A DNA stretch of 64,000 nucleotides, from the IMG/VR virus record IMGVR_UViG_3300027668_001405, positions 73,798-137,797 of that record. One strand, written 5' to 3'. The DNA comes from a virus. The translations under genes were made by a program, and so were the position numbers. The notes beneath the pieces are model-generated. The model was not told where the DNA came from and did not search any database. It saw nothing but the letters and a program-made list of their open reading frames with translations. Numbering within the stretch: position 1 is the first letter of the stretch; each line of letters starts with the position of its first letter. This document shows positions 1 to 64,000 of this stretch, piece after piece.

Positions 1-2
1 TT

Positions 3-767
3 GAATACAAACATCATTTGTATCCTGAAGTAAACAAGCGTTGTAAAGACTTTATACAAAAATGGGGCGACAGTACAAAAGAACCTACTCGAGCAGATAC
101 AGAGCATGCACAAGGTCGCTTAGAAGAAGATTTTGAAGATGCCAATACAATTATTGATAATACTAGGCTACCTTGGGTACCAGTAAACATTTCAGTACCA
201 TGGAAGGACATTTGGTTAGAAGCTAGGCACTTGTTATACACCGAGTGCTTTACACCACACAGAACTGACGGCAGTGCAGGTTGGCTTAGTTTATGTATAC
301 ATGGCATGTCGTCTGTGCATACAAACTGTGCAGAAGATTATAACTTGCCAGACGAAGCAGAAGAAGAATTAAGCGAATGGACAGACATAGCAAAGTTCTG
401 CCCAATTACAGTTGAGTGGATGAAAGATGCAATGTTGTATGAGCAGTTTACTCGTGTAAGATTTATGTGTGTATTACCGGGTGGCTGGATTGAGCCTCAC
501 CGAGACACAGACAAAGTAGCTGGATTAGGTGCAACTAATGTTGCTATCAACAATCCAGATGGATGTAGACTAATTATGGAACAATATGGCGAGCTACCAT
601 TTACACCTGGATCTGTTTTTAAAATAAATACTGGATATAATCATATGGTATATAATGATAGTAACGAGCCACGTTTTCATATGATATTTGACGGTCGACC
701 AGATGACACGTTTAAAAGGAAAGTAAACACTCAATATAATTGGATGTTCGACAAAAAGAAGAAATAA
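3..767 (+). CDS. Asp/Asn beta-hydroxylase-like 2OG-Fe(II) oxygenase (5' partial)
   Basis: RVRFMCVLPGGWIEPHRD (HxD) and distal NHMVYN..EPRFHMIFD motifs. The frame is open to the window edge (EYKHHLYPE), so the TTG at 18 is probably not the true start. Confidence 0.8.
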   Translation, partial: EYKHHLYPEVNKRCKDFIQKWGDSTKEPTRADTEHAQGRLEEDFEDANTIIDNTRLPWVPVNISVPWKDIWLEARHLLYTECFTPHRTDGSAGWLSLCIHGMSSVHTNCAEDYNLPDEAEEELSEWTDIAKFCPITVEWMKDAMLYEQFTRVRFMCVLPGGWIEPHRDTDKVAGLGATNVAINNPDGCRLIMEQYGELPFTPGSVFKINTGYNHMVYNDSNEPRFHMIFDGRPDDTFKRKVNTQYNWMFDKKKK

Positions 768-769
768 TT

Positions 770-1822
770 ATGCCAAAGTGTTTAATGTTTAAAAATGGTG
801 TTACAATAGGACCGATCGGAAACGTTCGTCCTTGTTGTATGTACATGAATGACGACATTGAACAACGTTATAATGAAGATGGGTGGCGAGAAAAGTTTGA
901 CGAACTATACGAACAAAGTCTAACTAAATGGCTGCCTAACTGTTATGAATGTAAAGCAGAAGAAGACCGAGGTGGCAACAGTCTACGCATGGATGCTAAC
1001 AAATGGTTTGACGGTAAAGAAGGAATTCAATATTGGGATTTAAAATTGCACAACACATGTAATCTTACGTGTGTAATGTGTAATCCAATAAGCAGTAGCA
1101 AATGGCAGAAGCTAGTAAATGAGAATCCTGAAGAAGATTTCTTACGTGTTGTTAAAAGCGAAGCAAAGATTAAAACAGGGTGGCATAAAGATATACTTCC
1201 ATTAATGATGGAACAGCTATATGACACTAAGTATTTAAAGTTTACAGGCGGAGAGCCTTTCTTAATACCACATGTAAGAAAGATTATTAAACGTTTGTAT
1301 GAAGAAGAAGTATCACCAGCAGTACGACTAAGTATTATTACAAACGGCACAGTTCCAATTGATGCTGAAATGCTTAAAATGTTACTAACGTTTAAAGACG
1401 TAGTATTCCTAGTAAGCATAGATGGAATAGAAGAACGCTTTGAGTATATAAGACAAGGCGCTAACTGGAAAGAAGTAGAACAGAACCTAAAGACATTTAA
1501 GGAAATTGAGGTGAATAATAACAACTTCCACCTCAACATAAATTACTTGCCTATGTCAATAAATGCCGCACAAAACGAATCAGCAACAGAATGGGCTAAG
1601 AAGTTAAAAATTAACCTTAGTAAGAGTGTTGAAATATATAGGCCAAAGTATTTGACATATGCCAGTTTAAGTGTTAAACTAAGGGATAGATATAATATAA
1701 CCTCAGTACATGAGTATGACGAGGAGCAATATAACCAATTATTAAAACATATGGCTATAAAAGATAAGTTACTAGGCACCGACTTTAAGAGTGCTTGCCC
1801 GGAGTTCTTTGAAGATGAGTAA
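770..1822 (+). CDS. Radical SAM protein with N-terminal twitch-like domain
   Basis: N-terminal C..VRPCC..CYEC, then CNLTCVMC, FTGGEP, ITNGT, SIDG. ATG at 770 follows the upstream stop. Confidence 0.9.
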   Translation: MPKCLMFKNGVTIGPIGNVRPCCMYMNDDIEQRYNEDGWREKFDELYEQSLTKWLPNCYECKAEEDRGGNSLRMDANKWFDGKEGIQYWDLKLHNTCNLTCVMCNPISSSKWQKLVNENPEEDFLRVVKSEAKIKTGWHKDILPLMMEQLYDTKYLKFTGGEPFLIPHVRKIIKRLYEEEVSPAVRLSIITNGTVPIDAEMLKMLLTFKDVVFLVSIDGIEERFEYIRQGANWKEVEQNLKTFKEIEVNNNNFHLNINYLPMSINAAQNESATEWAKKLKINLSKSVEIYRPKYLTYASLSVKLRDRYNITSVHEYDEEQYNQLLKHMAIKDKLLGTDFKSACPEFFEDE

Positions 1823-3041
1823 AAAATTACCCAGCGATACTTTTTGTGTATTGCCATTTATGCATGCCGCAGTTAATCCTGGTGGTGGCTTTCGTGTTTG
1901 TTGTAACAGCAATCCAGCTAACAACAAGGTACTAAGAGATGACGGAAGTGGTAAAGCATATAGAATATTCAAAGACGACATTAACGAAATGTGGAACAGT
2001 CAATGGCTACAAAAGATTCGTAAGGAATTTATTGCAGGCGAACGTCCTGAAACTTGCCAGAGATGTTTCCGTGAAGAAGATGCAGGCATACGTAGTCCAC
2101 GTGCAGGTTATAATGAAAAGTGGTACAAGGAAGATGTTAAAGTAGCAGAAGTAATTCCATTAGACATACGTTATGTAGATCTACGTTTGGGTAACTTGTG
2201 CAACTTGAAGTGTCGTATGTGTAATCCATGGAGCTCTAGCATGTGGGTAAAGGATTGGAACAAAGTTACTGGAACAGCAGAGCTTACACCAAACGAACCA
2301 CTAAGCAAATCAGACCTTGAGTTTATGGAAGTAATGCAGGAATGGCCAGACCGTAAACAAACTGGTGTTAACTTTGTAGAGATTGCAAGCACTATAGAAG
2401 AAATATATTTAACAGGTGGAGAGCCTACTTTAGCTATATCGCAGTATGCATTATTTGACTATTGTATTGAGAATGATTTAGCCAGCAATATTAAACTAAA
2501 ATACAATACTAACCTAACAAACATTCCACAGAAAATGATTGACTATTGGAGTCACTTCAAAGGTGTGCAACTTAATTGTAGTATTGATGCAACAGGTGCC
2601 AGAGACAGGTACGTTAGGTATCCAAGTAGTTGGATGAAAATAGAACAAACATTTGATAAGCTATTAGCACTACCTAATGTAGGTATTCAAGTGCATTGTA
2701 CAGTACAAGTATTAAATATGTGTGCTATGAGTGAATTGTTTGATTGGACTAGAAGCAAAGGTATACCAGACAAAGATATATACTTAAACATTCTTAATCA
2801 TCCTGAGATGTACAATATTCGTACACTACCTACAGACTTAAAACAACTAGCAGAACAACGTTTACAGAATTATTTAGACATTCCAAAAGTTGCAGACTGC
2901 ATTAAGTATATGTGGGCTGAAGATTGGTATGATAAGCGTTGGCAAGAGTTTATTGACTTTAACAATAAGACAGATCAACTACAGAAAGGTAACCTACTTG
3001 AGGTGTGTCCAGAATTTACTAATTATATTGACCATAAATAG
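1815..3041 (+). CDS. Radical SAM protein with N-terminal twitch-like domain
   Basis: FCVLPF..RVCC..CQRC, DLRLGNLCNLKCRMC, LTGGEP, YNTN. GGAG at 1801 and ATG overlapping the previous stop. Confidence 0.92.
   Translation: MSKKLPSDTFCVLPFMHAAVNPGGGFRVCCNSNPANNKVLRDDGSGKAYRIFKDDINEMWNSQWLQKIRKEFIAGERPETCQRCFREEDAGIRSPRAGYNEKWYKEDVKVAEVIPLDIRYVDLRLGNLCNLKCRMCNPWSSSMWVKDWNKVTGTAELTPNEPLSKSDLEFMEVMQEWPDRKQTGVNFVEIASTIEEIYLTGGEPTLAISQYALFDYCIENDLASNIKLKYNTNLTNIPQKMIDYWSHFKGVQLNCSIDATGARDRYVRYPSSWMKIEQTFDKLLALPNVGIQVHCTVQVLNMCAMSELFDWTRSKGIPDKDIYLNILNHPEMYNIRTLPTDLKQLAEQRLQNYLDIPKVADCIKYMWAEDWYDKRWQEFIDFNNKTDQLQKGNLLEVCPEFTNYIDHK
3033..3040 (+). promoter_or_regulatory. Putative T4-like late promoter (CATAAATA)
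   Basis: Matches the TATAAATA-type motif and lies directly upstream of SD GGGGAG and the ATG at 3060. Confidence 0.5.
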
Positions 3042-3059
3042 TAGAAAGGGGAGAACAAC

Positions 3060-3740
3060 ATGGAATATTTAGATATATTAAAAAATAGAAGTACTACGTT
3101 CAGCTGGACAACCGAGATGATTCCAGATGATGTGCTACTTGAAGTATGTGAAGAAGTACATTTATATTGCCCAAGTAAGAATAAGAAAATACCTTATGTA
3201 GTTCATATAGTTGAAAATACAGAGCAAGAACAACGCAAAACAATACACTTAGCTTGTCATCGAAATACTGATAAATCTACAGCAGAAGATGGCGGCAATC
3301 CACAAGTATTAGCTCCTACCCTAATAGCATTTGTTAAACGTGAGGTTGAAGAAGCAGAAACAAGATACCAAACAATTGAGAAACGTGACGAACTAGGTAC
3401 TGCTAATACAGACAATATTGAAATTGGAATGGTTGCAGTAACATTTTTAAATGCACTTACTAGACGAGGATGGGATACAGGATTATGTCAATGTATAAGA
3501 GACAGAGACGGACTTGGAGCCTTGTTAGGTTTAGGCGGCCCAATAGATTTGTTTATTGGAGTAGGTAGACGAGAGTTAGAATCTACTGAAGGTGCTGTAA
3601 CAGAAAAAGTATTTGATGAATTTCATTGGCCAGCTTATAGAGATCCAAGAGATGACTTAATGAAGAAAATTCCATATCCGTATGGAATGAATCCGTATCC
3701 AAAACCGGAATTCAATGACGTATATAAAATTAAAAAGTAA
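3060..3740 (+). CDS. Nitroreductase-fold protein
   Basis: ILKNRSTTFSW (R-S-x-x-F FMN-binding start), CPSKN, IEIGM..GWDTGLC..LFIGVG. Confidence 0.6.
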   Translation: MEYLDILKNRSTTFSWTTEMIPDDVLLEVCEEVHLYCPSKNKKIPYVVHIVENTEQEQRKTIHLACHRNTDKSTAEDGGNPQVLAPTLIAFVKREVEEAETRYQTIEKRDELGTANTDNIEIGMVAVTFLNALTRRGWDTGLCQCIRDRDGLGALLGLGGPIDLFIGVGRRELESTEGAVTEKVFDEFHWPAYRDPRDDLMKKIPYPYGMNPYPKPEFNDVYKIKK

Positions 3741-3749
3741 AGACACACT

Positions 3750-4313
3750 ATGAGAATAATTGCAACAGGAAACCCTAACTTTGGCGTAGCAAGTGCTATC
3801 GCTGAACGATGGCCAGAAACTACATTTGTTAATAGAACAGATTGGGGCTACGATTTATGCCAAGATGGATACAAAAAGAAGCTAGCAGAAAAGACTCTTA
3901 ACTATGACGTCTTTATTAACTGTTCCGCACTATGGCAGTACCACCAAACTCTCCTACTAGATGTAGTCTATAAAAACGCTTTAAAGAACCGTAAACGACT
4001 ACATATAGTTAGTTTAGGTAGCACTACTGACCGGGCCACTAAAGGCTCTGATTGGCACTATCAGCAAGAAAAGAAAGCGTTACGTAGTACAAGCAACGCA
4101 TTGGGCTTAAAAAGCATATGGGCAGGCGGTCCTAAGGTAAGTTATGTTACATTTGGAACACTTGAGAACAATGCACACAAGCACCCAGGTAGAGCTGTAA
4201 TGCAACTAAGTGAAGCAGTAGATATGATTGAATATGTAATTAGTCTTCCAGATCATTTAAACCTAAATGAAATAAGCATGGACCCAATACAAACAGAGTG
4301 GCCGAATGTCTGA
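3750..4313 (+). CDS. Short-chain dehydrogenase/reductase-like protein
   Basis: IIATGNPNFGVA Rossmann start, VFINCS, IVSLGS, YxxxK (YQQEK). Confidence 0.75.
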   Translation: MRIIATGNPNFGVASAIAERWPETTFVNRTDWGYDLCQDGYKKKLAEKTLNYDVFINCSALWQYHQTLLLDVVYKNALKNRKRLHIVSLGSTTDRATKGSDWHYQQEKKALRSTSNALGLKSIWAGGPKVSYVTFGTLENNAHKHPGRAVMQLSEAVDMIEYVISLPDHLNLNEISMDPIQTEWPNV

Positions 4314-5484
4314 AGATAAAATGTGCTACATGCCTTGGCACGGAATTACGCTGAGTGCTAATGGCGATATTAAACCTTGTTGTCAATTTAGTAACAAAGG
4401 ACGTAGACCTAATACTGAACACGACACTATTATGGAAAACTTTAATAGTGAACGTATGCAAGAATTACGTGGACAGTTTCTAATAGGTGAACAACCTAAA
4501 GCATGTAACAGTTGTTGGGAGAGAGAAGACTTAGTAGGCAAGAGTAGACGCTTATGGTTCAATGAAAAGTTTATGAAAGACGACGAAGCTTTTCAACAAG
4601 GATACAACCCGTCAGACCTAGTAGTACCTAATCCTAAATTATATCAAGCAGATATTAACTTGTCAAACGTATGCAATTTGAAGTGTCGTATGTGTGGAAG
4701 TTGGGCCAGTAACAGTTGGTTCAAAGAAGAAATAGCACTAGCAAAAATAGACAAACGTTATGAGAAGAATGAACGTGTTGTTCCAATACAACAATACGAC
4801 TTAGAAGATTTACGCAATATGCTACCTCACTTGAAAGAAGTCAAACGTATAGACTTCAAGGGTGGCGAGCCTATGATGGCAAAGCATCACAATCAATTCC
4901 TGCAATGGCTTATTGAAGAAGATATGACAGACATAGAATTGTTTTACACTACCAACGGAACAGTACAGAATCCTAAAATTATGGACTTGCTCAAACACTT
5001 CAAACGTGTTAGTATATGTTTTAGTATAGAAGGTACTGGAGATTTATATAGATACATCAGAGGCGGTAGGTATGACATAGAAGGTTTTGAAAAATGCGTA
5101 GCAGTTTACGACAAATTAGAAAACGTACAAATTATGTTTAATGTAACATTACAGAACTATAACGTATTCAACTTGCCTGAACTACATGAGTTTTTACACG
5201 ATTTAGAAGATAAATATAACAGAGTAAGTGCTAAACATAGTTTTGGTACAATCTGTAATAAACCTGCTTACCTAAGCCCAATTAATTTACCAGACGATTT
5301 ACGTGATCAAGCAGTTGAGCGTTTATCATTATATGAAGATTTCGACCAATTGGTAAAGAGTATGAATAAGCGTGTATTCGACCCAGAACTATGGGAAGTG
5401 TTTATTAACTTTACTAACGACCTAGACAAAATGCGAGGAGACAGTGTGTTAAAATCTGTGCCTGAGCTAAAGGATCATTTTTAA
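4306..5484 (+). CDS. Radical SAM protein with N-terminal twitch-like domain
   Basis: CYMPW..IKPCC..CNSC, CNLKCRMC, FKGGEP, YTTNGT. Confidence 0.92.
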   Translation: MSEDKMCYMPWHGITLSANGDIKPCCQFSNKGRRPNTEHDTIMENFNSERMQELRGQFLIGEQPKACNSCWEREDLVGKSRRLWFNEKFMKDDEAFQQGYNPSDLVVPNPKLYQADINLSNVCNLKCRMCGSWASNSWFKEEIALAKIDKRYEKNERVVPIQQYDLEDLRNMLPHLKEVKRIDFKGGEPMMAKHHNQFLQWLIEEDMTDIELFYTTNGTVQNPKIMDLLKHFKRVSICFSIEGTGDLYRYIRGGRYDIEGFEKCVAVYDKLENVQIMFNVTLQNYNVFNLPELHEFLHDLEDKYNRVSAKHSFGTICNKPAYLSPINLPDDLRDQAVERLSLYEDFDQLVKSMNKRVFDPELWEVFINFTNDLDKMRGDSVLKSVPELKDHF

Positions 5485-6203
5485 TGCTAGTAGGAATTGA
5501 AGACAACCATGCACCCAAAGACGAGTTACTTCGAGTAGAATGGAACTTAGGCAAACGTTGTAACTATAACTGTAGCTACTGTGGTAACGAACTACATAAC
5601 AAGACAAGCGACCATATGAATTGGGAAGTGTACACAGCTACAATTGATAAAATTGTTGCGGCAGCTAATGGCAAGAAGATTAAAATTAGTTTTACAGGTG
5701 GGGAACCATTTGTACATCCACAATTTATTGATATGATGAAGTATGCTAAAGAGAATGGCGTATACAGATTAAGTGTAACTACCAACGGAAGTCCACCACC
5801 AAAGATATATAAGAAAGCATTGCCGTACTTGCATTACGTAGTAATAAGCTACCACTTTGAATTTGCTTACCACGACAAAGTTATTAATAACATTGTAGGC
5901 ATGTGGTCAGACATTCAAGAGTATCGCAAGCAAGATCAGTGGAAAGGTATGCACGTACACATTATGGCACTACCTGGAAAGCTAGCACAATGGCAAGAGA
6001 TTATAACAGAATTAAAAGACTGTGGAGTTGAATATACAATACGTAAAATTAGACCACGTGTTAACATGGCTCGAACAGGCTGGAACAAACCACATCAAGA
6101 TGGAATGTTAGGGCAACACCCTACTCACGAAGAAACCGAGAAGTATGCAGGACAATATTATAGTCCGGAAGAAGAGGAATGGCTTACTGCCCAAAATGCT
6201 TAA
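5484..6203 (+). CDS. Radical SAM core only (N-terminal part of an apparently split paralog of 10078..11265)
   Basis: VEWNLGKRCNYNCSYC, FTGGEP, TTNGS, ISYHFEF. It has no auxiliary Cys domain. Confidence 0.88.
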   Translation: MLVGIEDNHAPKDELLRVEWNLGKRCNYNCSYCGNELHNKTSDHMNWEVYTATIDKIVAAANGKKIKISFTGGEPFVHPQFIDMMKYAKENGVYRLSVTTNGSPPPKIYKKALPYLHYVVISYHFEFAYHDKVINNIVGMWSDIQEYRKQDQWKGMHVHIMALPGKLAQWQEIITELKDCGVEYTIRKIRPRVNMARTGWNKPHQDGMLGQHPTHEETEKYAGQYYSPEEEEWLTAQNA

Positions 6204-6822
6204 TCAATCAGATGACAAATTGGAAATTGAACTAACTAGCAAGTGTGCATTACAATGCCCAGCTTGTGCAAGAGTGACACAATCTGATATGAAACAAGAA
6301 TGGGATGCAGGACATTTAAGCAAAGAATTATTATTTAGAATATGTGACACTACAAACTTTCATAGATATCAATTTGTAGGTTGTTACGGAGATCCTATAT
6401 ACCATCCTGACTTTTTGGAAATATGTAAATATTTTATGGCAGCAGGTAAGAAGATACTAGTGCATACAAATGGTAGTGCAAAGCCAGAAAAGTTTTGGAA
6501 GGAAGCAGCAGACATAGTTTGGAAAGGATGTATATTTACATTCAGCGTTGATGGACTAGAAGATACTAACCACATATATCGTAAGGGTTCTAAGTGGAAG
6601 CAAATATTAACAGCAATGAAATATATGGCTAGTATACCTAGAGAAAACAGACCAACATTAGAATGGAAGTTTTTAGTATTCCCATACAATAAGCATCAAA
6701 TAGAAGAAGCACGTACACTAGCAAACGAGCTAGGGTTTACAAAGTTTGAAGCATGGGATAGTTATAGAAATGCTAATTCTTATAACGTACCAGCAGAGGA
6801 GCTTCATAACTATGTTTCATAA
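6196..6822 (+). CDS. Radical SAM core only
   Basis: IELTSKCALQCPAC, GCYGDP, HTNGS, FSVDGLEDTNHIYR, WKFLVFPYN. ATG at 6196 overlaps the upstream stop. Confidence 0.88.
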   Translation: MLNQSDDKLEIELTSKCALQCPACARVTQSDMKQEWDAGHLSKELLFRICDTTNFHRYQFVGCYGDPIYHPDFLEICKYFMAAGKKILVHTNGSAKPEKFWKEAADIVWKGCIFTFSVDGLEDTNHIYRKGSKWKQILTAMKYMASIPRENRPTLEWKFLVFPYNKHQIEEARTLANELGFTKFEAWDSYRNANSYNVPAEELHNYVS

Positions 6823-7141
6823 GAATTTAGATCCTCAGTGTAGAAAAGAGAACATGCAGGAAAAGAATAATATTCAGCTTAGTGCTACTGGTTATTTAAA
6901 ACCTTGTTGTTTTTATGGTACAAGCATTAACTGGAAACAGCTAATGACATGGGCAGACAATCGAGGACTTGATATAGAGAATTTGAATATTACTAAACAT
7001 AGTGTAGAGAAGATATATAACTCTCCATTATGGGCAAACATGTTGCTAGGACAAGTTACAGGCGACTTACCAACTCCATGTTGGGACCTGTGCAGAGTTA
7101 ATAGCACAAATAAAATAGATGTAAAAAAACATGCAAAATAG
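6812..7141 (+). CDS. Free-standing SPASM/twitch-like Fe-S domain protein
   Basis: PQC..GYLKPCCFY..PCWDLC. AGGAG SD upstream of ATG 6812. Confidence 0.75.
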   Translation: MFHKNLDPQCRKENMQEKNNIQLSATGYLKPCCFYGTSINWKQLMTWADNRGLDIENLNITKHSVEKIYNSPLWANMLLGQVTGDLPTPCWDLCRVNSTNKIDVKKHAK

Positions 7142-8438
7142 AGACCACGAACAACTAGCAATAAAGGAAGCTAAGGCCTGGTTACTCGAGCCTGGTAATA
7201 ACTTCTGTGCTATGCCGTTTATACATATGGCAATTGAAGCCACTGGCGACATACGTCCATGTTGCATGGGCAAGCCTTTAGAAGGAATGAGTATAATAGG
7301 TAGTACAGTTGCAGAACAGTTCAGGTCTCCAATAAGAGAAGAGTTTGTAGAAAAATTTAGAAACAATTCAAAGCCAGCTGAGTGTTCAGCGTGTTGGAAA
7401 GATCCTTTTATTAGAGCAAAGTTTTCAACCTCACCTGGAGCATTATCATCTACAATAAATTTTATGAACACTGGATCTATTGAGAAAGAACTAATATGGT
7501 TAGAGATTAAGCCGGGCAATAGATGTAATTTAAAGTGCAGGATATGTGGAGTACACAACAGTAGTGCATGGGCAAAAGATGCTAACTCATTACGCAATTT
7601 TAAATTTGGCGAGAATGTTCCTTTTAAAGAAAGTGAAGCATTCCAAGTAACACAAGCTGGCGAGTGGATTGAAGATGAAAACTTCTGGACTCAACTGTCT
7701 GGATTTGAGTCTATTGAGTTTTTACATTTTATGGGCGGAGAACCTTTTATGGTACCTGAACATTTTCAAATGCTAGAACACCTGGTTGCAATGCCACACT
7801 TGGATACATCAAGAATAACGTTAGCTTACAATACAAATGGCACATATTTTCCTAGCGAAGAGAACTTAGAACTATATAAGAATTTTAAGAAAGTACATAT
7901 GTCACTAAGTATAGACGACTTTGGACCTAGATTTGAATATCAACGTAAACTAGCTGAATGGGACCAAGTAAAAGAGAACCTTAGAAAGTTTGCTTTATTA
8001 GGAGAAGATGATAAGTTCTTTGTTAATCTAGATCCTACTGTAAGTAACTATAACATATTTTACATGGCAGAGATTTGGGACGAGTTCACTAAACTTGGCT
8101 TTAGGTTTCAAAGAGGTGGATTGAATCATTTTGTATTTACTGGTCCAGATGCAATTATTAATATTCCAGTTGAGATGAAGAAAATAATAACTGATAAATA
8201 TGAGTATGCACGTACAAATACAGGACTTGTTGAAGCCTATACAGTGTCAGCAATAGATTACATGAATAGTCAAAGACCAAATCCTGAAGCTTGGAGTGAC
8301 TTCATAAATAAAACTATGCACTTGGACAGTATCAGAAAAGAATCGTTTGAACAGACGTTTCCAGAGATGCATGCACTAATAAAGGGTACAGATGGTTTTA
8401 AGAGACAGATGGCTATAATGGAATCCATGAATGAATAA
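7131..8438 (+). CDS. Radical SAM protein with N-terminal twitch-like domain
   Basis: FCAMPF..IRPCC..CSAC, CNLKCRIC, FMGGEP, YNTNGT, LSIDD. Confidence 0.92.
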   Translation: MQNRDHEQLAIKEAKAWLLEPGNNFCAMPFIHMAIEATGDIRPCCMGKPLEGMSIIGSTVAEQFRSPIREEFVEKFRNNSKPAECSACWKDPFIRAKFSTSPGALSSTINFMNTGSIEKELIWLEIKPGNRCNLKCRICGVHNSSAWAKDANSLRNFKFGENVPFKESEAFQVTQAGEWIEDENFWTQLSGFESIEFLHFMGGEPFMVPEHFQMLEHLVAMPHLDTSRITLAYNTNGTYFPSEENLELYKNFKKVHMSLSIDDFGPRFEYQRKLAEWDQVKENLRKFALLGEDDKFFVNLDPTVSNYNIFYMAEIWDEFTKLGFRFQRGGLNHFVFTGPDAIINIPVEMKKIITDKYEYARTNTGLVEAYTVSAIDYMNSQRPNPEAWSDFINKTMHLDSIRKESFEQTFPEMHALIKGTDGFKRQMAIMESMNE

Positions 8439-8793
8439 TTTTAAAAACTTAATCAAGCACTATGATGATAAACCGTCTGAAGAGGATAACGCAAACAATG
8501 TTATGGCTCGTGATGAGAATGATTTCCGTGGATGGGAATGTTGGGCAGGAGTACAAAACATTACTATTAGTAATACGGGAGATGTGTACAGAGCAATATG
8601 TAAAGTGGGTGGTAAACTTGGAAACATTTATGATGGATTTGAGATGCCCCAAGAAACAATTATATGTAATAAGCCTAGATGTATTTGTTCAGCAGATGTG
8701 CAGTTATCTAAAGCGTTACCAGAGCACGTACATAAATTAAGAATAGGCAATGAATCAAACCAATTAAACTTTGATGACATATATAGATCATGA
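8431..8793 (+). CDS. Free-standing SPASM/twitch-like domain (C-terminal part of the split paralog)
   Basis: FRGWECWAG..GDVYRAIC..LGNI..ICNKPRCICSAD, collinear with the C-terminus of 10078..11265. Confidence 0.8.
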   Translation: MNNFKNLIKHYDDKPSEEDNANNVMARDENDFRGWECWAGVQNITISNTGDVYRAICKVGGKLGNIYDGFEMPQETIICNKPRCICSADVQLSKALPEHVHKLRIGNESNQLNFDDIYRS

Positions 8794-10088
8794 ACAATTA
8801 TAACAAATTTAAAGAACGAGCAATAGGCAAGCTACATGGGATGCCAGTAGACAAAGAAACATTTTGTCCACTACCATTTGTACATGTTAGCACAATGCCA
8901 CATGGTGAAGTTAAACTATGTTGTAGAGCTCAACCACCTAAGAACGGAACAAACCCTAACGTTAAGAATCCTGAGTTTAATCTTAAAGATTATTGGCACA
9001 GTGAATATATGAATGAGGTGCGTGATGACTTAATATTAGGTGTAAAGAATTCACAGTGTAGTAATTGCTGGAAGATGGAAGACAACGAAATTGTTAGTTT
9101 ACGTATGAATAGAATTACTGACTTAATGGACAACGATACATACAAACAGAATATAAACAAGTACCTAGTAGAACGTGAAGTAGATTTTAGTATTCCACTA
9201 ATTGAACTTAAACTAAGCAACGTGTGCAACTTTAAGTGTCGCATGTGTTGGCCAAAGGATAGTTCAAAGTGGGTAACAGACTGGGATAAAGTTTCTAAAT
9301 TTTACAGTGAAGGCGACCAGCGTTACATAGAAGAGATTGTAGATAGCAACGGCCTACGTAAATCTAGGGTAATGAATTTATATGAGAAGGATAAAGACTT
9401 TGTTGATCAATTACTTGAATTGATGTCAACAGTTGAAGAAATAGAATTTGCCGGAGGCGAACCATTAATGGATCCAATACATTATCGTGTATTAAACAAC
9501 ATACCAAATCCTGAGAATGTTACACTAAAATACAGCACAAACCTAAGCATTATGAAGATGGGCAAAAACAACGTAATTGACTTGTGGAAGAAGTTCAAGA
9601 GCATTAAACTTACAATTAGCATAGATGGATATAAAGATCTTAATGCTAAAATTAGACGTGGTGCTGACTGGGACCTACTAAAGCATAACATTGCACTTGT
9701 TAAAGAGCATTGTCCTAACATAGATGTAATCAAAGGATCAACATGTATTAGCGGTATGAACGCAGAAGACTTGGGCAAAACAGCTGAAGCTATTGTGTTT
9801 GAATTAGGTATACATTGGCACACAAGTCGTGTACAATGGCCCGATTTTTTACATGCTAACGTATTAAGCCCTGTACAACTAAAACGCGGTATTGATAGCT
9901 TACAGACGCTCTTAGACACCCTGCCGGGGCGTGATAACGTACCCAGACAGTTTATGATGGAAACACATATTAAAGGTGCAATGAGCTGGTTAGAGTCATG
10001 TATAGAGAAAAACGAACACCACAACAAATACACAAAATTTACTGAATTTAATGCAAAAATAACGGAGATGGATACAAATGGAAAATAA
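8790..10088 (+). CDS. Radical SAM protein with N-terminal twitch-like domain
   Basis: FCPLPF..VKLCC..CSNC, CNFKCRMC, FAGGEP, YSTN, ISIDG. Confidence 0.92.
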   Translation: MNNYNKFKERAIGKLHGMPVDKETFCPLPFVHVSTMPHGEVKLCCRAQPPKNGTNPNVKNPEFNLKDYWHSEYMNEVRDDLILGVKNSQCSNCWKMEDNEIVSLRMNRITDLMDNDTYKQNINKYLVEREVDFSIPLIELKLSNVCNFKCRMCWPKDSSKWVTDWDKVSKFYSEGDQRYIEEIVDSNGLRKSRVMNLYEKDKDFVDQLLELMSTVEEIEFAGGEPLMDPIHYRVLNNIPNPENVTLKYSTNLSIMKMGKNNVIDLWKKFKSIKLTISIDGYKDLNAKIRRGADWDLLKHNIALVKEHCPNIDVIKGSTCISGMNAEDLGKTAEAIVFELGIHWHTSRVQWPDFLHANVLSPVQLKRGIDSLQTLLDTLPGRDNVPRQFMMETHIKGAMSWLESCIEKNEHHNKYTKFTEFNAKITEMDTNGK

Positions 10089-11265
10089 AGAAGACTTGAA
10101 ATGGAGCGAATATGACTTTACTAAAACACCATACGATAAGTTGGTGCGTGTGGGTCAGCGTAATATTCTGTACCGCGACATGTTTACTGTTAGTTGGTTG
10201 CTTGGCCGTTTTTGCAACTATAATTGTAGCTACTGTTGGCCTTACGCTAGGAGTGGTAAAAAAGATCACAGACCTACTGAACTAAATTTAAAGACTATTG
10301 ATGAGATTAAACGTCAAGCACGTGAACGTGGATTTAATAGTTTCCACTTTAGTCTAAGTGGAGGCGAACCAACTTTCCATCCAGGCTACTTAGACATGTT
10401 AAAGCATCTAAGTGATGATGCACATAACACAAACTATACAAGTGTACACATGACATCAAATTGTAGTCGTAATATGAAATGGTTTAAGACATATTGTGAA
10501 TACGCAAGTAAATTCCATCGTGCAAGTATTACAGCTAGTTTGCATACTGAACATGTTAACACACCTGAGAAGATGCAAGACTTGGCAGAGAAATTAATCA
10601 TGTGTCAAGAACATGATGTACAGGTAACTATTAACATGGTTATGGTTCCTGATCTATTCCAAGAATATTATGATAATGCATTATTTTATCATAACCAAGG
10701 AATTAACGTTACGCTAAAACCTCAATCAGATCCAACAGCAAGTAAAATTGTAGATGGTTACACACCTGAGATGTTAGCTAAGTTGCACAACGGTATGCCA
10801 CAACGTAGTTACACAGAAGCTAAAGCACAACATAAGCAGTTAGTGGTTAGACCTAAGCCTACATTTAAAATTGATAAAGACGATCATTATCGTAAGCAAA
10901 CAGCGGCAGTGCCGTGGAATATGCAAGTAGAATTTAGAGACGATAAAGGTGATCCATATTACATGGACCAAGCAGAACGTTTTAATGCGTTTAACTTTAA
11001 TAAGTTTAAAGGGTGGGAATGTAGTAGTGGATATCGTAGTATTATTATCCGTGAACCTGATGGAAGTGTGAAGCGTAGTTATAGCTGTCACGATCAACCT
11101 CTAGGTAACATTGAAACAGGATTTAAGTTGTTTGATGGACCTAAGGTGTGTACAACAGATTCATGTGTTAGTAGTGCAGATAGTAAAATCCCCAAACGAG
11201 CGCCGGGGACTAAGTTGCCTTTATGGCCAGGTGATAAAACATATGAGCATGGAACGTTTGACTAA
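10078..11265 (+). CDS. Radical SAM protein with C-terminal SPASM/twitch-like domain
   Basis: SWLLGRFCNYNCSYC, LSGGEP, MTSNCS. C-terminal GWECSSG..SYSC..VCTTDSCVSSAD. Confidence 0.92.
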   Translation: MENKEDLKWSEYDFTKTPYDKLVRVGQRNILYRDMFTVSWLLGRFCNYNCSYCWPYARSGKKDHRPTELNLKTIDEIKRQARERGFNSFHFSLSGGEPTFHPGYLDMLKHLSDDAHNTNYTSVHMTSNCSRNMKWFKTYCEYASKFHRASITASLHTEHVNTPEKMQDLAEKLIMCQEHDVQVTINMVMVPDLFQEYYDNALFYHNQGINVTLKPQSDPTASKIVDGYTPEMLAKLHNGMPQRSYTEAKAQHKQLVVRPKPTFKIDKDDHYRKQTAAVPWNMQVEFRDDKGDPYYMDQAERFNAFNFNKFKGWECSSGYRSIIIREPDGSVKRSYSCHDQPLGNIETGFKLFDGPKVCTTDSCVSSADSKIPKRAPGTKLPLWPGDKTYEHGTFD

Positions 11266-11266
11266 G

Positions 11267-11737
11267 CTATTTTATGTTAGCCCACTTCTTTTCTGAACAG
11301 CCTTCTTTCTGTGCCCAACGAATAAACAATCCACACTCTCTACCATTAGCTTCAATCTCCCAAGGCAGATCCCAATAGTCTGTGGCATCACTAATCATTT
11401 GATCTTTCCACTTCCAATACTTTGCTTTACTGGCCTGTGTGTTTGAGTGTACGTAGTCAGTCATCTCTCTACGAGCATACTGTTTAACATGTACCATTTC
11501 GTGTGCAACAGTTTCTAGCATTGTACGCAAGCCTACAGTATGATCAACTTCAATAAAGAAGTCTCTATCTGTCTCACGCAAACAATATCCGTTTGCATCA
11601 CCTTTTAGTTTTGTTAGTTTAACCTCTATTCTAAGACTTGCCATACGTGGCATTAATTTCTTTATGCAATAATTAACCATAGAACGAGCATACTCACGTT
11701 GGCGAGTCTTGCCTCCTATAATTTCAATATCATTCAT
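11267..11737 (-). CDS. Putative zinc metallopeptidase (HExxH)
   Basis: ETVAHEMVHVKQY followed by YWDLPWEIEA. Confidence 0.7.
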   Translation of the reverse strand: MNDIEIIGGKTRQREYARSMVNYCIKKLMPRMASLRIEVKLTKLKGDANGYCLRETDRDFFIEVDHTVGLRTMLETVAHEMVHVKQYARREMTDYVHSNTQASKAKYWKWKDQMISDATDYWDLPWEIEANGRECGLFIRWAQKEGCSEKKWANIK

Positions 11738-11741
11738 AATA

Positions 11742-11957
11742 TTATCTTTCTAATACACAAAACGAACCAAAGTGCTTATCAAAAACACTTACTAAATTTT
11801 CATAATCCCCTGACATCATTTCTTTTGTAATTAATGCGCCGTCCATATTAAGTTGTCTAGCAAAGTTGCTAGCATGAGCCATCATATTAAACGCATTACC
11901 TTCAGGGCCTGTTAAGTCAATAACTACCTCAGTAACTGGTTGCTTTTCTCTAATCAT
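11742..11957 (-). CDS. Hypothetical phage protein
   Basis: 71-aa ORF coupled to its neighbours, downstream of an early promoter. Confidence 0.6.
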   Translation of the reverse strand: MIREKQPVTEVVIDLTGPEGNAFNMMAHASNFARQLNMDGALITKEMMSGDYENLVSVFDKHFGSFCVLER

Positions 11958-12316
11958 TTGCTAATTCCTAAAAAGTCTGTTTTCAACACTTCCAATTGAT
12001 TAATTGAATCAGGGTACTTTGTAAGCAAATCTACTGGATCAAGTTTATCTGCCATCTCTTCAAACGATTGATAAAAAGCTTCTGGTGTTTCAAACTTATC
12101 ACCAACTGCCATAAAACAATCAGCATCAACATAGTTCCAATTAATAGCTCCATCTTCGTCTATGTTCTCAGAATTAGCAATAGCTTTTATCATAGTTGTT
12201 TCCAACATATCTTGTTGCTTCAATGTGTTCCAAAGACTTTCAGGAATAACTTGGTAGCCCATAATTGTTTTTGCGTTACAGTATTCTGCGTAAGTATTAT
12301 ATTTGCTTGCTATCAT
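11954..12316 (-). CDS. Hypothetical protein (early)
   Basis: First ORF after a consensus sigma70 promoter; AAGGAA SD. Confidence 0.65.
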   Translation of the reverse strand: MIASKYNTYAEYCNAKTIMGYQVIPESLWNTLKQQDMLETTMIKAIANSENIDEDGAINWNYVDADCFMAVGDKFETPEAFYQSFEEMADKLDPVDLLTKYPDSINQLEVLKTDFLGISK

Positions 12317-12351
12317 TTTGTAGTTCCTTGCTTTGTTTAACTTATACTACT

Positions 12352-12380
12352 ATTATAGCAAGAACTCTTGGTACTGTCAA
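12352..12380 (-). promoter_or_regulatory. Sigma70 early promoter with spacer palindrome
   Basis: TTGACA-N17-TATAAT, an AT-rich UP element, and CAAGA-AC-TCTTG in the spacer. Confidence 0.9.
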
Positions 12381-12394
12381 CCTTTTTATTCATT

Positions 12395-12417
12395 AAAAAA
12401 CCCTGTAAAAACAAGGC
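12395..12417 (-). terminator. Rho-independent terminator
   Basis: GCCTTGT-TTTT-ACAGGGT stem followed by a T-run, after the stop at 12448. Confidence 0.55.
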
Positions 12418-12447
12418 TTTATAATTTATTTTGATTTAATTTTAAAT

Positions 12448-12954
12448 TTATCTAACTATTTGGTTGATTATTCCCTGATCTACGCCATTAGCCTTCAGTT
12501 CTTTTTCCTTAGGAGGCAATGCAAAACGTTTAATCCTGTCAAACGTAAACTCATCATTGCTTATTAGGCCACCCTTTTGCTCTTCTTTAACTTTAAACTG
12601 GCCTTCCATTGGAGTACCTTCTTCTGCCTTCTGCTTCATGCCTTGCATCTTCTTTGCATTCTCTTTTGTGTATGGCATTCTGTAATACGTTGGTCTAGGT
12701 TCGTCAGCATGCCTAACCAAAAAGTAAATGTTGGGCTTTTGTACTTCTGCCCATAACACTGTTACTTCACCTTTTGGTAGTGCATCAACTGGCGTACCTT
12801 GTAGTACATATATCGAATAGCCTGTAAATATACTGCTCACTAATACAAGTGGGATTAAAAAGAACGTAATAACGTTATTCTTTCCAGTTTGTATAATAGC
12901 ATATATAGCAACCACTGCTAACATGAACAGTAAAATTGTAGCTAGGTAAATCAT
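12448..12954 (-). CDS. Membrane protein (two N-terminal TM helices), probable partner of the ExbB-like module
   Basis: Hydrophobic N-terminus from MIYLATILL. ATG overlaps the stop of a 34-aa ORF. Confidence 0.65.
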   Translation of the reverse strand: MIYLATILLFMLAVVAIYAIIQTGKNNVITFFLIPLVLVSSIFTGYSIYVLQGTPVDALPKGEVTVLWAEVQKPNIYFLVRHADEPRPTYYRMPYTKENAKKMQGMKQKAEEGTPMEGQFKVKEEQKGGLISNDEFTFDRIKRFALPPKEKELKANGVDQGIINQIVR

Positions 12955-13058
12955 TATATACCTTTCAGTTTCGTAAAGCCTGAAAATGAACGACATTTTG
13001 CTGCCTGAGATCTTTGAAAACGATTCAATCCTCTAGCTAAAAATATATCTTGTATCAT
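12954..13058 (-). CDS. Small 34-aa ORF (not in the track)
   Basis: MIQDIFLARGLNRFQRSQAAKCRSFSGFTKLKGI, with GGAGG SD, ATGA overlap upstream and TAATG overlap downstream. Confidence 0.55.
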   Translation of the reverse strand: MIQDIFLARGLNRFQRSQAAKCRSFSGFTKLKGI

Positions 13059-14137
13059 TGGGTTTCCTCCTGTTTAAGTGGATGTGCAGGATCTACATTT
13101 AAGTATTTCCCCCACTCTGCATAGTAATGACGCATACCAACTTCATCGTGTATAGTATTGTTTTCGTGTCTACCATGTAGTATGTTTCTTCGTTCTGTTC
13201 CTGGTGCCATTGCTACACCCTGTCCTGTTACTCCTAGCAAATCTTCATGTAAGTTACGACCAAATGGACCCCATATAGAGTTATGATCATTTACACGTTG
13301 CTTTCGTTCTTCTGGAGTATCTTTTAATAATCCGTATCCACGGAATTCAATTAATACGCTGTTTGGTCCTAGTGGAGTAATACTATCACTACGATACGCA
13401 CTACCACGTAGGTTAAAATTGTAACCTGGAAACAAGTCTACCATGTACCACTGATTTGGTGGAACACCTGGAAAGCTCAATGCTCCTCTATCTGCGGCTC
13501 CTTCAAACTTATCATACTGCACTTCAAAGCTACCAACATTAACATGCCCGTTGTCAAACCCTGTACATGCACGAGCAAAGTACTCAGGAGTGAATCCGGT
13601 AATTCTATTAAAGTAATGCATGTAATCGTGATAGAACTCACTGTTAGTATCATGCCATAGTTTATAGTTTGTAGGTATAATTGCTTTATGATAATGGAAC
13701 ACTTCTAGTTCCTCTGTATCAATAGCTGTATCAATACAATCAAATGCACCGTCTGTCCATTCTTCAACACTCATACTTGGTTCAGGATTTAGTGTTGTCC
13801 ATACCATGCCTCCGTGTTTTACTTCACAAGGTAATTCCTTTGCACCAACAAGATTAGCCCAGGTTGTAATACCTGCTACGCCACGTATGTTACCAGGATT
13901 AATATATGATTTAATATGGTCACCGTGATTTACTATGACTATGTTTTGAAATGCAATCTGTGATGTTCTATAGCTACCTATTTCTTTTATTTCACTTTTA
14001 TGTATAATTGGGATCCATACTTTAGCAAAGATTTCTTTAATCTCTTCTTCGTATATTTCTTGACTGCTGTAGCACTCGCTACTAATATATTCAACTGTTG
14101 GTTCTTCTAACCAATTTTTATGATTACGGGCTGGCAT
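13055..14137 (-). CDS. Ring-hydroxylating oxygenase alpha-subunit-like protein lacking the Rieske ligands
   Basis: YEEEIKEIFAKVW start, NYKLWHDTNSEFYHDYMH mononuclear-Fe motif, EDLLG. No CxH or CxxH Rieske motifs. Confidence 0.8.
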   Translation of the reverse strand: MPARNHKNWLEEPTVEYISSECYSSQEIYEEEIKEIFAKVWIPIIHKSEIKEIGSYRTSQIAFQNIVIVNHGDHIKSYINPGNIRGVAGITTWANLVGAKELPCEVKHGGMVWTTLNPEPSMSVEEWTDGAFDCIDTAIDTEELEVFHYHKAIIPTNYKLWHDTNSEFYHDYMHYFNRITGFTPEYFARACTGFDNGHVNVGSFEVQYDKFEGAADRGALSFPGVPPNQWYMVDLFPGYNFNLRGSAYRSDSITPLGPNSVLIEFRGYGLLKDTPEERKQRVNDHNSIWGPFGRNLHEDLLGVTGQGVAMAPGTERRNILHGRHENNTIHDEVGMRHYYAEWGKYLNVDPAHPLKQEETQ

Positions 14138-14168
14138 AATTAATCTCCTATGCGTTATCCTTCTTCAA

Positions 14169-14176
14169 TATTTATC
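14169..14176 (-). promoter_or_regulatory. Putative late promoter (GATAAATA)
   Basis: Upstream of the AGGAG SD and ATG at 14137. Confidence 0.55.
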
Positions 14177-14177
14177 A

Positions 14178-14777
14178 TTATGGCATTGCTCCACCATTTG
14201 GAACAACATTTTTAAAGTGCTGGAATATTTCTGTAACAAATCCTTCTGCATCTATCGTAAACGCAGGCAATCTATTAATTTCTCGCTTTCTAGTTATAAC
14301 ACCTGATATGCTGTATACTTCTCTATAAGGGTTAACCTTTAGTACAGTAACAGTATAGTCAACTGGCTCTGGTCCACGCTTGGAATATCCATGCACTGAT
14401 ACAAAATAGTCGCCTGGTATAATACCTCTAATAGTTGCTGTTTCTCTATTAGACTTTACGACTAGTGTTACTCCGTCAACAACAATCCTATCGTTGGCAT
14501 GTCCTAGATCATCTCTGTCTAGGTGTACAGGAGTATTTTCTCTATTACTAAATCCTACAGGGTGGTCTTCATCACGTGCAACCCATAAGTCCATGTCATC
14601 TGTCAGTTCTTTGTTCCATTCTAAGATGATAACAAATTCTGCCTTATTGGGTATGTCAGCTTTTTTGCTTATGGGATTGATTAGCAGAAATGCTATTACA
14701 AATAATAGCACAAAGCCAATCAGAACATTGAATAGCAGGTCCACAAAGGACAAATTAGAATGAAATCTTCTAGCCAT
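14178..14777 (-). CDS. Single-TM protein, ExbD/MotB-position partner
   Basis: SFVDLLFNVLIGFVLLFVIAFLL TM segment with a conserved-position Asp, then a soluble domain (DMDLWV, HLDRDDLG). Coupled to the ExbB-like gene. Confidence 0.6.
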   Translation of the reverse strand: MARRFHSNLSFVDLLFNVLIGFVLLFVIAFLLINPISKKADIPNKAEFVIILEWNKELTDDMDLWVARDEDHPVGFSNRENTPVHLDRDDLGHANDRIVVDGVTLVVKSNRETATIRGIIPGDYFVSVHGYSKRGPEPVDYTVTVLKVNPYREVYSISGVITRKREINRLPAFTIDAEGFVTEIFQHFKNVVPNGGAMP

Positions 14778-15210
14778 GCTCTTCTTCTTGCATTACTATT
14801 TGTACCTTAACAAACAAGCTAGCAACAAGTCCACACAATGTAGTTAACAATGCTGTACTCATACCACTTGCCATGTCTGTGATAACTTGTTTCATACTAT
14901 CAACATTACTTGGGTCAATGTTAGCAAAACTACTTCCTAGCATTAGCATGAAACCTATTACAGTTCCTACCATGCCTATAGTCATGCACGACTCTGCCAT
15001 AAAGAACGGCAGATCTAAATTAATTTTTTGTTTGAAATTACGGTAACCTACTATCAGTGTAGCTGTTGCCCATATGGTTATGATTACAAAGCTCAACTTG
15101 GTTACATCATTGTCTATAAGAAATTGGATAGCATCAAAATATACTGCTATACCTACGGCGATTGCTTGCACAACTGCAATTAACCACCAGATTAAAAACG
15201 TTCTATTCAT
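14770..15210 (-). CDS. MotA/TolQ/ExbB proton-channel family protein
   Basis: IGMVGTVIGFMLML and GMSTALLTTLCGL match the family TM motifs. Confidence 0.8.
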   Translation of the reverse strand: MNRTFLIWWLIAVVQAIAVGIAVYFDAIQFLIDNDVTKLSFVIITIWATATLIVGYRNFKQKINLDLPFFMAESCMTIGMVGTVIGFMLMLGSSFANIDPSNVDSMKQVITDMASGMSTALLTTLCGLVASLFVKVQIVMQEEEHG

Positions 15211-15226
15211 CTTAGTCCCTCTATAT

Positions 15227-15233
15227 TATTTAC
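15227..15233 (-). promoter_or_regulatory. Putative late promoter (GTAAATA)
   Basis: Variant motif upstream of SD GAGGGA and ATG 15210. Confidence 0.35.
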
Positions 15234-15508
15234 CTAATATTATTAGATAAACGCATCAGCATAGCCTGCTTTTCATCAAGCAGTAAGTACACTTTCATTG
15301 GTGTATCATCTGAAATACAACAACGTTCTAACTCACTCCATATTTCTGTAACAGTACCAATAGCGGCCTTGCTGTTACCTACGAAGAAAATCTTCTGGTC
15401 TTGATACTCTTTTACTACTTGCTTTATATAGGCGGGAGTGCCCGTCAGTTTAAAAGATATTAAATTACCCATGTGTTCCGGACCATTTTCAATAGTCAGT
15501 TTCATCAC
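15230..15508 (-). CDS. Hypothetical protein
   Basis: 92-aa ORF in a tightly packed operon. Confidence 0.55.
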   Translation of the reverse strand: MMKLTIENGPEHMGNLISFKLTGTPAYIKQVVKEYQDQKIFFVGNSKAAIGTVTEIWSELERCCISDDTPMKVYLLLDEKQAMLMRLSNNIR

Positions 15509-16415
15509 ATAATACCTTCGCTAAGAATTTGCTATTAGTAATTAGTTTCAATCTTGTAAACTCATCTGCACAGACAAAGGTATCATAAAACGTATTATAC
15601 AGTTCTATGTTAGGTTGGATATGTAGTTTTTGTTCACATATGTATTTATAATAATCCTTACTAGTATCCTTGTTTAGAAGTTTATCCATGTATATTATGT
15701 CGTCTTGTATCTCAACTACATCACTAATGTCTTCATCATCAATATTGAATTTAAATTCTTTAACCCATTTCTTTGTGACAATTTTATTCATAGAAGCTAG
15801 GCCTCTAACAATTGCCATCTCTGCAAGTGATACTGGCTTCTCGTCTAGCCATAGTTTAGTATCTTCTAATGGACCATCAATTTGTTCAGCTATTTTAGTT
15901 AGCACTGTGTCGTAGCTAATATCTTCATCTACTGATCCAAGATCAAATACACGCTTTAGTTTGTTTATATTACTTGCACATATTACGTTCGTACTTCCAT
16001 AATTAAAACGCTTGTTCCAATCCCAAATATATAATGCACCAGTTTGTCTTACTAAAAACTTAGGTTGATCATCTGGTAGGTTTATGTTGTACGTGCTGTG
16101 TGGTAATACAAATTTAAAATGACTGTCGAGTAAAGGTAGATCTTCTATGTCAGTACAAGGCTTTAAGGCCTTATTTAATAGTCCAATGTGATCTGGTGCC
16201 AGCTCTAGAGCTTTAAGGTTTTTGTGAATGTTGCTAGGGCCAATTACATCTTCCCCATCTTCATTTTTAAAATAGGTTTGTTTATTCCACATGTCATCTA
16301 AACTCTGTGGAAACGCACCCATGTCATGAGAGTAGGTCAGCAAGTGATCTAATACACTTGACTGCCCACACGCATTTCTATGATTTATGTTTACTAGAAG
16401 ATTATTTATTGCCAT
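15489..16415 (-). CDS. Hypothetical protein
   Basis: Long ORF directly after the clamp loader; no motif recognised. Confidence 0.7.
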   Translation of the reverse strand: MAINNLLVNINHRNACGQSSVLDHLLTYSHDMGAFPQSLDDMWNKQTYFKNEDGEDVIGPSNIHKNLKALELAPDHIGLLNKALKPCTDIEDLPLLDSHFKFVLPHSTYNINLPDDQPKFLVRQTGALYIWDWNKRFNYGSTNVICASNINKLKRVFDLGSVDEDISYDTVLTKIAEQIDGPLEDTKLWLDEKPVSLAEMAIVRGLASMNKIVTKKWVKEFKFNIDDEDISDVVEIQDDIIYMDKLLNKDTSKDYYKYICEQKLHIQPNIELYNTFYDTFVCADEFTRLKLITNSKFLAKVLCDETDY

Positions 16416-17334
16416 TAAGTGTTCTACTGATTTCAATCAATGTAGCACTTAGGTTAATCTCTGGATCGGCTACCTGTGTATGCTTAATCATGCCTTCGCG
16501 AATTGCAAGTACACAACTATCATATGTGAAGTCGTCATGTGTATATAAATCCAAGTTCTTGTATAGCCAAGTAAAGATGTCATTGTATTCATCTGCCCTT
16601 GCACTGCCTACAATAAGTTTACGTGCATCTTGTATCTTACCTGCTCTAAACAGTTCTACCATGTTAACACGCCACTCGCTTGTACTTCCACCATCTTCTG
16701 GTAGTAGTAGCTTGTTATCAACAATAGTCATTTGCACTGTGTTAATAGTTTTACGCAAGTCTGGATAGTTTGCACGAACCATTGCATCTAATGTTTCTAA
16801 GTCAAAGTCAACTTTATTGTCTGCAAGTATTTCAGCAACCCGTACTGTAAAGTCTGTTTGGTCTAATGATTCAATGTGGAATCCTTGACACCTACTGTGT
16901 AATGCAGGAATAATCATGTTAGGATAGTTACACGTTAAAATAAATCGTACACTGTGATGATACTGTTCCATAACTCCACGCAATGCCGCTTGACCTTCTG
17001 GACTAATATGATCAGCCTCATCAAGTAGAATAACTTTAAAGTCACCCCATGGCATAGTTTCACTAAACGCTGAAATCTTCTTACGAATCATTTCAACACC
17101 ATTGTCTCGACTAGCGTTAATGTAAAGTACATCTGCTGGTTCTAGGCCCAACTCTTTAATTAGTACTTTAGCTAGTGTAGTTTTACCTGTGCCAGGACTA
17201 CCACTAAACAATAGATGAGGAATGCCTTTATCGTCAATCCAGTTTTGCACTTGCTTACGCTGTGCTTCATCTTTAAATACGTACTCTTTTACATTGTCTG
17301 GTCGATACTTTTCAACCCATAAATCTCTAGCCAT
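16402..17334 (-). CDS. gp44: Clamp loader AAA+ subunit (T4 gp44 / RFC small subunit-like)
   Basis: LWVEKYRP, GSPGTGKT, NASRDNG, ILLDEAD, ALHSRC. Confidence 0.95.
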   Translation of the reverse strand: MARDLWVEKYRPDNVKEYVFKDEAQRKQVQNWIDDKGIPHLLFSGSPGTGKTTLAKVLIKELGLEPADVLYINASRDNGVEMIRKKISAFSETMPWGDFKVILLDEADHISPEGQAALRGVMEQYHHSVRFILTCNYPNMIIPALHSRCQGFHIESLDQTDFTVRVAEILADNKVDFDLETLDAMVRANYPDLRKTINTVQMTIVDNKLLLPEDGGSTSEWRVNMVELFRAGKIQDARKLIVGSARADEYNDIFTWLYKNLDLYTHDDFTYDSCVLAIREGMIKHTQVADPEINLSATLIEISRTLNGNK

Positions 17335-17336
17335 CT

Positions 17337-17498
17337 TTAATCAATCTCCATTAGTTTTTCGTCTTCATCATCATAAGGTACCTCAGGGTTTAAATCCTGT
17401 ACTTCTTGTTGTGTATAACAGCTTGGGTCTTTAATACCGTACTTGTTCATCATACCAAGTGCCCATGTAGACACGTCATCTCTAGTTTTAAAAGTCAT
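17337..17498 (-). CDS. Small 53-aa acidic protein (not in the track)
   Basis: MTFKTRDDVSTW...KLMEID, with GAGG SD, directly after a sigma70 promoter. Confidence 0.6.
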   Translation of the reverse strand: MTFKTRDDVSTWALGMMNKYGIKDPSCYTQQEVQDLNPEVPYDDEDEKLMEID

Positions 17499-17527
17499 GT
17501 TACCTCTATGTTTCATTGTTATAGTTT

Positions 17528-17556
17528 ATTATACAGTAATATGACACTAAAGTCAA
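17528..17556 (-). promoter_or_regulatory. Sigma70 promoter
   Basis: TTGACT-N17-TATAAT, upstream of the clamp loader unit. Confidence 0.8.
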
Positions 17557-17708
17557 TCACTGATAATTTTGGTTTCCCAATTCTCAGCACAATCTTCTGC
17601 ATATCTTTTACTATGACCTTGACAGTCACGTATATGAACAAGTTTGCCTTCTTCATCATACATCTCTACAATGTATGATTTTACTTCTTTAACTATCGCT
17701 TTTCTCAT
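17553..17708 (-). CDS. Small 51-aa protein (not in the track)
   Basis: MRKAIVKEVKSYIVEMYDEEGK...ENWETKIISD fills the gap between neighbours. Confidence 0.55.
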   Translation of the reverse strand: MRKAIVKEVKSYIVEMYDEEGKLVHIRDCQGHSKRYAEDCAENWETKIISD

Positions 17709-17877
17709 TTTGTTTGATCCGTTCTTGAATCAGCACATGTTGTTCTTCAATTAGTTTACGTTGTCGTTCTAATTCAAGGTACTGTTCTTCGATGTCATCT
17801 AAACGTTGTTTCTTAATATCCGGAAATTGCAATACATTATCATCCATCCATTTAGACTTGAAAACTTTATCTGTCAT
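17689..17877 (-). CDS. Small coiled-coil protein
   Basis: MTDKVFK..DNVLQFP..heptad-like C-terminus. Confidence 0.55.
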   Translation of the reverse strand: MTDKVFKSKWMDDNVLQFPDIKKQRLDDIEEQYLELERQRKLIEEQHVLIQERIKQNEKSDS

Positions 17878-18109
17878 CTTGCTTATCTTTCTTTGCTGGA
17901 AATTGTGAAGGGAATGCTCTTTCAAGCATATCTGCGATCATTATGATCAATACAGTCGCCCAACCTAATGGACCTGCTACAAACAAGTAAGTAAACATTT
18001 GCCAATTCTTTGCTTCCTTACCTACATGTTTCTTTGCGTACATAATTATACACATAAACCAAACTATTGCAACTATTATACATAGTAGCATCATTGCATA
18101 TTTTTCCAT
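17867..18109 (-). CDS. Small membrane protein
   Basis: Two hydrophobic segments. Confidence 0.6.
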   Translation of the reverse strand: MEKYAMMLLCIIVAIVWFMCIIMYAKKHVGKEAKNWQMFTYLFVAGPLGWATVLIIMIADMLERAFPSQFPAKKDKQDDR

Positions 18110-18110
18110 T

Positions 18111-18320
18111 TTACCACCATCCTAATGTTCTACCGTTGCCGGCTATAATTGCCATACAAGTTGCAACGTGTAGTACTATCCAAAATGTTCTAAACGCTAG
18201 TGCCTTTTTAACATCACTTTGGAGAATAGGCAAAAATTCTGGCTTGTCCTCGTCTGTAATCCCAATTGGCATACCTACTGTTCTAGCCCATACTTTTAAG
18301 AATCTTCGTTGCCCACTCAT
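18111..18320 (-). CDS. Small membrane protein
   Basis: KVWARTVG.. with a C-terminal TM; coupled to the prs stop. Confidence 0.55.
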   Translation of the reverse strand: MSGQRRFLKVWARTVGMPIGITDEDKPEFLPILQSDVKKALAFRTFWIVLHVATCMAIIAGNGRTLGWW

Positions 18321-19267
18321 TAAATCTTATGTGTAAACAAACTGCTTACACTTTCTTCATTACTTACTCTTCGAATTGCTTCACCAAACATAGTTGATAC
18401 ACTTACTACTCGTGTTTTCTTACAATTGCTTGGACAGCTAAATTCAATACTATCTGTAATAACAAGTTCTTCAAGAGCACTGTCTTCTACTTTCTGACAT
18501 GCTTTATTAGTCAGTACACCGTGTGTGATATAAGCTCGTACACTTAATGCACCTGCGTCCATAATTGCTTGTGCGGCATTACATAACGTTCCACCACTAT
18601 CAATAATGTCGTCTACTAGAATAGCATGTTGTCCTTCAACAACACCAATCAACCCCATAACTTCACTCTCACCAGCTCGTGGTCGACGTTTGTCTACAAT
18701 AGCAATATCACCACCAAACATATCTGCAAATTTACGAGCTCGTACTGTACCGCCTGCATCAGGACTTACAAATACTGTACCAGCACTAGTGTCTACATTA
18801 TATTTAATATCTTTTGCGAATGCAATGCGTGATGTTAAATCATCAACAGGAATATCAAAGAAGCCCTGTATCTGTCCTGCGTGTAAATCCATTGTAAGGA
18901 TTCTATCTGCACCGGATTCAGTAATTAGGTTTGCTACTAGTTTTGCTGTAATAGGTGTGCGACTTGCACTTTTACGATCTTGTCGAGCGTAACCAAAGTA
19001 AGGGATAACTGCTGTGATACGTCTAGCACTGCTACGTTTAGCGGCGTCTATCATTATCATTAGTTCCATTAGGTTGTCGTTAACAGGTGTACTTGTTGAT
19101 TGTATGATGAAAACATCCTCGCCTCTAATGTTTTCGTTAAACTCAACACTAGTCTCGCCGTCTGGAAAAGACTTAATTTCAGCTGGTACAAGTGTCGCAA
19201 AACAATGGTCCGCAATTTTGGTTGCCATTTCAATGTTACTGTTGCCTGCGATTATTTTCATCTTCAT
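18320..19267 (-). CDS. prs: Ribose-phosphate pyrophosphokinase
   Basis: [47 protein letters not shown]. Confidence 0.97.
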
Positions 19268-19306
19268 TCAGTTCCCATTCTCTTTGATTGTTTGTAAGTT
19301 ATGTAT

Positions 19307-19335
19307 ATTATAGTATACTTTAGGATGCTTGTCAA
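19307..19335 (-). promoter_or_regulatory. Sigma70 promoter for prs
   Basis: TTGACA-N17-TATAAT. Confidence 0.9.
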
Positions 19336-19356
19336 TAGCTATTTCAAACTATTTGG

Positions 19357-19392
19357 AAAAAAAGCTACAGCAAACAGGCCGCCTGCTGTAGC
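19357..19392 (-). terminator. Rho-independent terminator after clpP
   Basis: GCTACAGCA...TGCTGTAGC 9-bp stem followed by T7 on the minus strand. Confidence 0.8.
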
Positions 19393-19402
19393 CAATAATT
19401 AA

Positions 19403-20044
19403 CTAGTAAGTGTCAACTATTTTATCTGCGATACCGTGTTTTACCGCTTCTTCTGCACTTAACCATACATCTTCTGCAGGTAGTAAGATTTCTCTGATTT
19501 TCTTTTCAGGTAATCCTGTGCAACGTTTATAGTGTTCTATCATACGTGCTGTTGATAGTTCAAACTCTTTAACACGTGCAAATAGTTCGTGTTCTTTACC
19601 TACTGAACCCCAACTATATTGGTGTGATAAGATACTTGTATTTCGTGTTAAAATACGTCTACCCTTTTCGCCTGCCATAAATGCAAGCACTCCACATGAT
19701 GCAATCATTCCTAAGCCAACTGTCTTAATTGGTATAGCTGATCCTTTCATAGTATCAATCATACCAAAAGCGGCATGTACTGATCCTCCAGGACTGTTAA
19801 TAATCAGTGTTAGTTCATTAGGACGCTCACTATCTGGTAGTAAGTTTTTCTCAATAATCCATTGAACTACGGGTTTTGTTGTTTCGTAAGTAAACCCATC
19901 TGCAAAGTAGTATACACCTGCATCCCACATCATTTGTCCAGGTTGCTTTGGTTGTCCTAATGGTGCTGGCTTTGCGCCTGCTGGACCACCTTCTAGGGCA
20001 TCGCCCATTTGTGCAATTGCACTTTGTAATTTATCAAAATCCAT
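19403..20044 (-). CDS. clpP: ClpP-like protease subunit
   Basis: LIINSPGGSV, GMIASCG (catalytic Ser), ILSHQ, EDVWLSAEEAVKHGIADKI. Confidence 0.92.
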   Translation of the reverse strand: MDFDKLQSAIAQMGDALEGGPAGAKPAPLGQPKQPGQMMWDAGVYYFADGFTYETTKPVVQWIIEKNLLPDSERPNELTLIINSPGGSVHAAFGMIDTMKGSAIPIKTVGLGMIASCGVLAFMAGEKGRRILTRNTSILSHQYSWGSVGKEHELFARVKEFELSTARMIEHYKRCTGLPEKKIREILLPAEDVWLSAEEAVKHGIADKIVDTY

Positions 20045-20100
20045 TTATATTCCTTGTTTAATTTTAAAGTTGTTTACGACTTATCTCGTCGCCTTAATTG

Positions 20101-20478
20101 TTAACCTACTGCGACACGACTAGTGTCATCTGATGGTCGTTTACGTACTGACTTTGGAAGTATTGCAATTGTATTATCTTCCATTGGGTTAGTGTCATTT
20201 ACTGCTAGGCACTCGTCGTTGTCAATTAGATAAAGTTTTAAATCTTCGTTAATCTTTAGTCCATTACTCCAACGTCCATGTGCAACCATGACGTACTCAC
20301 CTTCTTTAATAAAGTCAATTTCTGACCCAACACTGTATACCTTAAACCAACGTGGTCTAACTGCATTCTCAGTAGCATCTTTTTCTGTAAGTATAATGCC
20401 ACCTTGTGTTGTTATTGTTTGATCTGGCTTATCAATCATCTCTGCCAAAATCTTATTTTTTGTTGCTTTAACTATCAT
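20101..20478 (-). CDS. groES: GroES/Cpn10-like co-chaperonin
   Basis: TTQGGIIL mobile loop, KVYSVG, IKEGEYVMV..HG. Confidence 0.8.
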   Translation of the reverse strand: MIVKATKNKILAEMIDKPDQTITTQGGIILTEKDATENAVRPRWFKVYSVGSEIDFIKEGEYVMVAHGRWSNGLKINEDLKLYLIDNDECLAVNDTNPMEDNTIAILPKSVRKRPSDDTSRVAVG

Positions 20479-20481
20479 TGT

Positions 20482-20853
20482 TTACTCCGTTTCAATGTCT
20501 TCCATTGTTCCATCACTGTACTCAACCTCAAAATACTGACTTCCGTTATCTCTGGTTCTTGCAGTACGTGATACTTCTGTTACTTTCGTAGCAGTCTTCT
20601 TAGCAGGTTTGTCTACGGGCGTAGTGTCTGTCTCTGGCGCCTGTATACTTACTGGTTCTGTTACACCTGGCACTGTCTTGTCATAGTACTTATTAGCAAT
20701 ATCTTCTCTTGATATTTCTACGTTGTTTCTATTATCAATAATGTCGCCACGTGCATTCATGTTCAAGTTGCTTACTGCCCTTGTGTTTTCATGTTTTGCC
20801 GCCAATGCTGCCATATCTAGCACTTGGCCTTTAGCTGTTTTTACTCTTTTCAT
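20482..20853 (-). CDS. Hypothetical protein
   Basis: KTAKGQVLDMAAL..NMNARGD; coupled ORF. Confidence 0.7.
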   Translation of the reverse strand: MKRVKTAKGQVLDMAALAAKHENTRAVSNLNMNARGDIIDNRNNVEISREDIANKYYDKTVPGVTEPVSIQAPETDTTPVDKPAKKTATKVTEVSRTARTRDNGSQYFEVEYSDGTMEDIETE

Positions 20854-21356
20854 TTTAAGAACTCCTTGATATCAAGTTTATATTTTATGCTATCTATGCG
20901 ATGCACACCTAGCAAGTACAGGCAGTAACTAGCTACACTACTACCTCTTCCCACGCCTAGTACTATGTCATTTTTATCACAAGTATCAACTAGGTATTTT
21001 AGGAATTTTAACACAATTACCATGCCTCTGTTTTCATATTCAAGAAGCTCGGTATATACTCTGTCACGTTGCTGTGCTGTAGTACAACGTTCCATTAACA
21101 TCTCATTTATATTTATGTTCAAATATTCGTCGGGCATATTCCATTTACGCAAACATTCCTCAACATATGTATCACTGTTATCTTCGTAGTCTGCATTAAC
21201 CAATTCATCTAGGTCAAATGTTTCACACCACTCGTTATAAGTGTTAATTGGTGCAACATCGTCCATAATAACGTTATTTACATTACTACCGCTTAGCCAG
21301 CCGTCAACAATGTCCTGTTCGGAAATAACGTATTGCTTATTTTTGTTCATATGCAT
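20850..21356 (-). CDS. Stand-alone fragment of DNA polymerase III alpha (DnaE)
   Basis: GVGRGSSVASYCLYLLGVHRIDSIKY matches the DnaE GPGRGS motif. The ORF ends just before the catalytic DxD. Confidence 0.8.
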   Translation of the reverse strand: MHMNKNKQYVISEQDIVDGWLSGSNVNNVIMDDVAPINTYNEWCETFDLDELVNADYEDNSDTYVEECLRKWNMPDEYLNININEMLMERCTTAQQRDRVYTELLEYENRGMVIVLKFLKYLVDTCDKNDIVLGVGRGSSVASYCLYLLGVHRIDSIKYKLDIKEFLK

Positions 21357-21362
21357 CCTACT

Positions 21363-21391
21363 ATTATATTACTTTTTGGCATAAAAGTCAA
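21363..21391 (-). promoter_or_regulatory. Sigma70 promoter
   Basis: TTGACT-N17-TATAAT. Confidence 0.75.
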
Positions 21392-21674
21392 GCATTTCTT
21401 TAATTGATTCTGCCTCTGGTATTTCTTCTGGTAGTATAACTTCGCCAATTTCTAGCACTGATCCATCTATTTTATCATTTTTCATCATAGCTGTTTGCAC
21501 GATCTGGTTCTTGTGATCTCTAATTAAGTCAATAAACAAATTAATTTGATCTAACATCTCACCACTCATCTGTGCTTTGGCAGCGGCTAGTACCTTCTTA
21601 AGCATTTGCTTTTCAAATTCAATAGTCTCTTCCATTGTAAGTGTTTCAAGTGCTTTATCTTTGTAATTAATCAT
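21369..21674 (-). CDS. Hypothetical protein
   Basis: 101-aa ORF with ATGA overlap to rpiB. Confidence 0.6.
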   Translation of the reverse strand: MINYKDKALETLTMEETIEFEKQMLKKVLAAAKAQMSGEMLDQINLFIDLIRDHKNQIVQTAMMKNDKIDGSVLEIGEVILPEEIPEAESIKEMLDFYAKK

Positions 21675-22117
21675 CTCATCATGTCCACTCGTTTTTGGTG
21701 TCTTCCACCTTCGAACTTTGTAGTAAAGAATGTTTTAATTATGGACTTAGCTTTTTGTAAACTAGTAAAATCAGCACCCAAGCATAATACATTTGCATCA
21801 TTGTGCTTACGTGCCATTTCAGCTTCTTTTTCTGTTCTACAAACTACTGCTCTTACGCCCGGTACTCTGTTAGCTGTAATTGAAACTCCATAACCTGACC
21901 CACAAATTAAAATACCTACATTTGATGCTTTACTAGATATTTCAATAGCTAGCTTGTTTGCAATTATAGGGTAATCTGTTTTAACTTCTGTGTGTGGTCC
22001 AACATCGTAGAACACAGAGATATCAAAAGTAAGATCTTTATCAATTGGAGTTAACCATTTTGATAATTGGTCTTTAAATTCATAACCTCTATGGTCTGAA
22101 GCAATGCACAAATCCAT
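21671..22117 (-). CDS. rpiB: Ribose-5-phosphate isomerase B
   Basis: IASDHRG, GILICGSGYG, NRVPGVRA, ARKHNDANVLCLG. Confidence 0.95.
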   Translation of the reverse strand: MDLCIASDHRGYEFKDQLSKWLTPIDKDLTFDISVFYDVGPHTEVKTDYPIIANKLAIEISSKASNVGILICGSGYGVSITANRVPGVRAVVCRTEKEAEMARKHNDANVLCLGADFTSLQKAKSIIKTFFTTKFEGGRHQKRVDMMR

Positions 22118-22525
22118 CTAGATATCTCCGTCCTGACGGTTTTCACTATAGTATGCATCAAAGTCACCACCTGGGTAACGTGCTTTAAGTTTGTCAATGT
22201 TCATTTGAATAACTTCATTTGGATCAATTTTTAGTGCCATGCACCCTTGCATCCAATACCACATTACATCGCCTAGTTCACGTTGCATATGATAAATGTT
22301 GTCTTCGGACATTGGCTTACCTTGAAACATAGCTTTTTTAACTATCTCAGTAAACTCTCCGGCTTCTGCACCTAGTCCACAACTTGCGGTTAGTAAACGT
22401 GGCATATCCACGTTCTTGTTTAGATCGTTCCAGTTAGCAATAAACGCATCATTGTTTTTGCTTTGTTCACTGGTAACGGCATCTACGAATTCTTCGTACT
22501 TCTTTAGATCAATTTGTTTAGTCAT
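22118..22525 (-). CDS. mazG: MazG-like NTP pyrophosphohydrolase
   Basis: GLGAEAGEFTEIVKK and RELGDVMWY acidic motifs. Confidence 0.88.
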   Translation of the reverse strand: MTKQIDLKKYEEFVDAVTSEQSKNNDAFIANWNDLNKNVDMPRLLTASCGLGAEAGEFTEIVKKAMFQGKPMSEDNIYHMQRELGDVMWYWMQGCMALKIDPNEVIQMNIDKLKARYPGGDFDAYYSENRQDGDI

Positions 22526-22538
22526 TTTACTCTCTCTG

Positions 22539-22934
22539 TTATTTAGATACGTTAACTTCACTAGCTAACTTATACGCTGAGTCATTAGCTTCTATTTTAT
22601 CCATATCAAAGTTTACGCTTTCTCCACATCCACAACTACTGCTTGATGCTGGATTAACTACTTCTAACATGGTACCCATAAGGTCTTGTTTTAGTTCCAG
22701 TGTCGTTCCAAATAAGAACATAATGCTTGCACTGTCAACGGCCATTTTGTGCCCGTTATCCATTATTATAACATGATCTGCTTTAGTGTCAAGCTCTGAT
22801 TCTTCTTTTAATTTCCATTCATAACTAAATCCTGCACAACCACCGCCACGTAATCCTAATACAGGAACTTTGTTTTCGTTCATTTCACTTATATTAGTTA
22901 AGTGGTGCATTGCTTTGTCTGTTACTTTTATCAT
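22539..22934 (-). CDS. iscA: A-type Fe-S carrier (IscA/HesB family)
   Basis: GGGCAGFSY and NP..SSCGCGES. Confidence 0.93.
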   Translation of the reverse strand: MIKVTDKAMHHLTNISEMNENKVPVLGLRGGGCAGFSYEWKLKEESELDTKADHVIIMDNGHKMAVDSASIMFLFGTTLELKQDLMGTMLEVVNPASSSSCGCGESVNFDMDKIEANDSAYKLASEVNVSK

Positions 22935-23476
22935 TTTTCTATCTCCAAAGAGTTTACTGTCCAAAAGTTACTCTTACTAACTTCGGGTGAGTTGAGATAT
23001 TGCAAGTTTACAATAGACACACCACCTAAAACTTGTGCGCCTGTCTGCTTTATCAATCTCTTGGTAGCAATCATACTACCTCCTGTTGCTATAAGATCGT
23101 CTGCAATAATAACTCTTGCAGTATGACCAAGTATACCTTCTTGTATTGTAAGTGTATCACTTCCATATTCAAGTTCATACGTTTCTTCTAATAGCTGTCC
23201 TGGGTATTTAGCGCCTTTCTTCCGAACCATTGTAAAAGGCAAGCCCATAGCATATGCTAAAGCCGCTCCAATTACAAATCCTCTGCTCTCAATACCAACA
23301 ATATGAGTAGGGAATAGAAACGCTTCGTCACATTCCTTTGCCATATGTTTTACTAACGGATTCCACATAGGACTACTGAACAAACTATTTACATCGTAGA
23401 AGTTAACTCCTGCAATTGGATAGTCTGGTACTGTTCTAATGAAATCTTTAATGTTTGTTATGTCTAATTCTTCCAT
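22931..23476 (-). CDS. apt: Adenine phosphoribosyltransferase
   Basis: IRTVPDYP..FYDV, GIESRGF, VRKKG, YELEYG, ADDLIATGGS. Confidence 0.95.
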   Translation of the reverse strand: MEELDITNIKDFIRTVPDYPIAGVNFYDVNSLFSSPMWNPLVKHMAKECDEAFLFPTHIVGIESRGFVIGAALAYAMGLPFTMVRKKGAKYPGQLLEETYELEYGSDTLTIQEGILGHTARVIIADDLIATGGSMIATKRLIKQTGAQVLGGVSIVNLQYLNSPEVSKSNFWTVNSLEIEK

Positions 23477-23488
23477 GTGTTTTTATCC

Positions 23489-24448
23489 TTATATGTCGTA
23501 TGTGTTTACTTTTTTATAGTCTCGTTCAATTCTAATCATTCTACCATCAAATAACGGCAAACCTTTTAGTTTTACTATTTTAAATATATCATTCCATAAA
23601 GAATGAGAAGTAGATCGACCACTTTTATAAGTATTCTTTTCAGCCCACAGGCCTAATATTTTATATGGGTTTTCTTTTAACCATCTTGATTTATTAAATC
23701 GTACAGTATGTGCAAAGAATAAATCATCTGGAGATGTGCTAATACCATCACTATTATAATTAAGTCCAACATTACTTGTAAGATATGTTTCTGCCTCCCA
23801 ATTATGAATCTGATAGTGGGTACCATTGACTTGGGAATGATATGAAAAATCATTAAAAATCATTAGAAGTTGATGAGCAAAATCACTGTAGTACTGTGTC
23901 ATTTCTTCTCGTTGATCCTGGCTCAGTCTTTCTTCATCATACCAGTACTTCTTTCCCATTCTAACATCCCATCTCATTCTCAATACAATATCGTATTCAG
24001 CTGTTGGTACTAAGTTGTATGCATGAAATGCACTAACAATCTGCCCATAAGCCATTGGAGACACTTTCTCGTAAAATTCCATTAACTGCTTATCTGTTAA
24101 TGTACTAAACTTATGTGTCTCGTCCCAGCCAACTTTGTAAGGTAATCTATGTGCTAGGTCTTGTCTTACCCATTCCCAAATCTCTTTTTGGTTGCTTTGC
24201 TTAAATGCTACTTGGTTATGCAGTGGATCAGGAAGTTCACATTGATCCCATGTATGCCCAAAATTATCCATAGTAACTACTGGTTCTGGAGAATGACGTC
24301 CAGTCATCTGCTTTACTAATTGCTTCCTAACTTCATAAAAGAAGTTTTGATTAGATTCCCTAATCGATACCTCTTTATTACCGTCTTGGTGATTAAAATT
24401 GCGTGTTAGTCCACTGTAACAAATTGCTATTCTTATGGGATGTGCCAT
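23489..24448 (-). CDS. Hypothetical protein, possibly glycosyltransferase-like
   Basis: RIAICYSGLTR and YDIVLRMRWD motifs resemble putative glycosyltransferase-like phage proteins; the function call is weak. Confidence 0.45.
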   Translation of the reverse strand: MAHPIRIAICYSGLTRNFNHQDGNKEVSIRESNQNFFYEVRKQLVKQMTGRHSPEPVVTMDNFGHTWDQCELPDPLHNQVAFKQSNQKEIWEWVRQDLAHRLPYKVGWDETHKFSTLTDKQLMEFYEKVSPMAYGQIVSAFHAYNLVPTAEYDIVLRMRWDVRMGKKYWYDEERLSQDQREEMTQYYSDFAHQLLMIFNDFSYHSQVNGTHYQIHNWEAETYLTSNVGLNYNSDGISTSPDDLFFAHTVRFNKSRWLKENPYKILGLWAEKNTYKSGRSTSHSLWNDIFKIVKLKGLPLFDGRMIRIERDYKKVNTYDI

Positions 24449-25663
24449 TTAATGAGCGGCCCAAACTACTGTGTTTAGATCAATTCCATCTTTATACATA
24501 TCCCATAAAGGTGACAGATCTCTTAATTTCTTTACCTTGTCTCTAACAAGTCTAATTGCTTCGTCTACTTCGGCTTCAGTTGTGTAACGTCCTACACTAA
24601 AACGTATAGAACTAGCTGATAACTCATCTGCTAAACCTAATGCTCTAAGAACATAAGATGGTTCTAAACTTGATGATGTACAAGCAGAGCCTGATGATAC
24701 TGCAATGTCTGATACTGCCATTAGTAACGATTCACCTTCTACATAGCTAAAGCTAATATTTAAGTTACTGCCAATACGTTGTTCCATATCGCCATTTACT
24801 TTTACTTCTTCCATATCTGAGAAGCCAGCGTACAATCTATCTCTAAGAGCACGTGTTCTAACTTCTTCGTCTGCCATACATTCTTGAGCAATTTCAAATG
24901 CTTCGCCTATCCCAACAATTTGATGAGTAGCTAGTGTACCTGAACGCATTCCACGTTCGTGCCCACCTCCATGCATTTGTGCTTCAAGTCTGACTCGAGG
25001 CTTACGTGATACATAAAGAGCTCCCATGCCTTTTGGCCCGTATATCTTATGTGCTGAAAAGCTCATTAAGTCTACTGGAAGTGCTTTTAAGTCTATTGGA
25101 ATTTTACCAACTGACTGTGCAGCATCGACGTGAAAAAATACTTTGTTTGCTCTGCATATATCGCCTATAGCTTGTAAGTCTTGTATTACACCAATCTCAT
25201 TATTAACGTGCATAAATGACGCTAAGATTGTGTCTTCTCTTACTGTAGCTTTAAATTCTTCAATGTCTAATAGCCCACTAGGTAACGGAGTCATATAAGT
25301 TACTTCGAATCCTTCACGTTCTAATTGACGACAAGTATCAAGTACTGCTTTATGTTCTGTCTTTAGGGTAATAATATGCTTGCCTTGTTTTTGGTAAAAC
25401 TGTGCAATACCTTTAAGTGCTAAGTTGTTTGATTCTGTTGCACCCGAAGTCCATACTATTGCTCTAGGATCACAATTTACTAAATCTGCTACTTGGTTAC
25501 GAGCTTTCTCTACTGCCGCTTCTGCTTGCCAGCCATACATGTGTGAACGTGATGCTGGGTTTCCAAAGGTACCTGTTAATGTTAAACACTCTGCCATTTT
25601 CTGTGCTACTCTGGCATCTACTGGTGTTGTTGATGAGTAATCCATATACGTTGGAGTCTTCAT
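24449..25663 (-). CDS. iscS: Cysteine desulfurase IscS
   Basis: [19 protein letters not shown] (PLP Lys), SSGSACTS (catalytic Cys), and the proteobacterial-type tail [21 protein letters not shown]. Confidence 0.97.
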
Positions 25664-25664
25664 A

Positions 25665-26039
25665 TTAGCCTTCCTCTTGTTGATCACTTTCTGTTGGGCC
25701 GTAGTCATCATAAGAGCTTAGTCCATCATCAGGGAAATCATACATTGCCATCGGGTCCGAAGTATAATACGGGTCATTAAATGCCGGATCATCTTCGCCT
25801 GTTACACCTTTAACTTCTGGAACAAAATGCATTAGTGTGCTTTCAACACCTTGCTTTAATGTTGCCATACTACTAGCACAACCACTGCAACTTCCGCTTA
25901 GTTGTGTTTTTAAAATACCGCTATCCATATTAAAGTCAATAACGTTAACTTGTCCACCATGCGCCGCTACATTGGGCGTAACATACTCGTCCATGACTGA
26001 TGAAATTTGCTCGAGTATATCTTCTTTACTTCTACTCAT
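25665..26039 (-). CDS. nfuA: NifU/NfuA C-terminal Fe-S carrier domain protein
   Basis: [18 protein letters not shown] (CxxC)..TLKQGVE. Confidence 0.9.
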
Positions 26040-26181
26040 ATTTGTACCTCGTTTTTTTAACAGCCATCATGTGGATGCTACGTTCTGGTTTATCTTTACG
26101 TGTTGCAAATTGATAGCCGCTAATAAATGAAATTACTATTACTGTTGCGATTGCTAAAACATGCCATACTATAAATGTCAT
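26032..26181 (-). CDS. Small 49-aa membrane peptide (not in the track)
   Basis: MTFIVWHVLAIATVIVISFISGY..., with GGAG SD and ATGA coupling. Confidence 0.55.
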   Translation of the reverse strand: MTFIVWHVLAIATVIVISFISGYQFATRKDKPERSIHMMAVKKTRYKYE

Positions 26182-26336
26182 ATTGACTCTCCTGTCTGTT
26201 TAATATAATGGTGCTTATATGCTTTCATGCTTGAAAGTTTAATACGCTCCATGTGCTTAGTTGCTTCTTGTTGGTTATTATATTCACCAACAACTACTTC
26301 ATTCTCAAATCTCGGTATATATACAACTTGAAACAT
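26178..26336 (-). CDS. Small 52-aa protein (not in the track)
   Basis: [19 protein letters not shown]...; TAATG overlap with the ferredoxin stop. Confidence 0.55.
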   Translation of the reverse strand: MFQVVYIPRFENEVVVGEYNNQQEATKHMERIKLSSMKAYKHHYIKQTGESI

Positions 26337-26698
26337 TATTCGTCTCCTTTTCCAGGTTCTGCTGAAAGCAGTTCTCGTTTATTCGGTTTGCCTTTCCATT
26401 CGGCTGCATCGGGTGGAACATCATCTGGTCGAGCCAATGTAATATTCGGCCAGGCATTTTCACCCTCGCTATACTTAGTATTTATATCCATCCAGTATTG
26501 TAGTTCAGAACCTTCCAAAACATTATCAGCCCTAATAGCATCTACTGGGCATTCAGGCTCACAAACTCCACAGTCGATACACTCGTCTGGGTTAATTACT
26601 AGGAAGTTTTCACCTTCGTAAAAACAATCAACTGGACAAACTTCTACACAGTCCATATGCTTACATTTAATACAATCTTCTGTTACTAGATACGTCAT
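26336..26698 (-). CDS. fdxA: FdxA-type (7Fe/8Fe) ferredoxin
   Basis: [36 protein letters not shown]. Confidence 0.95.
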
Positions 26699-26711
26699 AA
26701 TTCGCCTTTAA

Positions 26712-27002
26712 TTAAAATCCTAAAATCATTCTTGTTTCTTCGCTCATCTGGTCTGGACCAAATGTAGGTTCAAATGTAACTCTTACATCACATGTATCTA
26801 CACTTTCTACTAGACAAACTGCATCATGGACTTCTGCTACGATTGCATCAGCGAATGCACAAAACGCACTTGTTAAAGTCATAACGATATCAACATGTGC
26901 TTCCTTAATATTTATTTCATAAATCAATCCCAAATCATATACGTTTATACTAATCTCTGGGTCATATACTTTTCTCAGTTCTTCAATTATCTGTTCTTTC
27001 AC
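26712..27002 (-). CDS. sufT: DUF59/SufT (MIP18 family) Fe-S maturation protein
   Basis: LRKVYDPEISINVYDLGLIY, MTLTSAFC. Confidence 0.9.
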   Translation of the reverse strand: MKEQIIEELRKVYDPEISINVYDLGLIYEINIKEAHVDIVMTLTSAFCAFADAIVAEVHDAVCLVESVDTCDVRVTFEPTFGPDQMSEETRMILGF

Positions 27003-27832
27003 TTCTTCATTCCTTTCGATAAAATCTCAGCTATTAAAAATTGCCCTTTTTGATTGATATGCATACAACCACAAAGAAAGTCTTTCTTATAGTTGGGACG
27101 CATTGCAACCTGCTCTCTAACACTGTATCCAAGAGTTAAACAACGTTCTAATTCGTAGTCTGTTATGTGTTCCATCATTTCTTGTACTGCTACGTTAACT
27201 TCGTAATTATACCAGTAAAACTCTTTGTTATGTGCTTTACACAACAATTGCACTACTCGTATAAATTCTAGTTGACGTTGCTGTATATGCTTTGTATTGC
27301 TCATATACAGTTTTGTTAGCTTCACGTATTCTTGTATATTTCTTAACTCGTCTACGTTAGGCGCATCACCGCAATTGTCTTTACCGTACAAATTGTCTTG
27401 CAAAGTACGAAGTGACTCTGCGTGACTAGTTCCCAATCGTTGACTCATTGTTTCTTCTATACACAATTGATAAGGTCTACTTGCAACCCCGTCTACTGTA
27501 TTAAACTCTCTGCTATAGTAAATCTCTTCTTTACTACTTTGCTTGAGTTCTGGCTTATTTTCTAAGTTGTCAAATGGTATTGGAACATAATCGTAATTGA
27601 GCCGAGGCTCAATTACTAATGTTGAACAATCATCTAAATAGCCACTGTTAAAAGCGTAGGTTATCTGAGCTAACATTGTTTCGTTGTTAATGCCCGATAA
27701 CCCAAAGTTTTTAACAGGCCTATCTAGTAGGTGCCCGATATACTCGCAATATGATTTGGGTACTAATCCACTTTCAAAGTCATTGCAGACTCCTTGTGTA
27801 TGACTAGTGCCAAAAAATGCAAGTGTATTCAT
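26999..27832 (-). CDS. SGNH-hydrolase-like hypothetical protein
   Basis: FFGTSHT (GxS), NFGLSGINN, C-terminal HINQKG. Confidence 0.5.
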   Translation of the reverse strand: MNTLAFFGTSHTQGVCNDFESGLVPKSYCEYIGHLLDRPVKNFGLSGINNETMLAQITYAFNSGYLDDCSTLVIEPRLNYDYVPIPFDNLENKPELKQSSKEEIYYSREFNTVDGVASRPYQLCIEETMSQRLGTSHAESLRTLQDNLYGKDNCGDAPNVDELRNIQEYVKLTKLYMSNTKHIQQRQLEFIRVVQLLCKAHNKEFYWYNYEVNVAVQEMMEHITDYELERCLTLGYSVREQVAMRPNYKKDFLCGCMHINQKGQFLIAEILSKGMKK

Positions 27833-28353
27833 TATTCAGGAGCCAAAGCTTCTGAACTTAAAGTAGCCTGTTGCTCTACTCTATTTTTTGGTAGCAAGAT
27901 TACTGCGTTAGGTGTGTATATTGCACTGTTAGCACCATGCTCTGATACTTCAGCACTTTCCACCCAACAACGTCCATCTGTCTTTTTACGGATCAAGCTG
28001 TCTGCAAAATTAAATGCATGTTCTGCAAATTTCTCTGCACCAACTCCATCAAACAGTCTAATCTCTGCAAGGTTCAAAGCATCTAGTTCTTTAAACTTTT
28101 CAAGGTGTGGATCTGTTCTGTCTAAACATAGTTTATGATCGAAGTTATCTTCAAGCCACGCTTTCAACGGTTTTAGTCCGCCGAAGTCTACTGCCCAGTT
28201 ATTATTGTCCAAATGGCTAGCACCAAATGTAAATTTAAATGCTAGACTGTACCCATGTAGCAAATGACAATGTGAGTGATCTGCATTGGGTTGACGGAAT
28301 ACTGCACTTAGTCCAATATTGTGTCCGTATGTTTTTGTGCTTAAATAAGCCAT
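27832..28353 (-). CDS. queD: 6-carboxy-5,6,7,8-tetrahydropterin synthase (QueD/PTPS family)
   Basis: SHCHLLHGY, VDFGGLK..LEDNFDH, VSEHGANSAIY. Confidence 0.9.
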   Translation of the reverse strand: MAYLSTKTYGHNIGLSAVFRQPNADHSHCHLLHGYSLAFKFTFGASHLDNNNWAVDFGGLKPLKAWLEDNFDHKLCLDRTDPHLEKFKELDALNLAEIRLFDGVGAEKFAEHAFNFADSLIRKKTDGRCWVESAEVSEHGANSAIYTPNAVILLPKNRVEQQATLSSEALAPE

Positions 28354-28373
28354 AGTTATTCTCCATTAATAAT

Positions 28374-28415
28374 TGCGGCAGAGTATTTTACGAGGGATGA
28401 CGCAGTAAGGCCTCA
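28374..28415 (-). ncRNA. Candidate preQ1-I-like riboswitch
   Basis: UGAGG-loop(..CAUC)-CCUCG then UAAAAUA, in the cspA-queD gap, about 20 nt before the queD ATG. Resembles preQ1-I P1/L3 architecture. Confidence 0.45.
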
Positions 28416-28424
28416 GGTGTAAAT

Positions 28425-28631
28425 TTACGCTGTTTGTAAGTTTACTGCTGAAGAACCTCTTTGACCTTCTTCAACTTCAAACGACAGTTCGTCGCCTTCA
28501 TTTAATCCGTTCATTCCTGAACTTCTAACTGCTGAAGAATGTACAAATACATCCTTTTCTTTGTCGTGTCTTTCGATAAATCCGTAGCCTTTAGTAGCAT
28601 CGAACCATTTTACTTTTCCTGTTATTGTCAT
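28425..28631 (-). CDS. cspA: Cold-shock protein
   Basis: [15 protein letters not shown] (RNP1), DVFVHSSA (RNP2). Confidence 0.95.
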
Positions 28632-28689
28632 GTTTTCCTTAGTTTGTTAATTGTTGTTTTCTAACAGCAATGTTTATATTACTAATGTA

Positions 28690-28718
28690 ATTATACACTT
28701 ATTTGTGCTGTTTGTCAA
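28690..28718 (-). promoter_or_regulatory. Sigma70 promoter heading the cspA-queD-FeS unit
   Basis: TTGACA-N17-TATAAT. Confidence 0.88.
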
Positions 28719-29442
28719 GAGCATATCTTACGTGTTGGCGAATTACATTATTTGGGGTTGCATCACGTTTGTGCAAGACCTTATAATTGTTATATATAAG
28801 TAATTCGTTTGGTTTCCAGTGATGTGTATACATATGCTCTTGTTTATATACTGCTTCTTTCAACTGTTCTTCCAAATCTGTTTCAGTGTATGCTTCACTA
28901 TAAAAGTAAAATGGGCCATAATCATCTTCCCATACTAGATCGTGTGTCGCTCTGTTTTTCCGTCTCCAAGCTCTTTCTTGTAAGTCGCTTTTAAATGTAT
29001 ACGGATATTCTTTTTGTGTCATATACTTTGTAATGCTATTTAAGCATTTAACGCCTTTAGCTGACGCTTTTAAAGCGTCTGTGCTTGCGTTGTACACACT
29101 TTGCATGTCTAAGTAGTGTGTTGGGCTACTGCCTTTATCAGCTTTAATACAGTACAATCCTACAAATGGGTGTATATCTTTGCTGTATGCACGATCGTGA
29201 TGCCATAGCATATCGTCTGCATGATTTAGCTTTTCGCCTTCTTCGTCTTCAATGCCTATTGTTACTTCTTTTCTGCCATACATATCTTGATTGAGTAAAT
29301 TACCAAATAATTCAATAGTTCCTCTACCTGCGTTTTGAACGCATATGATGCCGTATGCTCCATTGTGAAAATCTTTCACTAATTCAGGAGTAATCCAATC
29401 TACGTCGACTTCGTGTTTAAATTTATATTTTTCTGTAGTCAT
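28699..29442 (-). CDS. TauD/TfdA-family 2OG-Fe(II) dioxygenase
   Basis: LWHHDRAY (HxD), HHWKPNELLIYNNYKVLHKR. Confidence 0.85.
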   Translation of the reverse strand: MTTEKYKFKHEVDVDWITPELVKDFHNGAYGIICVQNAGRGTIELFGNLLNQDMYGRKEVTIGIEDEEGEKLNHADDMLWHHDRAYSKDIHPFVGLYCIKADKGSSPTHYLDMQSVYNASTDALKASAKGVKCLNSITKYMTQKEYPYTFKSDLQERAWRRKNRATHDLVWEDDYGPFYFYSEAYTETDLEEQLKEAVYKQEHMYTHHWKPNELLIYNNYKVLHKRDATPNNVIRQHVRYALDKQHK

Positions 29443-29986
29443 TTGTTAACGGATTTTCACCCCTCCATATAATATGTTGCCAGCATTCGTCACCTTCACC
29501 TGGTGCAGTTTGCCACTCATAATCTTCTAAGACCCAATCCTTGTGTCTACAATTATAATTTAACCCTCTGTGCAAATTACGCATTACTTTATGATTACCA
29601 TGTTCTCTGCTTACAAAGTGTTTAGTTAAGCCGTTAGCAATTGCAAATTCAACTTGTTGATCTGCATGTTCTGCTGTAAATGTGCTTAATCCTTTAACAT
29701 GGTATTTGTGTATACGCAATCCTTTTTGTGCTACGTTTAATTTCTTGCTAGTGTAGTACCTACTAAGTACTCTAACACCACCATTATAAAAATCTCTTGT
29801 TCTAGCTACACTACCTGCAATTGGATCACCATCATCGTCCCATGTTACACTATAGCATAAGTTTTCGTCACTGCTTAAACTTTCTATATCGTAATTATGA
29901 GGCAATCTATTCAAAGGATCTTTTAGCGACTCTTCAAATAGTGCTATAAGTTCCAATGGTATCCAATCTGTAGTTTCTGTGTGCAT
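29423..29986 (-). CDS. GNAT-fold-like hypothetical protein
   Basis: Beta-strand pattern GDPIAGS..RVLSRYY..QQVEFA..HFVSRE; the fold call is tentative. Confidence 0.45.
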   Translation of the reverse strand: MHTETTDWIPLELIALFEESLKDPLNRLPHNYDIESLSSDENLCYSVTWDDDGDPIAGSVARTRDFYNGGVRVLSRYYTSKKLNVAQKGLRIHKYHVKGLSTFTAEHADQQVEFAIANGLTKHFVSREHGNHKVMRNLHRGLNYNCRHKDWVLEDYEWQTAPGEGDECWQHIIWRGENPLTNDYRKI

Positions 29987-30936
29987 TAGCTTTCTTTAAG
30001 AGTTTTGTAATTAAATGCAATACGGTAAAGTAACCGATCACCTTTAACTGCATTACGTGCATGGTAACTCATAAACTGATCGTTAATGATTAAGTCACCT
30101 GTTTTCCAATGATGATGATACATATACTGTGGCTGGAATAAGTGTTTATGCAAAGCGTCTAATAATGGCTTTGCTTCTTCCAATGTAATCTCTTCTTTGG
30201 TTTCTTTGTTCCTAAGTTTACGCATAACACCAAAGTGTCCTGTGTAAATTGCTTTAGGACTATTCTCTTGATCCCACCAGCCAGGAATAGTTCTAAAAGG
30301 ATGTTGAACAATTAATGGTTTCCAACTACCTCTTACTGGATTGAGCTCCTTGTCACCTTTACGTCCTGTACTTTTTAAGTTACCTTCAAATATTGCTAGT
30401 AACTCGTCCATGCCTTTATTTAAATTCTCATCATCAAATTGATATATGCTATTATCTTTGTCGAACTGTGCCCAATACTCGTACTTGTCCGCTGCTTCTT
30501 TTAAGTCCTGTGGTAAATCTACATATGCTTGATGACTATTTAAATAACTAGTTACAACTTGCTCTCCGGGCTTAACACAATAGAACGCAATGCAAGATTC
30601 CCTTACATGTTTCCAATGACGCCAGTTTCCATTGTTATGCCAACCTAATTCACTTTCGGGAAATAAGCCAACAAACTTTCCATCTTCATCTTTTTCATTT
30701 GTTACTCTACTTATGCCAGGATAGTCTTTGTGTTCAAAGTAAACATCAAAACCGGCTTTGCGTGGACTGTACAATGTGCCAATACTTGTTGCACCTGCTA
30801 GCAGTTCTTCTTCATTGAGATTGGCACCTGGAATATACGCAATAATATCCTTTGGTTGGTTACGAATAACCTCATGCCAGTTCTCTGGATCTCTCATATC
30901 TAAATTATATTCTGTCGCTGTAAACTTATAGTCCAT
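29986..30936 (-). CDS. TauD/TfdA-family protein with variant metal motif
   Basis: LGWHNNG (HxN instead of HxD), HHHWKTGDLIINDQFMSYHAR. Confidence 0.8.
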   Translation of the reverse strand: MDYKFTATEYNLDMRDPENWHEVIRNQPKDIIAYIPGANLNEEELLAGATSIGTLYSPRKAGFDVYFEHKDYPGISRVTNEKDEDGKFVGLFPESELGWHNNGNWRHWKHVRESCIAFYCVKPGEQVVTSYLNSHQAYVDLPQDLKEAADKYEYWAQFDKDNSIYQFDDENLNKGMDELLAIFEGNLKSTGRKGDKELNPVRGSWKPLIVQHPFRTIPGWWDQENSPKAIYTGHFGVMRKLRNKETKEEITLEEAKPLLDALHKHLFQPQYMYHHHWKTGDLIINDQFMSYHARNAVKGDRLLYRIAFNYKTLKES

Positions 30937-30939
30937 TCT

Positions 30940-31665
30940 TTACCTCTTAATTAATCTTATAAACCAAGCACCCGGGTCTAATTGCCAGAAGTGCTTTCCT
31001 ATTTTCCAATTCCTGGAGTCTTCATGATGGTTTTTATGCCACCCTTCACCACCTGTTAAAATATTAGCAATCCAACTATTCTTAGGTTTGCCTGATTCCG
31101 TATGTGGTATTAAATTGACAAGGCCGTAGCCGTGAAATGCTAACACTACTGGCATACAAAATCCAAACAAGAATAATGTAGGACTCATTACTAGTAATAC
31201 TAGCATTAAACCTAAAATTAATGTAAAGTAGTGAGTGTGAAAAAACTTTATACAAGGTGTATTTAAACCTTTAATCATTTTTCTTTCGATAGTTACGTCA
31301 TTGCCCCATTGACTAGTATAAACTTTAAAGAATCCTTTGAGTGTAGGACTATGTGGATCCTTATGTGTATCAGTGTATGCATGATGCATTCTATGTGTAG
31401 CCGCCCAAGTCAACACTGGACCTGGATTTGCAAACAATCCAATAATTTGAGCATACCACTCATACCATGGACCTGTTTCAAACGACCTGTGACTAAAGTA
31501 TCTGTGATATCCAGAACTTATAGCCGAAGCCGCTATCCACTGCCACCATAAAAAACTACATACAAACATCCATAACTCACCAACTATAATAGCTGGTATA
31601 ATCATAATGTGACATAACGCATGTATTGAAAGAAGTTTGCTAGTTACTGAAACTTTTTTGAACAT
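30940..31665 (-). CDS. Membrane fatty-acid desaturase (delta-9-like)
   Basis: Three His boxes: YHRYFSH, THRMHH, WHKNHH; TM segments present. Confidence 0.92.
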   Translation of the reverse strand: MFKKVSVTSKLLSIHALCHIMIIPAIIVGELWMFVCSFLWWQWIAASAISSGYHRYFSHRSFETGPWYEWYAQIIGLFANPGPVLTWAATHRMHHAYTDTHKDPHSPTLKGFFKVYTSQWGNDVTIERKMIKGLNTPCIKFFHTHYFTLILGLMLVLLVMSPTLFLFGFCMPVVLAFHGYGLVNLIPHTESGKPKNSWIANILTGGEGWHKNHHEDSRNWKIGKHFWQLDPGAWFIRLIKR

Positions 31666-31680
31666 GCTTTACCCTTCAAA

Positions 31681-31953
31681 TTACGTAGTTACTGTAGAGT
31701 CTACTGTAGTAGTGTATGCCGCGGCTGCAATTTCATCTGCGTGTGCAGTAGTAAATGCATCACTTGTTGATTCATCAGGGAATGTAAGAACGACAACAAC
31801 GCCTGTTCCTGCTTCCGTTACATCCATAGTACCGTTTGTTACATATTCTGTGTTGTAAACACCACATTTACCGTGCTCGGCTATCCATTCAGCAGCAGTT
31901 GCATAGGTATTACTATTCTCTGTTACTAGGGTAGCTGTTTTAACATAAGCCAT
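31681..31953 (-). CDS. Small Thr/Ala-rich protein, probably late or structural
   Basis: 20 Thr in 90 aa, AGGAG SD, own upstream GATAAATA. Confidence 0.7.
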   Translation of the reverse strand: MAYVKTATLVTENSNTYATAAEWIAEHGKCGVYNTEYVTNGTMDVTEAGTGVVVVLTFPDESTSDAFTTAHADEIAAAAYTTTVDSTVTT

Positions 31954-32003
31954 ATTTAATCTCCTTTATACACCTTCTAGTGTATTATACTGTTATATTA
32001 CAT

Positions 32004-32011
32004 TATTTATC
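32004..32011 (-). promoter_or_regulatory. Putative late promoter (GATAAATA)
   Basis: In the divergent intergenic region, upstream of ATG 31953. Confidence 0.55.
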
Positions 32012-32030
32012 ATCTTTTGTCAACTAGATA

Positions 32031-32058
32031 TTGACAGATAAATAAAGTAGTATATAAT
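32031..32058 (+). promoter_or_regulatory. Sigma70 promoter with nested late motif
   Basis: TTGACA-N16-TATAAT, with GATAAATA at 32037-32044 inside the spacer. Confidence 0.7.
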
Positions 32059-32064
32059 AAAGTT

Positions 32065-32577
32065 ATGATAATAAAAGAAAATCCAGGCAAAAGAGACATA
32101 GAGTTCTTCGGTTACATATGTGAAGACATGGGTTACATGAATAATGCTAGTCTCGAAGCTATGAAATATGAGTGGTGTTTACAACACGAAGGCATGTGGT
32201 GGGCGGCCTATAGTGACAATGTGATTGTTTCTATGGCAGGATGTCATAAGTTTCATGATGGACATAGAATGATGTTCAGAGGTGTACAAAGCATGGTAGC
32301 TCAAGGTGGATTAGGTAAAAGTCATATGACAAGTATCCCATGGAAGTGGATACTGCCAAAACAATTAGAATGGGCACAGAGCTCGGATACACAACCTGCA
32401 TACATAACAACAAATGTTGAAAATGATGCAAGTGGCAAAATGAATAGAACAGATAGATTGTTTCATTTGTTAGCTAAACAAGGAATCGTTGATCATTACA
32501 CTGAAGAAGAGATTTACGGAACACTTCAATCAGTATGGAAACTCAACATTAGGAAATATTATGAAACATTGGTTTGA
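32065..32577 (+). CDS. GNAT-fold-like hypothetical protein
   Basis: WWAAYSDNVIVSMAGCH..RMMFRG..KQLEWA..AYITTN; tentative. Confidence 0.5.
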   Translation: MIIKENPGKRDIEFFGYICEDMGYMNNASLEAMKYEWCLQHEGMWWAAYSDNVIVSMAGCHKFHDGHRMMFRGVQSMVAQGGLGKSHMTSIPWKWILPKQLEWAQSSDTQPAYITTNVENDASGKMNRTDRLFHLLAKQGIVDHYTEEEIYGTLQSVWKLNIRKYYETLV

Positions 32578-32851
32578 TTGGAAACATTTAAGAATAGCAG
32601 AATACTTAAACAGCGATAAAAGAGACAATTTTATTGTATTGTATTTTAAACATATGTGGGTAGGATTTAGAGAAGCAGGTAAGCAATTGCTTATGTGTTT
32701 TGCAAGTATTATACATGCAATCTTTCCACCATTGTTTAATTTTAAATTATTAGAAATAGTAATTAACCAAGCAATAGGATTGCATAAGTTTTTACCACAA
32801 CATCCTGACTGGAAAAAATTAAAAGATGAACTTAACAAAGATAATAAGTAA
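32561..32851 (+). CDS. Small membrane-associated hypothetical protein
   Basis: KHL..YFKHM..ASIIHAIFPPLF; AGGA SD before ATG 32561. Confidence 0.6.
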   Translation: MKHWFDWKHLRIAEYLNSDKRDNFIVLYFKHMWVGFREAGKQLLMCFASIIHAIFPPLFNFKLLEIVINQAIGLHKFLPQHPDWKKLKDELNKDNK

Positions 32852-33503
32852 CGGTACAACAATACGTACAAGTGGAACTACAGGTCCTAGTAAGCCTATA
32901 TGGCAAAGTCCTGAGAAATTAGAGCATGCAAATAAAGCCGCAATAAAATGTCAGGGTATTACTGCTACTAGTAAAGTTCTTACAGTGTGTTCGTTAGATC
33001 ACGCAGGTGGTTTACTAGCTCAAACACTGCCAGCAATAAGTGTTGGTGCTCCTGTAACTATAACACCGTTTAATGCATTTAAATGGATTAGCGAAATTAC
33101 AAAGTTTACACACAGTCACTTAACACCTAATATGGCAAGGGCTGTTATGGGTACTAAGACATTTAAAACAATAGACATGACAGGTATTGTTATTATGTGT
33201 GGCAGTGATAGAGTACAGTCAGATATTATACAAGCATTCATTAACAAGGGTGCTACGTTTATTGTAAATTGGGGCATGAGTGAAGTAGGTCCTGTAGCTA
33301 TAAACAAAACATACAAGCCAGGTGATGAAGTGTTACACACAGATATCATTATGGGTGATACTACTTACTGTGAAACTAAAATTATAGATAACGAACTGTA
33401 TGTATACGGTGAAATTAGTGTTTATGATGATTGGTTTGCAACAGGTGATTTAGTAGAATACAAAGACGGTAGTTTTTGGTACTTAGGGAGAAAACATGCG
33501 TAA
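32826..33503 (+). CDS. Minimal adenylate-forming (ANL/AMP-binding) enzyme
   Basis: RTSGTTGPSK P-loop at the very N-terminus, WGMSE (YGxTE), FATGDL, YLGRK at the C-terminus. Confidence 0.82.
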   Translation: MNLTKIISNGTTIRTSGTTGPSKPIWQSPEKLEHANKAAIKCQGITATSKVLTVCSLDHAGGLLAQTLPAISVGAPVTITPFNAFKWISEITKFTHSHLTPNMARAVMGTKTFKTIDMTGIVIMCGSDRVQSDIIQAFINKGATFIVNWGMSEVGPVAINKTYKPGDEVLHTDIIMGDTTYCETKIIDNELYVYGEISVYDDWFATGDLVEYKDGSFWYLGRKHA

Positions 33504-34251
33504 ATTAAAAAACAAACATGTGTTCATAAGCTTCGAACAAGGTGCAAGTGGACATAAGCTAGCTAGAGTATTAGCTACTATGCCGTGTATGCATTGGTAT
33601 AGCTGTGAAGAAAATGGGATAAACCCATGGAACGTTTCTAAACCAAATAGTTACAGTGGACAACGACAACAAAGTAAATATCACTTTGATAGGATTACAC
33701 CAAAGGGTAAACTTCCACCCACACATGACTATGTAGAGAAGTATCTACCTAATGAAAAAGCGTACTATAAAATATTTGACGAAGTGTTTGAAAAGAATGG
33801 TGGAGCAGATATTATAAATGATGGCAAGAGAGTACTGTATCCAACTCATAGCATGCCAAGTAAGCTATTAGAATATTTTCCCAATAGCTTAATCATTAAT
33901 ATTGTGCATGATGCAGATATAACTACAGACAGATACATGGATATTGTTACTAAGTTTCCAGGCTACGTTAAGCATTATGGCATTGTGCCGCCTGATAATG
34001 AATACTTAAAGTTTTTAGAGATTCTACATGGTAGAAAATCAGACTTAACAATAGCAGATATTTGGGCTTTTGAACGTAAGAAGAAATTTTACTCAGAAGT
34101 ATACGAAGATAAACTACGTAAAGAAGTTTATGCTAGAATGTTTTCAAATAGAGTTTTTAGAAATGCAGTTGATCACCCGAACGTGTTCAGCACTACAACA
34201 AAATTTGATTACAAAGGAATAAAGGAATGGTTAAATGAGCGACTACAATAA
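33496..34251 (+). CDS. Sulfotransferase/P-loop-like hypothetical protein
   Basis: FEQGASGHKLARVL resembles a degenerate PAPS/P-loop start. Confidence 0.4.
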   Translation: MRKLKNKHVFISFEQGASGHKLARVLATMPCMHWYSCEENGINPWNVSKPNSYSGQRQQSKYHFDRITPKGKLPPTHDYVEKYLPNEKAYYKIFDEVFEKNGGADIINDGKRVLYPTHSMPSKLLEYFPNSLIINIVHDADITTDRYMDIVTKFPGYVKHYGIVPPDNEYLKFLEILHGRKSDLTIADIWAFERKKKFYSEVYEDKLRKEVYARMFSNRVFRNAVDHPNVFSTTTKFDYKGIKEWLNERLQ

Positions 34252-34981
34252 CGTGACGTATATGAGCGACCACGCACCAGACTTTAGTAATGTAATTTTT
34301 GTTACAGGTGCTCCTGGTAGTAAATGGAGTGCAGTAAGTTGGGTACTAAGTGAGTCACCAATGTTAGATGTTAGTACAAGTGATAGAACTGACAAACGTC
34401 TTATGGTGCATGATGCAATATATGGTGGAGTAAGACACACAGGTGTTTACTTTGGCCCAGGAAATGAACTAGGAAAAAACTTTGACAATATTGACACGTT
34501 GTCTAGACGAGCAGTTCATAAAGAAATTAAGAAGGCGTGGAAAGAGTGGGATATGAACAAGCATTATATTGTACGTTGCCATCAATTCATATATAATTGG
34601 GATCATATGATTAAAACATTTCCCGAAGCTAAGTTTGTAACTGTTACAAGGCCTCCAGAAAGTTGTGTAGCAGGCTGGACAAGTGTTGGTGGTATTGATA
34701 CACCTTATCCACACTACAAAGAATTCTATAAAACACAAGAAAATGCAATCAAGCAAATTAAACTAGAATCAAAATTAGCACATAAGGCATTTCATGAACA
34801 TTCAATGGATGTACATGTAGCAAGCCGTGGTCATTTTTATCAGGATTTTTTACTAGACCCAGAAGAAGAGTCTGGTTTAGACAAATACATTAAACATTTA
34901 GAGGGGTATCAATGGACTAACACCGGAGATCCACTTATGAATCTAAAACATGATGTTCTGATCGGTTACCTAAATTTCTAG
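34235..34981 (+). CDS. Sulfotransferase-like protein
   Basis: IFVTGAPGSKWS 5'-PSB-like loop; FPEAKFVTVTRPP 3'-PB-like motif. Confidence 0.6.
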   Translation: MSDYNNVTYMSDHAPDFSNVIFVTGAPGSKWSAVSWVLSESPMLDVSTSDRTDKRLMVHDAIYGGVRHTGVYFGPGNELGKNFDNIDTLSRRAVHKEIKKAWKEWDMNKHYIVRCHQFIYNWDHMIKTFPEAKFVTVTRPPESCVAGWTSVGGIDTPYPHYKEFYKTQENAIKQIKLESKLAHKAFHEHSMDVHVASRGHFYQDFLLDPEEESGLDKYIKHLEGYQWTNTGDPLMNLKHDVLIGYLNF

Positions 34982-35786
34982 TAACCTCTGTTACTTTACC
35001 TTTTGCATTAAACTCAAATTGAGTATTGCCAATTTGTATATGGCCGTGCTGTAAATCTTGCCATGCATCAATTGCATAACTTCTCCAATTCGCTTTATAC
35101 TGTAAAAATTCATTACCTTCACTGAACCTCATAAAGTTCCAAGGCTTATCTGTTTTTACATGATCCCAATTCCACTCTGAATCCATTGTTCTTGTTTTTA
35201 TTTCTTCTACTTCTAATTTAGGGAATGCAGGATATGTGTCAACATGCATAGTAATTGGTCGTGTCATTGAGGGAGTTGTAAATTCTTTTGGTATACTCGT
35301 ACCAATGTCACTTGTTATACGAAAACTTTCACCCGGTGGTGCAAAACCCGGTTCGTCAAAGTGAGTGTAAATACATTTTATAGTTTGAAACCCACATAAC
35401 CATAAAGCCATAAGTCTTCCACTGCCTGGATGTACTCTATATCTATTATGCCAAGGCTCATGCACTATTTGTGGATAGAATATTAATTGATCGTATTGTA
35501 TAAGCTCTGCAAGATAGAATATTTTACTAACATCTTCCAGTATTTCTCTATATGGCATTTCATTGTTGGTTATTTTTTCTTCTTGAAATGCTAGTACGTG
35601 TTCAATAGGTAATTGTCTATATTCTTCTAGCTTAGAAACTAGATCTTTCATTGGCGAATGTAGTAAATCCCAACCAACATAACTAGACGCTATATAACCA
35701 CCCATCTTTTCGTGATGTGTTAGCCAGTGTTTAAACATGTAATGGCTTGCAAATTCTTTTAAATGCTCGTAATGTTCTACAGGCAC
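34935..35786 (-). CDS. Hypothetical protein
   Basis: 283-aa ORF; YRVHPGSGR recalls ParB-like DGxxR but is weak. Confidence 0.6.
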   Translation of the reverse strand: MPVEHYEHLKEFASHYMFKHWLTHHEKMGGYIASSYVGWDLLHSPMKDLVSKLEEYRQLPIEHVLAFQEEKITNNEMPYREILEDVSKIFYLAELIQYDQLIFYPQIVHEPWHNRYRVHPGSGRLMALWLCGFQTIKCIYTHFDEPGFAPPGESFRITSDIGTSIPKEFTTPSMTRPITMHVDTYPAFPKLEVEEIKTRTMDSEWNWDHVKTDKPWNFMRFSEGNEFLQYKANWRSYAIDAWQDLQHGHIQIGNTQFEFNAKGKVTEVTRNLGNRSEHHVLDS

Positions 35787-36481
35787 AACATACCAGCCAT
35801 ATTGGTATGCCAGTCGTGTCCAGGATGATCGTTATCACGTGCTAACGGATAATCGTCTTTAGGTAATTGACTAATGTGTGTTTGTTTTAGTTCAATATCG
35901 TTAGCTACACAATAAGAAGTTAGTAACATTTTATTCTTTTTGTAGTTATAGTCGTCTGCTTTGCTATTCATTAATGATGCATAACCACTTATCCATGTAG
36001 GTGATTTCATCTCTGCTTTTATAGCTTCATCTGATAGATTTTTAAATTTGTCTAGTCCGCCTTTTGCACTAATGTATTCTCTGCGTTCTTTAAACGTCCA
36101 TAATACATGTATAACGGTCGGTTTAAACGTCTTACAATATGCAATTGCAAGCCTTGCTATTAGATCGTTGCTAGCACCGTTTATACCGCAATTTACAGCG
36201 TCTAGCATGCCAGGCCAGTGTATGTTTACTCCATATCCAAACGTATAACTACACCCAAATGCTGCCGATGCTCCCATTGCAGGAACCATTCTACCTCGAT
36301 AGCGCCAGTCATTAATAAAGTAGTCTACACTCTGTGGTTTCCAGCCCTGTGCTACGCCCTGATCCTTCTCATTTTGATCTAGCCAAATACGCATTCCTGG
36401 CCTTTCGTGTCCTAACGTAAAAACACTGAACCAATCTGATTCAGTGTGTTTTGCTTCCATAAAGTCTGTATGTTTGATCAT
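35777..36481 (-). CDS. SGNH-hydrolase-like protein
   Basis: AFGCSYTFG, NCGINGASND, RDNDHPG. Start moved to ATG 36481 to avoid overlap. Confidence 0.6.
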   Translation of the reverse strand: MIKHTDFMEAKHTESDWFSVFTLGHERPGMRIWLDQNEKDQGVAQGWKPQSVDYFINDWRYRGRMVPAMGASAAFGCSYTFGYGVNIHWPGMLDAVNCGINGASNDLIARLAIAYCKTFKPTVIHVLWTFKERREYISAKGGLDKFKNLSDEAIKAEMKSPTWISGYASLMNSKADDYNYKKNKMLLTSYCVANDIELKQTHISQLPKDDYPLARDNDHPGHDWHTNMAGMLCL

Positions 36482-36485
36482 TAAC

Positions 36486-37157
36486 TTAGTATGCCCAACG
36501 ATAAAAATAGTGCGAACCAACTTGAGTGATTCGTGCCATGCCTCGATCATGTATCCAATTAGGACTGATAGCTACGGTGTGATAGTGTGTACTGCCTTCT
36601 GTAACGTCTGGTAGCAATTGCTCTGACCCAGGTAGTGTTGCTTGAAGAACCATTGTTGCAATATCCTTAGCAAGCCAATACGAAGCTTCGTCCTTCATCT
36701 CATCAGCTTTTCCATCACAGAACCAGCTAAACTGACATCTGTTCTTAACAGGAAAGTATACACGTTCTGCATCAATTAAATCAGTATCTTGCCTAGTTTT
36801 CCAACTCTCTTTTGTTGGACCTTGCCTTACTACATCACAAATAGTATCAGGATAACGAGGATCGTCTACACGATTTAACACAACCATTGTAGTTGCATAC
36901 ATACCAGCATAACCATCGCTTCGTGCTTCAAAGTACATGTTCTCAGTTAAACATAATGCTTCTTCGCCACTGTAACCTGTTGTAAATTGAGTATCCATTA
37001 GATATGCATTACTATTAAGTATCTCATAAGCTGGCAGTACGCCTGTAGTATCTGCTTTTACTGGCCAAATGCCTATTGATAACATAAAGAGTGCTGTTGC
37101 TGCCGCACAATTCATTACGCCACCAACTGCTAATCCTAATAATTTCATTTTTTTCAT
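36486..37157 (-). CDS. Cell wall hydrolase, SleB/Hydrolase_2 family, with signal or anchor
   Basis: CLTENMYFEAR (catalytic Glu), VVLNRV, CQFSWFCDG, GSTHYH. Confidence 0.9.
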   Translation of the reverse strand: MKKMKLLGLAVGGVMNCAAATALFMLSIGIWPVKADTTGVLPAYEILNSNAYLMDTQFTTGYSGEEALCLTENMYFEARSDGYAGMYATTMVVLNRVDDPRYPDTICDVVRQGPTKESWKTRQDTDLIDAERVYFPVKNRCQFSWFCDGKADEMKDEASYWLAKDIATMVLQATLPGSEQLLPDVTEGSTHYHTVAISPNWIHDRGMARITQVGSHYFYRWAY

Positions 37158-37192
37158 GTTAACTACCTATTATTTGTTTTGTTTATATACAT

Positions 37193-37221
37193 ATTATACT
37201 GTAAGATGTCTTGGTTGTCAA
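37193..37221 (-). promoter_or_regulatory. Sigma70 early promoter with spacer palindrome
   Basis: TTGACA-N17-TATAAT; TAAGA-TG-TCTTG. Confidence 0.88.
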
Positions 37222-37224
37222 CCT

Positions 37225-38472
37225 TTAATTTGAAGAAACATGTTGATAATTTTTTCTCCAATCATTTCCTGTTACTTGTTTTAATGAGTAATCTACTACC
37301 TTTACTATAGGTTTGACTGATTCAACTGAGCTGATACAAAGTGCATTAAATCCAGTAATTTCGTCAATTCCTTCTCGTACATGGAACATTCTCATTGAAG
37401 CATGCATATCATCTGACCTAGTTGGATCAAACTTTACACCAGTTACTTCTTTCATCATTACAGCTATTCCATATGCGTGTTGATGAGTAAACTTACGAGC
37501 TAAGTCTTTACTAACAGCGTTCCTTACTTTTGCATGCCACTTCCTGCTTTTAAACTTATCCCAATCAACAATAGCTAAGTTAACTAGTTCTGCTGATGCT
37601 GTTAATTTCTTCTGTAACTTTGGTGGTACCTCTGCACCCCATAGTTTAGCAATGTAAACATAACCAAGTGCTGACTGTACTCCTAATGAGTGATACCATT
37701 GAGCTCTAGAACCTCTAAACGAATTATTATTAATATATCCATCATCAAAGAATAGTTTGCTTATTTCTTTGAACCTAAAGTTAATTTCTTTAGCGGCAAG
37801 CTTCTTATCACCTGTCCAGGCTGCATAAGTTAATGTTGTCATTCCACCATTAGCAAATTGATAAAAACCTGAATCTTTTTTCCCCCATACATCGGGCTTC
37901 ATAAACCTCTTCCACATTCCTTCAACATATTTGTCTATGATTGCAATTTCTGCTTTAGTCATGCTAGATTTTAATTTAATTACGTTAGTTAAGTAGTGAC
38001 CAAAGAAATGCATTGCACCTTGATACTCGTGATAATAACATGGTGCGTTAGGGTCATTATTTTCCCAACACTTTGGCTTATGCTGTAATTCGGCACGATT
38101 AATAGTGTTATATAATTGATTTGCCTCTGCAAGATCTACTGCAAGGTCTATTGCAATTTGAATGTTAGCTTCGTTGTTATTAACTAGTGCATTGTGTGTA
38201 GCTACTTTCCATTTTTTAACAGGACCAATCATAGCCTGCCCACTATCAAGTGATGTACCATTTTTTGTGTGTTCTTCACTCCAATCAAATCCAAGAATAT
38301 TTTGGAAATCTTCAAGTAAGAACTTAGAACTAAAAGTGTTATTAGGCATAGCATCACACTGCTTAACCTCTTCAGTAAAGAAATGGTTTGCAAAGGTAAT
38401 ATCTTTGCCTGTAGTTTTTGCTAACGCTGATGTTGATAATAATGTTATTAAAATAATCGCATAGTATTTCAT
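37225..38472 (-). CDS. Secreted alpha/alpha-toroid protein, alginate-lyase-like
   Basis: Signal peptide MKYYAIILITLLSTSALA; NNNSFRG..WYH motif; family call tentative. Confidence 0.5.
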   Translation of the reverse strand: MKYYAIILITLLSTSALAKTTGKDITFANHFFTEEVKQCDAMPNNTFSSKFLLEDFQNILGFDWSEEHTKNGTSLDSGQAMIGPVKKWKVATHNALVNNNEANIQIAIDLAVDLAEANQLYNTINRAELQHKPKCWENNDPNAPCYYHEYQGAMHFFGHYLTNVIKLKSSMTKAEIAIIDKYVEGMWKRFMKPDVWGKKDSGFYQFANGGMTTLTYAAWTGDKKLAAKEINFRFKEISKLFFDDGYINNNSFRGSRAQWYHSLGVQSALGYVYIAKLWGAEVPPKLQKKLTASAELVNLAIVDWDKFKSRKWHAKVRNAVSKDLARKFTHQHAYGIAVMMKEVTGVKFDPTRSDDMHASMRMFHVREGIDEITGFNALCISSVESVKPIVKVVDYSLKQVTGNDWRKNYQHVSSN

Positions 38473-38474
38473 AA

Positions 38475-38663
38475 TTACTCCGTTAGGGTTGTGTTAATAG
38501 ATGGTGCTTCTACACATAGAAACACTGCTGAAGGATTTGGGCTTTCATTGGATACTGTAACCAATGCTTCATAGCAAAATTCTTCATACTTAAAGTCAGC
38601 TACCTTTAAGGCACTAACCTGTGGGTCCTCAATACTTATTAATACCAAAACTAAAAGCCACAT
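38475..38663 (-). CDS. Small hypothetical protein
   Basis: Hydrophobic N-terminus, two Cys; coupled to neighbours. Confidence 0.55.
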   Translation of the reverse strand: MWLLVLVLISIEDPQVSALKVADFKYEEFCYEALVTVSNESPNPSAVFLCVEAPSINTTLTE

Positions 38664-39085
38664 TATGCTACAGCCCTCTCCAGGTATTCACACGTGTAGT
38701 TTAACCTTTCACCTGCTGGTCCCATTAGATAGGATTCTGATTTGCCTGAATAATCACCGTTCCAATAGGCTTCGGCTTTGGTGAACTTAGTGGCAGTATA
38801 CTCCCCACCAAATAGGCTTTTGGTTACGTTCCAAGGAGTTTCCCATGACTCGCACACAATAGCATTATTCTGCTCTACAGTAGAACTCTCGATTGTTTCA
38901 CTGCTACCAAAATCAGCATGCTCTACGAACCGAGCGATCATTAACGCATCTTGCTCGGTGGTAGTACCAGCCATAACAAAGGTGGAACCACCCTTGAACT
39001 TCCAATATTGTGGACATTCGCCCGTACCGTCCCAATCATGGGCGCCATAATTCTCTTTAAACTGTGTTTGAATTACTAATTTCAT
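38663..39085 (-). CDS. Hypothetical early protein
   Basis: ENYGAHDWDGTGECPQYWKFKGG; AGGAG SD; first gene after a consensus promoter. Confidence 0.75.
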   Translation of the reverse strand: MKLVIQTQFKENYGAHDWDGTGECPQYWKFKGGSTFVMAGTTTEQDALMIARFVEHADFGSSETIESSTVEQNNAIVCESWETPWNVTKSLFGGEYTATKFTKAEAYWNGDYSGKSESYLMGPAGERLNYTCEYLERAVA

Positions 39086-39121
39086 ATTACGTTCTCCTAA
39101 CTTTGTTTAACTTATACTACT

Positions 39122-39150
39122 ATTATAGCAAGAGTTCTTGGTGTTGTCAA
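39122..39150 (-). promoter_or_regulatory. Sigma70 early promoter with spacer palindrome
   Basis: TTGACA-N17-TATAAT; CAAGA-GT-TCTTG. Near-identical over about 55 bp to 12331-12386. Confidence 0.9.
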
Positions 39151-39157
39151 CCTTTTT

Positions 39158-39340
39158 TTACCAAAAATACATAAAATTTGGGTCATTTTTCAATAAAACA
39201 GTAACATTATTAGATAGTGTCATTGCATTACTGCTTATTTCTACTACTTTAACTGCTTTAAACCCACTGTATTTGTATTCATCTTGATCTGTGCTTTTGG
39301 GCCAAAGTGTTACATAATTTCCTATTTTTACATTTTCCAT
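39158..39340 (-). CDS. Small hypothetical early protein
   Basis: 60 aa, TAATG coupling. Confidence 0.55.
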   Translation of the reverse strand: MENVKIGNYVTLWPKSTDQDEYKYSGFKAVKVVEISSNAMTLSNNVTVLLKNDPNFMYFW

Positions 39341-39537
39341 TAATCTAAATCACACACCCATTCTTTGCCTGTGAATTCTGCAACCAATGTATCCGTGCTT
39401 AGACCAAATGGTGAACGGATAGTTGCTAGTGGCTTAGTAGTGAATTCGCATATAGTGCTAGACACAACATCTACTTTCTTAACGCCATAGTCTGTGTCAT
39501 ACCCGCGATTTAAAAAGTGTACATTTAGTTTTTGCAT
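39340..39537 (-). CDS. Small hypothetical early protein
   Basis: 65 aa, AAGGA SD, follows a promoter. Confidence 0.6.
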   Translation of the reverse strand: MQKLNVHFLNRGYDTDYGVKKVDVVSSTICEFTTKPLATIRSPFGLSTDTLVAEFTGKEWVCDLD

Positions 39538-39574
39538 TGTGTTTTCCTTCTTAATTTATCTAACTTGTACTTAT

Positions 39575-39603
39575 AGTATATAGCAAGACGTCTTGCTTGT
39601 CAA
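39575..39603 (-). promoter_or_regulatory. Sigma70 early promoter with perfect 16-bp palindrome
   Basis: TTGACA-N17-TATACT; AGCAAGACGTCTTGCT in the spacer. Confidence 0.85.
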
Positions 39604-39788
39604 CCACTTTCTTCCACTTCTGAGTATATTTCTTTTAGCATTGTTTGTAAACACCTAGCCATTTTGAGTTGTGTTGGAGTTAGGCTAGCAATGAAATCTG
39701 AACATTCTTTTGCTGTTTCTAATTCTTGCATATGCTCTAGCATTACAACTTGCATATAGGTTAAGTCTGCTATGTCATATGTTTGCAT
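39600..39788 (-). CDS. Small hypothetical early protein
   Basis: 62 aa, AAGGA SD. Confidence 0.6.
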   Translation of the reverse strand: MQTYDIADLTYMQVVMLEHMQELETAKECSDFIASLTPTQLKMARCLQTMLKEIYSEVEESG

Positions 39789-39820
39789 GGTGTTTCCTTT
39801 GTGTTTGTTTCCTTAATACA

Positions 39821-39849
39821 GTTATAGCAAATGATTAAGGTTTACGCAA
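39821..39849 (-). promoter_or_regulatory. Sigma70-like promoter
   Basis: TTGCGT-N17-TATAAC. Confidence 0.55.
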
Positions 39850-39891
39850 CCGAACAGAAGTATAAAAAATGGTATAAGAAGTATAGGTCAC

Positions 39892-39912
39892 AAAAAAACC
39901 CCAACTAAGGGG
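39892..39912 (-). terminator. Rho-independent terminator
   Basis: CCCC-TTAGTT-GGGG followed by T7. Confidence 0.65.
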
Positions 39913-39924
39913 CAAATGTATAAG

Positions 39925-40110
39925 TTATTGTTTTCCGTGCCATCGAAATATAATATCATATAGTCGTTGCAAGTAATATTGTGTAAACCGTAGTCTAGTT
40001 TCTTTAAATGGTTCTGGATGCGGTATCATACCTCTCTGACCATACAATGGCCACTTTGAAGATCCGCCGTATGTGTTACGCATATAATTATCATAGATAA
40101 CACTTTTCAT
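39925..40110 (-). CDS. Small hypothetical protein
   Basis: ATG 40110 with GGGGA SD. Confidence 0.55.
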   Translation of the reverse strand: MKSVIYDNYMRNTYGGSSKWPLYGQRGMIPHPEPFKETRLRFTQYYLQRLYDIIFRWHGKQ

Positions 40111-40111
40111 T

Positions 40112-40366
40112 TTATCCCCAATCCTTATGGTCACCAAATTCTTCATTTTGTCTATAGCCTTCATTGTAGGCTAGGATTTCTGCTTCTGTCATATCCTCTT
40201 CTTTTACTTTTGTAGAATTATGTGTTCCCCCTAGGAAGTAATGAGGGCGTCCTGGGCGTCGATAATAACTATCAGCTCCACCTCTGTCGTGTGGACCACC
40301 ATGTCGTTTGTCAAACTCAGTAAGTTTGTCAATTGTATTTTGAATATCGTGTCCAAGAGTTTCCAT
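40112..40366 (-). CDS. Hypothetical phage protein
   Basis: HGGPHDRGGADSYY motif; follows a promoter. Confidence 0.7.
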   Translation of the reverse strand: METLGHDIQNTIDKLTEFDKRHGGPHDRGGADSYYRRPGRPHYFLGGTHNSTKVKEEDMTEAEILAYNEGYRQNEEFGDHKDWG

Positions 40367-40401
40367 AGTTTTATTCCTTATATTTTCTATGTAGTAGTTC
40401 T

Positions 40402-40430
40402 ACAATAACATGTAAAGAACTGTATGTCAA
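40402..40430 (-). promoter_or_regulatory. Sigma70-like promoter
   Basis: TTGACA-N17-TATTGT. Confidence 0.65.
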
Positions 40431-40436
40431 CCTAAA

Positions 40437-41012
40437 CTAGGTAAAGTCTTTAAAAAAGTCTTTCCTATACAGACATGCCATTATTTCTCTTATAAGATAT
40501 ACGTACTTACTACCTTGTTCGCTCCATGGTGAAATGTGTAACGCAAGTTCAATTGCTGATGTAGATTTCCATATTGTATTTTGCCATTCTAGTTCTTTTC
40601 TAAAGTCTGCATATACCTCTAAGTTACTAAGTATCCACATATAGTGTTTAATACTTTCACAGTAGTTTGCATATTTCTTAACACCCCAAGGTGCGTTTGG
40701 ATTTCCTTTAGCTTTCATTTGTGGATCCTCTTTATTCCACGTTCTAATACCAAATAAATTATTTCCTTCTACTGCAAATCTGCTTTTGCCCCATGCTGTT
40801 TCATGTGCGGCCATTGCAACGATAAGTTCTATTGGAATTTGTGTGTTTTTAGGATAGGCGGTTGTATCGGCATATATAACATCAACGCATCGTTTGATAT
40901 CATATGCAAAGTCTCTACTACTTATTTCTGATGCATTTGCCTGTAATGTAAACATAGCAACTGCAAGGAACGCTAGTATTCTTTTCACTAAATATTTATT
41001 AATATTTGGCAT
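40437..41012 (-). CDS. Glucosaminidase (GH73/Bax-like) with signal anchor
   Basis: AMAAHETAWGKSRFAVEGNNLFGI. Confidence 0.88.
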   Translation of the reverse strand: MPNINKYLVKRILAFLAVAMFTLQANASEISSRDFAYDIKRCVDVIYADTTAYPKNTQIPIELIVAMAAHETAWGKSRFAVEGNNLFGIRTWNKEDPQMKAKGNPNAPWGVKKYANYCESIKHYMWILSNLEVYADFRKELEWQNTIWKSTSAIELALHISPWSEQGSKYVYLIREIMACLYRKDFFKDFT

Positions 41013-41020
41013 ATAGTAAT

Positions 41021-41049
41021 ATTATACGTTTACTTCGATTAGTTGTCAA
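41021..41049 (-). promoter_or_regulatory. Sigma70 promoter
   Basis: TTGACA-N17-TATAAT. Confidence 0.88.
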
Positions 41050-41212
41050 TGGTTCTTTTACTGGGTTTTTTGCGTATTTTGTCTATTATTTTCTTCTTTA
41101 TAGGCGAAATAGCAACATCTCCAACAGTAACAGTACCAATTCCCTTTAATGTAAACAGTGAAGGGCCACATGCATTAAGCATTAAAAAGCAACTAATCAA
41201 TAGTAATCGCAT
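41039..41212 (-). CDS. Small predicted lipoprotein, 57 aa (not in the track)
   Basis: MRLLLISCFLMLNAC lipobox with a Lys-rich tail; TAATG coupling to the polymerase stop. Confidence 0.6.
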   Translation of the reverse strand: MRLLLISCFLMLNACGPSLFTLKGIGTVTVGDVAISPIKKKIIDKIRKKPSKRTIDN

Positions 41213-43905
41213 TACCACTCAAATAGGTTAGTGAACGTTGTTTTAGCTGCCGCTTTATCTAAGCCCCAATCGAGAACACCAAGTAAGTTTTCTAACTTCT
41301 TACTTACTACAATTTCTTCCATTTGATCATCATCAAAAGGCAATACCTTAAACCATTCTGGGAGCCTTGTTTCGTCTGTGGGATATCCTACACTTGTAAA
41401 GCCCATTGGATTATCTTTCAAACGACATACAATTGTTTTCATACCATCTGTAATTTCTACTGCATAATTATCGCTGTTAATCTGACGTAACTTATTCCAA
41501 TTCAATGCCGCTGTAACGTGTCCAGGCATAGCAGGCTTCTTAACATCTTTAAGAGCTTTGCCGTTGTTGTGTGCATGATTACGATCTTTATCATAACGTG
41601 CCATTTTACCTCGATACGCTGTTAAGTTATTAACACGCTTTGGACTACCTTTTTGCCAACTAGGCTTTTCACGATACTCTTTACGGAACTCAATAATACG
41701 TTCAAGTACTTCTTGTTCTTCTGTACCAGTAAGTACTTTTAACAATAGCTCTTTGAGAAAGTCTTGCATCCATACAGGAGTATCACTACGTTTTAGATCT
41801 AAGCCCATTGCTTTAATGTAACCATCTTTGCCGTCATTGTCCTCACGTTTACCTTCATTATCAAACACAAGCATTGCATAACGCTTCTTTGTAATAAAGA
41901 TACCTGCACTACCAACCATTTCTCGTCCTGCGGCAATAATCTCACCTAGTTCAAGTGTTGTGTGAAATGACTTATTCATAAAGCCAGGAAACGTTTTGTT
42001 TACTTCTTCACAAACTGCATCATAGTAAGCAATAATATTATCTCTATCCCAATTAATTTCACCCTTGTTAATCTGTTCCTTTAACATAGGATATGCACTA
42101 AAGTAAGTAGAGTCAGTATCACCATATACAATTGCATCACCTTGGTGATCATAAACGCCTGCCATAACCTTATTAAGTTCGCCTGCCATGTGTTTAGCAA
42201 TGCAACGACCTGTAAGTGTTGTACTCTGTCCCAAGCGACTATCAAAGAATCTACTACCAGGATTAAGTAACGCACCATATAAACTGTTCAAGTTAATCTT
42301 CTTAACCAACTGTCGCTTATCCCAATACGCAAACTTATCGCCACCTTCATCACGTGCCGCACGTGCTTTTGATTGTAAAACTTTACGTTCAGCATACCAA
42401 CGCTCTAGCAATCCAGGAATAACACCTTTCTTTTCATATGTAAAGATTGTGCCGTTTGCACTCATTATCCAAGGCTGTCCACTATTAAATACAATTTCAT
42501 ATATCTCTGCACCTGTTGCTTCAAAACTAGTTCCGTCTTCAAAGTCTAAGTGTAGTATTTCTTCAATATCTTTTTCCATTACCTTTTCATATTCCGGACA
42601 CGCAAATCGTCCTTCCCATGCTTCAGCAACTGTCTTAGCATTTGCAATTAATTCTTTTGTGTACACTTGTCTAACTTGACCAATAATAGTTTCAGTACTC
42701 ATATTACAACTACGGATAATACTAGGATACAGTGAGTTCAAGTCAATACTGCCTACCCATTTATGCATACCTTTTTTAGGTGTTGCAACATATGCACCTG
42801 CCGCTGATGTTGTGTCTTTGTCATAACGTTTGTCTGGACAGATAAGACCCTGTGCATGTGCTTCGTTAAGAATAGCTTGGTCTGTTTGTGCAACTGCACC
42901 CATTGTTGTTTGTAGTAGAACTGTGTTAGAGTGTGCTAGTACATTAGCTAAGTCAATAAACTGTAGCTTTGCATCTAGTTTAACAAGCAAGTCAACGTCT
43001 TGCCTCGAATATGCAATAAACTTTTCAAAGTCATTGTTGTATAACTGATCTAGTGTGCCTTCGTATTCTACTTTACGCTCACCAAGCTCATAATCACCAA
43101 TTGCATCTAATGCATAACTGTGCATTTCATGATATGTATACTTGCGATAAAGTTGCATGTAATCCATGTGTACACGCCCAATAGTATCATACGTTTGTTG
43201 TACAGCACCAAAGCGTTCAAACTCACGTGGCTTAGGAAACTTATCCCATAAACAAAATCTACGTGTGTGACTCTTGCTTAATACTTTTGCTACACGATTA
43301 ACAAGATATGGAATATCAAAGCCTTCGCTGTTCCAACCAGTCATTACGTCTGCATCATCAATTAGATCTAAAAATGCTTCAAGCATTTCACGTTCAGTAC
43401 TAAACAAAATAGTATTTTCAAACTTATCAGTAATTTCAGTAGCCGCGGCCATTGTTAATGTCTTAGGTGCAATAGATAAACATATAGTTGTATTCATCCA
43501 ACTGTTGTGTAAGCTAATTGCTGTTACTGCGTTAAATGGATCATGTGGTGGAGCAAAGCCTACATCTTTATTAAAGTCTGTCTCAATATCAAAGAAACAA
43601 ATATTAAGATCTGGTGTTTCAGTAGGATCATAATTCTCTGCGAATGTTTTAAAGATTACATTCACATCACTCTCATACAAGCCTTTGTGTCCGTTAATCT
43701 TTTTCTCAGTATTAAACTTCTTGCTAGTGTTGCATACAACACGCTCAAGCTTCTCGCCAAATATACTAGTATACTTGCCACGTTGCTCTTTATAATAAAA
43801 TGTATACTTTGCTGGAATTTCTTTAAATTCACGTTTACCATTAACACGTTCTACAACGTGTACAATGTCTTTATCTCTGTCGTGTGTTGCGTCTACATAG
43901 CTCAT
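41212..43905 (-). CDS. gp43: Family B DNA polymerase with 3'-5' exonuclease (T4 gp43-like)
   Basis: DIETD, WNSEGFD, DLNSLYPS, KINLNSLYG, YGDTDS, KKRY. Confidence 0.97.
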   Translation of the reverse strand: MSYVDATHDRDKDIVHVVERVNGKREFKEIPAKYTFYYKEQRGKYTSIFGEKLERVVCNTSKKFNTEKKINGHKGLYESDVNVIFKTFAENYDPTETPDLNICFFDIETDFNKDVGFAPPHDPFNAVTAISLHNSWMNTTICLSIAPKTLTMAAATEITDKFENTILFSTEREMLEAFLDLIDDADVMTGWNSEGFDIPYLVNRVAKVLSKSHTRRFCLWDKFPKPREFERFGAVQQTYDTIGRVHMDYMQLYRKYTYHEMHSYALDAIGDYELGERKVEYEGTLDQLYNNDFEKFIAYSRQDVDLLVKLDAKLQFIDLANVLAHSNTVLLQTTMGAVAQTDQAILNEAHAQGLICPDKRYDKDTTSAAGAYVATPKKGMHKWVGSIDLNSLYPSIIRSCNMSTETIIGQVRQVYTKELIANAKTVAEAWEGRFACPEYEKVMEKDIEEILHLDFEDGTSFEATGAEIYEIVFNSGQPWIMSANGTIFTYEKKGVIPGLLERWYAERKVLQSKARAARDEGGDKFAYWDKRQLVKKINLNSLYGALLNPGSRFFDSRLGQSTTLTGRCIAKHMAGELNKVMAGVYDHQGDAIVYGDTDSTYFSAYPMLKEQINKGEINWDRDNIIAYYDAVCEEVNKTFPGFMNKSFHTTLELGEIIAAGREMVGSAGIFITKKRYAMLVFDNEGKREDNDGKDGYIKAMGLDLKRSDTPVWMQDFLKELLLKVLTGTEEQEVLERIIEFRKEYREKPSWQKGSPKRVNNLTAYRGKMARYDKDRNHAHNNGKALKDVKKPAMPGHVTAALNWNKLRQINSDNYAVEITDGMKTIVCRLKDNPMGFTSVGYPTDETRLPEWFKVLPFDDDQMEEIVVSKKLENLLGVLDWGLDKAAAKTTFTNLFEW

Positions 43906-44369
43906 ATTTTATACTCAAAGTTTTGGGTAGTAGGATTAATGTTAATTAACCTAGCACCGTTTCTAATGTGATAATGTGTCGCCATTGGCGTTAGTGGTGA
44001 TAATGTCATAATAGTTTCTATGTTACCTTTTGTCCTCATAAATTTTAAAAGCTCTTCCATGATCTTTTTGCCTGCACCTTTTTTCAAAGACCAAACTGTG
44101 TATGCTATTGCTATCTTGCCATCTACGTGACTCATAAGATCTAGTTCTTTAACAGTAGTCGGAATTTCATCTGTGTACGCAATACAAATAACACCTTCTA
44201 TATCGCCATCGTATTGTAGTCCAAATATCTTCCTACCTTTGTCTTTGCGAAATTCGTTGCTTAGTTCGGGCCTAACAGGATCATGTGTTATATCAATGCT
44301 ATCTAATTCTACTATTTCTGCTCGCTTGATCCAACTATAAAAGTCGAAATCGTATCCTGCTATTTTCAT
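43902..44369 (-). CDS. GNAT-like hypothetical protein
   Basis: IAYTVWSLKKGAGKKI resembles an acetyl-CoA binding loop; TLSP motif. Confidence 0.5.
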   Translation of the reverse strand: MKIAGYDFDFYSWIKRAEIVELDSIDITHDPVRPELSNEFRKDKGRKIFGLQYDGDIEGVICIAYTDEIPTTVKELDLMSHVDGKIAIAYTVWSLKKGAGKKIMEELLKFMRTKGNIETIMTLSPLTPMATHYHIRNGARLININPTTQNFEYKI

Positions 44370-45550
44370 AAATTGATTTTCCAGTATTTTTCTAATTGTG
44401 GGATATAGTTAAGTATACTTGTTTTTCTGTGTTTGTCAAGTATTTCCGTTGTTTTACAGAAGAAATTCCAATCATCTATATCTTCTTCTGTGCGAGGTTT
44501 TCTAAGTGAATATATTAATGCGTCTGTATATTTTGAATTAGCTTCTAACCAATCTGCTAATTCCAACTTGTACTCTACATCAGGGTGAACTGACATACGC
44601 AAGTATCTAGGAAATGCAAGTGGGCTATTAAATAAGCCGGCGTTATGTGTTAAAACATGTTCACTACCCCATTCAACATATTCTTTAATGTTATACACAT
44701 TGAGTAGTTGTGGAGTATATGACATACTAATTTTAAAATTGTGCTGTTGTTCTATAATTCTATCTTGTATTAACTTACCTTTATACTTTCCAATTGGTGT
44801 GCTTGGACGAATGTATTCATACAAATGATTTATGCCGTCCATACTTACAATTAGTTTTGCATTTAGTTTTGTTAATTTCTTTACAATATCATCTTTTACT
44901 AATGTAAGATTAGTTATAATTTTTAACTCTCCTTTGTAGCTGTGTTCATTTAACTTATCCAATAGGTAAACAAACTGCGGTGTATAAAAAGGTTCGCCAC
45001 CACTTACATCAATTAATGATGCATTTAAAAACTCTTGTAAATTATCATCTACAACATTACTTGGTAGCCCATAATCTCTGCCTTTGGGATTAAAAATTGC
45101 TCTTCCAACTTCGTCTCCTAATGCATCGGATAATACTTTAGCATCTTTATACCAACCTGTGCTTCTATGTGGACTGCACATAGTACATCTTAGATTACAT
45201 GCATTACTAAAGTCTATCTTAATCTTACGTAGTTTTCCCGGTTGAGTTCCTTTGGTTGCTCCATGAGCAAATTCGCTAAAGTTATTATAACGCATACTTT
45301 GACCAACAGCTTCTTCACCATTAATACAAAGTTCACATCCAGATGGTAAAATATTAGTAAGTGTTTGCTTTCTTGCTAACTGATAATCTTCACTATCAAA
45401 TGCTTGCTGTATACTCATGTCGTTAATGTTTCCAACAAAGCCTTTATGTATGCAACAGAATCCTATACGTCCTTCTTGATCAACGTGTACTTCGTTATGT
45501 GGACTTACGCAATAAGTGTTATCTGGACTGGGTCTATTTTGTGAAGACAT
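44366..45550 (-). CDS. Radical SAM protein with N-terminal twitch-like domain
   Basis: YCVSPH..GFCC..CELC, CNLRCTMC, VSGGEP, ITNLT, SMDG. Confidence 0.9.
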   Translation of the reverse strand: MSSQNRPSPDNTYCVSPHNEVHVDQEGRIGFCCIHKGFVGNINDMSIQQAFDSEDYQLARKQTLTNILPSGCELCINGEEAVGQSMRYNNFSEFAHGATKGTQPGKLRKIKIDFSNACNLRCTMCSPHRSTGWYKDAKVLSDALGDEVGRAIFNPKGRDYGLPSNVVDDNLQEFLNASLIDVSGGEPFYTPQFVYLLDKLNEHSYKGELKIITNLTLVKDDIVKKLTKLNAKLIVSMDGINHLYEYIRPSTPIGKYKGKLIQDRIIEQQHNFKISMSYTPQLLNVYNIKEYVEWGSEHVLTHNAGLFNSPLAFPRYLRMSVHPDVEYKLELADWLEANSKYTDALIYSLRKPRTEEDIDDWNFFCKTTEILDKHRKTSILNYIPQLEKYWKINL

Positions 45551-46643
45551 ACACACCCTCGAATTTTTCTCTACCCTCTTTCTTATCATTGCCCACACCG
45601 GGTCTAGTGTTAAGCATCATCTTAATTGTTTCTGTGTGTTTAAACCCACACTTCTCAGCTAATTCAATCCAACGGTCAACTACAAAGTATTCTTTATTAC
45701 CATAGCTTTTATAATCAGCAATGTTAGTAGCAAATACTCCATCTGAGTTTAAACCTTTGTGTATGTTTTGCATTGTGGGTGCAACATATCCTTCAAACCA
45801 ATCATCCATTGTAGTGTATTTAACCATGCACTGCGTTGGTTCGTCTGAGTATTTTTCTAAATTAAAATAAGGTGGGCTACTAAATGCTAAGTCAATATTT
45901 TCGCATTGGTATTCTTCTGAAGGTGAACAAATAATCTCAGAATCATTTCCCATTAATTTATCTAAATAATTTAAATAGTTAAATGTTTCTGTGTTTGGAT
46001 CTGTGCCAATATAAGTGTAGTTCATGTTACTACTATTGATACCCAACAACCTACCTCCGTATCCACAACTGTAATCATATACTCTGCCCCATAGTACAGG
46101 ACATAAACGTTCTGCAATTGCCCTTGCATTTTTAGGTTTAAAGTTTTGTACGTTCTCACCTGTTACTAATTCAAGTGAACGTCTAACGGCTGTAGGATAT
46201 ACTAACTTGTTGCCTTCTCTAAACTCAAAACATATTCTTATAGCTCTGCGTAGTTTTGCATCATTAAAGAACCTGTCTTTTAAACTATTACTACCTCGGC
46301 CTTTTGGTTCAGCTGTTTGCATATTAGTAAATACAAACCTGTTGATTGTTTGACCTTGATTATTTCCAAGTCCTATTCTATTGTTTTCTACTTTGTTGTA
46401 AGATGAAGATTTAAAATTCTTAATTGCAGTTTTTAAACCTTGTTCAGTGAAATAGATAATTGGTACAATACCTCTGTTACGATAGATATTGAATACACGC
46501 TCTATTGTGTCTTGTGGATCTTTTTGATATACTTCGTTGGTAAACGTATCCAATTCACTATAGTGATCTTCATATCCTGTGAACTCATCATTGTGAATGT
46601 GTTCTGGTTTGATACCCCAGAATGAATGGATACGCTCTATCAA
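45534..46643 (-). CDS. Orphan amino-DNA methyltransferase (N6A/N4C type)
   Basis: YDYSCGYGG (motif I) followed by FSSPPYF (motif IV); TTG start with GGAG SD. Confidence 0.85.
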   Translation of the reverse strand: MIERIHSFWGIKPEHIHNDEFTGYEDHYSELDTFTNEVYQKDPQDTIERVFNIYRNRGIVPIIYFTEQGLKTAIKNFKSSSYNKVENNRIGLGNNQGQTINRFVFTNMQTAEPKGRGSNSLKDRFFNDAKLRRAIRICFEFREGNKLVYPTAVRRSLELVTGENVQNFKPKNARAIAERLCPVLWGRVYDYSCGYGGRLLGINSSNMNYTYIGTDPNTETFNYLNYLDKLMGNDSEIICSPSEEYQCENIDLAFSSPPYFNLEKYSDEPTQCMVKYTTMDDWFEGYVAPTMQNIHKGLNSDGVFATNIADYKSYGNKEYFVVDRWIELAEKCGFKHTETIKMMLNTRPGVGNDKKEGREKFEGVYVFTK

Positions 46644-46644
46644 T

Positions 46645-46971
46645 TTACTCTCCTAGAAAGTACTTGAGTAATCCGGTTGTGTAAATGAAAATGGCAACTC
46701 CGTTAATAAAGACTAAGGCTCTATCATGCCATATCATACCAACTACTAACCAACCAGTAACTCCAATAAGAGAAATAAGCATACTCCATGGATGAACGTT
46801 TGCACTTACTAACGCCATACCACAAAGAATAAAGAAACTAGCTGTCCATTTAATATACCAGTCTGTAGTATGTAATGGAGTAATTTTCTTAAAGACTCTA
46901 GTGGAGTCTAACTTCTTGATCTTCTCATCAAGTTTTACCCGAGCTACTTGCTCAATACTTTCCTTGGCCAT
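46645..46971 (-). CDS. Small membrane protein
   Basis: DWYIKWTAS and three TM segments. Confidence 0.65.
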   Translation of the reverse strand: MAKESIEQVARVKLDEKIKKLDSTRVFKKITPLHTTDWYIKWTASFFILCGMALVSANVHPWSMLISLIGVTGWLVVGMIWHDRALVFINGVAIFIYTTGLLKYFLGE

Positions 46972-47228
46972 TAGTCTGCTCGTCCAACAACTTCGAGAAT
47001 AGTTTCAAGTGTATCGAAATCATCTCTGTGCTTGTGGAATTCTGCTTTGTGTGCAACTTTGATTGCTTTAGTTAACACTCCGGGCTTAATGCCCATTTCT
47101 TCAGCAATATGTTTTACAGTATCTCGAAGACCCTCATTTAAAGTCTCGACCTCTGTCATAACATGTGTGCCTTCTGTGATAAGCTGTTTTAGCTTATTGA
47201 TATCTTCCGTACCGAACGTAATGCTCAT
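46971..47228 (-). CDS. DsbA/GapR-like dsDNA-binding protein
   Basis: KLKQLI..EVETL..DTVKHIAEEMGIKPGVLTKAIKVAHK helical pattern; first gene after a strong promoter. Confidence 0.6.
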   Translation of the reverse strand: MSITFGTEDINKLKQLITEGTHVMTEVETLNEGLRDTVKHIAEEMGIKPGVLTKAIKVAHKAEFHKHRDDFDTLETILEVVGRAD

Positions 47229-47255
47229 AGTTTACTTCTCCTGTGTTAATATGTT

Positions 47256-47284
47256 ATTATACAGTTATTTTAAGCAATTGTCAA
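47256..47284 (-). promoter_or_regulatory. Sigma70 promoter heading the MTase-radical SAM-polymerase unit
   Basis: TTGACA-N17-TATAAT. Confidence 0.88.
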
Positions 47285-48136
47285 TTGATTTCTGATGATA
47301 TTTTGTACCTTTTGCGTGATTAGTTTAATATCTGCTTCTTCGCCACGGTTTCTACGAACGGCTTCTAGCGTTGCTAGTGCAAACATTGTTTTAGCTTGTA
47401 AGGTCTCAAAATTGTGTTGATACTGCTGATACAGGTAACTAATTGTCTTTAACTTGTTAGCTACTGTGTTAAGGTTGATATCCCATTTGTGATATCCGTT
47501 ATGTTGCTTATATTCAGTTATCCATGGTTTCATATTTGTATTAGGTTTAATTCCTAACTTGCTATATGTTGCTGTAGCATCTTCTAACCAATCGTCCATT
47601 TCTAGTATTACATCTGTATGTCTTGCCCAGTCAATGTCTTGATTTTGATATTGGTTATATACGTACTTCCAGGTTTCTTTTAAACTTACAAACTTATTCA
47701 TTTCGTCGCTGTATTCACGCTTTAAGAATAAGTCCATATACTTATAACTGTTTTTGCCCATTGCAGTAGTAATTACTTTGATTGGGAGGTTATGCGTATC
47801 TCTCCATTCAATTAATTGTTCTGTGTTTGTAGCATGTGTAAACAATGCAATATTCTTATCTGTGGATAAGTTTTTCCATTGTAAACATAAATCTTGGATT
47901 GTTTTAAGAGACATCGTTTCATTGTTTCTTGCGGTGTGAGTGTATATTGATGCATACGAAGTTGGAATATTCCACCAATCTTCTATTACTGTTGCACTGT
48001 TAAACTCTGCACCGGGTTCTTCTAGCCAAAGGTTTTTGTGTACTATATTATAAAATTCAGGGCTTTGATTAATTATGTATGTTAACGCACTTGCACTGAT
48101 TGCACTACGGGTACATACTAGATATATTTGATTCAT
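47270..48136 (-). CDS. Sulfotransferase/P-loop-like hypothetical protein
   Basis: LVCTRSAISASAL start, ALFTH; weak. Confidence 0.4.
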   Translation of the reverse strand: MNQIYLVCTRSAISASALTYIINQSPEFYNIVHKNLWLEEPGAEFNSATVIEDWWNIPTSYASIYTHTARNNETMSLKTIQDLCLQWKNLSTDKNIALFTHATNTEQLIEWRDTHNLPIKVITTAMGKNSYKYMDLFLKREYSDEMNKFVSLKETWKYVYNQYQNQDIDWARHTDVILEMDDWLEDATATYSKLGIKPNTNMKPWITEYKQHNGYHKWDINLNTVANKLKTISYLYQQYQHNFETLQAKTMFALATLEAVRRNRGEEADIKLITQKVQNIIRNQLTIA

Positions 48137-48915
48137 TTATTCATGAATACTTTGGGTAGGTAGTTCCATGCTTTGCCTTGTATTTTCCATTGCATATAAT
48201 CGTATCCTTCCCATTGAGTAAATCGGGGTAATGATGGGTCAAACACTTTACGAGTAACGGGATCAGTAAACTGTTCGGCTTCTGGTCCAAAGCATACTGC
48301 TACACCTGGGTCGAACCAAATAGCATCATTAGCCTGTTCATTGGAAACCTGGTTGGGCTTTGTTCCATCTCTATTACCAAAGATTCCTGTTAGCTTGTCT
48401 TCATAATTATTCCACATCCAGTTAGTAAAGTATGCTATTTTCTGGTCTTCATTGCCTTCATGAAACTGACCTTCTGTGCAACGAAATGTTCCTACTTTAT
48501 GTCCTAGGTTTAATATCTCACTAAGTAGTACACCAAGTCCCATACCTTCGTGTCTAGTAGCTAATTCGTGTATAACTTTTTCTTTATGTTCTTCTGAATA
48601 CAACCATGTGCTTGGTCCACTCTTAACACATAGGAACATAGCTGGTGCTTGTGCTACTGGTATCATGTACTCACGTGGAATATCGGGATGTTTAACATCA
48701 TTTTTAGGCTGCCAGTATATGTTTTTAAGTAGCCAGTGTCTTATATCTGAATCGCTATCGTCAAGATAGATCCAAATATCAGATTTAGCATCACATTGTA
48801 ATGGTAGGTTGTTTAGAACTGTTTCTAGATGATCTATATGTTCTTTAGGTATTGTTCGGTTGGTCTCTGAAAATTTTCTAACGGTATATCGATTAGTCCA
48901 CTGTTTAGCGTCCAT
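48133..48915 (-). CDS. Nitroreductase-fold protein
   Basis: WTNRYTVRKFS, AQAPAMFL, EGMGLG..LGHKVGTFRC. Confidence 0.55.
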   Translation of the reverse strand: MDAKQWTNRYTVRKFSETNRTIPKEHIDHLETVLNNLPLQCDAKSDIWIYLDDSDSDIRHWLLKNIYWQPKNDVKHPDIPREYMIPVAQAPAMFLCVKSGPSTWLYSEEHKEKVIHELATRHEGMGLGVLLSEILNLGHKVGTFRCTEGQFHEGNEDQKIAYFTNWMWNNYEDKLTGIFGNRDGTKPNQVSNEQANDAIWFDPGVAVCFGPEAEQFTDPVTRKVFDPSLPRFTQWEGYDYMQWKIQGKAWNYLPKVFMNK

Positions 48916-48918
48916 TGC

Positions 48919-49203
48919 CTATCGCCTCTTTTTCTCAAGTGCTTTTATACGTTTTTCTAATTCTTCTATTTTTATAGTTAGTTTTGGATTGGCTGCTTTC
49001 CATGCATCTGGGTTATGCTGTAACCAAGTAAAGCCCCAACGATTAACTAAAAAGTCTAACGTTGCTTGCCACTTGTTAATAGCCCAAAAAGCCATGTAAG
49101 TATCTTTAATCCAATATATGAATAAAGCACCAAATATACTACCTGCTAGTGCTGTCCAGATCCATAACCTGTTTGTCGCCATTTCTAATATAGTATCCCA
49201 CAT
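48919..49203 (-). CDS. Small membrane protein with coiled-coil tail
   Basis: TM segment WIWTALAGSIFGALFIYW and KIEELEKRIKALEK; a holin role is possible but unsupported. Confidence 0.65.
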   Translation of the reverse strand: MWDTILEMATNRLWIWTALAGSIFGALFIYWIKDTYMAFWAINKWQATLDFLVNRWGFTWLQHNPDAWKAANPKLTIKIEELEKRIKALEKKRR

Positions 49204-50279
49204 TATGCGTTCGCCCTGTTAAGTGTTAGCTGTGCCCACTGTTCTCTACCTGCACCAGCTTGTGTTGGTATAATACTAATGCTTGTCGAAGCACTATGTC
49301 CGCCTCGTCTAAAGGCAATTAAATCATTTTCGTTTTTAATCATTGCAAACTTTTGGTTAGGAAAACTGCATAGCAATAATGCATCAAAGTCATCTCTATT
49401 TTTATACCATGCAAAGTTAGCTTTTAAATAAGCATCTTCTATTGCTATTGGATCATCTGTCGATTCAAATGCTTTTACAACAGGATCTGCAAAACTATCT
49501 AAATCCATTTTTAGTAGCTCTGACATTAAAGCCCTTCTATTATTTCTACTGGCTGGATCCGATAATGGTAAGTCAATTGCTAGTGCTTTAATAAATGGAC
49601 CAAGACCTAAACTGCCGCCTTTGCCTCCAATAGCACCTATAATTGATTCAAGACCCAATTGATTAGCAAATTTGTCTAGTATTGAACGTTTAGCTTTTTG
49701 TGATCCGCCGCCGTAACCTATACGTCCGCCTGTGCTTGATACTGCTGATTTTAATTCAACTTTACCAATGCCATCAATTTCTAGATCACCTTCGCCACTT
49801 GCTAGTCTAATTTTATTACTTAAACATGCTAGTGCGTATTCGCCTGGGCCTTTTTGTTTACGCCCTGTTCCGTAGTTCTTTAAATCGTGGAATACTTTTA
49901 GTGCTGTTGGGTGTGTAAATACATTTGAAAAACTTGTTAATGGTGAGTCCAAACTTCCGATATCAATAACTCCACCTTTTCCTAGCTGGTCTGTCATTTC
50001 TGATATTGACTTATAATCACTATCTGCATCAGCAATAATTTTAGTTAAGTCTTGCATAACTAAAGTCTTTTCTTTATCACTTAATGGTTCACCTTCTAAA
50101 GGAACGTTAAACGCTTGTGCGACATTATCGCCAATTACTCCGGTATTTAATATTCTATAAATTTTGTCTAACAGTTTAGCATCTTCTTCATTGTCTGCTT
50201 TTAAGCCTGCAATCTTGGACACAATGTTTTGTTGTTCCGTTGACAAGTCTTCATATTCGAATAATTTTTGTAGTCTCAT
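49203..50279 (-). CDS. Late protein with PD-(D/E)xK nuclease-like motif
   Basis: GPGEYALA..GDLEIDGIGKVELKS; perfect TATAAATA upstream. Confidence 0.55.
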   Translation of the reverse strand: MRLQKLFEYEDLSTEQQNIVSKIAGLKADNEEDAKLLDKIYRILNTGVIGDNVAQAFNVPLEGEPLSDKEKTLVMQDLTKIIADADSDYKSISEMTDQLGKGGVIDIGSLDSPLTSFSNVFTHPTALKVFHDLKNYGTGRKQKGPGEYALACLSNKIRLASGEGDLEIDGIGKVELKSAVSSTGGRIGYGGGSQKAKRSILDKFANQLGLESIIGAIGGKGGSLGLGPFIKALAIDLPLSDPASRNNRRALMSELLKMDLDSFADPVVKAFESTDDPIAIEDAYLKANFAWYKNRDDFDALLLCSFPNQKFAMIKNENDLIAFRRGGHSASTSISIIPTQAGAGREQWAQLTLNRANA

Positions 50280-50305
50280 AGTTTTACTTCCTTTTGTATA
50301 CAGTA

Positions 50306-50953
50306 CTATTTATAATAAAAACCTATTTGTGCATTGGACAAATTGCCATCTGCATCATCTTCGGCTTTCTTAAAAACATATCCACATTGTTCAAATTCCA
50401 TGAACATTTGCGGGTCTTCATGTGCCCATATAGGTATAACTATATTTGCCCACTTAGGGTAACTAATGTTGTGCTTAAGATGCACTTCAATTACTTTCCC
50501 ACCCTTAAAATCAATGTTTATATGCTTTGCCGCTGTTAACGTGTCGACCCAATCCGGTAGTTCTAACTTAGGCAGTGGATCAACTCTTGTCCATTTGTTA
50601 AACGTTGTAAGGTTGCTCATATGATGATGGCCTTGCATCGCTTGCTGTGGATATAACTCTCCTTTACGGAAAGTATAATCTACACTAATTAAATCACCTT
50701 CAAAAAACTCACACCAAAAATGTCCTGGTGTGGTAATAGTTTCACCTTCTTTAAGTTCTACTATCCTAGCTGATACAGACATATTACTTAAATTGATAAT
50801 AGGTCTCTCAACATACTTGCCAGTCTTTGGAACTGGCACTGTGCTAGGTCCACATAAGTATCCAAGTTTTTCACTTAGTTCTAACTTATTGTAAACCCAT
50901 TTTAACGTTGGATAATTAACCCAACTATCTGCGTTCTTTAATAGATCGTCCAT
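50306..50953 (-). CDS. Hypothetical protein, ATP-grasp-like
   Basis: YVERPIINL, EFFEGDLISVDY, KVIEVHL; tentative. Confidence 0.4.
   Translation of the reverse strand: MDDLLKNADSWVNYPTLKWVYNKLELSEKLGYLCGPSTVPVPKTGKYVERPIINLSNMSVSARIVELKEGETITTPGHFWCEFFEGDLISVDYTFRKGELYPQQAMQGHHHMSNLTTFNKWTRVDPLPKLELPDWVDTLTAAKHINIDFKGGKVIEVHLKHNISYPKWANIVIPIWAHEDPQMFMEFEQCGYVFKKAEDDADGNLSNAQIGFYYK
50307..50314 (-). promoter_or_regulatory. T4-consensus late promoter TATAAATA
   Basis: Exact match, upstream of AAGGAAG SD and ATG 50279. Confidence 0.7.
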
Positions 50954-51146
50954 TTTGTATTCCAGTACACTGTGTACATCTACAACTATCGCATGCTTTT
51001 ATTGAATATGGCTGATGGCCATTGTTTGCATCGACTGCATAGTGTTTCACTTGTTCCCAACGTGCAGACCCACAGTGACTTGGACTTCCACAATTCTGGC
51101 AACTACTGCCTGTATGTCCTACTGCTTTGTTAACGAATTCTACCAT
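50925..51146 (-). CDS. Small Cys/His zinc-binding-like protein
   Basis: CQNCGSPSHCG..ACDSCRCTQC. Confidence 0.6.
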   Translation of the reverse strand: MVEFVNKAVGHTGSSCQNCGSPSHCGSARWEQVKHYAVDANNGHQPYSIKACDSCRCTQCTGIQNGRSIKERR

Positions 51147-51205
51147 TTGGCGATCGCTTTATACAACTGTTGTTGGGTATTTGCGTTCTGAAATCTGTTA
51201 ATCAA

Positions 51206-51469
51206 TTACTTGATTGCTTTCCATAACTGTGTTACTAACTTGTCTTTAGTAAGCCGTCTATCAAGTTCAATACCATGTATTCTACCAATCTCTTCTAGCT
51301 TGGCTTTTGATAATGAAGAAAGATCTTTCTTTGCTTTAAAAGTAGGCTTGATTACTAATTCGTTTGTAACGTCTTTAGCTTTCTTAGCTGTCTTCTTAAC
51401 TTCTTTTGTCAGTACTAATGCTTCTTCAACTGGTGCTGAGTGAAACATTGTTGTTATCCATTTAAACAT
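51206..51469 (-). CDS. Basic protein with HeH/Rho-N-like C-terminus
   Basis: LSKAKLEEIGRIHGIELDRRLTKDKLV; AGGAG SD. Confidence 0.6.
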   Translation of the reverse strand: MFKWITTMFHSAPVEEALVLTKEVKKTAKKAKDVTNELVIKPTFKAKKDLSSLSKAKLEEIGRIHGIELDRRLTKDKLVTQLWKAIK

Positions 51470-51501
51470 ATTTTTCTCCTAGTTTAACTAATACGGATGT
51501 A

Positions 51502-52803
51502 TTAGCTTTTCTTTCTGTTTGCCAGCCATTTAACTCTTTCCTCAATTCGGTTAGCGTTGTTACGACTGTCTTCTTTCTTAGTTATATATCTTAATAACTG
51601 TGTTTTAACTCCTGTTGGAACACCTTCTTCATACTCTTTGGTATCCATTTTGTAGACACTAATGTCTTCATCACTAAATGGTGTACCGCCTTGTATATCA
51701 TGTCCAACATGAATCTGTGATTTGTTTCCACTTGTATTATTATAGTCTATTCTTGCGTCTAAGTCAAGTGCTTTTACTTCTTTATCTGAAGCTTTTTCTA
51801 CGCCTACAAAGTTAGCTTTATCGTTCTGTCTATGTCCACCACCTGTTACAGTACCAGTATTACGGTATGATACTTTATAGTACTCACCATCTGGACCATT
51901 AATGTAGTCAACATTTTTTGCTAACAAGTCTAATTCGTTTAACGAGTGTTGCTTGGCATCTACTCTTACGTGTGGTACTTTATGTACAACGTTTGCAACT
52001 TCAAGTAAACCTAAATTATCTAATTCATCATTTATCCACTGATACGGGTCGCCATCTCTAGCTTTTTGTGTACCATATGGCATATCGCCGTTGTCTGAAA
52101 AGTATGAAAATAATTCATAGTATATTTCATCAAAGTCCATAATATCAGCACCTTGCTTTAACTGTTCCCATTCTTTTGGATACTTAGCTAATATGGTTTC
52201 TGGAGAACTTGATGCACTGAAATAAGCATCTGCTTCGTTAGTATGGCTATCTTCCATTTTAGCAAATCTATCTCTTTGTGCTTTTTTAGCGGCTTCATCT
52301 TCGGCATCCATCTTTGCAACACTAGCGTCTCTATGCTTTTGTAAAGCATCGCCTTTTAGTTTGTGTGCTAAGTCTGCATTGCCATCACCATTGCCTGCTA
52401 AACTCTTACCACCATTATAAGCGCCTGCTTTAGCCGCTTGGTCTGATGCACTTGATCTAGCTTCTTCAACTCCACGTTGACTACCAATGTGATTCTTAAT
52501 CATTGCTTTAATATCTTCGCCTGCAATTCTAAATGCACTAGCAAACTCACGTTCACTCATGCCCATTGCATCAGCAAGTCCAGGTTCGCCATCGCCTCTG
52601 TACATATCCCATAATTCTTGATACGTACCTTCTGCTAACATAGTATCCCATGTTAAATTAAGTTTACGTGTTGACACTTCCATAGCAATTTCTTTAGCCG
52701 AGAATCTATCATGTGCTTGACTAGTATATTTACGTAGGTCTCTGTTCTTCATTGTTTCCAACGTTTCGCCTAATCTTAAAAATGATCCATTGCTAAATTT
52801 CAT
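51502..52803 (-). CDS. Multi-module putative internal head protein
   Basis: Acidic modules separated by VEE/TNE/LLE sites; lies in the late block. Confidence 0.55.
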   Translation of the reverse strand: MKFSNGSFLRLGETLETMKNRDLRKYTSQAHDRFSAKEIAMEVSTRKLNLTWDTMLAEGTYQELWDMYRGDGEPGLADAMGMSEREFASAFRIAGEDIKAMIKNHIGSQRGVEEARSSASDQAAKAGAYNGGKSLAGNGDGNADLAHKLKGDALQKHRDASVAKMDAEDEAAKKAQRDRFAKMEDSHTNEADAYFSASSSPETILAKYPKEWEQLKQGADIMDFDEIYYELFSYFSDNGDMPYGTQKARDGDPYQWINDELDNLGLLEVANVVHKVPHVRVDAKQHSLNELDLLAKNVDYINGPDGEYYKVSYRNTGTVTGGGHRQNDKANFVGVEKASDKEVKALDLDARIDYNNTSGNKSQIHVGHDIQGGTPFSDEDISVYKMDTKEYEEGVPTGVKTQLLRYITKKEDSRNNANRIEERVKWLANRKKS

Positions 52804-52807
52804 GTGC

Positions 52808-52966
52808 TTAGTCCTTAATAATTGTTTTTACTTTTGTTTCAGATGGCTTACTAGCTGACTGAAGTAGTAGTGACTTAGGAACTGCTATCTTTGCAGTATC
52901 GCCTGTAGTCTTGCCTACATCTATCTTGTTAAGTAATTGTCTCATACTCTCTGTTGCTTTTGACAT
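52808..52966 (-). CDS. Small 52-aa protein (not in the track)
   Basis: MSKATESMRQLLNKID...; AGGAG SD. Confidence 0.6.
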   Translation of the reverse strand: MSKATESMRQLLNKIDVGKTTGDTAKIAVPKSLLLQSASKPSETKVKTIIKD

Positions 52967-52975
52967 AGTTATCTC

Positions 52976-53182
52976 CTATTTCTTTTTAGATTTATTAAAA
53001 ATTCCATCAGCAATGCCTCTACGTTTTTTCTTAGGTGCTTTTACTACTGGAGCTTCTTGTTTTATTTCTGCAGGCTTTACGACTGCTGGTTTAGTAGCAA
53101 CTGCTGTTTCTGGCTCTGCAGATGCTAATTGTTGGCGTCTTGCTTCTGCATTGGCCAATTGTTGTTCATTCATGTGATCCAT
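52976..53182 (-). CDS. Small Ala/Pro/Lys-rich protein
   Basis: MDHMNEQQLANAE..; follows the previous stop. Confidence 0.55.
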   Translation of the reverse strand: MDHMNEQQLANAEARRQQLASAEPETAVATKPAVVKPAEIKQEAPVVKAPKKKRRGIADGIFNKSKKK

Positions 53183-53183
53183 A

Positions 53184-54845
53184 TTAGTTTCCTGCTTTTT
53201 TCTTAGCATTAGCTAGTGCATTTTTAAACATGTCTTTTGCTACTACTTTTAATTCACCTGTACGTTTTTCGTCAAACGCCATATCTTCTTTAACTGAAGC
53301 AAACACAGGCTTATCATAAAAACCTTTTTTCTTTAGTTTCTTTGGTTGATTTGGTTGCTTTGGGTCTTTTGGTGCTGGTTTACTTGGTTGTGGCACTGCC
53401 GGTTTACTTGGTTTATTTGGTACTGGCATTGGCTCTACACTTGGTTTTGGTGAAGGTTGTGCTGGTTTACTTGGTGGTTTTTTCTGCATTGGTTTTTTTG
53501 GTGCGTCAGGAGCACTAGGCTTGTGGTGGGGGTGTTTGTGAGCACCAAAGTCTTCTTTAATATCTTTAGCTTTAGGCTTATCGTGTCCCCAACCTTTTTT
53601 CTTTAACTCTAAATGATCAGCTTCAACTTTACACATTTTGCCTTTTCCTGTTTTAGGATCGTACATCATGTGTGGTTTAAACTTGTCACCAGCTTTGCTT
53701 TCTGAAACCTTTTGAGCAATGTTTTTAAATACATATGCTGGGTCGCCTGCTTTATAACGTTGCCAAGCTGGAGTATTAGCATTTTTATCTGCTTGTGTTA
53801 CTTCCATCTTTGGTGTATCAATATTGTCAGCTCCGCCACTGCCTTCGTTTCTCAACGGTGCATTTGGTAAGTCCATTTCTTTCCAGTCTTCGTATGTAAT
53901 GTATATGTCTGAATCTGGATCGTAGTAAGAACCTTCTCTTGGATCATAATATACTACTTTGCCAATACGTGTCATAAACGGACCTTCTAATCCATCACGT
54001 TCTTGATATCTATCTTTATCAATTGGCTTCATTGATTCCCAATCTTCTTGTAACGCTGAATCGTGCATACGTTCAGGTATCTTTCCAAGTGGAATAGGTC
54101 TAGCATGTTTTAAATCTGCGTTTGCAACTGAACCTTCATAACCGTATGAACGATCAAATATATGTTCCCATCCGCCTTCTGCTGTTTTACGTATATAAGA
54201 TATTGATGTGTCTGGATAAGAAATTAATGCGTATTCACTTGCACTAACACTTTCAGCACTTTCATATGCGCCTGCGGCTAACATATCTTCTGGTCCTTGC
54301 GGCATTACTGCTGGTAAGTTTTCGTCTCCCATATCAGGTGACATTTGTGGCTCTACATCCTGCTCCATAGCATTGTATTCAGTGTAACGACGAACTGCAT
54401 CAATGTCTTTGCTGGATTGAGCTATTTTAGACTGTACCCAAGGCTCTAAATCTTCTTGGTCTTTAATTATACCGTGTAGTGTAATTGCATCTCTAGCTAG
54501 GAAGTATAACTGTGAACGTGCCATAAAGCCGTCTTCGTCATCTCCGTCTAGTATGCCTTCTGCTACCATGCCTACTGGAGTTTTATTTGTAATTTTTTTC
54601 TTCTTACTTAAAGACTCCATAGCTTCATCGTCCATATGGCCCATTGCGCCATAGTGTGCAGCTTCTAGCATTTCATAAGCATTTGATAATGCTTCTGCTA
54701 CGTCTTTTAGATATGATGGATCTCCACCTATATCCATGACTGCTTTCTCTAAACCTTTTCCAGGTTGAAAAGCCTTTTCAAGTTTGTTTACTTCGTCCAT
54801 ACATCTTGTGAATGTATTTTCTATTCTATTTTCGGGGTTGCTCAT
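53184..54845 (-). CDS. Multi-module putative internal head protein with Pro/Lys-rich segment
   Basis: Distinct modules bounded by VAE, LQE, VSE, IKE, VKE; three PSKPA repeats. Confidence 0.65.
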   Translation of the reverse strand: MSNPENRIENTFTRCMDEVNKLEKAFQPGKGLEKAVMDIGGDPSYLKDVAEALSNAYEMLEAAHYGAMGHMDDEAMESLSKKKKITNKTPVGMVAEGILDGDDEDGFMARSQLYFLARDAITLHGIIKDQEDLEPWVQSKIAQSSKDIDAVRRYTEYNAMEQDVEPQMSPDMGDENLPAVMPQGPEDMLAAGAYESAESVSASEYALISYPDTSISYIRKTAEGGWEHIFDRSYGYEGSVANADLKHARPIPLGKIPERMHDSALQEDWESMKPIDKDRYQERDGLEGPFMTRIGKVVYYDPREGSYYDPDSDIYITYEDWKEMDLPNAPLRNEGSGGADNIDTPKMEVTQADKNANTPAWQRYKAGDPAYVFKNIAQKVSESKAGDKFKPHMMYDPKTGKGKMCKVEADHLELKKKGWGHDKPKAKDIKEDFGAHKHPHHKPSAPDAPKKPMQKKPPSKPAQPSPKPSVEPMPVPNKPSKPAVPQPSKPAPKDPKQPNQPKKLKKKGFYDKPVFASVKEDMAFDEKRTGELKVVAKDMFKNALANAKKKAGN

Positions 54846-54850
54846 TGTCG

Positions 54851-55600
54851 TTACCTTTTTTGTATGCCACGACTGTTCTTACCGCCGCGTTTTCTAATTT
54901 CTTCTAACTCTTTATAAGTGTCAGTAATAGCTTTAATAAATGACTGTACTAAACCTTTATTTAGGTTGTACTCTACATTGTCCCAATTACCATCTTTAGC
55001 AAAACCTGCCATCTCAATGAACATTCGTTCTACTTTTGTTTCCAATGTATTTAAATTTAAACGACCATATCCCTGAATTAATACTTCGGGATTCATTTGG
55101 TCTTCTTCGTTGTTTGCATAAATGCTTTCTGTTGCAGGTTGTTGATCATTGCCATAGTAATTATTAATAGTTGTATTGCCTGATTCTTTTTCTTTATCAC
55201 CTGCCATATAATCTTTAAGTTTTTTTCCACCATACAACACAGCTATTACAGCCGCTGCAGGAAGTTTATATTTCCATACAAGATTAGCTGTTGTTTCAAT
55301 TGCTTCGTTGTCCATTAGGTCGCCGACATATTCTCTTACCATCTCAACAACATCATGTACACTTTTAAATATATAACCTGCTCCAGCCCATTTTAAAGTT
55401 GTGCCTGGGTTTTTAACTATAACTTTAGCAGTGTTAACTACACCCGGTTTTACTAGTTTGGATGCTGCTCTACCGCCTTTATATAGTTTATATAATGCTG
55501 GTCCACCTACTCTAACTGCTGTTGCTAATGCTGGTAATAGCCATACCCATTCATTTAACTGCTGTCTTTCTTCAGTGATTTTTAATTGGTTATAATTCAT
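54851..55600 (-). CDS. Putative virion protein with hydrophobic segments
   Basis: KITEE..LNEWVWLLPALATAV; downstream of a late motif. Confidence 0.55.
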   Translation of the reverse strand: MNYNQLKITEERQQLNEWVWLLPALATAVRVGGPALYKLYKGGRAASKLVKPGVVNTAKVIVKNPGTTLKWAGAGYIFKSVHDVVEMVREYVGDLMDNEAIETTANLVWKYKLPAAAVIAVLYGGKKLKDYMAGDKEKESGNTTINNYYGNDQQPATESIYANNEEDQMNPEVLIQGYGRLNLNTLETKVERMFIEMAGFAKDGNWDNVEYNLNKGLVQSFIKAITDTYKELEEIRKRGGKNSRGIQKR

Positions 55601-55791
55601 TACATTTTTACCTCTTTAGGATACCCAGGTTGTGCCTTTAGGTTCTTTGGTTTGCCCAAGTACCCTTTAGGATCAACTGCCCTGCGTATCTGCTTTTCTT
55701 TGCCAAAGAGCGGAAACGATACACTGGCAACATTGCCAGACATAGTAGTTCCTGCATCCGCATCTTCACTTATAATGTCTAATATCTTCAT
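55600..55791 (-). CDS. Small putative virion protein
   Basis: MKILDIISED..AGTTMSGNVASV; GATAAATA 5 nt upstream of the ATG. Confidence 0.65.
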   Translation of the reverse strand: MKILDIISEDADAGTTMSGNVASVSFPLFGKEKQIRRAVDPKGYLGKPKNLKAQPGYPKEVKM

Positions 55792-55796
55792 ACATA

Positions 55797-55804
55797 TATT
55801 TATC
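55797..55804 (-). promoter_or_regulatory. Putative late promoter (GATAAATA), leaderless transcript
   Basis: Only 5 nt between the motif and the ATG; no SD. Confidence 0.55.
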
Positions 55805-55822
55805 TAATTAATATCAAACGGC

Positions 55823-56581
55823 TTAGTAATTGAGTGTAGCACTCATTAACTTAACCACATTTTCCCATGTTTTAGGGATATTCATTACTAAATGCATGCT
55901 ATTGTCTTTCCAAGCATGAGTTCTGTGCGTTTTACGTGTATCAATGTAGTACACGCCGCCAGCTTTGATAGGCCATCTACGTCCATCCATCTCCCATTCG
56001 TATGCATCATGTGTTACGTTGTTTGATATAAATGCACATACTCTAAATGTATCTCTTGTAAGCATTGGTTGGTCTTTATGTGGTGGGAACCAGCCTCCTG
56101 CTCCACTATTAACAATAATTGTACGCCCAATAGGTTTCCAATAGTCTAGTAACGGATGTAAACTTTTAAGATCCTTGTATAACTGTGTTGGAACATTAAA
56201 GTCTAATTCACTTAATTTTCTGCCTGTACGCCTACGTGCTTCTGGCATACTTAAACTATCCCAAGGTTCGTCACCTTCAAGTCCTACTACACATAAACCT
56301 TCTCTATTGTTTACAACGCCTTCTCTGCGTAAATATGGAACCCATTTATCTTCGTATGCTTTAATTTCTTTCTTAAACCAACCTAGATCAATTTCCCACT
56401 TTAATGGTTCAAATGATGTTAATGCTTGTAGCTGTAGTTCACATTTAATATCTTCAGCTGTAGGTTCCCATTGTTCTGGGCTCTCTAGCCACTTATCATA
56501 ATAACCTGCTTGTTTAGCTTGATTGGCTTTTGGAACTGTATTAAGTTCTTTGCCATCTTTATCTACTTTAGAATAGTCCAT
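55823..56581 (-). CDS. Asp/Asn beta-hydroxylase-like 2OG-Fe(II) oxygenase
   Basis: GGWFPPHKD (HxD), YYIDTRKTHRTHAW. Confidence 0.75.
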   Translation of the reverse strand: MDYSKVDKDGKELNTVPKANQAKQAGYYDKWLESPEQWEPTAEDIKCELQLQALTSFEPLKWEIDLGWFKKEIKAYEDKWVPYLRREGVVNNREGLCVVGLEGDEPWDSLSMPEARRRTGRKLSELDFNVPTQLYKDLKSLHPLLDYWKPIGRTIIVNSGAGGWFPPHKDQPMLTRDTFRVCAFISNNVTHDAYEWEMDGRRWPIKAGGVYYIDTRKTHRTHAWKDNSMHLVMNIPKTWENVVKLMSATLNY

Positions 56582-56811
56582 TATTTCTCCTCTGCACTCT
56601 TCAAGATACTTTTACTTATCTTACGGTCATGTTTCTTAGAACTGACCTTAGCTTTATTCTTTTTAGCTTGTATAATTCTTCTCTTTTGTTTTTCATCATA
56701 GTCTTGTCCTGACGCTTGTTCAGTCCAAATTATTGCATCATCTTTAGATACACTGTTCATAGGTCCGTGTGTATCTTTAATAATGTCTTTAGTAATATTC
56801 TTATTTGACAT
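56581..56811 (-). CDS. Small basic hypothetical protein
   Basis: Lys-rich 76 aa, TAATG coupling. Confidence 0.55.
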   Translation of the reverse strand: MSNKNITKDIIKDTHGPMNSVSKDDAIIWTEQASGQDYDEKQKRRIIQAKKNKAKVSSKKHDRKISKSILKSAEEK

Positions 56812-56817
56812 ATATTT

Positions 56818-57198
56818 TTAGCTAATGAAACTTACTCTTAAGTTTGCATTGTTAGCTACCTTTAAACTTGTTACGTTGTCCGGATTAATAACACACCATA
56901 ATTGTTTATTTCCAAAGTGTTGTTTACATAATCTAACTGCTTTAGTAGCAATTCCAAGGTTTCTGTAAAGTTCACTAACAAAATATGCTGTTTCTAAATC
57001 TTCCTTGACTTCTACAGCACCAACTAATACGCCACTATTAATCCATATACCCCATGTATTATAACTTGAAATGAAAGAAATTGCAACCTCTTTTGTGAAG
57101 GGCCATGGAATATATGCTGCATCTGCTGTGTTTTTAGTAAGGATACTTCTTAATTGGTAGATATGTTTGGGCTGTAATCGTCTCAGCTCTACTTGCAT
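56818..57198 (-). CDS. GNAT (RimJ/RimL-like) acetyltransferase
   Basis: YRNLGIATKAV (RxxGxA), NPDNVTSLKV. Confidence 0.8.
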   Translation of the reverse strand: MQVELRRLQPKHIYQLRSILTKNTADAAYIPWPFTKEVAISFISSYNTWGIWINSGVLVGAVEVKEDLETAYFVSELYRNLGIATKAVRLCKQHFGNKQLWCVINPDNVTSLKVANNANLRVSFIS

Positions 57199-57199
57199 G

Positions 57200-57391
57200 T
57201 TACTTATCCATTAATTTAACTATTCGGGGTTTGAATAATTTTTGATCGCCTTTAGTTGTTTTTAAGACAGGTTGATTATTTTCGTCAGTGTCAAATCCCG
57301 TTACTGTTGCTTTACGGTTTTTGAACTTGCCTACTAGTATCTCGTCGCCGATTTCTATGTTAGGCAGTGTTAATATATCTTTTATTTTCAT
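57200..57391 (-). CDS. Small SH3/KOW-like putative virion protein
   Basis: MKIKDI start; IEIGDEILVGKFKN. Confidence 0.6.
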   Translation of the reverse strand: MKIKDILTLPNIEIGDEILVGKFKNRKATVTGFDTDENNQPVLKTTKGDQKLFKPRIVKLMDK

Positions 57392-57399
57392 TGCTAATA

Positions 57400-57714
57400 C
57401 TACATTCCGTATAATTCAGCAGACTCGTCCCAACCATTGTATAATTCTTCAAGTTTTGACTTTAAACTATCTAGTTCACCAGTACCTGCTTTGTTACCGT
57501 TGTTTAGCATTAAGTGACTATTCTTATATCTATAAGTTATAGCTTGCTCTAGGTGACTAATAACTTGGTCTAGTTCTGCTTTGACATGATCAGTGTATTG
57601 CTTATCTTGTGCTTTGTAATACTCTGTGCCTCTTTCTTCATCTTCATATACTCCAGGATTAGCTATCGTATTCATACGCTGTCTAATTTCTTCTGCTTGT
57701 GTTTTAGGTTGCAT
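57400..57714 (-). CDS. Hypothetical protein (late block)
   Basis: ATG 57714 with GGAG SD. Confidence 0.6.
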   Translation of the reverse strand: MQPKTQAEEIRQRMNTIANPGVYEDEERGTEYYKAQDKQYTDHVKAELDQVISHLEQAITYRYKNSHLMLNNGNKAGTGELDSLKSKLEELYNGWDESAELYGM

Positions 57715-57727
57715 GTTACTCTCCATT

Positions 57728-58000
57728 TTATTTAGACTCTTTGAGGCCATTTTTTCTAACAAGGTTACTAAGTTGCTGTTCTAAATCATCTATACGATTG
57801 ATGTTACTTTTTTGTTTTACATCTTGTTCAGAATCAACTCTATCACCATCTAATTCATTTTTTTCAACGTCAGCTAGTAACGCAGAAATTAAATCATCAG
57901 CATGTGGATACTTTGCCTGTAGTCGCTTAATAGCATATGTAGTTTTACTATCAAATGCTTTTAGTGTTCCATCTGTTCCGGTGACTTCAAAAATATTCAT
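57728..58000 (-). CDS. Putative virion protein with coiled coil
   Basis: MNIFEV start; RIDDLEQQL. Confidence 0.6.
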   Translation of the reverse strand: MNIFEVTGTDGTLKAFDSKTTYAIKRLQAKYPHADDLISALLADVEKNELDGDRVDSEQDVKQKSNINRIDDLEQQLSNLVRKNGLKESK

Positions 58001-58143
58001 TTTGCTTCTTCTAATTCTTTTTTTAACTCTTCGATTATTTCGTTAAGCTTCTTTATTGTTTCTAAGTGTTGCTGTACTTCGTGCAATCCTCTGTATCCGT
58101 ATTCACTGTAGCTTTCTTTTGACATATTTAAATCTCTCTATAT

Positions 58144-58887
58144 TTAAACTTTCTTAAGTAGCTCCGCAACTCCTTGCGAAGTCCATAGCATTTTGTCAAT
58201 GCTAGCTTGTCCAGCTTCTGATGCGTCTAGGTATTTCATTACGACACGTCTAGCTGTGCCTGGTCTAACCTTTATAACTGAACCGTCATCTAATTTAATT
58301 GGAAACGGCTCATTGTCTTTACGTGCCGCTAAGTTGTACATTACTTTAATTGGTGATGATTGTTTAACAAGTGCTTCAAGCATCATCTTTTGGCCTTCAG
58401 TCAATCCCATATTAAATAATGCATGTGGACTGCTGTTAGCTGCTGCTTTCTTATGTAACGGCTTAATTTTTCCATTACCAAATTTTGCTGCCTGACGTTC
58501 TGTTTCGCCTGGCTTAACATCTACTGTAGTATTAACACCAGGAACTATAACACCATCTTCACGGACGCCAATAGTTTTACCTGAGGACATTTTATATGAG
58601 GCACTTTTAACTTTTGGTATATTACTACCTTTAACAGGTGCAGTGTTAACTTTCATGTTACCTGCGGACATATCAGTATTAGTTTTTATTCCATTTACAC
58701 GTGTTGTACTGATGTTTGTTGCACCAACATTAGTTTGATTGGTTTGCTTAATACTTCCATCAGCATAATTAGTTGTTTTCATTCCACCAATTTTAGGTGT
58801 ACTTCTTGCTATTTCATTTCCACCAACAGTCGTAACAGATCCTGCGCCTGTGCGTTTTGTTACTGGTGCGAATTCATTTATTCTCAT
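58144..58887 (-). CDS. Putative internal head protein
   Basis: MRINEF start, internal VRE/LTE sites, GATAAATA upstream. Confidence 0.65.
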   Translation of the reverse strand: MRINEFAPVTKRTGAGSVTTVGGNEIARSTPKIGGMKTTNYADGSIKQTNQTNVGATNISTTRVNGIKTNTDMSAGNMKVNTAPVKGSNIPKVKSASYKMSSGKTIGVREDGVIVPGVNTTVDVKPGETERQAAKFGNGKIKPLHKKAAANSSPHALFNMGLTEGQKMMLEALVKQSSPIKVMYNLAARKDNEPFPIKLDDGSVIKVRPGTARRVVMKYLDASEAGQASIDKMLWTSQGVAELLKKV

Positions 58888-58888
58888 A

Positions 58889-60121
58889 TTATAACTCCAT
58901 ATCCTTGTTGTAAGTATTTATCGATTTATTTAAATCAACAAACGTTTTAGGCCAGTCGGTGCCTCTTAACCTGTCTAGAGAGTCTAGGAACTCGGCACAG
59001 CTATACGGATCGCTATTGTATTCTAAGTTAGCTTGTAAATAGCTTATTAAGTGTGCAATCTTGTCACTATGTACAGAGTCTGTGTATAACTGTATTAGTT
59101 CTAGTTTTGCTTCCTTTGTTAAATTTTTAGCATCAAACATGTCTGGATGTGACAATATTCTAATATTAATATAATACTTGCTAAAATGATCTAGTAGTTT
59201 TAAGAATGTAAACGCATTTAATACTTGCCATGTAATACTTATTTCTATTTGTGTATTTGGAAGTGTGTCTTCCATGCGTTTAACGTTTTCGTTTATCTTG
59301 TACCATTTACTTGGAAAACGTATATAGTTATTCTGGTCTCCATAATCGTCTATACTTACTCTTAGCATTAACTTCTTAAAATGTTTCCATTGATCAATTG
59401 CACGTTGATGTACGTTTGTAATGTTAGTGTCGTACTCTAGTGTAACATTGCCTGCTACACCTGCATCTATTAGCTTTTGTAAAAATACATAATGATGTTC
59501 TATAAGCATAGGTTCACCACCTACTAGATATACATGTTCTAACTGATCTATGTTAGCTTCCATTTGTTCCCAAAAATGTTCACTTTTCCACCAATCATAT
59601 TCTACGTTTGATTTATTGTTTATATCTATTTTTGTATCACTGTCGTAGAAATGATCTGTCTTGTAAACACTAGCCCAATCTTTGTACCACATGTTACTGC
59701 TTTGTGGTCCACACATTACACACTTTAAGTTGCATAAGTTTCCAAATCGTAAATCCCAATATATAGGCTTTTGTGTAGTACTTCCATCTGGTGCTGTTAG
59801 CTGTACTGCTTTATCGTAATCAAATGTGTCTTTGTACATCTTGTTTGTAAATGTACGTCTACTCTTGCCACCATTTTCTTCTTTAACCCAACATGTATTA
59901 CACTCTGTAGGCTTTTCTCCTGCAAGAAACTGCTTACGTATTTTACGTGTAAATTCACTGTTGTGGATTTCTTCTATGGTGTGTTCTTTAAAGTTGTGTC
60001 CAGTAAGTCCGCCATTGCCCGAATCGTGATTACTCATTAGGCAACAAACTCTACTAGCTCCGTTTGTTTTACTTGCAGAGTGAATCCACGGAATAGAACA
60101 AAAGCTAGTCTGGGACATCAC
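58889..60121 (-). CDS. Radical SAM protein with N-terminal twitch-like domain
   Basis: FCSIPW..RVCC..CNTC, DLRFGNLCNLKCVMC, LVGGEP, YDTN. Confidence 0.92.
   Translation of the reverse strand: MMSQTSFCSIPWIHSASKTNGASRVCCLMSNHDSGNGGLTGHNFKEHTIEEIHNSEFTRKIRKQFLAGEKPTECNTCWVKEENGGKSRRTFTNKMYKDTFDYDKAVQLTAPDGSTTQKPIYWDLRFGNLCNLKCVMCGPQSSNMWYKDWASVYKTDHFYDSDTKIDINNKSNVEYDWWKSEHFWEQMEANIDQLEHVYLVGGEPMLIEHHYVFLQKLIDAGVAGNVTLEYDTNITNVHQRAIDQWKHFKKLMLRVSIDDYGDQNNYIRFPSKWYKINENVKRMEDTLPNTQIEISITWQVLNAFTFLKLLDHFSKYYINIRILSHPDMFDAKNLTKEAKLELIQLYTDSVHSDKIAHLISYLQANLEYNSDPYSCAEFLDSLDRLRGTDWPKTFVDLNKSINTYNKDMEL
58915..58922 (-). promoter_or_regulatory. Putative late promoter (GATAAATA)
   Basis: Upstream of GGAG SD and ATG 58887. 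Confidence 0.55.
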
Positions 60122-61280
60122 CGTAAATCCAATCGGCTAGCTCCGAATCAAAACTTTCCATTGTTACTGCTCCGTTTATATCGTAGTATTCAACAAACTG
60201 CTTTACTGTTGCTTTACGTTTGGGATCGTTAATGTAAGGCTTACGCATCTCATTAATTACATGATCAACTCCTTCTAGTTTATTCTTATGTTCTTCAAAG
60301 AATGCTAAACTTTCTGCTTTGAATCTATCCGGAATGTTTTCCATCATAACTTCAGTCTTATTAATCACTGGTCTAATTTGTACTTTAGCGGCTGGATAAT
60401 GTTCCCATAAGTAAGTTATTAGTTTAGGTATATGTCTTACGCTTAAACTGTTAGCTGTGATATCCCATATACGCAATTTAAATTCTTTATAATATTGATC
60501 CATTACTGCAATCTTTTCTTCCCAAACATCATCTTGTCTAGTCCAATCGTTTGCTTTACCCCAACCATCAATACTAAATCTAAGGTTAACGTTTTCAACA
60601 GTTTTTAATTTTATAAGATCTTTTTCTCGTAATAGTCTAGTACCATTTGTGTTAATAACAAAACGTGCTCCTGGTGCAATTGCACCTAAGCGTTGTACTG
60701 TACTTGGAAAGTTTTTAAGATAAAAAGGTTCGCCACCTGCAAGGTAAACGTGCTTTAAATCTTTATCTACACTTGAGATAATGTTTTCCCAAGCTACCGG
60801 ATCATCACTCCAATCATAATTTTGTTTAGCGTACTTTGCAGCTTCTTTTTCTAGCCTGCCTTCTTTCCAATCAAAATGGTCTGCCATTGTTTTATGATTA
60901 TGTAGAATCTTGTTACTGTTACCAGCGAAACACATAACACATGCTAGGTTACATACGTTTCCTAATCTTAAATCTAATGCGTGTATTTTTTCATCTTGAA
61001 ATGGAACGCCTTTATTAATCATGCCTAGTGCTTTTTGTCTAAAGCTACGTATACCATCACGTTCTGGATCATAACATTTAAAACATCCCATAGGCTCGCC
61101 GCCGCCGGCAATCTCTGCTCGCACTGCATGCATTTCTGAACTATTCCATATTTCACTAAGACTATGTTCTTTAATGTGATATGGTAGTTTGTGTTTTAGG
61201 TTTTTACAACATAATGCTACGTATCCATCGTTATCAACGAATGTAAAATTATTTGTATATATACAGTATTTTTCTGTCAT
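60105..61280 (-). CDS. Radical SAM protein with N-terminal twitch-like domain
   Basis: YCIY..ALCC..CFKC, CNLACVMC, LAGGEP, NTNGT. Confidence 0.92.
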   Translation of the reverse strand: MTEKYCIYTNNFTFVDNDGYVALCCKNLKHKLPYHIKEHSLSEIWNSSEMHAVRAEIAGGGEPMGCFKCYDPERDGIRSFRQKALGMINKGVPFQDEKIHALDLRLGNVCNLACVMCFAGNSNKILHNHKTMADHFDWKEGRLEKEAAKYAKQNYDWSDDPVAWENIISSVDKDLKHVYLAGGEPFYLKNFPSTVQRLGAIAPGARFVINTNGTRLLREKDLIKLKTVENVNLRFSIDGWGKANDWTRQDDVWEEKIAVMDQYYKEFKLRIWDITANSLSVRHIPKLITYLWEHYPAAKVQIRPVINKTEVMMENIPDRFKAESLAFFEEHKNKLEGVDHVINEMRKPYINDPKRKATVKQFVEYYDINGAVTMESFDSELADWIYGDVPD

Positions 61281-61298
61281 GGAGTCTCTTTTTGTTAT

Positions 61299-61327
61299 AT
61301 TATACAGGATTAAGCTGTACTTGTCAA
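61299..61327 (-). promoter_or_regulatory. Sigma70 promoter for radical SAM genes
   Basis: TTGACA-N17-TATAAT; a CTAAATA variant lies just upstream at 61331-61337. Confidence 0.88.
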
Positions 61328-61333
61328 TATTAT

Positions 61334-61588
61334 TTAGTCAGTTACAACTGGCTCAAAATTGTCTAAGTAGTACTGCCTTAATACATGATGATCTATATTT
61401 TTATAGGACTGGCCTATATTCATAGTGTACCAACCAAGAGCATGTCTAAATACGCCACCGTTCTCTTCTTTTTTTCGTAAGAGTATAGCATGTAGCTTTT
61501 CAGCAACACGTTGATATCTGTCTTTGTTTATTACTGGCTTGATTTTTCTTGCAAGTGCAGTAAAAGGGCTTATCTCATCTATTCTCAT
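61334..61588 (-). CDS. Small putative virion protein between duplicated radical SAM genes
   Basis: MRIDEI start; own GATAAATA at 61609-61616. Confidence 0.65.
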   Translation of the reverse strand: MRIDEISPFTALARKIKPVINKDRYQRVAEKLHAILLRKKEENGGVFRHALGWYTMNIGQSYKNIDHHVLRQYYLDNFEPVVTD

Positions 61589-61597
61589 AACTATTTC

Positions 61598-62755
61598 CTA
61601 TTCTAAAGTATTTATCCATTTAGCAAGCTCAGGATCAAAACTTTCTAGCGTTAATACTCCATGTGTATCATAATAACTTATGAATCGTTGCATTGCAGTT
61701 TTTGAAGATGTCAATGGTTTTTGCATCTCATGTATTACATGATCAGCACCTATTATATTATTTTTATTTTTAATAAAGTAATCTAAACTTTCTTGTTTAA
61801 AGCTACTAGGAATACTAGATAACATTATTTCTGGACTTTTAATTACAGGTCTCATCATTATATCAACATGTGGATATCGTGTTACTAGCCAATCAATTAG
61901 CTTTGGTACATGTCTTACGTTCAATGCGTTAGCTGTAATATCAAATGATCTTACGTCAAATTCTTTATAGTATTGATCCATTACTGCAACCTTGTCTTTC
62001 CATATTGTACCTTGACGTGTGTACTCTTCTGCTGGTCCATAGCCATCAACACTTATACTCATATGAATGTTTTTAATTTGGGTTAATGTTTTTAAATCTT
62101 TATCACGTAGTAATCTTGTGCCATTTGTGTTTATTGCTATTACTGCGTTTGGTGCAGCTTTCCATATACGTTCTACAGTAGTAGGAAAGTTCTTAAGATA
62201 AAATGGTTCACCACCTGCTAAGTATACGTGCTTTAATTCTGGGTCAATGCTTGATATAATGTTATCCCATGCTTTTGGATCATTGGCCCAGCCGTATTGT
62301 TTTTTATCAAATCTTGTAAGAAGACTGTCTAGCTTTGATTTAGGCCAATTCCAATGATTAGACATTTTAGGTAGATCATTGTAAATCTTATTGCTGTTTC
62401 CTGAGTGACACATAGTACAGGCTAAATTACATATATTACCTAAACGTAAATCTAATGCATAGATATTAGTATTGTTGTACTGCTTTCCTTTGTTAATATT
62501 GTGTAGTGTCTTTTGTCTAAAACTTTGTATTCCAGCATTTTCTGGTTCTGTACATACATTGCAACCTTTTGGTTCTCCACCTGTTGATAATAAATTTCTT
62601 ACTTTAGTCATATGAGCAGAATGCCATATTTCTTTTAAAGAATGTTCTCTGATATTATAATTGTATATTTTGTTTTGAGCATTTTTACAACATAAAGCTA
62701 CGAAGCCATCGTTGTCAATAAAACTATAATTTGAGGTGAATATACAATAGCTCAT
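61598..62755 (-). CDS. Radical SAM protein with N-terminal twitch-like domain (close paralog of 60105..61280)
   Basis: YCIF..ALCC..CNVC, CNLACTMC, KHVYLAGGEPFYLKNFP identical to the paralog. Confidence 0.92.
   Translation of the reverse strand: MSYCIFTSNYSFIDNDGFVALCCKNAQNKIYNYNIREHSLKEIWHSAHMTKVRNLLSTGGEPKGCNVCTEPENAGIQSFRQKTLHNINKGKQYNNTNIYALDLRLGNICNLACTMCHSGNSNKIYNDLPKMSNHWNWPKSKLDSLLTRFDKKQYGWANDPKAWDNIISSIDPELKHVYLAGGEPFYLKNFPTTVERIWKAAPNAVIAINTNGTRLLRDKDLKTLTQIKNIHMSISVDGYGPAEEYTRQGTIWKDKVAVMDQYYKEFDVRSFDITANALNVRHVPKLIDWLVTRYPHVDIMMRPVIKSPEIMLSSIPSSFKQESLDYFIKNKNNIIGADHVIHEMQKPLTSSKTAMQRFISYYDTHGVLTLESFDPELAKWINTLE
61609..61616 (-). promoter_or_regulatory. Putative late promoter (GATAAATA)
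   Basis: Upstream of AGGA SD and ATG 61588. Confidence 0.5.
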
Positions 62756-62761
62756 TGGCCA

Positions 62762-64000
62762 TTATTCTAATTCGTCTGGCATTCCAATATCTTTAACAGC
62801 GTGATTATTTTTAAAGCCATCAATAACATATTGTTGTGCTTCCTTAGTCCAGTTCTTTTTCATACCTGCTAATAATGATTCAAAGCTATTTAAGTCACTT
62901 GCACTATCTAGTTTTAACATTTTAGCAATCTCTTCTGGCTGTTTCCAAGGTCCATCAATTGTTTCGTTACTGTTCTTTTTAGTATATCCTGTGCCAGCTT
63001 TATTACGAACTGGTGTACGCTTAACACGCAATAGTCCTTCTGTTGGGCTCCACATATAACGCTTTTCTTCCATTGCACGACCATCATCTAGTTTAGCATC
63101 ACTTTGTTGTCTATCAAGTACTGCTGCCATTGATGCGATCATTATGTTACGGAATACGCCTTTGTATTTTGACTCATCTTCACTTGGTGAATGATAATAC
63201 GTTTTCATCCAACCTGGATCACCTGGCATAAAGTCCACTTGTACAAATCCTGTACGTGGTCTGCCATCATCTTTAGACTTATCAAAGTTCATAATTTTAA
63301 CTTTAGTCATAATAACACTTGACTTAGCAATGTCTAATACTAAAGGATTCTTTTTAAGTTTTTCTATAAACGATGGAATCTCTTCTGGTGGAATGTTTAA
63401 TGCTACATCAATGTCTCCACTAAATTCTCGTTTGCCTACACTACCTAATGTAAAGTTTTGTAGTTCGACGCCCATTGTTTTTTCTAGTTGCTCTAGTGTA
63501 GCTGATATCTCATCTTTGTGTATAGCTCCAACTCCAGGCATTGCTCCGCCTTCAGTTATCATAAAGTATCTATTTACATTAGTATTTTCAAATGTACCAT
63601 ACTTCTGTTGCCATTTGTATAAAGCTGTTTGATACAGGGCATCATCTTGTGCAGTGCCGAAATCATCTTTTCTTGGTTTCATTGGAGGTTTCTTTGGTCC
63701 TGTTTTTAAATTTAGGTTCGGAGCTAAGTTTGGCCCTGGCGCTAAGTTTGGTGCTTGTACTACCTTAGGTGCCGTAATCGGTACTGGGTCTGCATCATAC
63801 TCAGGATTATTTTTAGGGTCTTGAATAGGTGCTGGATCATTTGCTGGATCATTTGCTGGATCTGTTGCAGGATCTGTTGCAGGATCTGTTGCAGGATCTG
63901 TTGCAGGATCTGTTGCAGGATCTGTTGCAGGATCTGTTGCAGGATCTGTTGCAGGTTCCTTAACCGGCTCTTTAACTGGCTCCTTAACCGGCTCTTTAAC
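62762..64000 (-). CDS. Pro-rich repeat protein fused to a Pol-beta-superfamily nucleotidyltransferase domain (5' partial)
   Basis: The frame is open to the window edge, so the track start at 63682 is internal. GSVGK..SGDID and QVDF acidic motifs. Confidence 0.75.
   Translation of the reverse strand, partial: VKEPVKEPVKEPVKEPATDPATDPATDPATDPATDPATDPATDPATDPANDPANDPAPIQDPKNNPEYDADPVPITAPKVVQAPNLAPGPNLAPNLNLKTGPKKPPMKPRKDDFGTAQDDALYQTALYKWQQKYGTFENTNVNRYFMITEGGAMPGVGAIHKDEISATLEQLEKTMGVELQNFTLGSVGKREFSGDIDVALNIPPEEIPSFIEKLKKNPLVLDIAKSSVIMTKVKIMNFDKSKDDGRPRTGFVQVDFMPGDPGWMKTYYHSPSEDESKYKGVFRNIMIASMAAVLDRQQSDAKLDDGRAMEEKRYMWSPTEGLLRVKRTPVRNKAGTGYTKKNSNETIDGPWKQPEEIAKMLKLDSASDLNSFESLLAGMKKNWTKEAQQYVIDGFKNNHAVKDIGMPDELE
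63829..64000 (-). repeat. In-frame 12-bp tandem repeats encoding (VKEP)4+ (ATDP)8 (ANDP)2
   Basis: GCAGGATCTGTT units and related 12-mers read directly; all keep the frame. Confidence 0.95.

Follow-up and report, generated by a model that had tools for sequence, protein, structure and literature searches.

A 138 kb genome fragment of an uncultured T4-like ocean jumbo phage carries at least 23 radical SAM genes, most of them within a single plus-strand operon of ~30 kb at about 55-85 kb of the contig. The window analysed here is a 64,000-nucleotide stretch of this fragment (IMG/VR record IMGVR_UViG_3300027668_001405, positions 73,798 to 137,797), and the genes at its positions 770-11265 (Table 1) were initially annotated as a unit. 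Rather, they form the distal third of the operon, which starts ~17-19 kb upstream of the window and has g125 as its final gene. The mostly overlapping or abutting arrangement described earlier is borne out: within 770-11265 the genes overlap or are separated by at most 18 nt, and gaps across g92-g125 are at most 47 nt throughout. None of the g92-g125 products contains a transmembrane segment. The partners of the radical SAM genes in the operon are amine-, guanidino-, hydroxyl- and sugar-handling enzymes.

Table 1. Genes of the 770-11265 stretch and associated genes. Positions are those of the window except for g104.
Gene	Position	Strand	Assignment	Match
g104	contig 63958-65025, upstream of window		pentein-fold amidinotransferase	
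g113	3..767	+	Fe(II)/2OG oxygenase, Asp/Arg-hydroxylase (AspH/LpxO) family	PF05118 Asp_Arg_Hydrox 42.8 bits
g114	770..1822	+	N-terminal-twitch radical SAM, class A, core	NF033640 195.7, PF04055 52.5 bits
g115	1815..3041	+	N-terminal-twitch radical SAM, class A, core	NF033640 379.6 bits
g116	3060..3740	+	nitroreductase-fold (flavin) enzyme, accessory	PF00881 24.3 bits vs 23.5 cut-off, marginal
g117	3750..4313	+	short divergent SDR-type reductase, core	motifs and profile vs PDB
g118	4306..5484	+	N-terminal-twitch radical SAM, class A, accessory module	NF033640 314.2 bits
g119	5484..6203	+	core-only radical SAM subunit, class C, split	PF04055 56.3 bits
g120	6145..6822	+	core-only radical SAM subunit, class B, split	PF04055 40.8 bits
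g121	6812..7141	+	detached twitch-type Fe-S subunit	SPASM 21.8 bits vs 21.5 cut-off
g122	7131..8438	+	N-terminal-twitch radical SAM, class A, accessory module	NF033640 272.1 bits
g123	8431..8793	+	detached C-terminal Cys domain of g125-type enzyme	alignment to g125 C-terminus
g124	8790..10088	+	N-terminal-twitch radical SAM, class A, accessory module	NF033640 297.3 bits
g125	10078..11265	+	radical SAM core fused to C-terminal Cys domain, class C, core	PF04055 53.2 bits
	22623..22931	-	A-type Fe-S cluster carrier, support gene	PF01521 39.1 bits vs 26.3 cut-off
g186	44366..45598	-	outlying N-terminal-twitch radical SAM, adjoins DNA polymerase	NF033640 216.6 bits
g211	58889..60121	-	outlying N-terminal-twitch radical SAM	NF033640 356.8 bits
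g212	60105..61280	-	outlying N-terminal-twitch radical SAM	NF033640 198.7 bits
g214	61598..62755	-	outlying N-terminal-twitch radical SAM	NF033640 218.0 bits

The initial annotation had counted eight CxxxCxxC reading frames and two Cys-domain frames in the stretch, and four further radical SAM genes in the window. A motif scan recovers the motif in eight intact plus-strand ORFs between 770 and 11265 and in four minus-strand ORFs elsewhere, 12 in total, and the Cys-domain frames are identified by the SPASM match of g121 and the alignment of g123 to g125. All eight operon ORFs of the stretch pass the Pfam Radical_SAM model (PF04055; 32.6-56.3 bits, cut-off 29.5) and thus belong to the radical SAM superfamily by motif and profile, with a putative [4Fe-4S] cluster and SAM-cleaving activity; every ortholog across 15 related phage loci keeps CxxxCxxC. 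The N-terminal-twitch family named in the initial annotation exists as NCBIfam N_Twi_rSAM (NF033640, curated whole-protein cut-off 170 bits), a subfamily model without an assigned function, for which a literature search found no describing paper. Its members share a C...CC...CxxC module placed before the CxxxCxxC core with nine of the 12 radical SAM genes of the window (five in the operon and the four outlying genes), which pass the cut-off and are the nine N-terminal-twitch genes counted initially. On the whole contig the model is passed by 15 of the 23 radical SAM genes, at 192-419 bits, while g119, g120 and g125 reach no more than 44-47 bits and are not members.

The N_Twi paralogs (class A) are 20-34% identical to one another; the outlying g212 and g214 share 54% identity. 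An alignment of 15 paralogs retains C11, C29/C30, C81, C84, C129xxxC133xxC136 and an invariant GGE; C11, C29/C30, C81 and C84 precede the core, so that the twitch-type Cys module is N-terminal. The predicted model of this N-terminal domain shows a beta-hairpin at 17-27 and then helices. Classical SPASM domains are C-terminal and have seven Cys and two auxiliary clusters, whereas class A has only 4-5 conserved Cys, at the N-terminus. The spacing C-x17-C...CxxC resembles that of the twitch ligands of BtrN.

The two Cys-domain genes were first regarded as free SPASM/twitch genes but are auxiliary-cluster subunits of split radical SAM enzymes, g120+g121 and g119+g123. The g121 reading frame opens at 6746, with the ATG at 6812 as its likely start, and has an invariant C...C(C)...CxxxC pattern with four invariant Cys; g120 and g121 co-occur in three of three loci, and their predicted complex scores 0.87 against 0.00 for the best control. 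The contig also carries paralogous pairs (g8+g7, g61+g62) and a fused form (g26). In the second enzyme, g119 resembles the N-terminus of g125 (36% identity) and g123 its C-terminus (35%), and g123 carries three invariant Cys (GWEC...C....C) and weakly matches the C-terminus of STM4011. Both genes occur in the same eight of 15 related loci, and their counterparts in Bdellovibrionia adjoin.

As for the redox enzymes said to be interleaved with the radical SAM genes, the nitroreductase-fold gene g116 and the SDR gene g117 hold up, and the oxygenase is real but lies just outside the stretch. This last gene, g113, starts 94 nt ahead of the window, whose edge truncates it; its product has an HxD...H motif, and it is found in 15/15 related phage loci, with two homologs in the Bdellovibrionia cluster described below. 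An ortholog of g116 at ≥40% identity exists in only two of the 15 loci, and g116 has no sequence match in the PDB. No Pfam model passes for g117, which carries TGxxxG, NxxA, S and YxxxK; its orthologs keep TGxxxG, N57, S91, Y104 and K108, except that Y104 is absent from a distant homolog in a Bdellovibrionales MAG (L037), and the PDB matches of their profile, which span the catalytic region, are almost all SDRs (best 8e-5).

Further partners lie upstream of the window. The amidinotransferase g104 matches HsvA (9e-26), StrB1 (1e-18), SxtG and AGAT. In g107 the fold-type-I PLP motifs D174, S199, K202 and R210 are kept; its match to the class I/II (amino-acid-type) aminotransferase model is weak (25.5 bits), and it does not match the sugar aminotransferase family. 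The paired, conserved core genes g111 and g112 have no Pfam match and show a conserved W-x-D/E-G as the sole motif where GT-A enzymes have DxD. The predicted model of g111, of medium confidence (pLDDT 74.6), suggests a GT-A-fold N-domain (residues 13-200, many GT-A matches, Z 8-10.1, little above the 7-8 that is background for the tool) and a C-domain with a methyltransferase fold (Z up to 11.7). A GT-B glycosyltransferase and an epimerase/dehydratase are encoded elsewhere on the contig, which also carries genes for the SAM synthetase MetK (421 bits) and an MTA/5′-dAdo nucleosidase-like protein (g99).

In the 15 related phage loci g114, g115, g117 and g125 are core genes, whereas g116 and g118-g124, which take up roughly half the stretch, form an optional accessory module. 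The g114 position is occupied in all 15 (at ≥40% identity in eight), g117 and g125 are each present in 13, and g118 in eight. g115 has >2000 homologs; g125 has no match among cultured phages. Predatory Bdellovibrio-type bacteria possess the same set of genes: eight of the phage paralogs each have a 1:1 partner among the paralogs of a chromosomal cluster in the Bdellovibrionia genome G001 (SH-aLRT 98-100); g115 is 46% identical to its ortholog there, g124 (SH-aLRT 100) and g211 (99) have one each, and g122 has two (99). This pairing argues for distinct ancient steps and not redundant copies, and fits the multi-step assembly line proposed by the initial annotation. The bacterial cluster adjoins rpoD and dnaG, has no phage context and carries a UDPGP-family pyrophosphorylase at its edge (66 bits); another Bdellovibrionales cluster contains a GT1/GT28 glycosyltransferase.

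This chromosomal setting speaks against hypermodification of phage DNA or nucleotide precursors, for instance by an elaborate base side chain or sugar that would counter host restriction, as does an operon without any base-exchange, kinase or DNA-binding enzyme. Thymidine hypermodification pathways do use radical SAM, PLP and flavin enzymes, the accessory content that varies between relatives would suit an arms race, and g186 adjoins the DNA polymerase gene; viperin and QueE models are nonetheless matched only in part and far under cut-off, and we regard a nucleic acid target as very unlikely.

No known family accounts for these enzymes. MoaA, PqqE, NirJ, AhbC/D, anSME, mycofactocin and tungsten maturase models reach 20-61 bits at best against cut-offs of 231-650, the viperin-type antiviral model (NF038283) 63.9 bits (g119) against 180, and every equivalog model, RiPP maturases included, scores far under its cut-off. 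MoaB/C/D/E, PqqA-D and heme d1 genes were not seen in the ORF sets, which agrees with the initial placement outside known cofactor pathways. In the AF2 model of g115 (pLDDT 93.9) the core is a partial TIM barrel that superposes, over 199-224 residues and within residues ~102-376 only, on anSME (4k36), SkfB (6efn), BlsE (7vob) and MoaA (1tv7) with Z scores of 13.1, 12.6, 12.0 and 11.2; viperin gives 11.5, and anSME, SkfB, BlsE and viperin are tied. In solved SPASM/twitch enzymes the auxiliary domain is not N-terminal; g115 is permuted relative to them (Foldseek TM 0.3-0.5), and no solved structure has the N_Twi architecture.

Most characterised SPASM/twitch enzymes work on peptides, and the operon could modify a virion or host protein or a RiPP-like precursor that has escaped recognition, with each paralog introducing a crosslink, epimerisation or oxidation at its own site. 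anSME, SkfB, CteB, SuiB and ChlB rank among the closest structural matches to the core, but this likeness to peptide maturases is no higher than that to BlsE, viperin and MoaA. There are partial NCBIfam matches to many RiPP maturases, and RiPP pathways also contain PF05118 hydroxylases, nitroreductase-fold dehydrogenases and SDRs; the structure-solved homologs of the amidinotransferase, however, are all small-molecule enzymes. Neither a leader peptidase nor an exporter is present, and no precursor-like small ORF was seen within or beside either the phage operon or the bacterial arrays, although small or distant precursors could escape such a search. RRE-type Pfam models found no leader-binding domain; the N-terminus is instead the twitch domain. 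A different picture is offered by tandem N_Twi arrays in Bdellovibrionales, which end in g125-like genes, lie among unrelated housekeeping genes without biosynthetic neighbours and have diversified by recent tandem duplication (55-88% identity), as would fit many protein targets. Overall, a peptide or protein substrate appears unlikely.

Among the targets first considered (virion protein, glycan or small molecule) the evidence leans towards carbohydrate, and that earlier interpretation is partly supported. From the genes present, their architectures, conservation and orthology, and the support genes we infer a substrate class, reaction types and an acceptor: a soluble multi-step pathway would edit a scaffold of carbohydrate type, either a nucleotide sugar or a cyclitol, and hand the product to the acceptor. 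The radical SAM enzymes would reductively cleave SAM at the CxxxCxxC cluster, and the 5′-deoxyadenosyl radical would take hydrogen from an unactivated C-H bond of the substrate, with the twitch cluster serving electron transfer or substrate binding. The paralogs may divide positions or steps between them, such as alcohol-to-ketone oxidation, epimerisation, deoxygenation or C-C chemistry. g107 would then aminate ketones, and the amidinotransferases g101 and g104 would convert amines to guanidines; g113, g117 and g116 would add hydroxylation and reduction steps, and g111 and g112 would transfer or methylate the product through their GT-A-like and methyltransferase-like domains. The phage probably supplies SAM through MetK as well as Fe-S clusters, and g99 would clear 5′-deoxyadenosine. 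The conserved g114, g115, g117 and g125 would catalyse core steps and g116 and g118-g124 optional late tailoring.

We give this carbohydrate-editing pathway a probability of roughly 45%. In its favour are the 23 radical SAM genes outside every known equivalog, the age of the paralogs, the tailoring partners, the sugar links and the support kit. Against it, the phage operon itself has no nucleotide-sugar enzyme, the GT-A assignment comes from one predicted model of medium confidence, g107 is weakly of the amino-acid type and not a sugar aminotransferase, the closest solved relatives of the N_Twi core modify peptides as often as sugars or nucleotides, and the Bdellovibrionales tandem arrays lack sugar genes. 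Neither an acceptor nor a flippase or exporter is apparent.

The product might instead be a free diffusible molecule and not part of a glycan: a guanidino aminocyclitol or a polyamine-like or nucleoside-like compound, acting as toxin, signal or host-takeover factor. Radical SAM enzyme, aminotransferase and amidinotransferase together follow an aminoglycoside-type logic, all operon proteins are soluble, and the closest solved amidinotransferases (HsvA, StrB1 and SxtG) are all from toxin or antibiotic pathways. In cyanophage S-SCSM2R the same enzyme trio has been read as 'antibiotic synthesis genes' (PMC12801897). The core genes g111 and g112, with their GT-A-like and methyltransferase-like domains, and the glycosyltransferases that accompany the bacterial and Campylobacter phage CP220 versions of the cluster point instead to transfer onto an acceptor, and neither an exporter nor a self-resistance gene was seen; we consider a free product quite improbable.

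The carbohydrate-editing reading finds its nearest biochemical parallel in aminoglycoside pathways, which combine BtrN, a twitch radical SAM dehydrogenase, with an aminotransferase, and use StrB1 for amidination and AprD4/AprD3 for deoxygenation. Like them, the phage has a radical SAM enzyme carrying a single auxiliary cluster, an aminotransferase-like PLP protein, a StrB1-type amidinotransferase (1e-18) and an SDR. It differs in that the twitch domain is N-terminal and not C-terminal, g107 falls outside the DegT type of sugar aminotransferases, and none of the proteins belongs to those families by sequence; an inositol or 2-deoxy-scyllo-inosose synthase was not seen in the phage.

Among phages, smaller blocks of radical SAM and amidinotransferase genes have been in print since 2010. 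The T4-like Campylobacter phages CP220 and CPt10 carry a 'glycine amidinotransferase' and 11-12 radical SAM genes of unknown function (Timms et al. 2010, PMC2853527). The combination that defines the CP220 module, class B/C radical SAM enzymes and a pentein-fold amidinotransferase in one operon, is also found in the operon described here: gp083, gp084 and gp081 are homologous to g120 and g119 (28-30% identity to the class B g120), and the amidinotransferase gp086 to g104 (23%, 7e-22). Two GT-A proteins and a PAP2 phosphatase come after the CP220 module. In that module the class B enzymes are fused whereas ours are split, the N_Twi query g115 has zero matches in CP220, and no module protein best-matches class A. 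The marine T4-like genome TARA_ERS488813_N000010, compared here by description, has 12 radical SAM genes and an A-type Fe-S carrier, read as virus-encoded Fe-S metabolism (Nishimura et al. 2017, PMC5332604); that report gives counts only, with no family, architecture, partners or bacterial counterpart. The present cluster is ~3 times the size of the CP220 module, and what is new is a load of 15-23 N_Twi/radical SAM genes in a phage together with 1:1 orthology to a Bdellovibrionia chromosomal cluster.

Eight plus-strand open reading frames (ORFs) with the motif CxxxCxxC lie between positions 770 and 11265 of the window, and a motif scan found four further radical SAM genes elsewhere in the window, all on the minus strand; both counts agree with the initial annotation. 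All eight operon ORFs pass the Pfam Radical_SAM model, and the curated cut-off (170 bits) of the NCBIfam model N_Twi_rSAM (NF033640), which covers radical SAM proteins with an N-terminal twitch, is passed by five of them and by the four outliers. The oxygenase, nitroreductase-fold and SDR genes said to be interleaved with them were likewise recovered as a PF05118 gene, a gene with a marginal Pfam match to the nitroreductase fold, and a short SDR recognised from motifs and a PDB profile search. None of the models for known cofactor enzymes, viperin or RiPP maturases scores near its own cut-off; since every score falls far below the cut-off, a place in a known cofactor pathway is rejected, and so are functions of the viperin or QueE type. 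The contig, an IMG/VR record of 137,797 bp of which the window is bases 73798-137797, is estimated to be about 40% complete. A T4-type DNA polymerase is encoded in the window, and the replication and nucleotide genes of this type (Table) support a T4-like jumbo phage identity.

The genes proposed to form an operon at 770-11265 are confirmed, but the stretch is only part of a larger plus-strand run, unbroken from about 55 kb to 85 kb of the contig, with gaps of at most 47 nt in the ORF call and with no transmembrane proteins. Of the 23 radical SAM genes on the entire contig, 15 are N_Twi. MetK (421 bits) and an A-type Fe-S carrier are also encoded there. Taken together with the nucleosidase-like gene of the run, these indicate that the phage provides the cofactor, the cluster and the removal of the inhibitory by-product. 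The g104 amidinotransferase matches HsvA (9e-26) and StrB1 (1e-18). Neither the Pfam nor the NCBIfam scan placed g103 in a family, and PDB sequence and profile searches yielded nothing usable for g107, g111, g112 and g116.

Table. Located features of the window, the contig and related loci
Feature	Position	Strand	Remarks
Fe/2OG oxygenase, PF05118	window 3-767		cut by window edge
156-aa ORF	window 11267-11737	-	convergent on operon end, stop codons 1 nt apart; HExxH motif, weak Peptidase_M30 match; kept downstream of operon in related phages
Oxygenase-like (Ring_hydroxyl_A)	window 13055-14137	-	weak catalytic-domain match, 22.9 bits, under cut-off; outside operon
gp44-like clamp-loader ATPase	window 16402-17334	-	
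Ribose-phosphate pyrophosphokinase	window 18320-19267	-	
Oxygenase-like	window 29986-30936	-	weak TauD-like PHROG match; outside operon
Family B DNA polymerase	window 41212-43905	-	
Open frame of Cys-Arg-Ile-Cys repeats (CRICCRIC...)	window 63746-64000	+	gave false CxxxCxxC matches; probably a short tandem DNA repeat, not a gene
HtrA-like trypsin/PDZ protease, AAA ATPase, DUF2201 metallopeptidase/VWA protein	contig 49594-54163 (L002:15594-20000)		upstream of cluster
Six more N_Twi genes	run, upstream of window		
MTA/SAH-nucleosidase-like gene	run, upstream of window		
Two amidinotransferases	run, upstream of window		
g107, PLP-type	run, upstream of window		keeps the fold-type I motifs Asp, Ser-x-x-Lys and Arg
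g111 and g112	run, upstream of window		paralogous to each other; no family named
g106, N_Twi paralog	contig 66072-67325 (L001:12072-13325)		PDIIY in place of twitch CC pair, other Cys kept; conserved across related phages and Bdellovibrionia
Twitch ORF and core, Bdellovibrionia chromosome	L025:8783-9892 = L106:10475-11584	- (L025)	
N_Twi arrays, 1.9 Mb genome	L102:3541-12780; L103:4616-10003; L104:2011-8773		three to six N_Twi genes
UDPGP-family gene	L105:1-1551		edge of Bdellovibrionia radical SAM cluster
Vibrio phage K566, cultured jumbo	L020, record 161548-168284		four N_Twi genes: three annotated radical SAM, one hypothetical
Ralstonia phage RsoM2USA, cultured jumbo	L021, RsoM2USA_349		one N_Twi gene, flanked by homologs of contig g28 and g29; epimerase/dehydratase homolog 7 kb away

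Three classes of radical SAM gene emerge from all-against-all BLAST. Class A corresponds to N_Twi (15 genes, mutual identity 20-34%), and its alignment keeps C11, C29/30, C81 and C84 upstream of the core motif. In class B a core of ~225 aa is followed by a separate twitch-like ORF of ~110 aa, a pairing seen three times (g120+g121, g61+g62 and g8+g7) and fused in g26, while class C consists of g125, a core with a C-terminal Cys domain, and its split form g119 + g123. The two ORFs initially described as free SPASM/twitch genes are thus real, but rather than standing free they are subunits of split radical SAM enzymes. This assignment is based on co-occurrence (g119 and g123 share the identical eight of 15 related loci, g120 and g121 the identical three), on the adjacency of g119-like and g123-like genes in a Bdellovibrionia genome, on twitch-core order and on complex prediction. 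For g120+g121 the predicted complex scored 0.87 versus 0.00 for the best control, with runs sharing at least 65% of their contacts and a partner pLDDT of at least 80; the mark applied lets through 58 of 80 solved complexes and 2 of 110 mismatched pairs. It should be pointed out that this pass may reflect likeness to the halves of solved SPASM/twitch enzymes. On the chromosome of that Bdellovibrionia genome the twitch ORF comes first and its core follows in frame with only TAG-ATG between them, the opposite of the core-then-twitch order of the phage, and this layout could be the stage from which fusion produced the N-terminal-twitch architecture.

A core and an accessory set of genes can be told apart in related phages. 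Orthologs of g106, g107, g109-g113 and g115, along with a gene in the g114 position, are present in all 15 IMG/VR loci, g117 and g125 in 13, and g116 and g118-g124 in only part of them; the cluster motif is kept in all radical SAM orthologs of these loci. Homologs of g115 number more than 2000, the majority on contigs of marine origin that reach ~250 kb, and five relatives have 7-25 N_Twi family matches each. An ESM Atlas search returned viral twitch radical SAM clusters only, megablast of window 1-11300 found no match in the phage collection, and tblastn detected no g125 in cultured phages.

A prokaryote scan, with one genome per species and an ortholog alignment as query, yielded 80 loci, the large majority from Bdellovibrionota MAGs, a result biased by the patterns used (GNLCNLKC and MC[NG]P...), which influence which bacteria turn up. 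Five Bdellovibrionota genomes contain 12-33 matches each, with tandem arrays of three to seven, and an N_Twi member occurs in 26 of 121 sampled Bdellovibrionota genomes versus none of 14 control genomes. In one Bdellovibrionia genome (G001), a chromosomal cluster of ~30 kb adjoins rpoD and dnaG and contains homologs of g103, g104, g106, g107, g109, g110, g111, g113 (twice), g115, g118, g119+g123, g122 (twice), g124, g211 and g61+g62; a 187-aa ORF downstream of the g115 ortholog was considered as a g117 counterpart and rejected as not homologous. In a quick maximum-likelihood tree with several long branches, eight of the phage paralogs are each grouped with a single paralog of G001 (SH-aLRT 98-100), and this one-to-one pairing of sequences indicates that the paralogs are probably older than the phage-bacterium split and represent distinct functions. 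The arrays of the 1.9 Mb genome are recent duplicates, with 55-88% identity inside the L102 and L104 arrays and 40-88% among members of the main group. They stand among housekeeping genes (AsnB-like, PhoH, GGDEF), a g125-like radical SAM gene forms the end of two of them (L102 and L103), and no substrate gene is visible beside them. Small ORFs flanking bacterial arrays were rejected as precursors, as they appear spurious or transposase-like.

The model of g115 (pLDDT 93.9) has a core about equally like those of anSME, SkfB, BlsE, viperin and MoaA, and the fold therefore does not name the substrate. The small-molecule-type amidinotransferases, PLP enzyme, Fe/2OG oxygenase, SDR and flavin enzyme point to a small hydroxyl-rich scaffold. 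Links to sugars are indirect and recurrent: GT-A-like and methyltransferase-like domains in the model of g111, the UDPGP-family (UTP-sugar-1-phosphate uridylyltransferase) gene, for which the phage contig showed no homolog, a GT1/GT28 enzyme located within a further bacterial cluster, and the homologous module of Campylobacter phage CP220, with two GT-A proteins and one PAP2 phosphatase after it. Because of these partner enzymes and sugar links we favour, with a probability of about 0.45, a pathway in which the radical SAM enzymes would edit a sugar or cyclitol by radical chemistry, the edited scaffold would be aminated and amidinated, and the result would finally be transferred. Modification of a protein or peptide is an unlikely reading of the operon, a free metabolite as the product is quite unlikely, and DNA hypermodification is improbable. 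A bolder, rather doubtful extension is that the N_Twi paralogs are at least 12 distinct catalysts of one undescribed pathway common to Bdellovibrionota and one abundant marine jumbo phage lineage. The product would be a new class of sugar or cyclitol, functionalised at multiple C-H positions, bearing amino and guanidino groups and moved to a macromolecule (for example the virion or the cell surface). If so, no characterised precedent would exist for this radical carbohydrate chemistry, and the origin of the N-terminal architecture would be revealed by the twitch subunits in their split and permuted forms.

Some of the most difficult biological reactions are catalysed by radical SAM enzymes, and the 15-member N_Twi family is a large blind spot in their chemistry. 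A virus devotes about 30 kb to it and adds genes of its own for SAM, Fe-S and by-product removal, the same set of orthologs is retained in predatory bacteria, and the product must be important for infection or the cell surface. The core and accessory genes defined here, the split pairs of enzymes and the bacterial clusters offer experimental handles, and Vibrio phage K566 and Ralstonia phage RsoM2USA, both cultured and with N_Twi genes, could act as stand-ins. Should the product be a new sugar decoration, it would be relevant to phage-host recognition in the ocean and to enzyme discovery.

Literature searches turned up neither a paper dealing with the N_Twi family nor a functional study on Bdellovibrio or jumbo phages in combination with radical SAM. 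Campylobacter phages CP220 and CPt10 carry 11-12 radical SAM genes and an amidinotransferase (Timms et al. 2010, PMC2853527), a marine T4-like genome carries 12 radical SAM genes (Nishimura et al. 2017, PMC5332604) and a cyanophage a three-gene version (2025, PMC12801897); none of the three papers assigns a function. Compared with these versions the present cluster is larger and structurally distinct, a form of a known yet unexplained phenomenon.

Follow-up and report, generated by a model that had tools for sequence, protein, structure and literature searches.

Descriptions of radical SAM enzymes treat auxiliary-cluster domains of the SPASM and twitch types as covalent parts of the enzyme. 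In BlsE (7vob), SkfB (6efn), MoaA (1tv7), CteB (5wgg), anSMEcpe (4k36) and BtrN (4m7s), as in the phage enzyme described here, a Cys-rich C-terminal domain comes after a partial TIM-barrel AdoMet radical core. However, the solved twitch/SPASM enzymes carry the auxiliary domain in the same chain, whereas in the phage it is encoded by a separate gene located 2.2 kb from the core gene. Among other described proteins, NCBIfam catalogues free-standing SPASM-domain proteins such as that of the GeoRSP system (TIGR04304), an auxiliary-cluster domain that has a gene to itself next to radical SAM genes. It weakly matches one gene of the phage locus (twA, below) but belongs to a different sequence family than the small phage domain, and we know of no demonstrated series of fused, adjacent and interrupted forms for it. 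The N-terminal twitch radical SAM family (NF033640), represented in the same phage gene array by twA, twC and twD, shows that the auxiliary domain can lie on the opposite side of the core. Among named models, only that of the STM4011 family of unknown function (NF038073) matched both parts of the phage enzyme colinearly; it describes a single-chain protein. It aligned with a fused relative, P0092, over profile positions 10-253 of 278 (E 7.8e-12, 45 bits), with the small domain over positions 195-254 (E 8.6e-5, 21.9 bits), and with the full-length paralog in the phage at 35.6 bits. Since these scores of 22-45 bits compare with a curated cut-off of 200, family membership was rejected in favor of a distant relationship.

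The window analyzed in this work comprises 64,000 nucleotides (positions 73,798 to 137,797) of the virus record IMGVR_UViG_3300027668_001405. It belongs to an abundant marine jumbo phage, in which about 27 radical SAM-type ORFs were counted in 138 kb. The part of this array that surrounds the two-piece enzyme contains eight features:

4306..5484, + strand: twA, upstream radical SAM gene with an N-terminal twitch domain (NF033640, 314 bits; ORF coordinates)
5484..6203, + strand: N-half, radical SAM core subunit of 239 aa (PF04055; own family; colinear with the fused P0071; dN/dS)
6196..6822, + strand: rsB, radical SAM core belonging to another split enzyme, within the insert (PF04055; sequence; orthologs)
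6812..7141, + strand: spB, SPASM-like domain ORF in another frame (PF13186, E 2.4e-4; sequence)
7131..8438, + strand: twC, complete radical SAM gene whose twitch domain is N-terminal, third inserted gene (NF033640, 272 bits, cut-off 170)
8431..8793, + strand: C-half, free-standing Cys-rich domain of 120 aa (alignments to the paralog and P0071; Cys conservation; dN/dS; AF2 model)
8790..10088, + strand: twD, radical SAM gene with an N-terminal twitch domain (NF033640, 297 bits; conserved adjacency)
10078..11265, + strand: paralog of 395 aa, with the core (29-242) and the C-domain (303-381) in a single ORF

These genes are tightly packed. The N-half start codon begins on the last base of twA (5484), the likely start of rsB (ATG 6196, in an ORF that begins at 6145 at its longest) overlaps the N-half stop by 8 nt, and the start of spB overlaps the rsB stop by 11 nt.

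The radical SAM core is the only domain found in the N-half by the Pfam search (PF04055, E 5.6e-15, 56.3 bits with a cut-off of 29.5). Its CX3CX2C motif (CNYNCSYC, residues 26-33) has all three cysteines, C26, C30 and C33, invariant in 21 homologs, and all residues of the TGGEP motif (T71, G72, G73, E74 and P75), which includes the GGE motif, are invariant as well. With this cluster motif, the GGE and the predicted core fold, the N-half has the radical SAM superfamily's expected features, and it is predicted to cleave SAM reductively. Its similarity to NF033640 reached 44 bits (cut-off 170). Sequence similarity to solved structures was limited to the first 110-170 core positions. Relatives in the split form are proteins of 229-256 aa with identities down to 41%, and they make up dozens of protein clusters. 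The N-half is 37% identical to paralog residues 34-115 (E 3e-16), the profile alignment covers paralog residues 29-242, and the C-terminal end of the N-half corresponds to the ancestral inter-domain linker.

The C-half aligned with paralog residues 288-376 at 36% identity (E 2e-13), so that the two halves together reproduce the paralog. Five of its cysteines (C37, C57, C79, C84 and C86) are invariant among orthologs. Their spacing is C37-x12-G50-x6-C57 followed by C79, C84 and C86. The twitch/SPASM motif, CX9-15GX4C around a beta-hairpin with further Cys ligands after it, has four residues after the glycine where the C-half has six. The AF2 model of the C-half (pLDDT 88) has strands at 43-46 and 51-54 between the first two cysteines. 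No Pfam family was detected in the C-half at E <=0.01, including the SPASM model PF13186, and a profile comparison with the N-terminal twitch domains of the array (hhalign probability 0.5%, E 0.11) aligned only the C..G..C segment. The isolated C-half model had no structural match at Z >=2, and its top Foldseek rows, CteB (E 2.3) and anSME (E 3.0), were non-significant; a sequence search for a solved homolog of the C-domain also found none. The C-half is a candidate twitch-like auxiliary Fe-S subunit.

The earlier note on this DNA, made from the letters alone, had read the first ORF as the N-terminal core of the paralog that then stops and the second as the missing C-terminus, and the domain search and alignments above agree with both readings. 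It had also proposed a search for fused full-length relatives. Altogether, the survey of viral loci revealed 59 distinct loci with the core and C-domain in one ORF, 5 loci with adjacent, stop/start-overlapping genes for them, and 6 loci with an insert between them. In the fused protein P0071 (368 aa), residues 15-254 match the N-half at 38% identity and residues 258-367 match the C-half at 46% identity, leaving a gap of only 3 residues. The colinearity of single-chain orthologs across the break establishes a clean gene fission. The paralog itself has orthologs in 27 viral contigs. One relative, P0145, presents a circularly permuted form of the core and C-domain arrangement.

In the AF2 model of P0071 (pLDDT 88.3, pTM 0.86), the stretch around the break (residues 211-260) is modelled with low confidence, so that the break lies in a poorly defined linker between the core and the C-domain. 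Its best structural neighbor was BlsE (Z 16.2, rmsd 4.1 over 271 residues, model residues 26-364), next to SkfB (Z 15.9) and MoaA (Z 15.7), with CteB, PqqE and anSME following; the solved radical SAM cores scored at Z 14-16. For BlsE, SkfB, CteB and anSME, the alignment extends through residues 346-366 of the C-domain. These fold neighbors act on sugars, nucleosides and peptides, and any substrate assigned to the phage enzyme would be inferred.

The interrupted arrangement is not an assembly artefact, since two marine DNA runs, independent of each other, yielded identical contigs over 5479-8547 and 5706-8648 that cross both junctions. Contigs from RNA libraries, which may come from contaminating DNA, are likewise continuous across 6200 and 8431, and none of them skips the insert. 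That the halves are joined again at the RNA or protein level, whether through an intron or intein, trans-splicing or recoding, is extremely improbable; splicing had been named in the earlier note as a case to exclude, and no evidence in its favor was found. The intervening 2.2 kb codes for conserved proteins, the reading frames of the two halves differ, no insert-skipping joint was found in the RNA-library contigs, and an Rfam search of 4000-11500, introns included, gave no family at E <=0.1. The earlier note had also pointed to similar DNA at the two junctions. Both quoted strings are present in the sequence, but their local alignment score of 13 is at chance level: random pairs of 70-nt windows drawn from this region scored that high in 2.3% of cases, and many unrelated gene-start pairs in the array scored 12-19. 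In relatives, comparison of the left with the right junction gave scores of only 8-12, and the repeat is absent. The marks of a mobile cassette, intron or intein were likewise not found: there is no flanking repeat beyond chance and no Rfam match such as a ribozyme, and the insert consists of radical SAM ORFs only, with no homing or recombinase gene.

The three ORFs between the halves had been described as three complete genes. Their number stands, but their completeness does not: one is a complete twitch radical SAM gene (twC), while the other two form one enzyme in two parts, with spB as the detached C-terminal domain of rsB. In relatives, rsB and spB make up a single ORF (L017 3916-5028, L102). 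The content of the insert varies between twC only, rsB and spB only, or both, and it differs even among close relatives. For instance, rsB orthologs occupy the same position in L006, L009 and L032, and in L009 and L032 the gap lacks twC. In L032, L033 and L034, a twC-like gene is found upstream in the array. All inserted ORFs are radical SAM parts, and the insert genes derive from the same array.

The order of events was reconstructed on a careful, well-supported concatenated tree. Next to the fused P0071, it places the adjacent pair L033 and L034 and a group in which the insert-bearing L032 is followed by the adjacent L127 and the insert-bearing window clade (support 100/97 and 100/100). Adjacent halves without an insert were found in L033, L034, L127, L013, L037 and L038. 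The last three form a second fission clade, which is sister to the fused P0074 and P0080 and, on this tree, represents an independent fission. Because insert-free adjacent forms are interspersed with insert-bearing ones, the tree indicates that the split predates the insert and was not caused by it, contrary to the earlier proposal that a cassette inserted at the linker had divided the gene.

That proposal could be saved if the adjacent relatives were later deletions of a three-gene insert that had split an intact gene. Insert-bearing forms do occur twice on the tree, in L032 and in the window clade, and the best matches of the L032 rsB are the same-position rsB genes of the window clade (36-39% identity), which permits one old insertion with loss in L127. 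However, the insert-bearing forms have the adjacent L127 among them, with the adjacent L033 and L034 diverging outside, the second fission clade is wholly without an insert, and the rsB and spB pair displays the same overlapping stop/start fission without any insert. Together with the chance-level junction repeat and the differing inserts of close relatives, this makes a cassette-driven split quite unlikely. Within the preferred order, with fission first, L032 and the window clade may reflect one shared insertion followed by loss in L127 or two separate insertions. P0071 forms a long branch inside the split clade, and its placement leaves room for another fission point or a later re-fusion.

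Both halves have been kept, as the earlier note had inferred; they are under purifying selection and co-occur. Neither is decaying: dN/dS ranges from 0.065 to 0.14 in the N-half and from 0.046 to 0.11 in the C-half, at the level of the neighboring genes, with synonymous sites near saturation. It is very improbable that the halves are a broken gene on its way to loss whose work is done by the intact paralog 1.3 kb downstream. Besides the low dN/dS of both halves (0.05-0.14), both frames are open in all 13 split loci, in lineages down to about 35% identity with the N-half of the window, and the split N-half form recurs in dozens of clusters. Moreover, identity between the paralog and the halves is only 24-37%, and the paralog is separately conserved.

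Several observations connect the halves as partners. Orphans of each kind are single in the phage record, with exactly one core and one C-domain, and a C-domain ORF lies downstream of the orphan core in 11 of 11 loci having enough downstream sequence. Pairwise identities of the N- and C-halves are correlated over 11 split loci (r=0.96), a value reached in none of 2000 permutations. Co-folding of the two halves gave an ipSAE of 0.89, compared with 0.09 for the best of three controls. In the benchmark, 58 of 80 solved complexes attained this level, as did 2 of 110 mismatched pairs, figures that apply only roughly to our self-made alignments. The runs share at least 73% of contacts, with partner pLDDT of at least 81, and the conserved N-terminal strand of the N-half is predicted to meet the small subunit. 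Recall of a solved complex is unlikely for the C-half chain because no solved homolog was found by sequence. The halves probably reassemble as proteins, and the assembly in trans suggested earlier gains support from both the co-variation and the control-passing co-fold.

A change of partner should also be considered, in which the C-half works with twD or bridges the core and twD, while the core functions without it. In every split locus, twD lies directly downstream of the C-half with a 4-nt overlap (ATGA), and in L127 (1247-2917, 556 aa) the C-half is fused in frame to a twD-like enzyme, with the N-half as a separate gene upstream. The protein cluster of this fusion has 17 members from several contigs, at least six of them of 555-556 aa, and the C-domain also occurs at the N-terminus of longer proteins (P0123, P0149, P0169 and P0175). 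Nevertheless, the N-half retains its conserved N-terminal strand, with which the small subunit is in contact in the co-fold, the divergences of the halves co-vary, and even in L127 the N-half is still directly upstream of the fusion with an 8 nt overlap. Moreover, twD already has its own N-terminal twitch domain. Such a switch is therefore unlikely. A further reading, of low probability, is that the C-half serves as a portable shared auxiliary subunit, which docks on the core and can be tethered to twD, joining two radical SAM catalysts or providing one Fe-S module for two cores. This reading fits the occurrence of the C-domain fused to either neighbor, free-standing or permuted (P0145), as well as the hypervariable genes in the slot, where the shuffling of other pathway enzymes would then be tolerated.

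We consider it likely that the locus encodes a naturally two-piece radical SAM enzyme, which arose by fission at the linker between the core and the C-domain and was later interrupted by genes of the array. On the tree, fission preceded the insertions, and its result was two neighboring genes. The core and the small domain are translated separately from one tightly packed operon with overlapping stops and starts. The halves would then reassemble non-covalently, with the N-terminal strand of the core pairing with the first strand of the small subunit and recreating the domain interface of single-chain relatives. Four or five invariant cysteines of the small subunit would provide an auxiliary, twitch-like Fe-S site. 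The boundary between the two genes would have become a permissive slot, into which twC and the already split rsB and spB pair moved or were copied in this clade, and the contents of this slot would be subject to gain, loss or replacement.

This family offers a natural series in which the two parts are fused, adjacent but split, interrupted by other genes, re-fused to the neighboring enzyme or circularly permuted, and because of this series we suggest that the core and the Cys-rich domain are separable modules able to meet in trans. For enzymologists, it provides a ready two-piece system, in which no mutagenesis would be needed to label, exchange or leave out the auxiliary domain. For annotators, it means that a "truncated" radical SAM core and a small Cys-rich ORF located kilobases apart can be one enzyme. 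The locus also marks a very large, uncharacterized radical SAM pathway in a marine jumbo phage.

The source record of the window, an IMG/VR virus of 137.8 kb (record G000, window at bases 73798-137797), has a completeness of about 40% according to CheckV. In its DNA polymerase, the phage shares 45-47% identity with jumbo myoviruses, e.g. Atu_ph07, 121Q and GAP32. The window stretch recurs nearly letter for letter in marine metagenomes, in at least 15 runs that belong to many different studies. On the plus strand, positions 740-11265 are occupied by a single dense array of radical SAM (rSAM) genes whose stops and starts overlap. Of its N-terminal-twitch enzymes, twA, twC and twD exceed the NF033640 cut-off, and up1 and up2 match a profile built from the N-twitch paralogs of the array. 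With the rSAM profiles of this work, about 27 matching ORFs were found in the whole record, on both strands and in several arrays, and some of these ORFs are labeled as radical SAM proteins in PHROGs. This complement is unusually large for a phage; for T4-like marine viruses, genomes carrying 12 radical SAM genes have been noted (PMC5332604).

Genes of the rSAM array and further rSAM-type ORFs of the record (window positions unless G000 is named)
within 740-11265, plus strand: five N-terminal-twitch enzymes, up2, up1, twA, twC and twD
within 3060-4313, plus strand, inside the array: nitroreductase-family gene (PF00881, E 4e-5)
within 3060-4313, plus strand, inside the array: conserved 187-aa ORF without Pfam match, accompanying the array in relatives (76-90% identity)
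5484-6203, plus strand: N-half, rSAM core
6196-6822, plus strand: rsB, core of a second split rSAM enzyme
6812-7141, plus strand: spB, SPASM-like domain
8431-8793, plus strand: C-half
10078-11265, plus strand: full-length paralog
44369-45616 and 58892-62761, minus strand: among the further rSAM-type ORFs
G000:C1:2171-3147, minus strand: split rsB-spB pair
G000:C1:37614-38614, plus strand: split rsB-spB pair

The earlier note took two ORFs separated by three others for the core and the missing C-terminus of the paralog, and the alignments bear this out. The N-half consists of the rSAM core only and aligns to paralog residues 34-115 (37% identity, E 3e-16), or to residues 29-242 when compared by profile, while the C-half match covers residues 288-376 (36% identity, E 2e-13), with three ORFs in the interval. 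An assembly artefact is excluded as the source of this layout, as two independent DNA runs yielded identical contigs that cover 5479-8547 and 5706-8648. A joint that skips 840 nt (6019 to 6860) was seen in a single contig of DNA run X5 with a shorter side of 22 nt, less than the guide value for a reliable joint; it is too weak to interpret and may originate in a variant or a paralog.

The fused full-length orthologs that the earlier note proposed to seek in related phages do exist. When 110 viral loci were scanned with profiles of both parts and the distinct forms were counted, both parts were found in one ORF at 59 loci, in adjacent ORFs overlapping by ATGA or by 8 nt at five (L013, L033, L034, L037 and L038), and with genes between them at six. 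The fused relative P0071 (368 aa) is colinear with both halves: its residues 15-254 correspond to the N-half (38% identity) and 258-367 to the C-half (46% identity). Nothing was removed at the break, which falls in a low-confidence segment of the P0071 model, flanked by a helix and the first C-domain strand. On this comparison, the split is a true fission. In the protein search, the N-half form of 229-256 aa makes up dozens of clusters down to 41% identity, and fused forms (295-379 aa) turn up only at 40% identity or less. No array match was found among GenBank phages by blastn, and tblastn returned one weak match for the N-half (an uncultured 735-kb phage) and none for the C-half; judged from these searches, the split system is carried by no isolate. 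A literature search likewise returned no paper on radical SAM enzymes in which an auxiliary domain had been split off by gene fission.

Neither half is decaying. Among the window and the related loci L004, L006, L007 and L009, pairwise dN/dS ranges from 0.065 to 0.14 in the N-half and from 0.046 to 0.11 in the C-half, the same as for the neighboring twA, twD and paralog, in agreement with the earlier proposal that both were kept. Across 11 split loci, the identities of the two halves are correlated (r=0.96, reached in none of 2000 permutations), and a single core lacking a C-domain and a single C-domain lacking a core are found in the whole record. By these sequence measures, both halves are retained and behave as partners. 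The suggested assembly in trans is also probable, as predicted by co-folding the halves with separate alignments: ipSAE was 0.89 (runs 0.88, 0.90 and 0.89) versus 0.09 for the best of three controls, with a contact agreement of at least 73% and a partner pLDDT of at least 81. Of 80 solved complexes, 58 attain the co-fold mark, as do 2 of 110 mismatched pairs; since the halves were co-folded with own alignments, these counts apply only roughly here. A sequence search gave no solved relative of the C-domain, so that recall of a known complex is unlikely. In the predicted interface, N-half residues 1-24 meet C-half residues 5-13 and 41-50, and the matching segments in the P0071 model are strands 14-20 and 262-267.

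No rejoining of the halves was seen at the RNA level. No Rfam family of introns or other structured RNAs was matched within 4000-11500, and contigs of two RNA libraries match the DNA without differences and run unbroken through both junctions, with none skipping the insert. These contigs do not prove transcription, as the libraries may contain DNA.

Two claims on the origin of the split did not hold. Similar DNA had been reported at the two junctions, and both quoted strings were found, yet their similarity is at chance level and uninformative. Among random window pairs drawn from this region, 2.3% attain the local score of 13, and values of 12-19 are obtained for unrelated gene starts within the array. 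The equivalent junctions in relatives give 8-12, and in every relative the C-half codons in question are different. A recombination scar was thus rejected for this repeat, given its chance-level score and lack of conservation. The second claim, that an inserted cassette caused the split, is contradicted by the adjacent forms and by a careful tree of the concatenated core and C-domain, according to which the split is older than the insert and recurs without it. The insert-bearing window clade adjoins L127, an adjacent form without insert (support 100/100); the insert-bearing L032 joins next, followed by the adjacent L033 and L034, and fused P0071 belongs to the same clade (100/97). A separate adjacent-split clade of L013, L037 and L038 is sister to the fused P0074 and P0080. 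From these placements, the fused form is ancestral and fission took place at least twice. The insert-bearing state requires two changes on the tree, which may be one old insertion later lost in L127 or two separate insertions.

The slot between the halves contains only twC in L004, L007 and L128, only rsB and spB in L009 and L032, and all three genes in the window and L006. A twC-like gene lies upstream in the arrays of L032, L033 and L034, and the window rsB is closest to two other split rsB-spB pairs of its own genome (46-48% identity); thus the inserted material is array-internal rather than a foreign cassette. In the close relatives L004, L006, L007 and L009, amino acid identity to the window is 60-64% for rsB, 38% for spB and 47-53% for twC, versus 80-87% for the N-half, 74-88% for the C-half and 77-80% for twA. 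The far greater divergence of the slot genes suggests fast evolution or allele replacement in the slot. The rsB core and the spB domain are adjacent ORFs in different frames with an 11-nt overlap (ATGTTTCATAA; window 6196-7141). This type of split occurs three times in the phage record, and many relatives (L017 3916-5028, L102 and L084 among them) encode this protein undivided, in a single ORF of 340-390 aa. Since this pair lies inside the slot, one split enzyme is nested within another in the window.

All orthologs share five C-half cysteines (37, 57, 79, 84 and 86), of which the paralog retains four. Alignments of the fused model to twitch/SPASM enzymes, among them BlsE (Z 16.2, rmsd 4.1, 271 residues aligned), run through its C-domain, and the C-x12-G-x6-C arrangement around two C-half strands resembles their CX9-15GX4C hairpin. 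The C-half had no Pfam match, and hhalign against the twitch domains of the array gave a probability of 0.5%. A fold search with the isolated C-half model returned no VIA-align hit at Z of 2 or more and no Foldseek hit at E of 0.001 or less, which does not make the fold new. When solved structures were searched by sequence, the paralog alone returned nothing and the C-half profile a chance row only. Because these direct tests are weak, we infer only a putative twitch-like domain. For the whole protein, the nearest named family is the uncharacterised STM4011 rSAM family, with scores far under its cut-off.

The C-half is always found directly upstream of twD. In L127 (GenBank metagenome contig LWDU01004953.1), a C-half-like domain and the downstream twD-like N-twitch enzyme form one in-frame fusion (1247-2917, 556 aa), and the separate N-half-like gene (523-1254) overlaps this ORF by 8 nt. 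The fused proteins form a cluster of 17 members from several contigs; with P0122 and P0123 as queries, no close fused locus was found in viral contigs, and a metagenome scan recovered L127. Fusion of adjacent array genes, the reverse of fission, was also observed in the double-length ORFs L025 1-2964 and L033 4405-6996 (988 and 864 aa), each of which holds a pair of complete N-twitch rSAM units in the same frame. P0145 (370 aa) is circularly permuted, with the Cys-rich domain (residues 27-118) before the rSAM core (CNYNCSYC near residue 180), and many other representatives have the domain free-standing or at the N-terminus. Given its fusion to a twD-like enzyme, its permutation and its free-standing forms, the Cys-rich domain is a movable module, and it may serve the N-half, twD or both.
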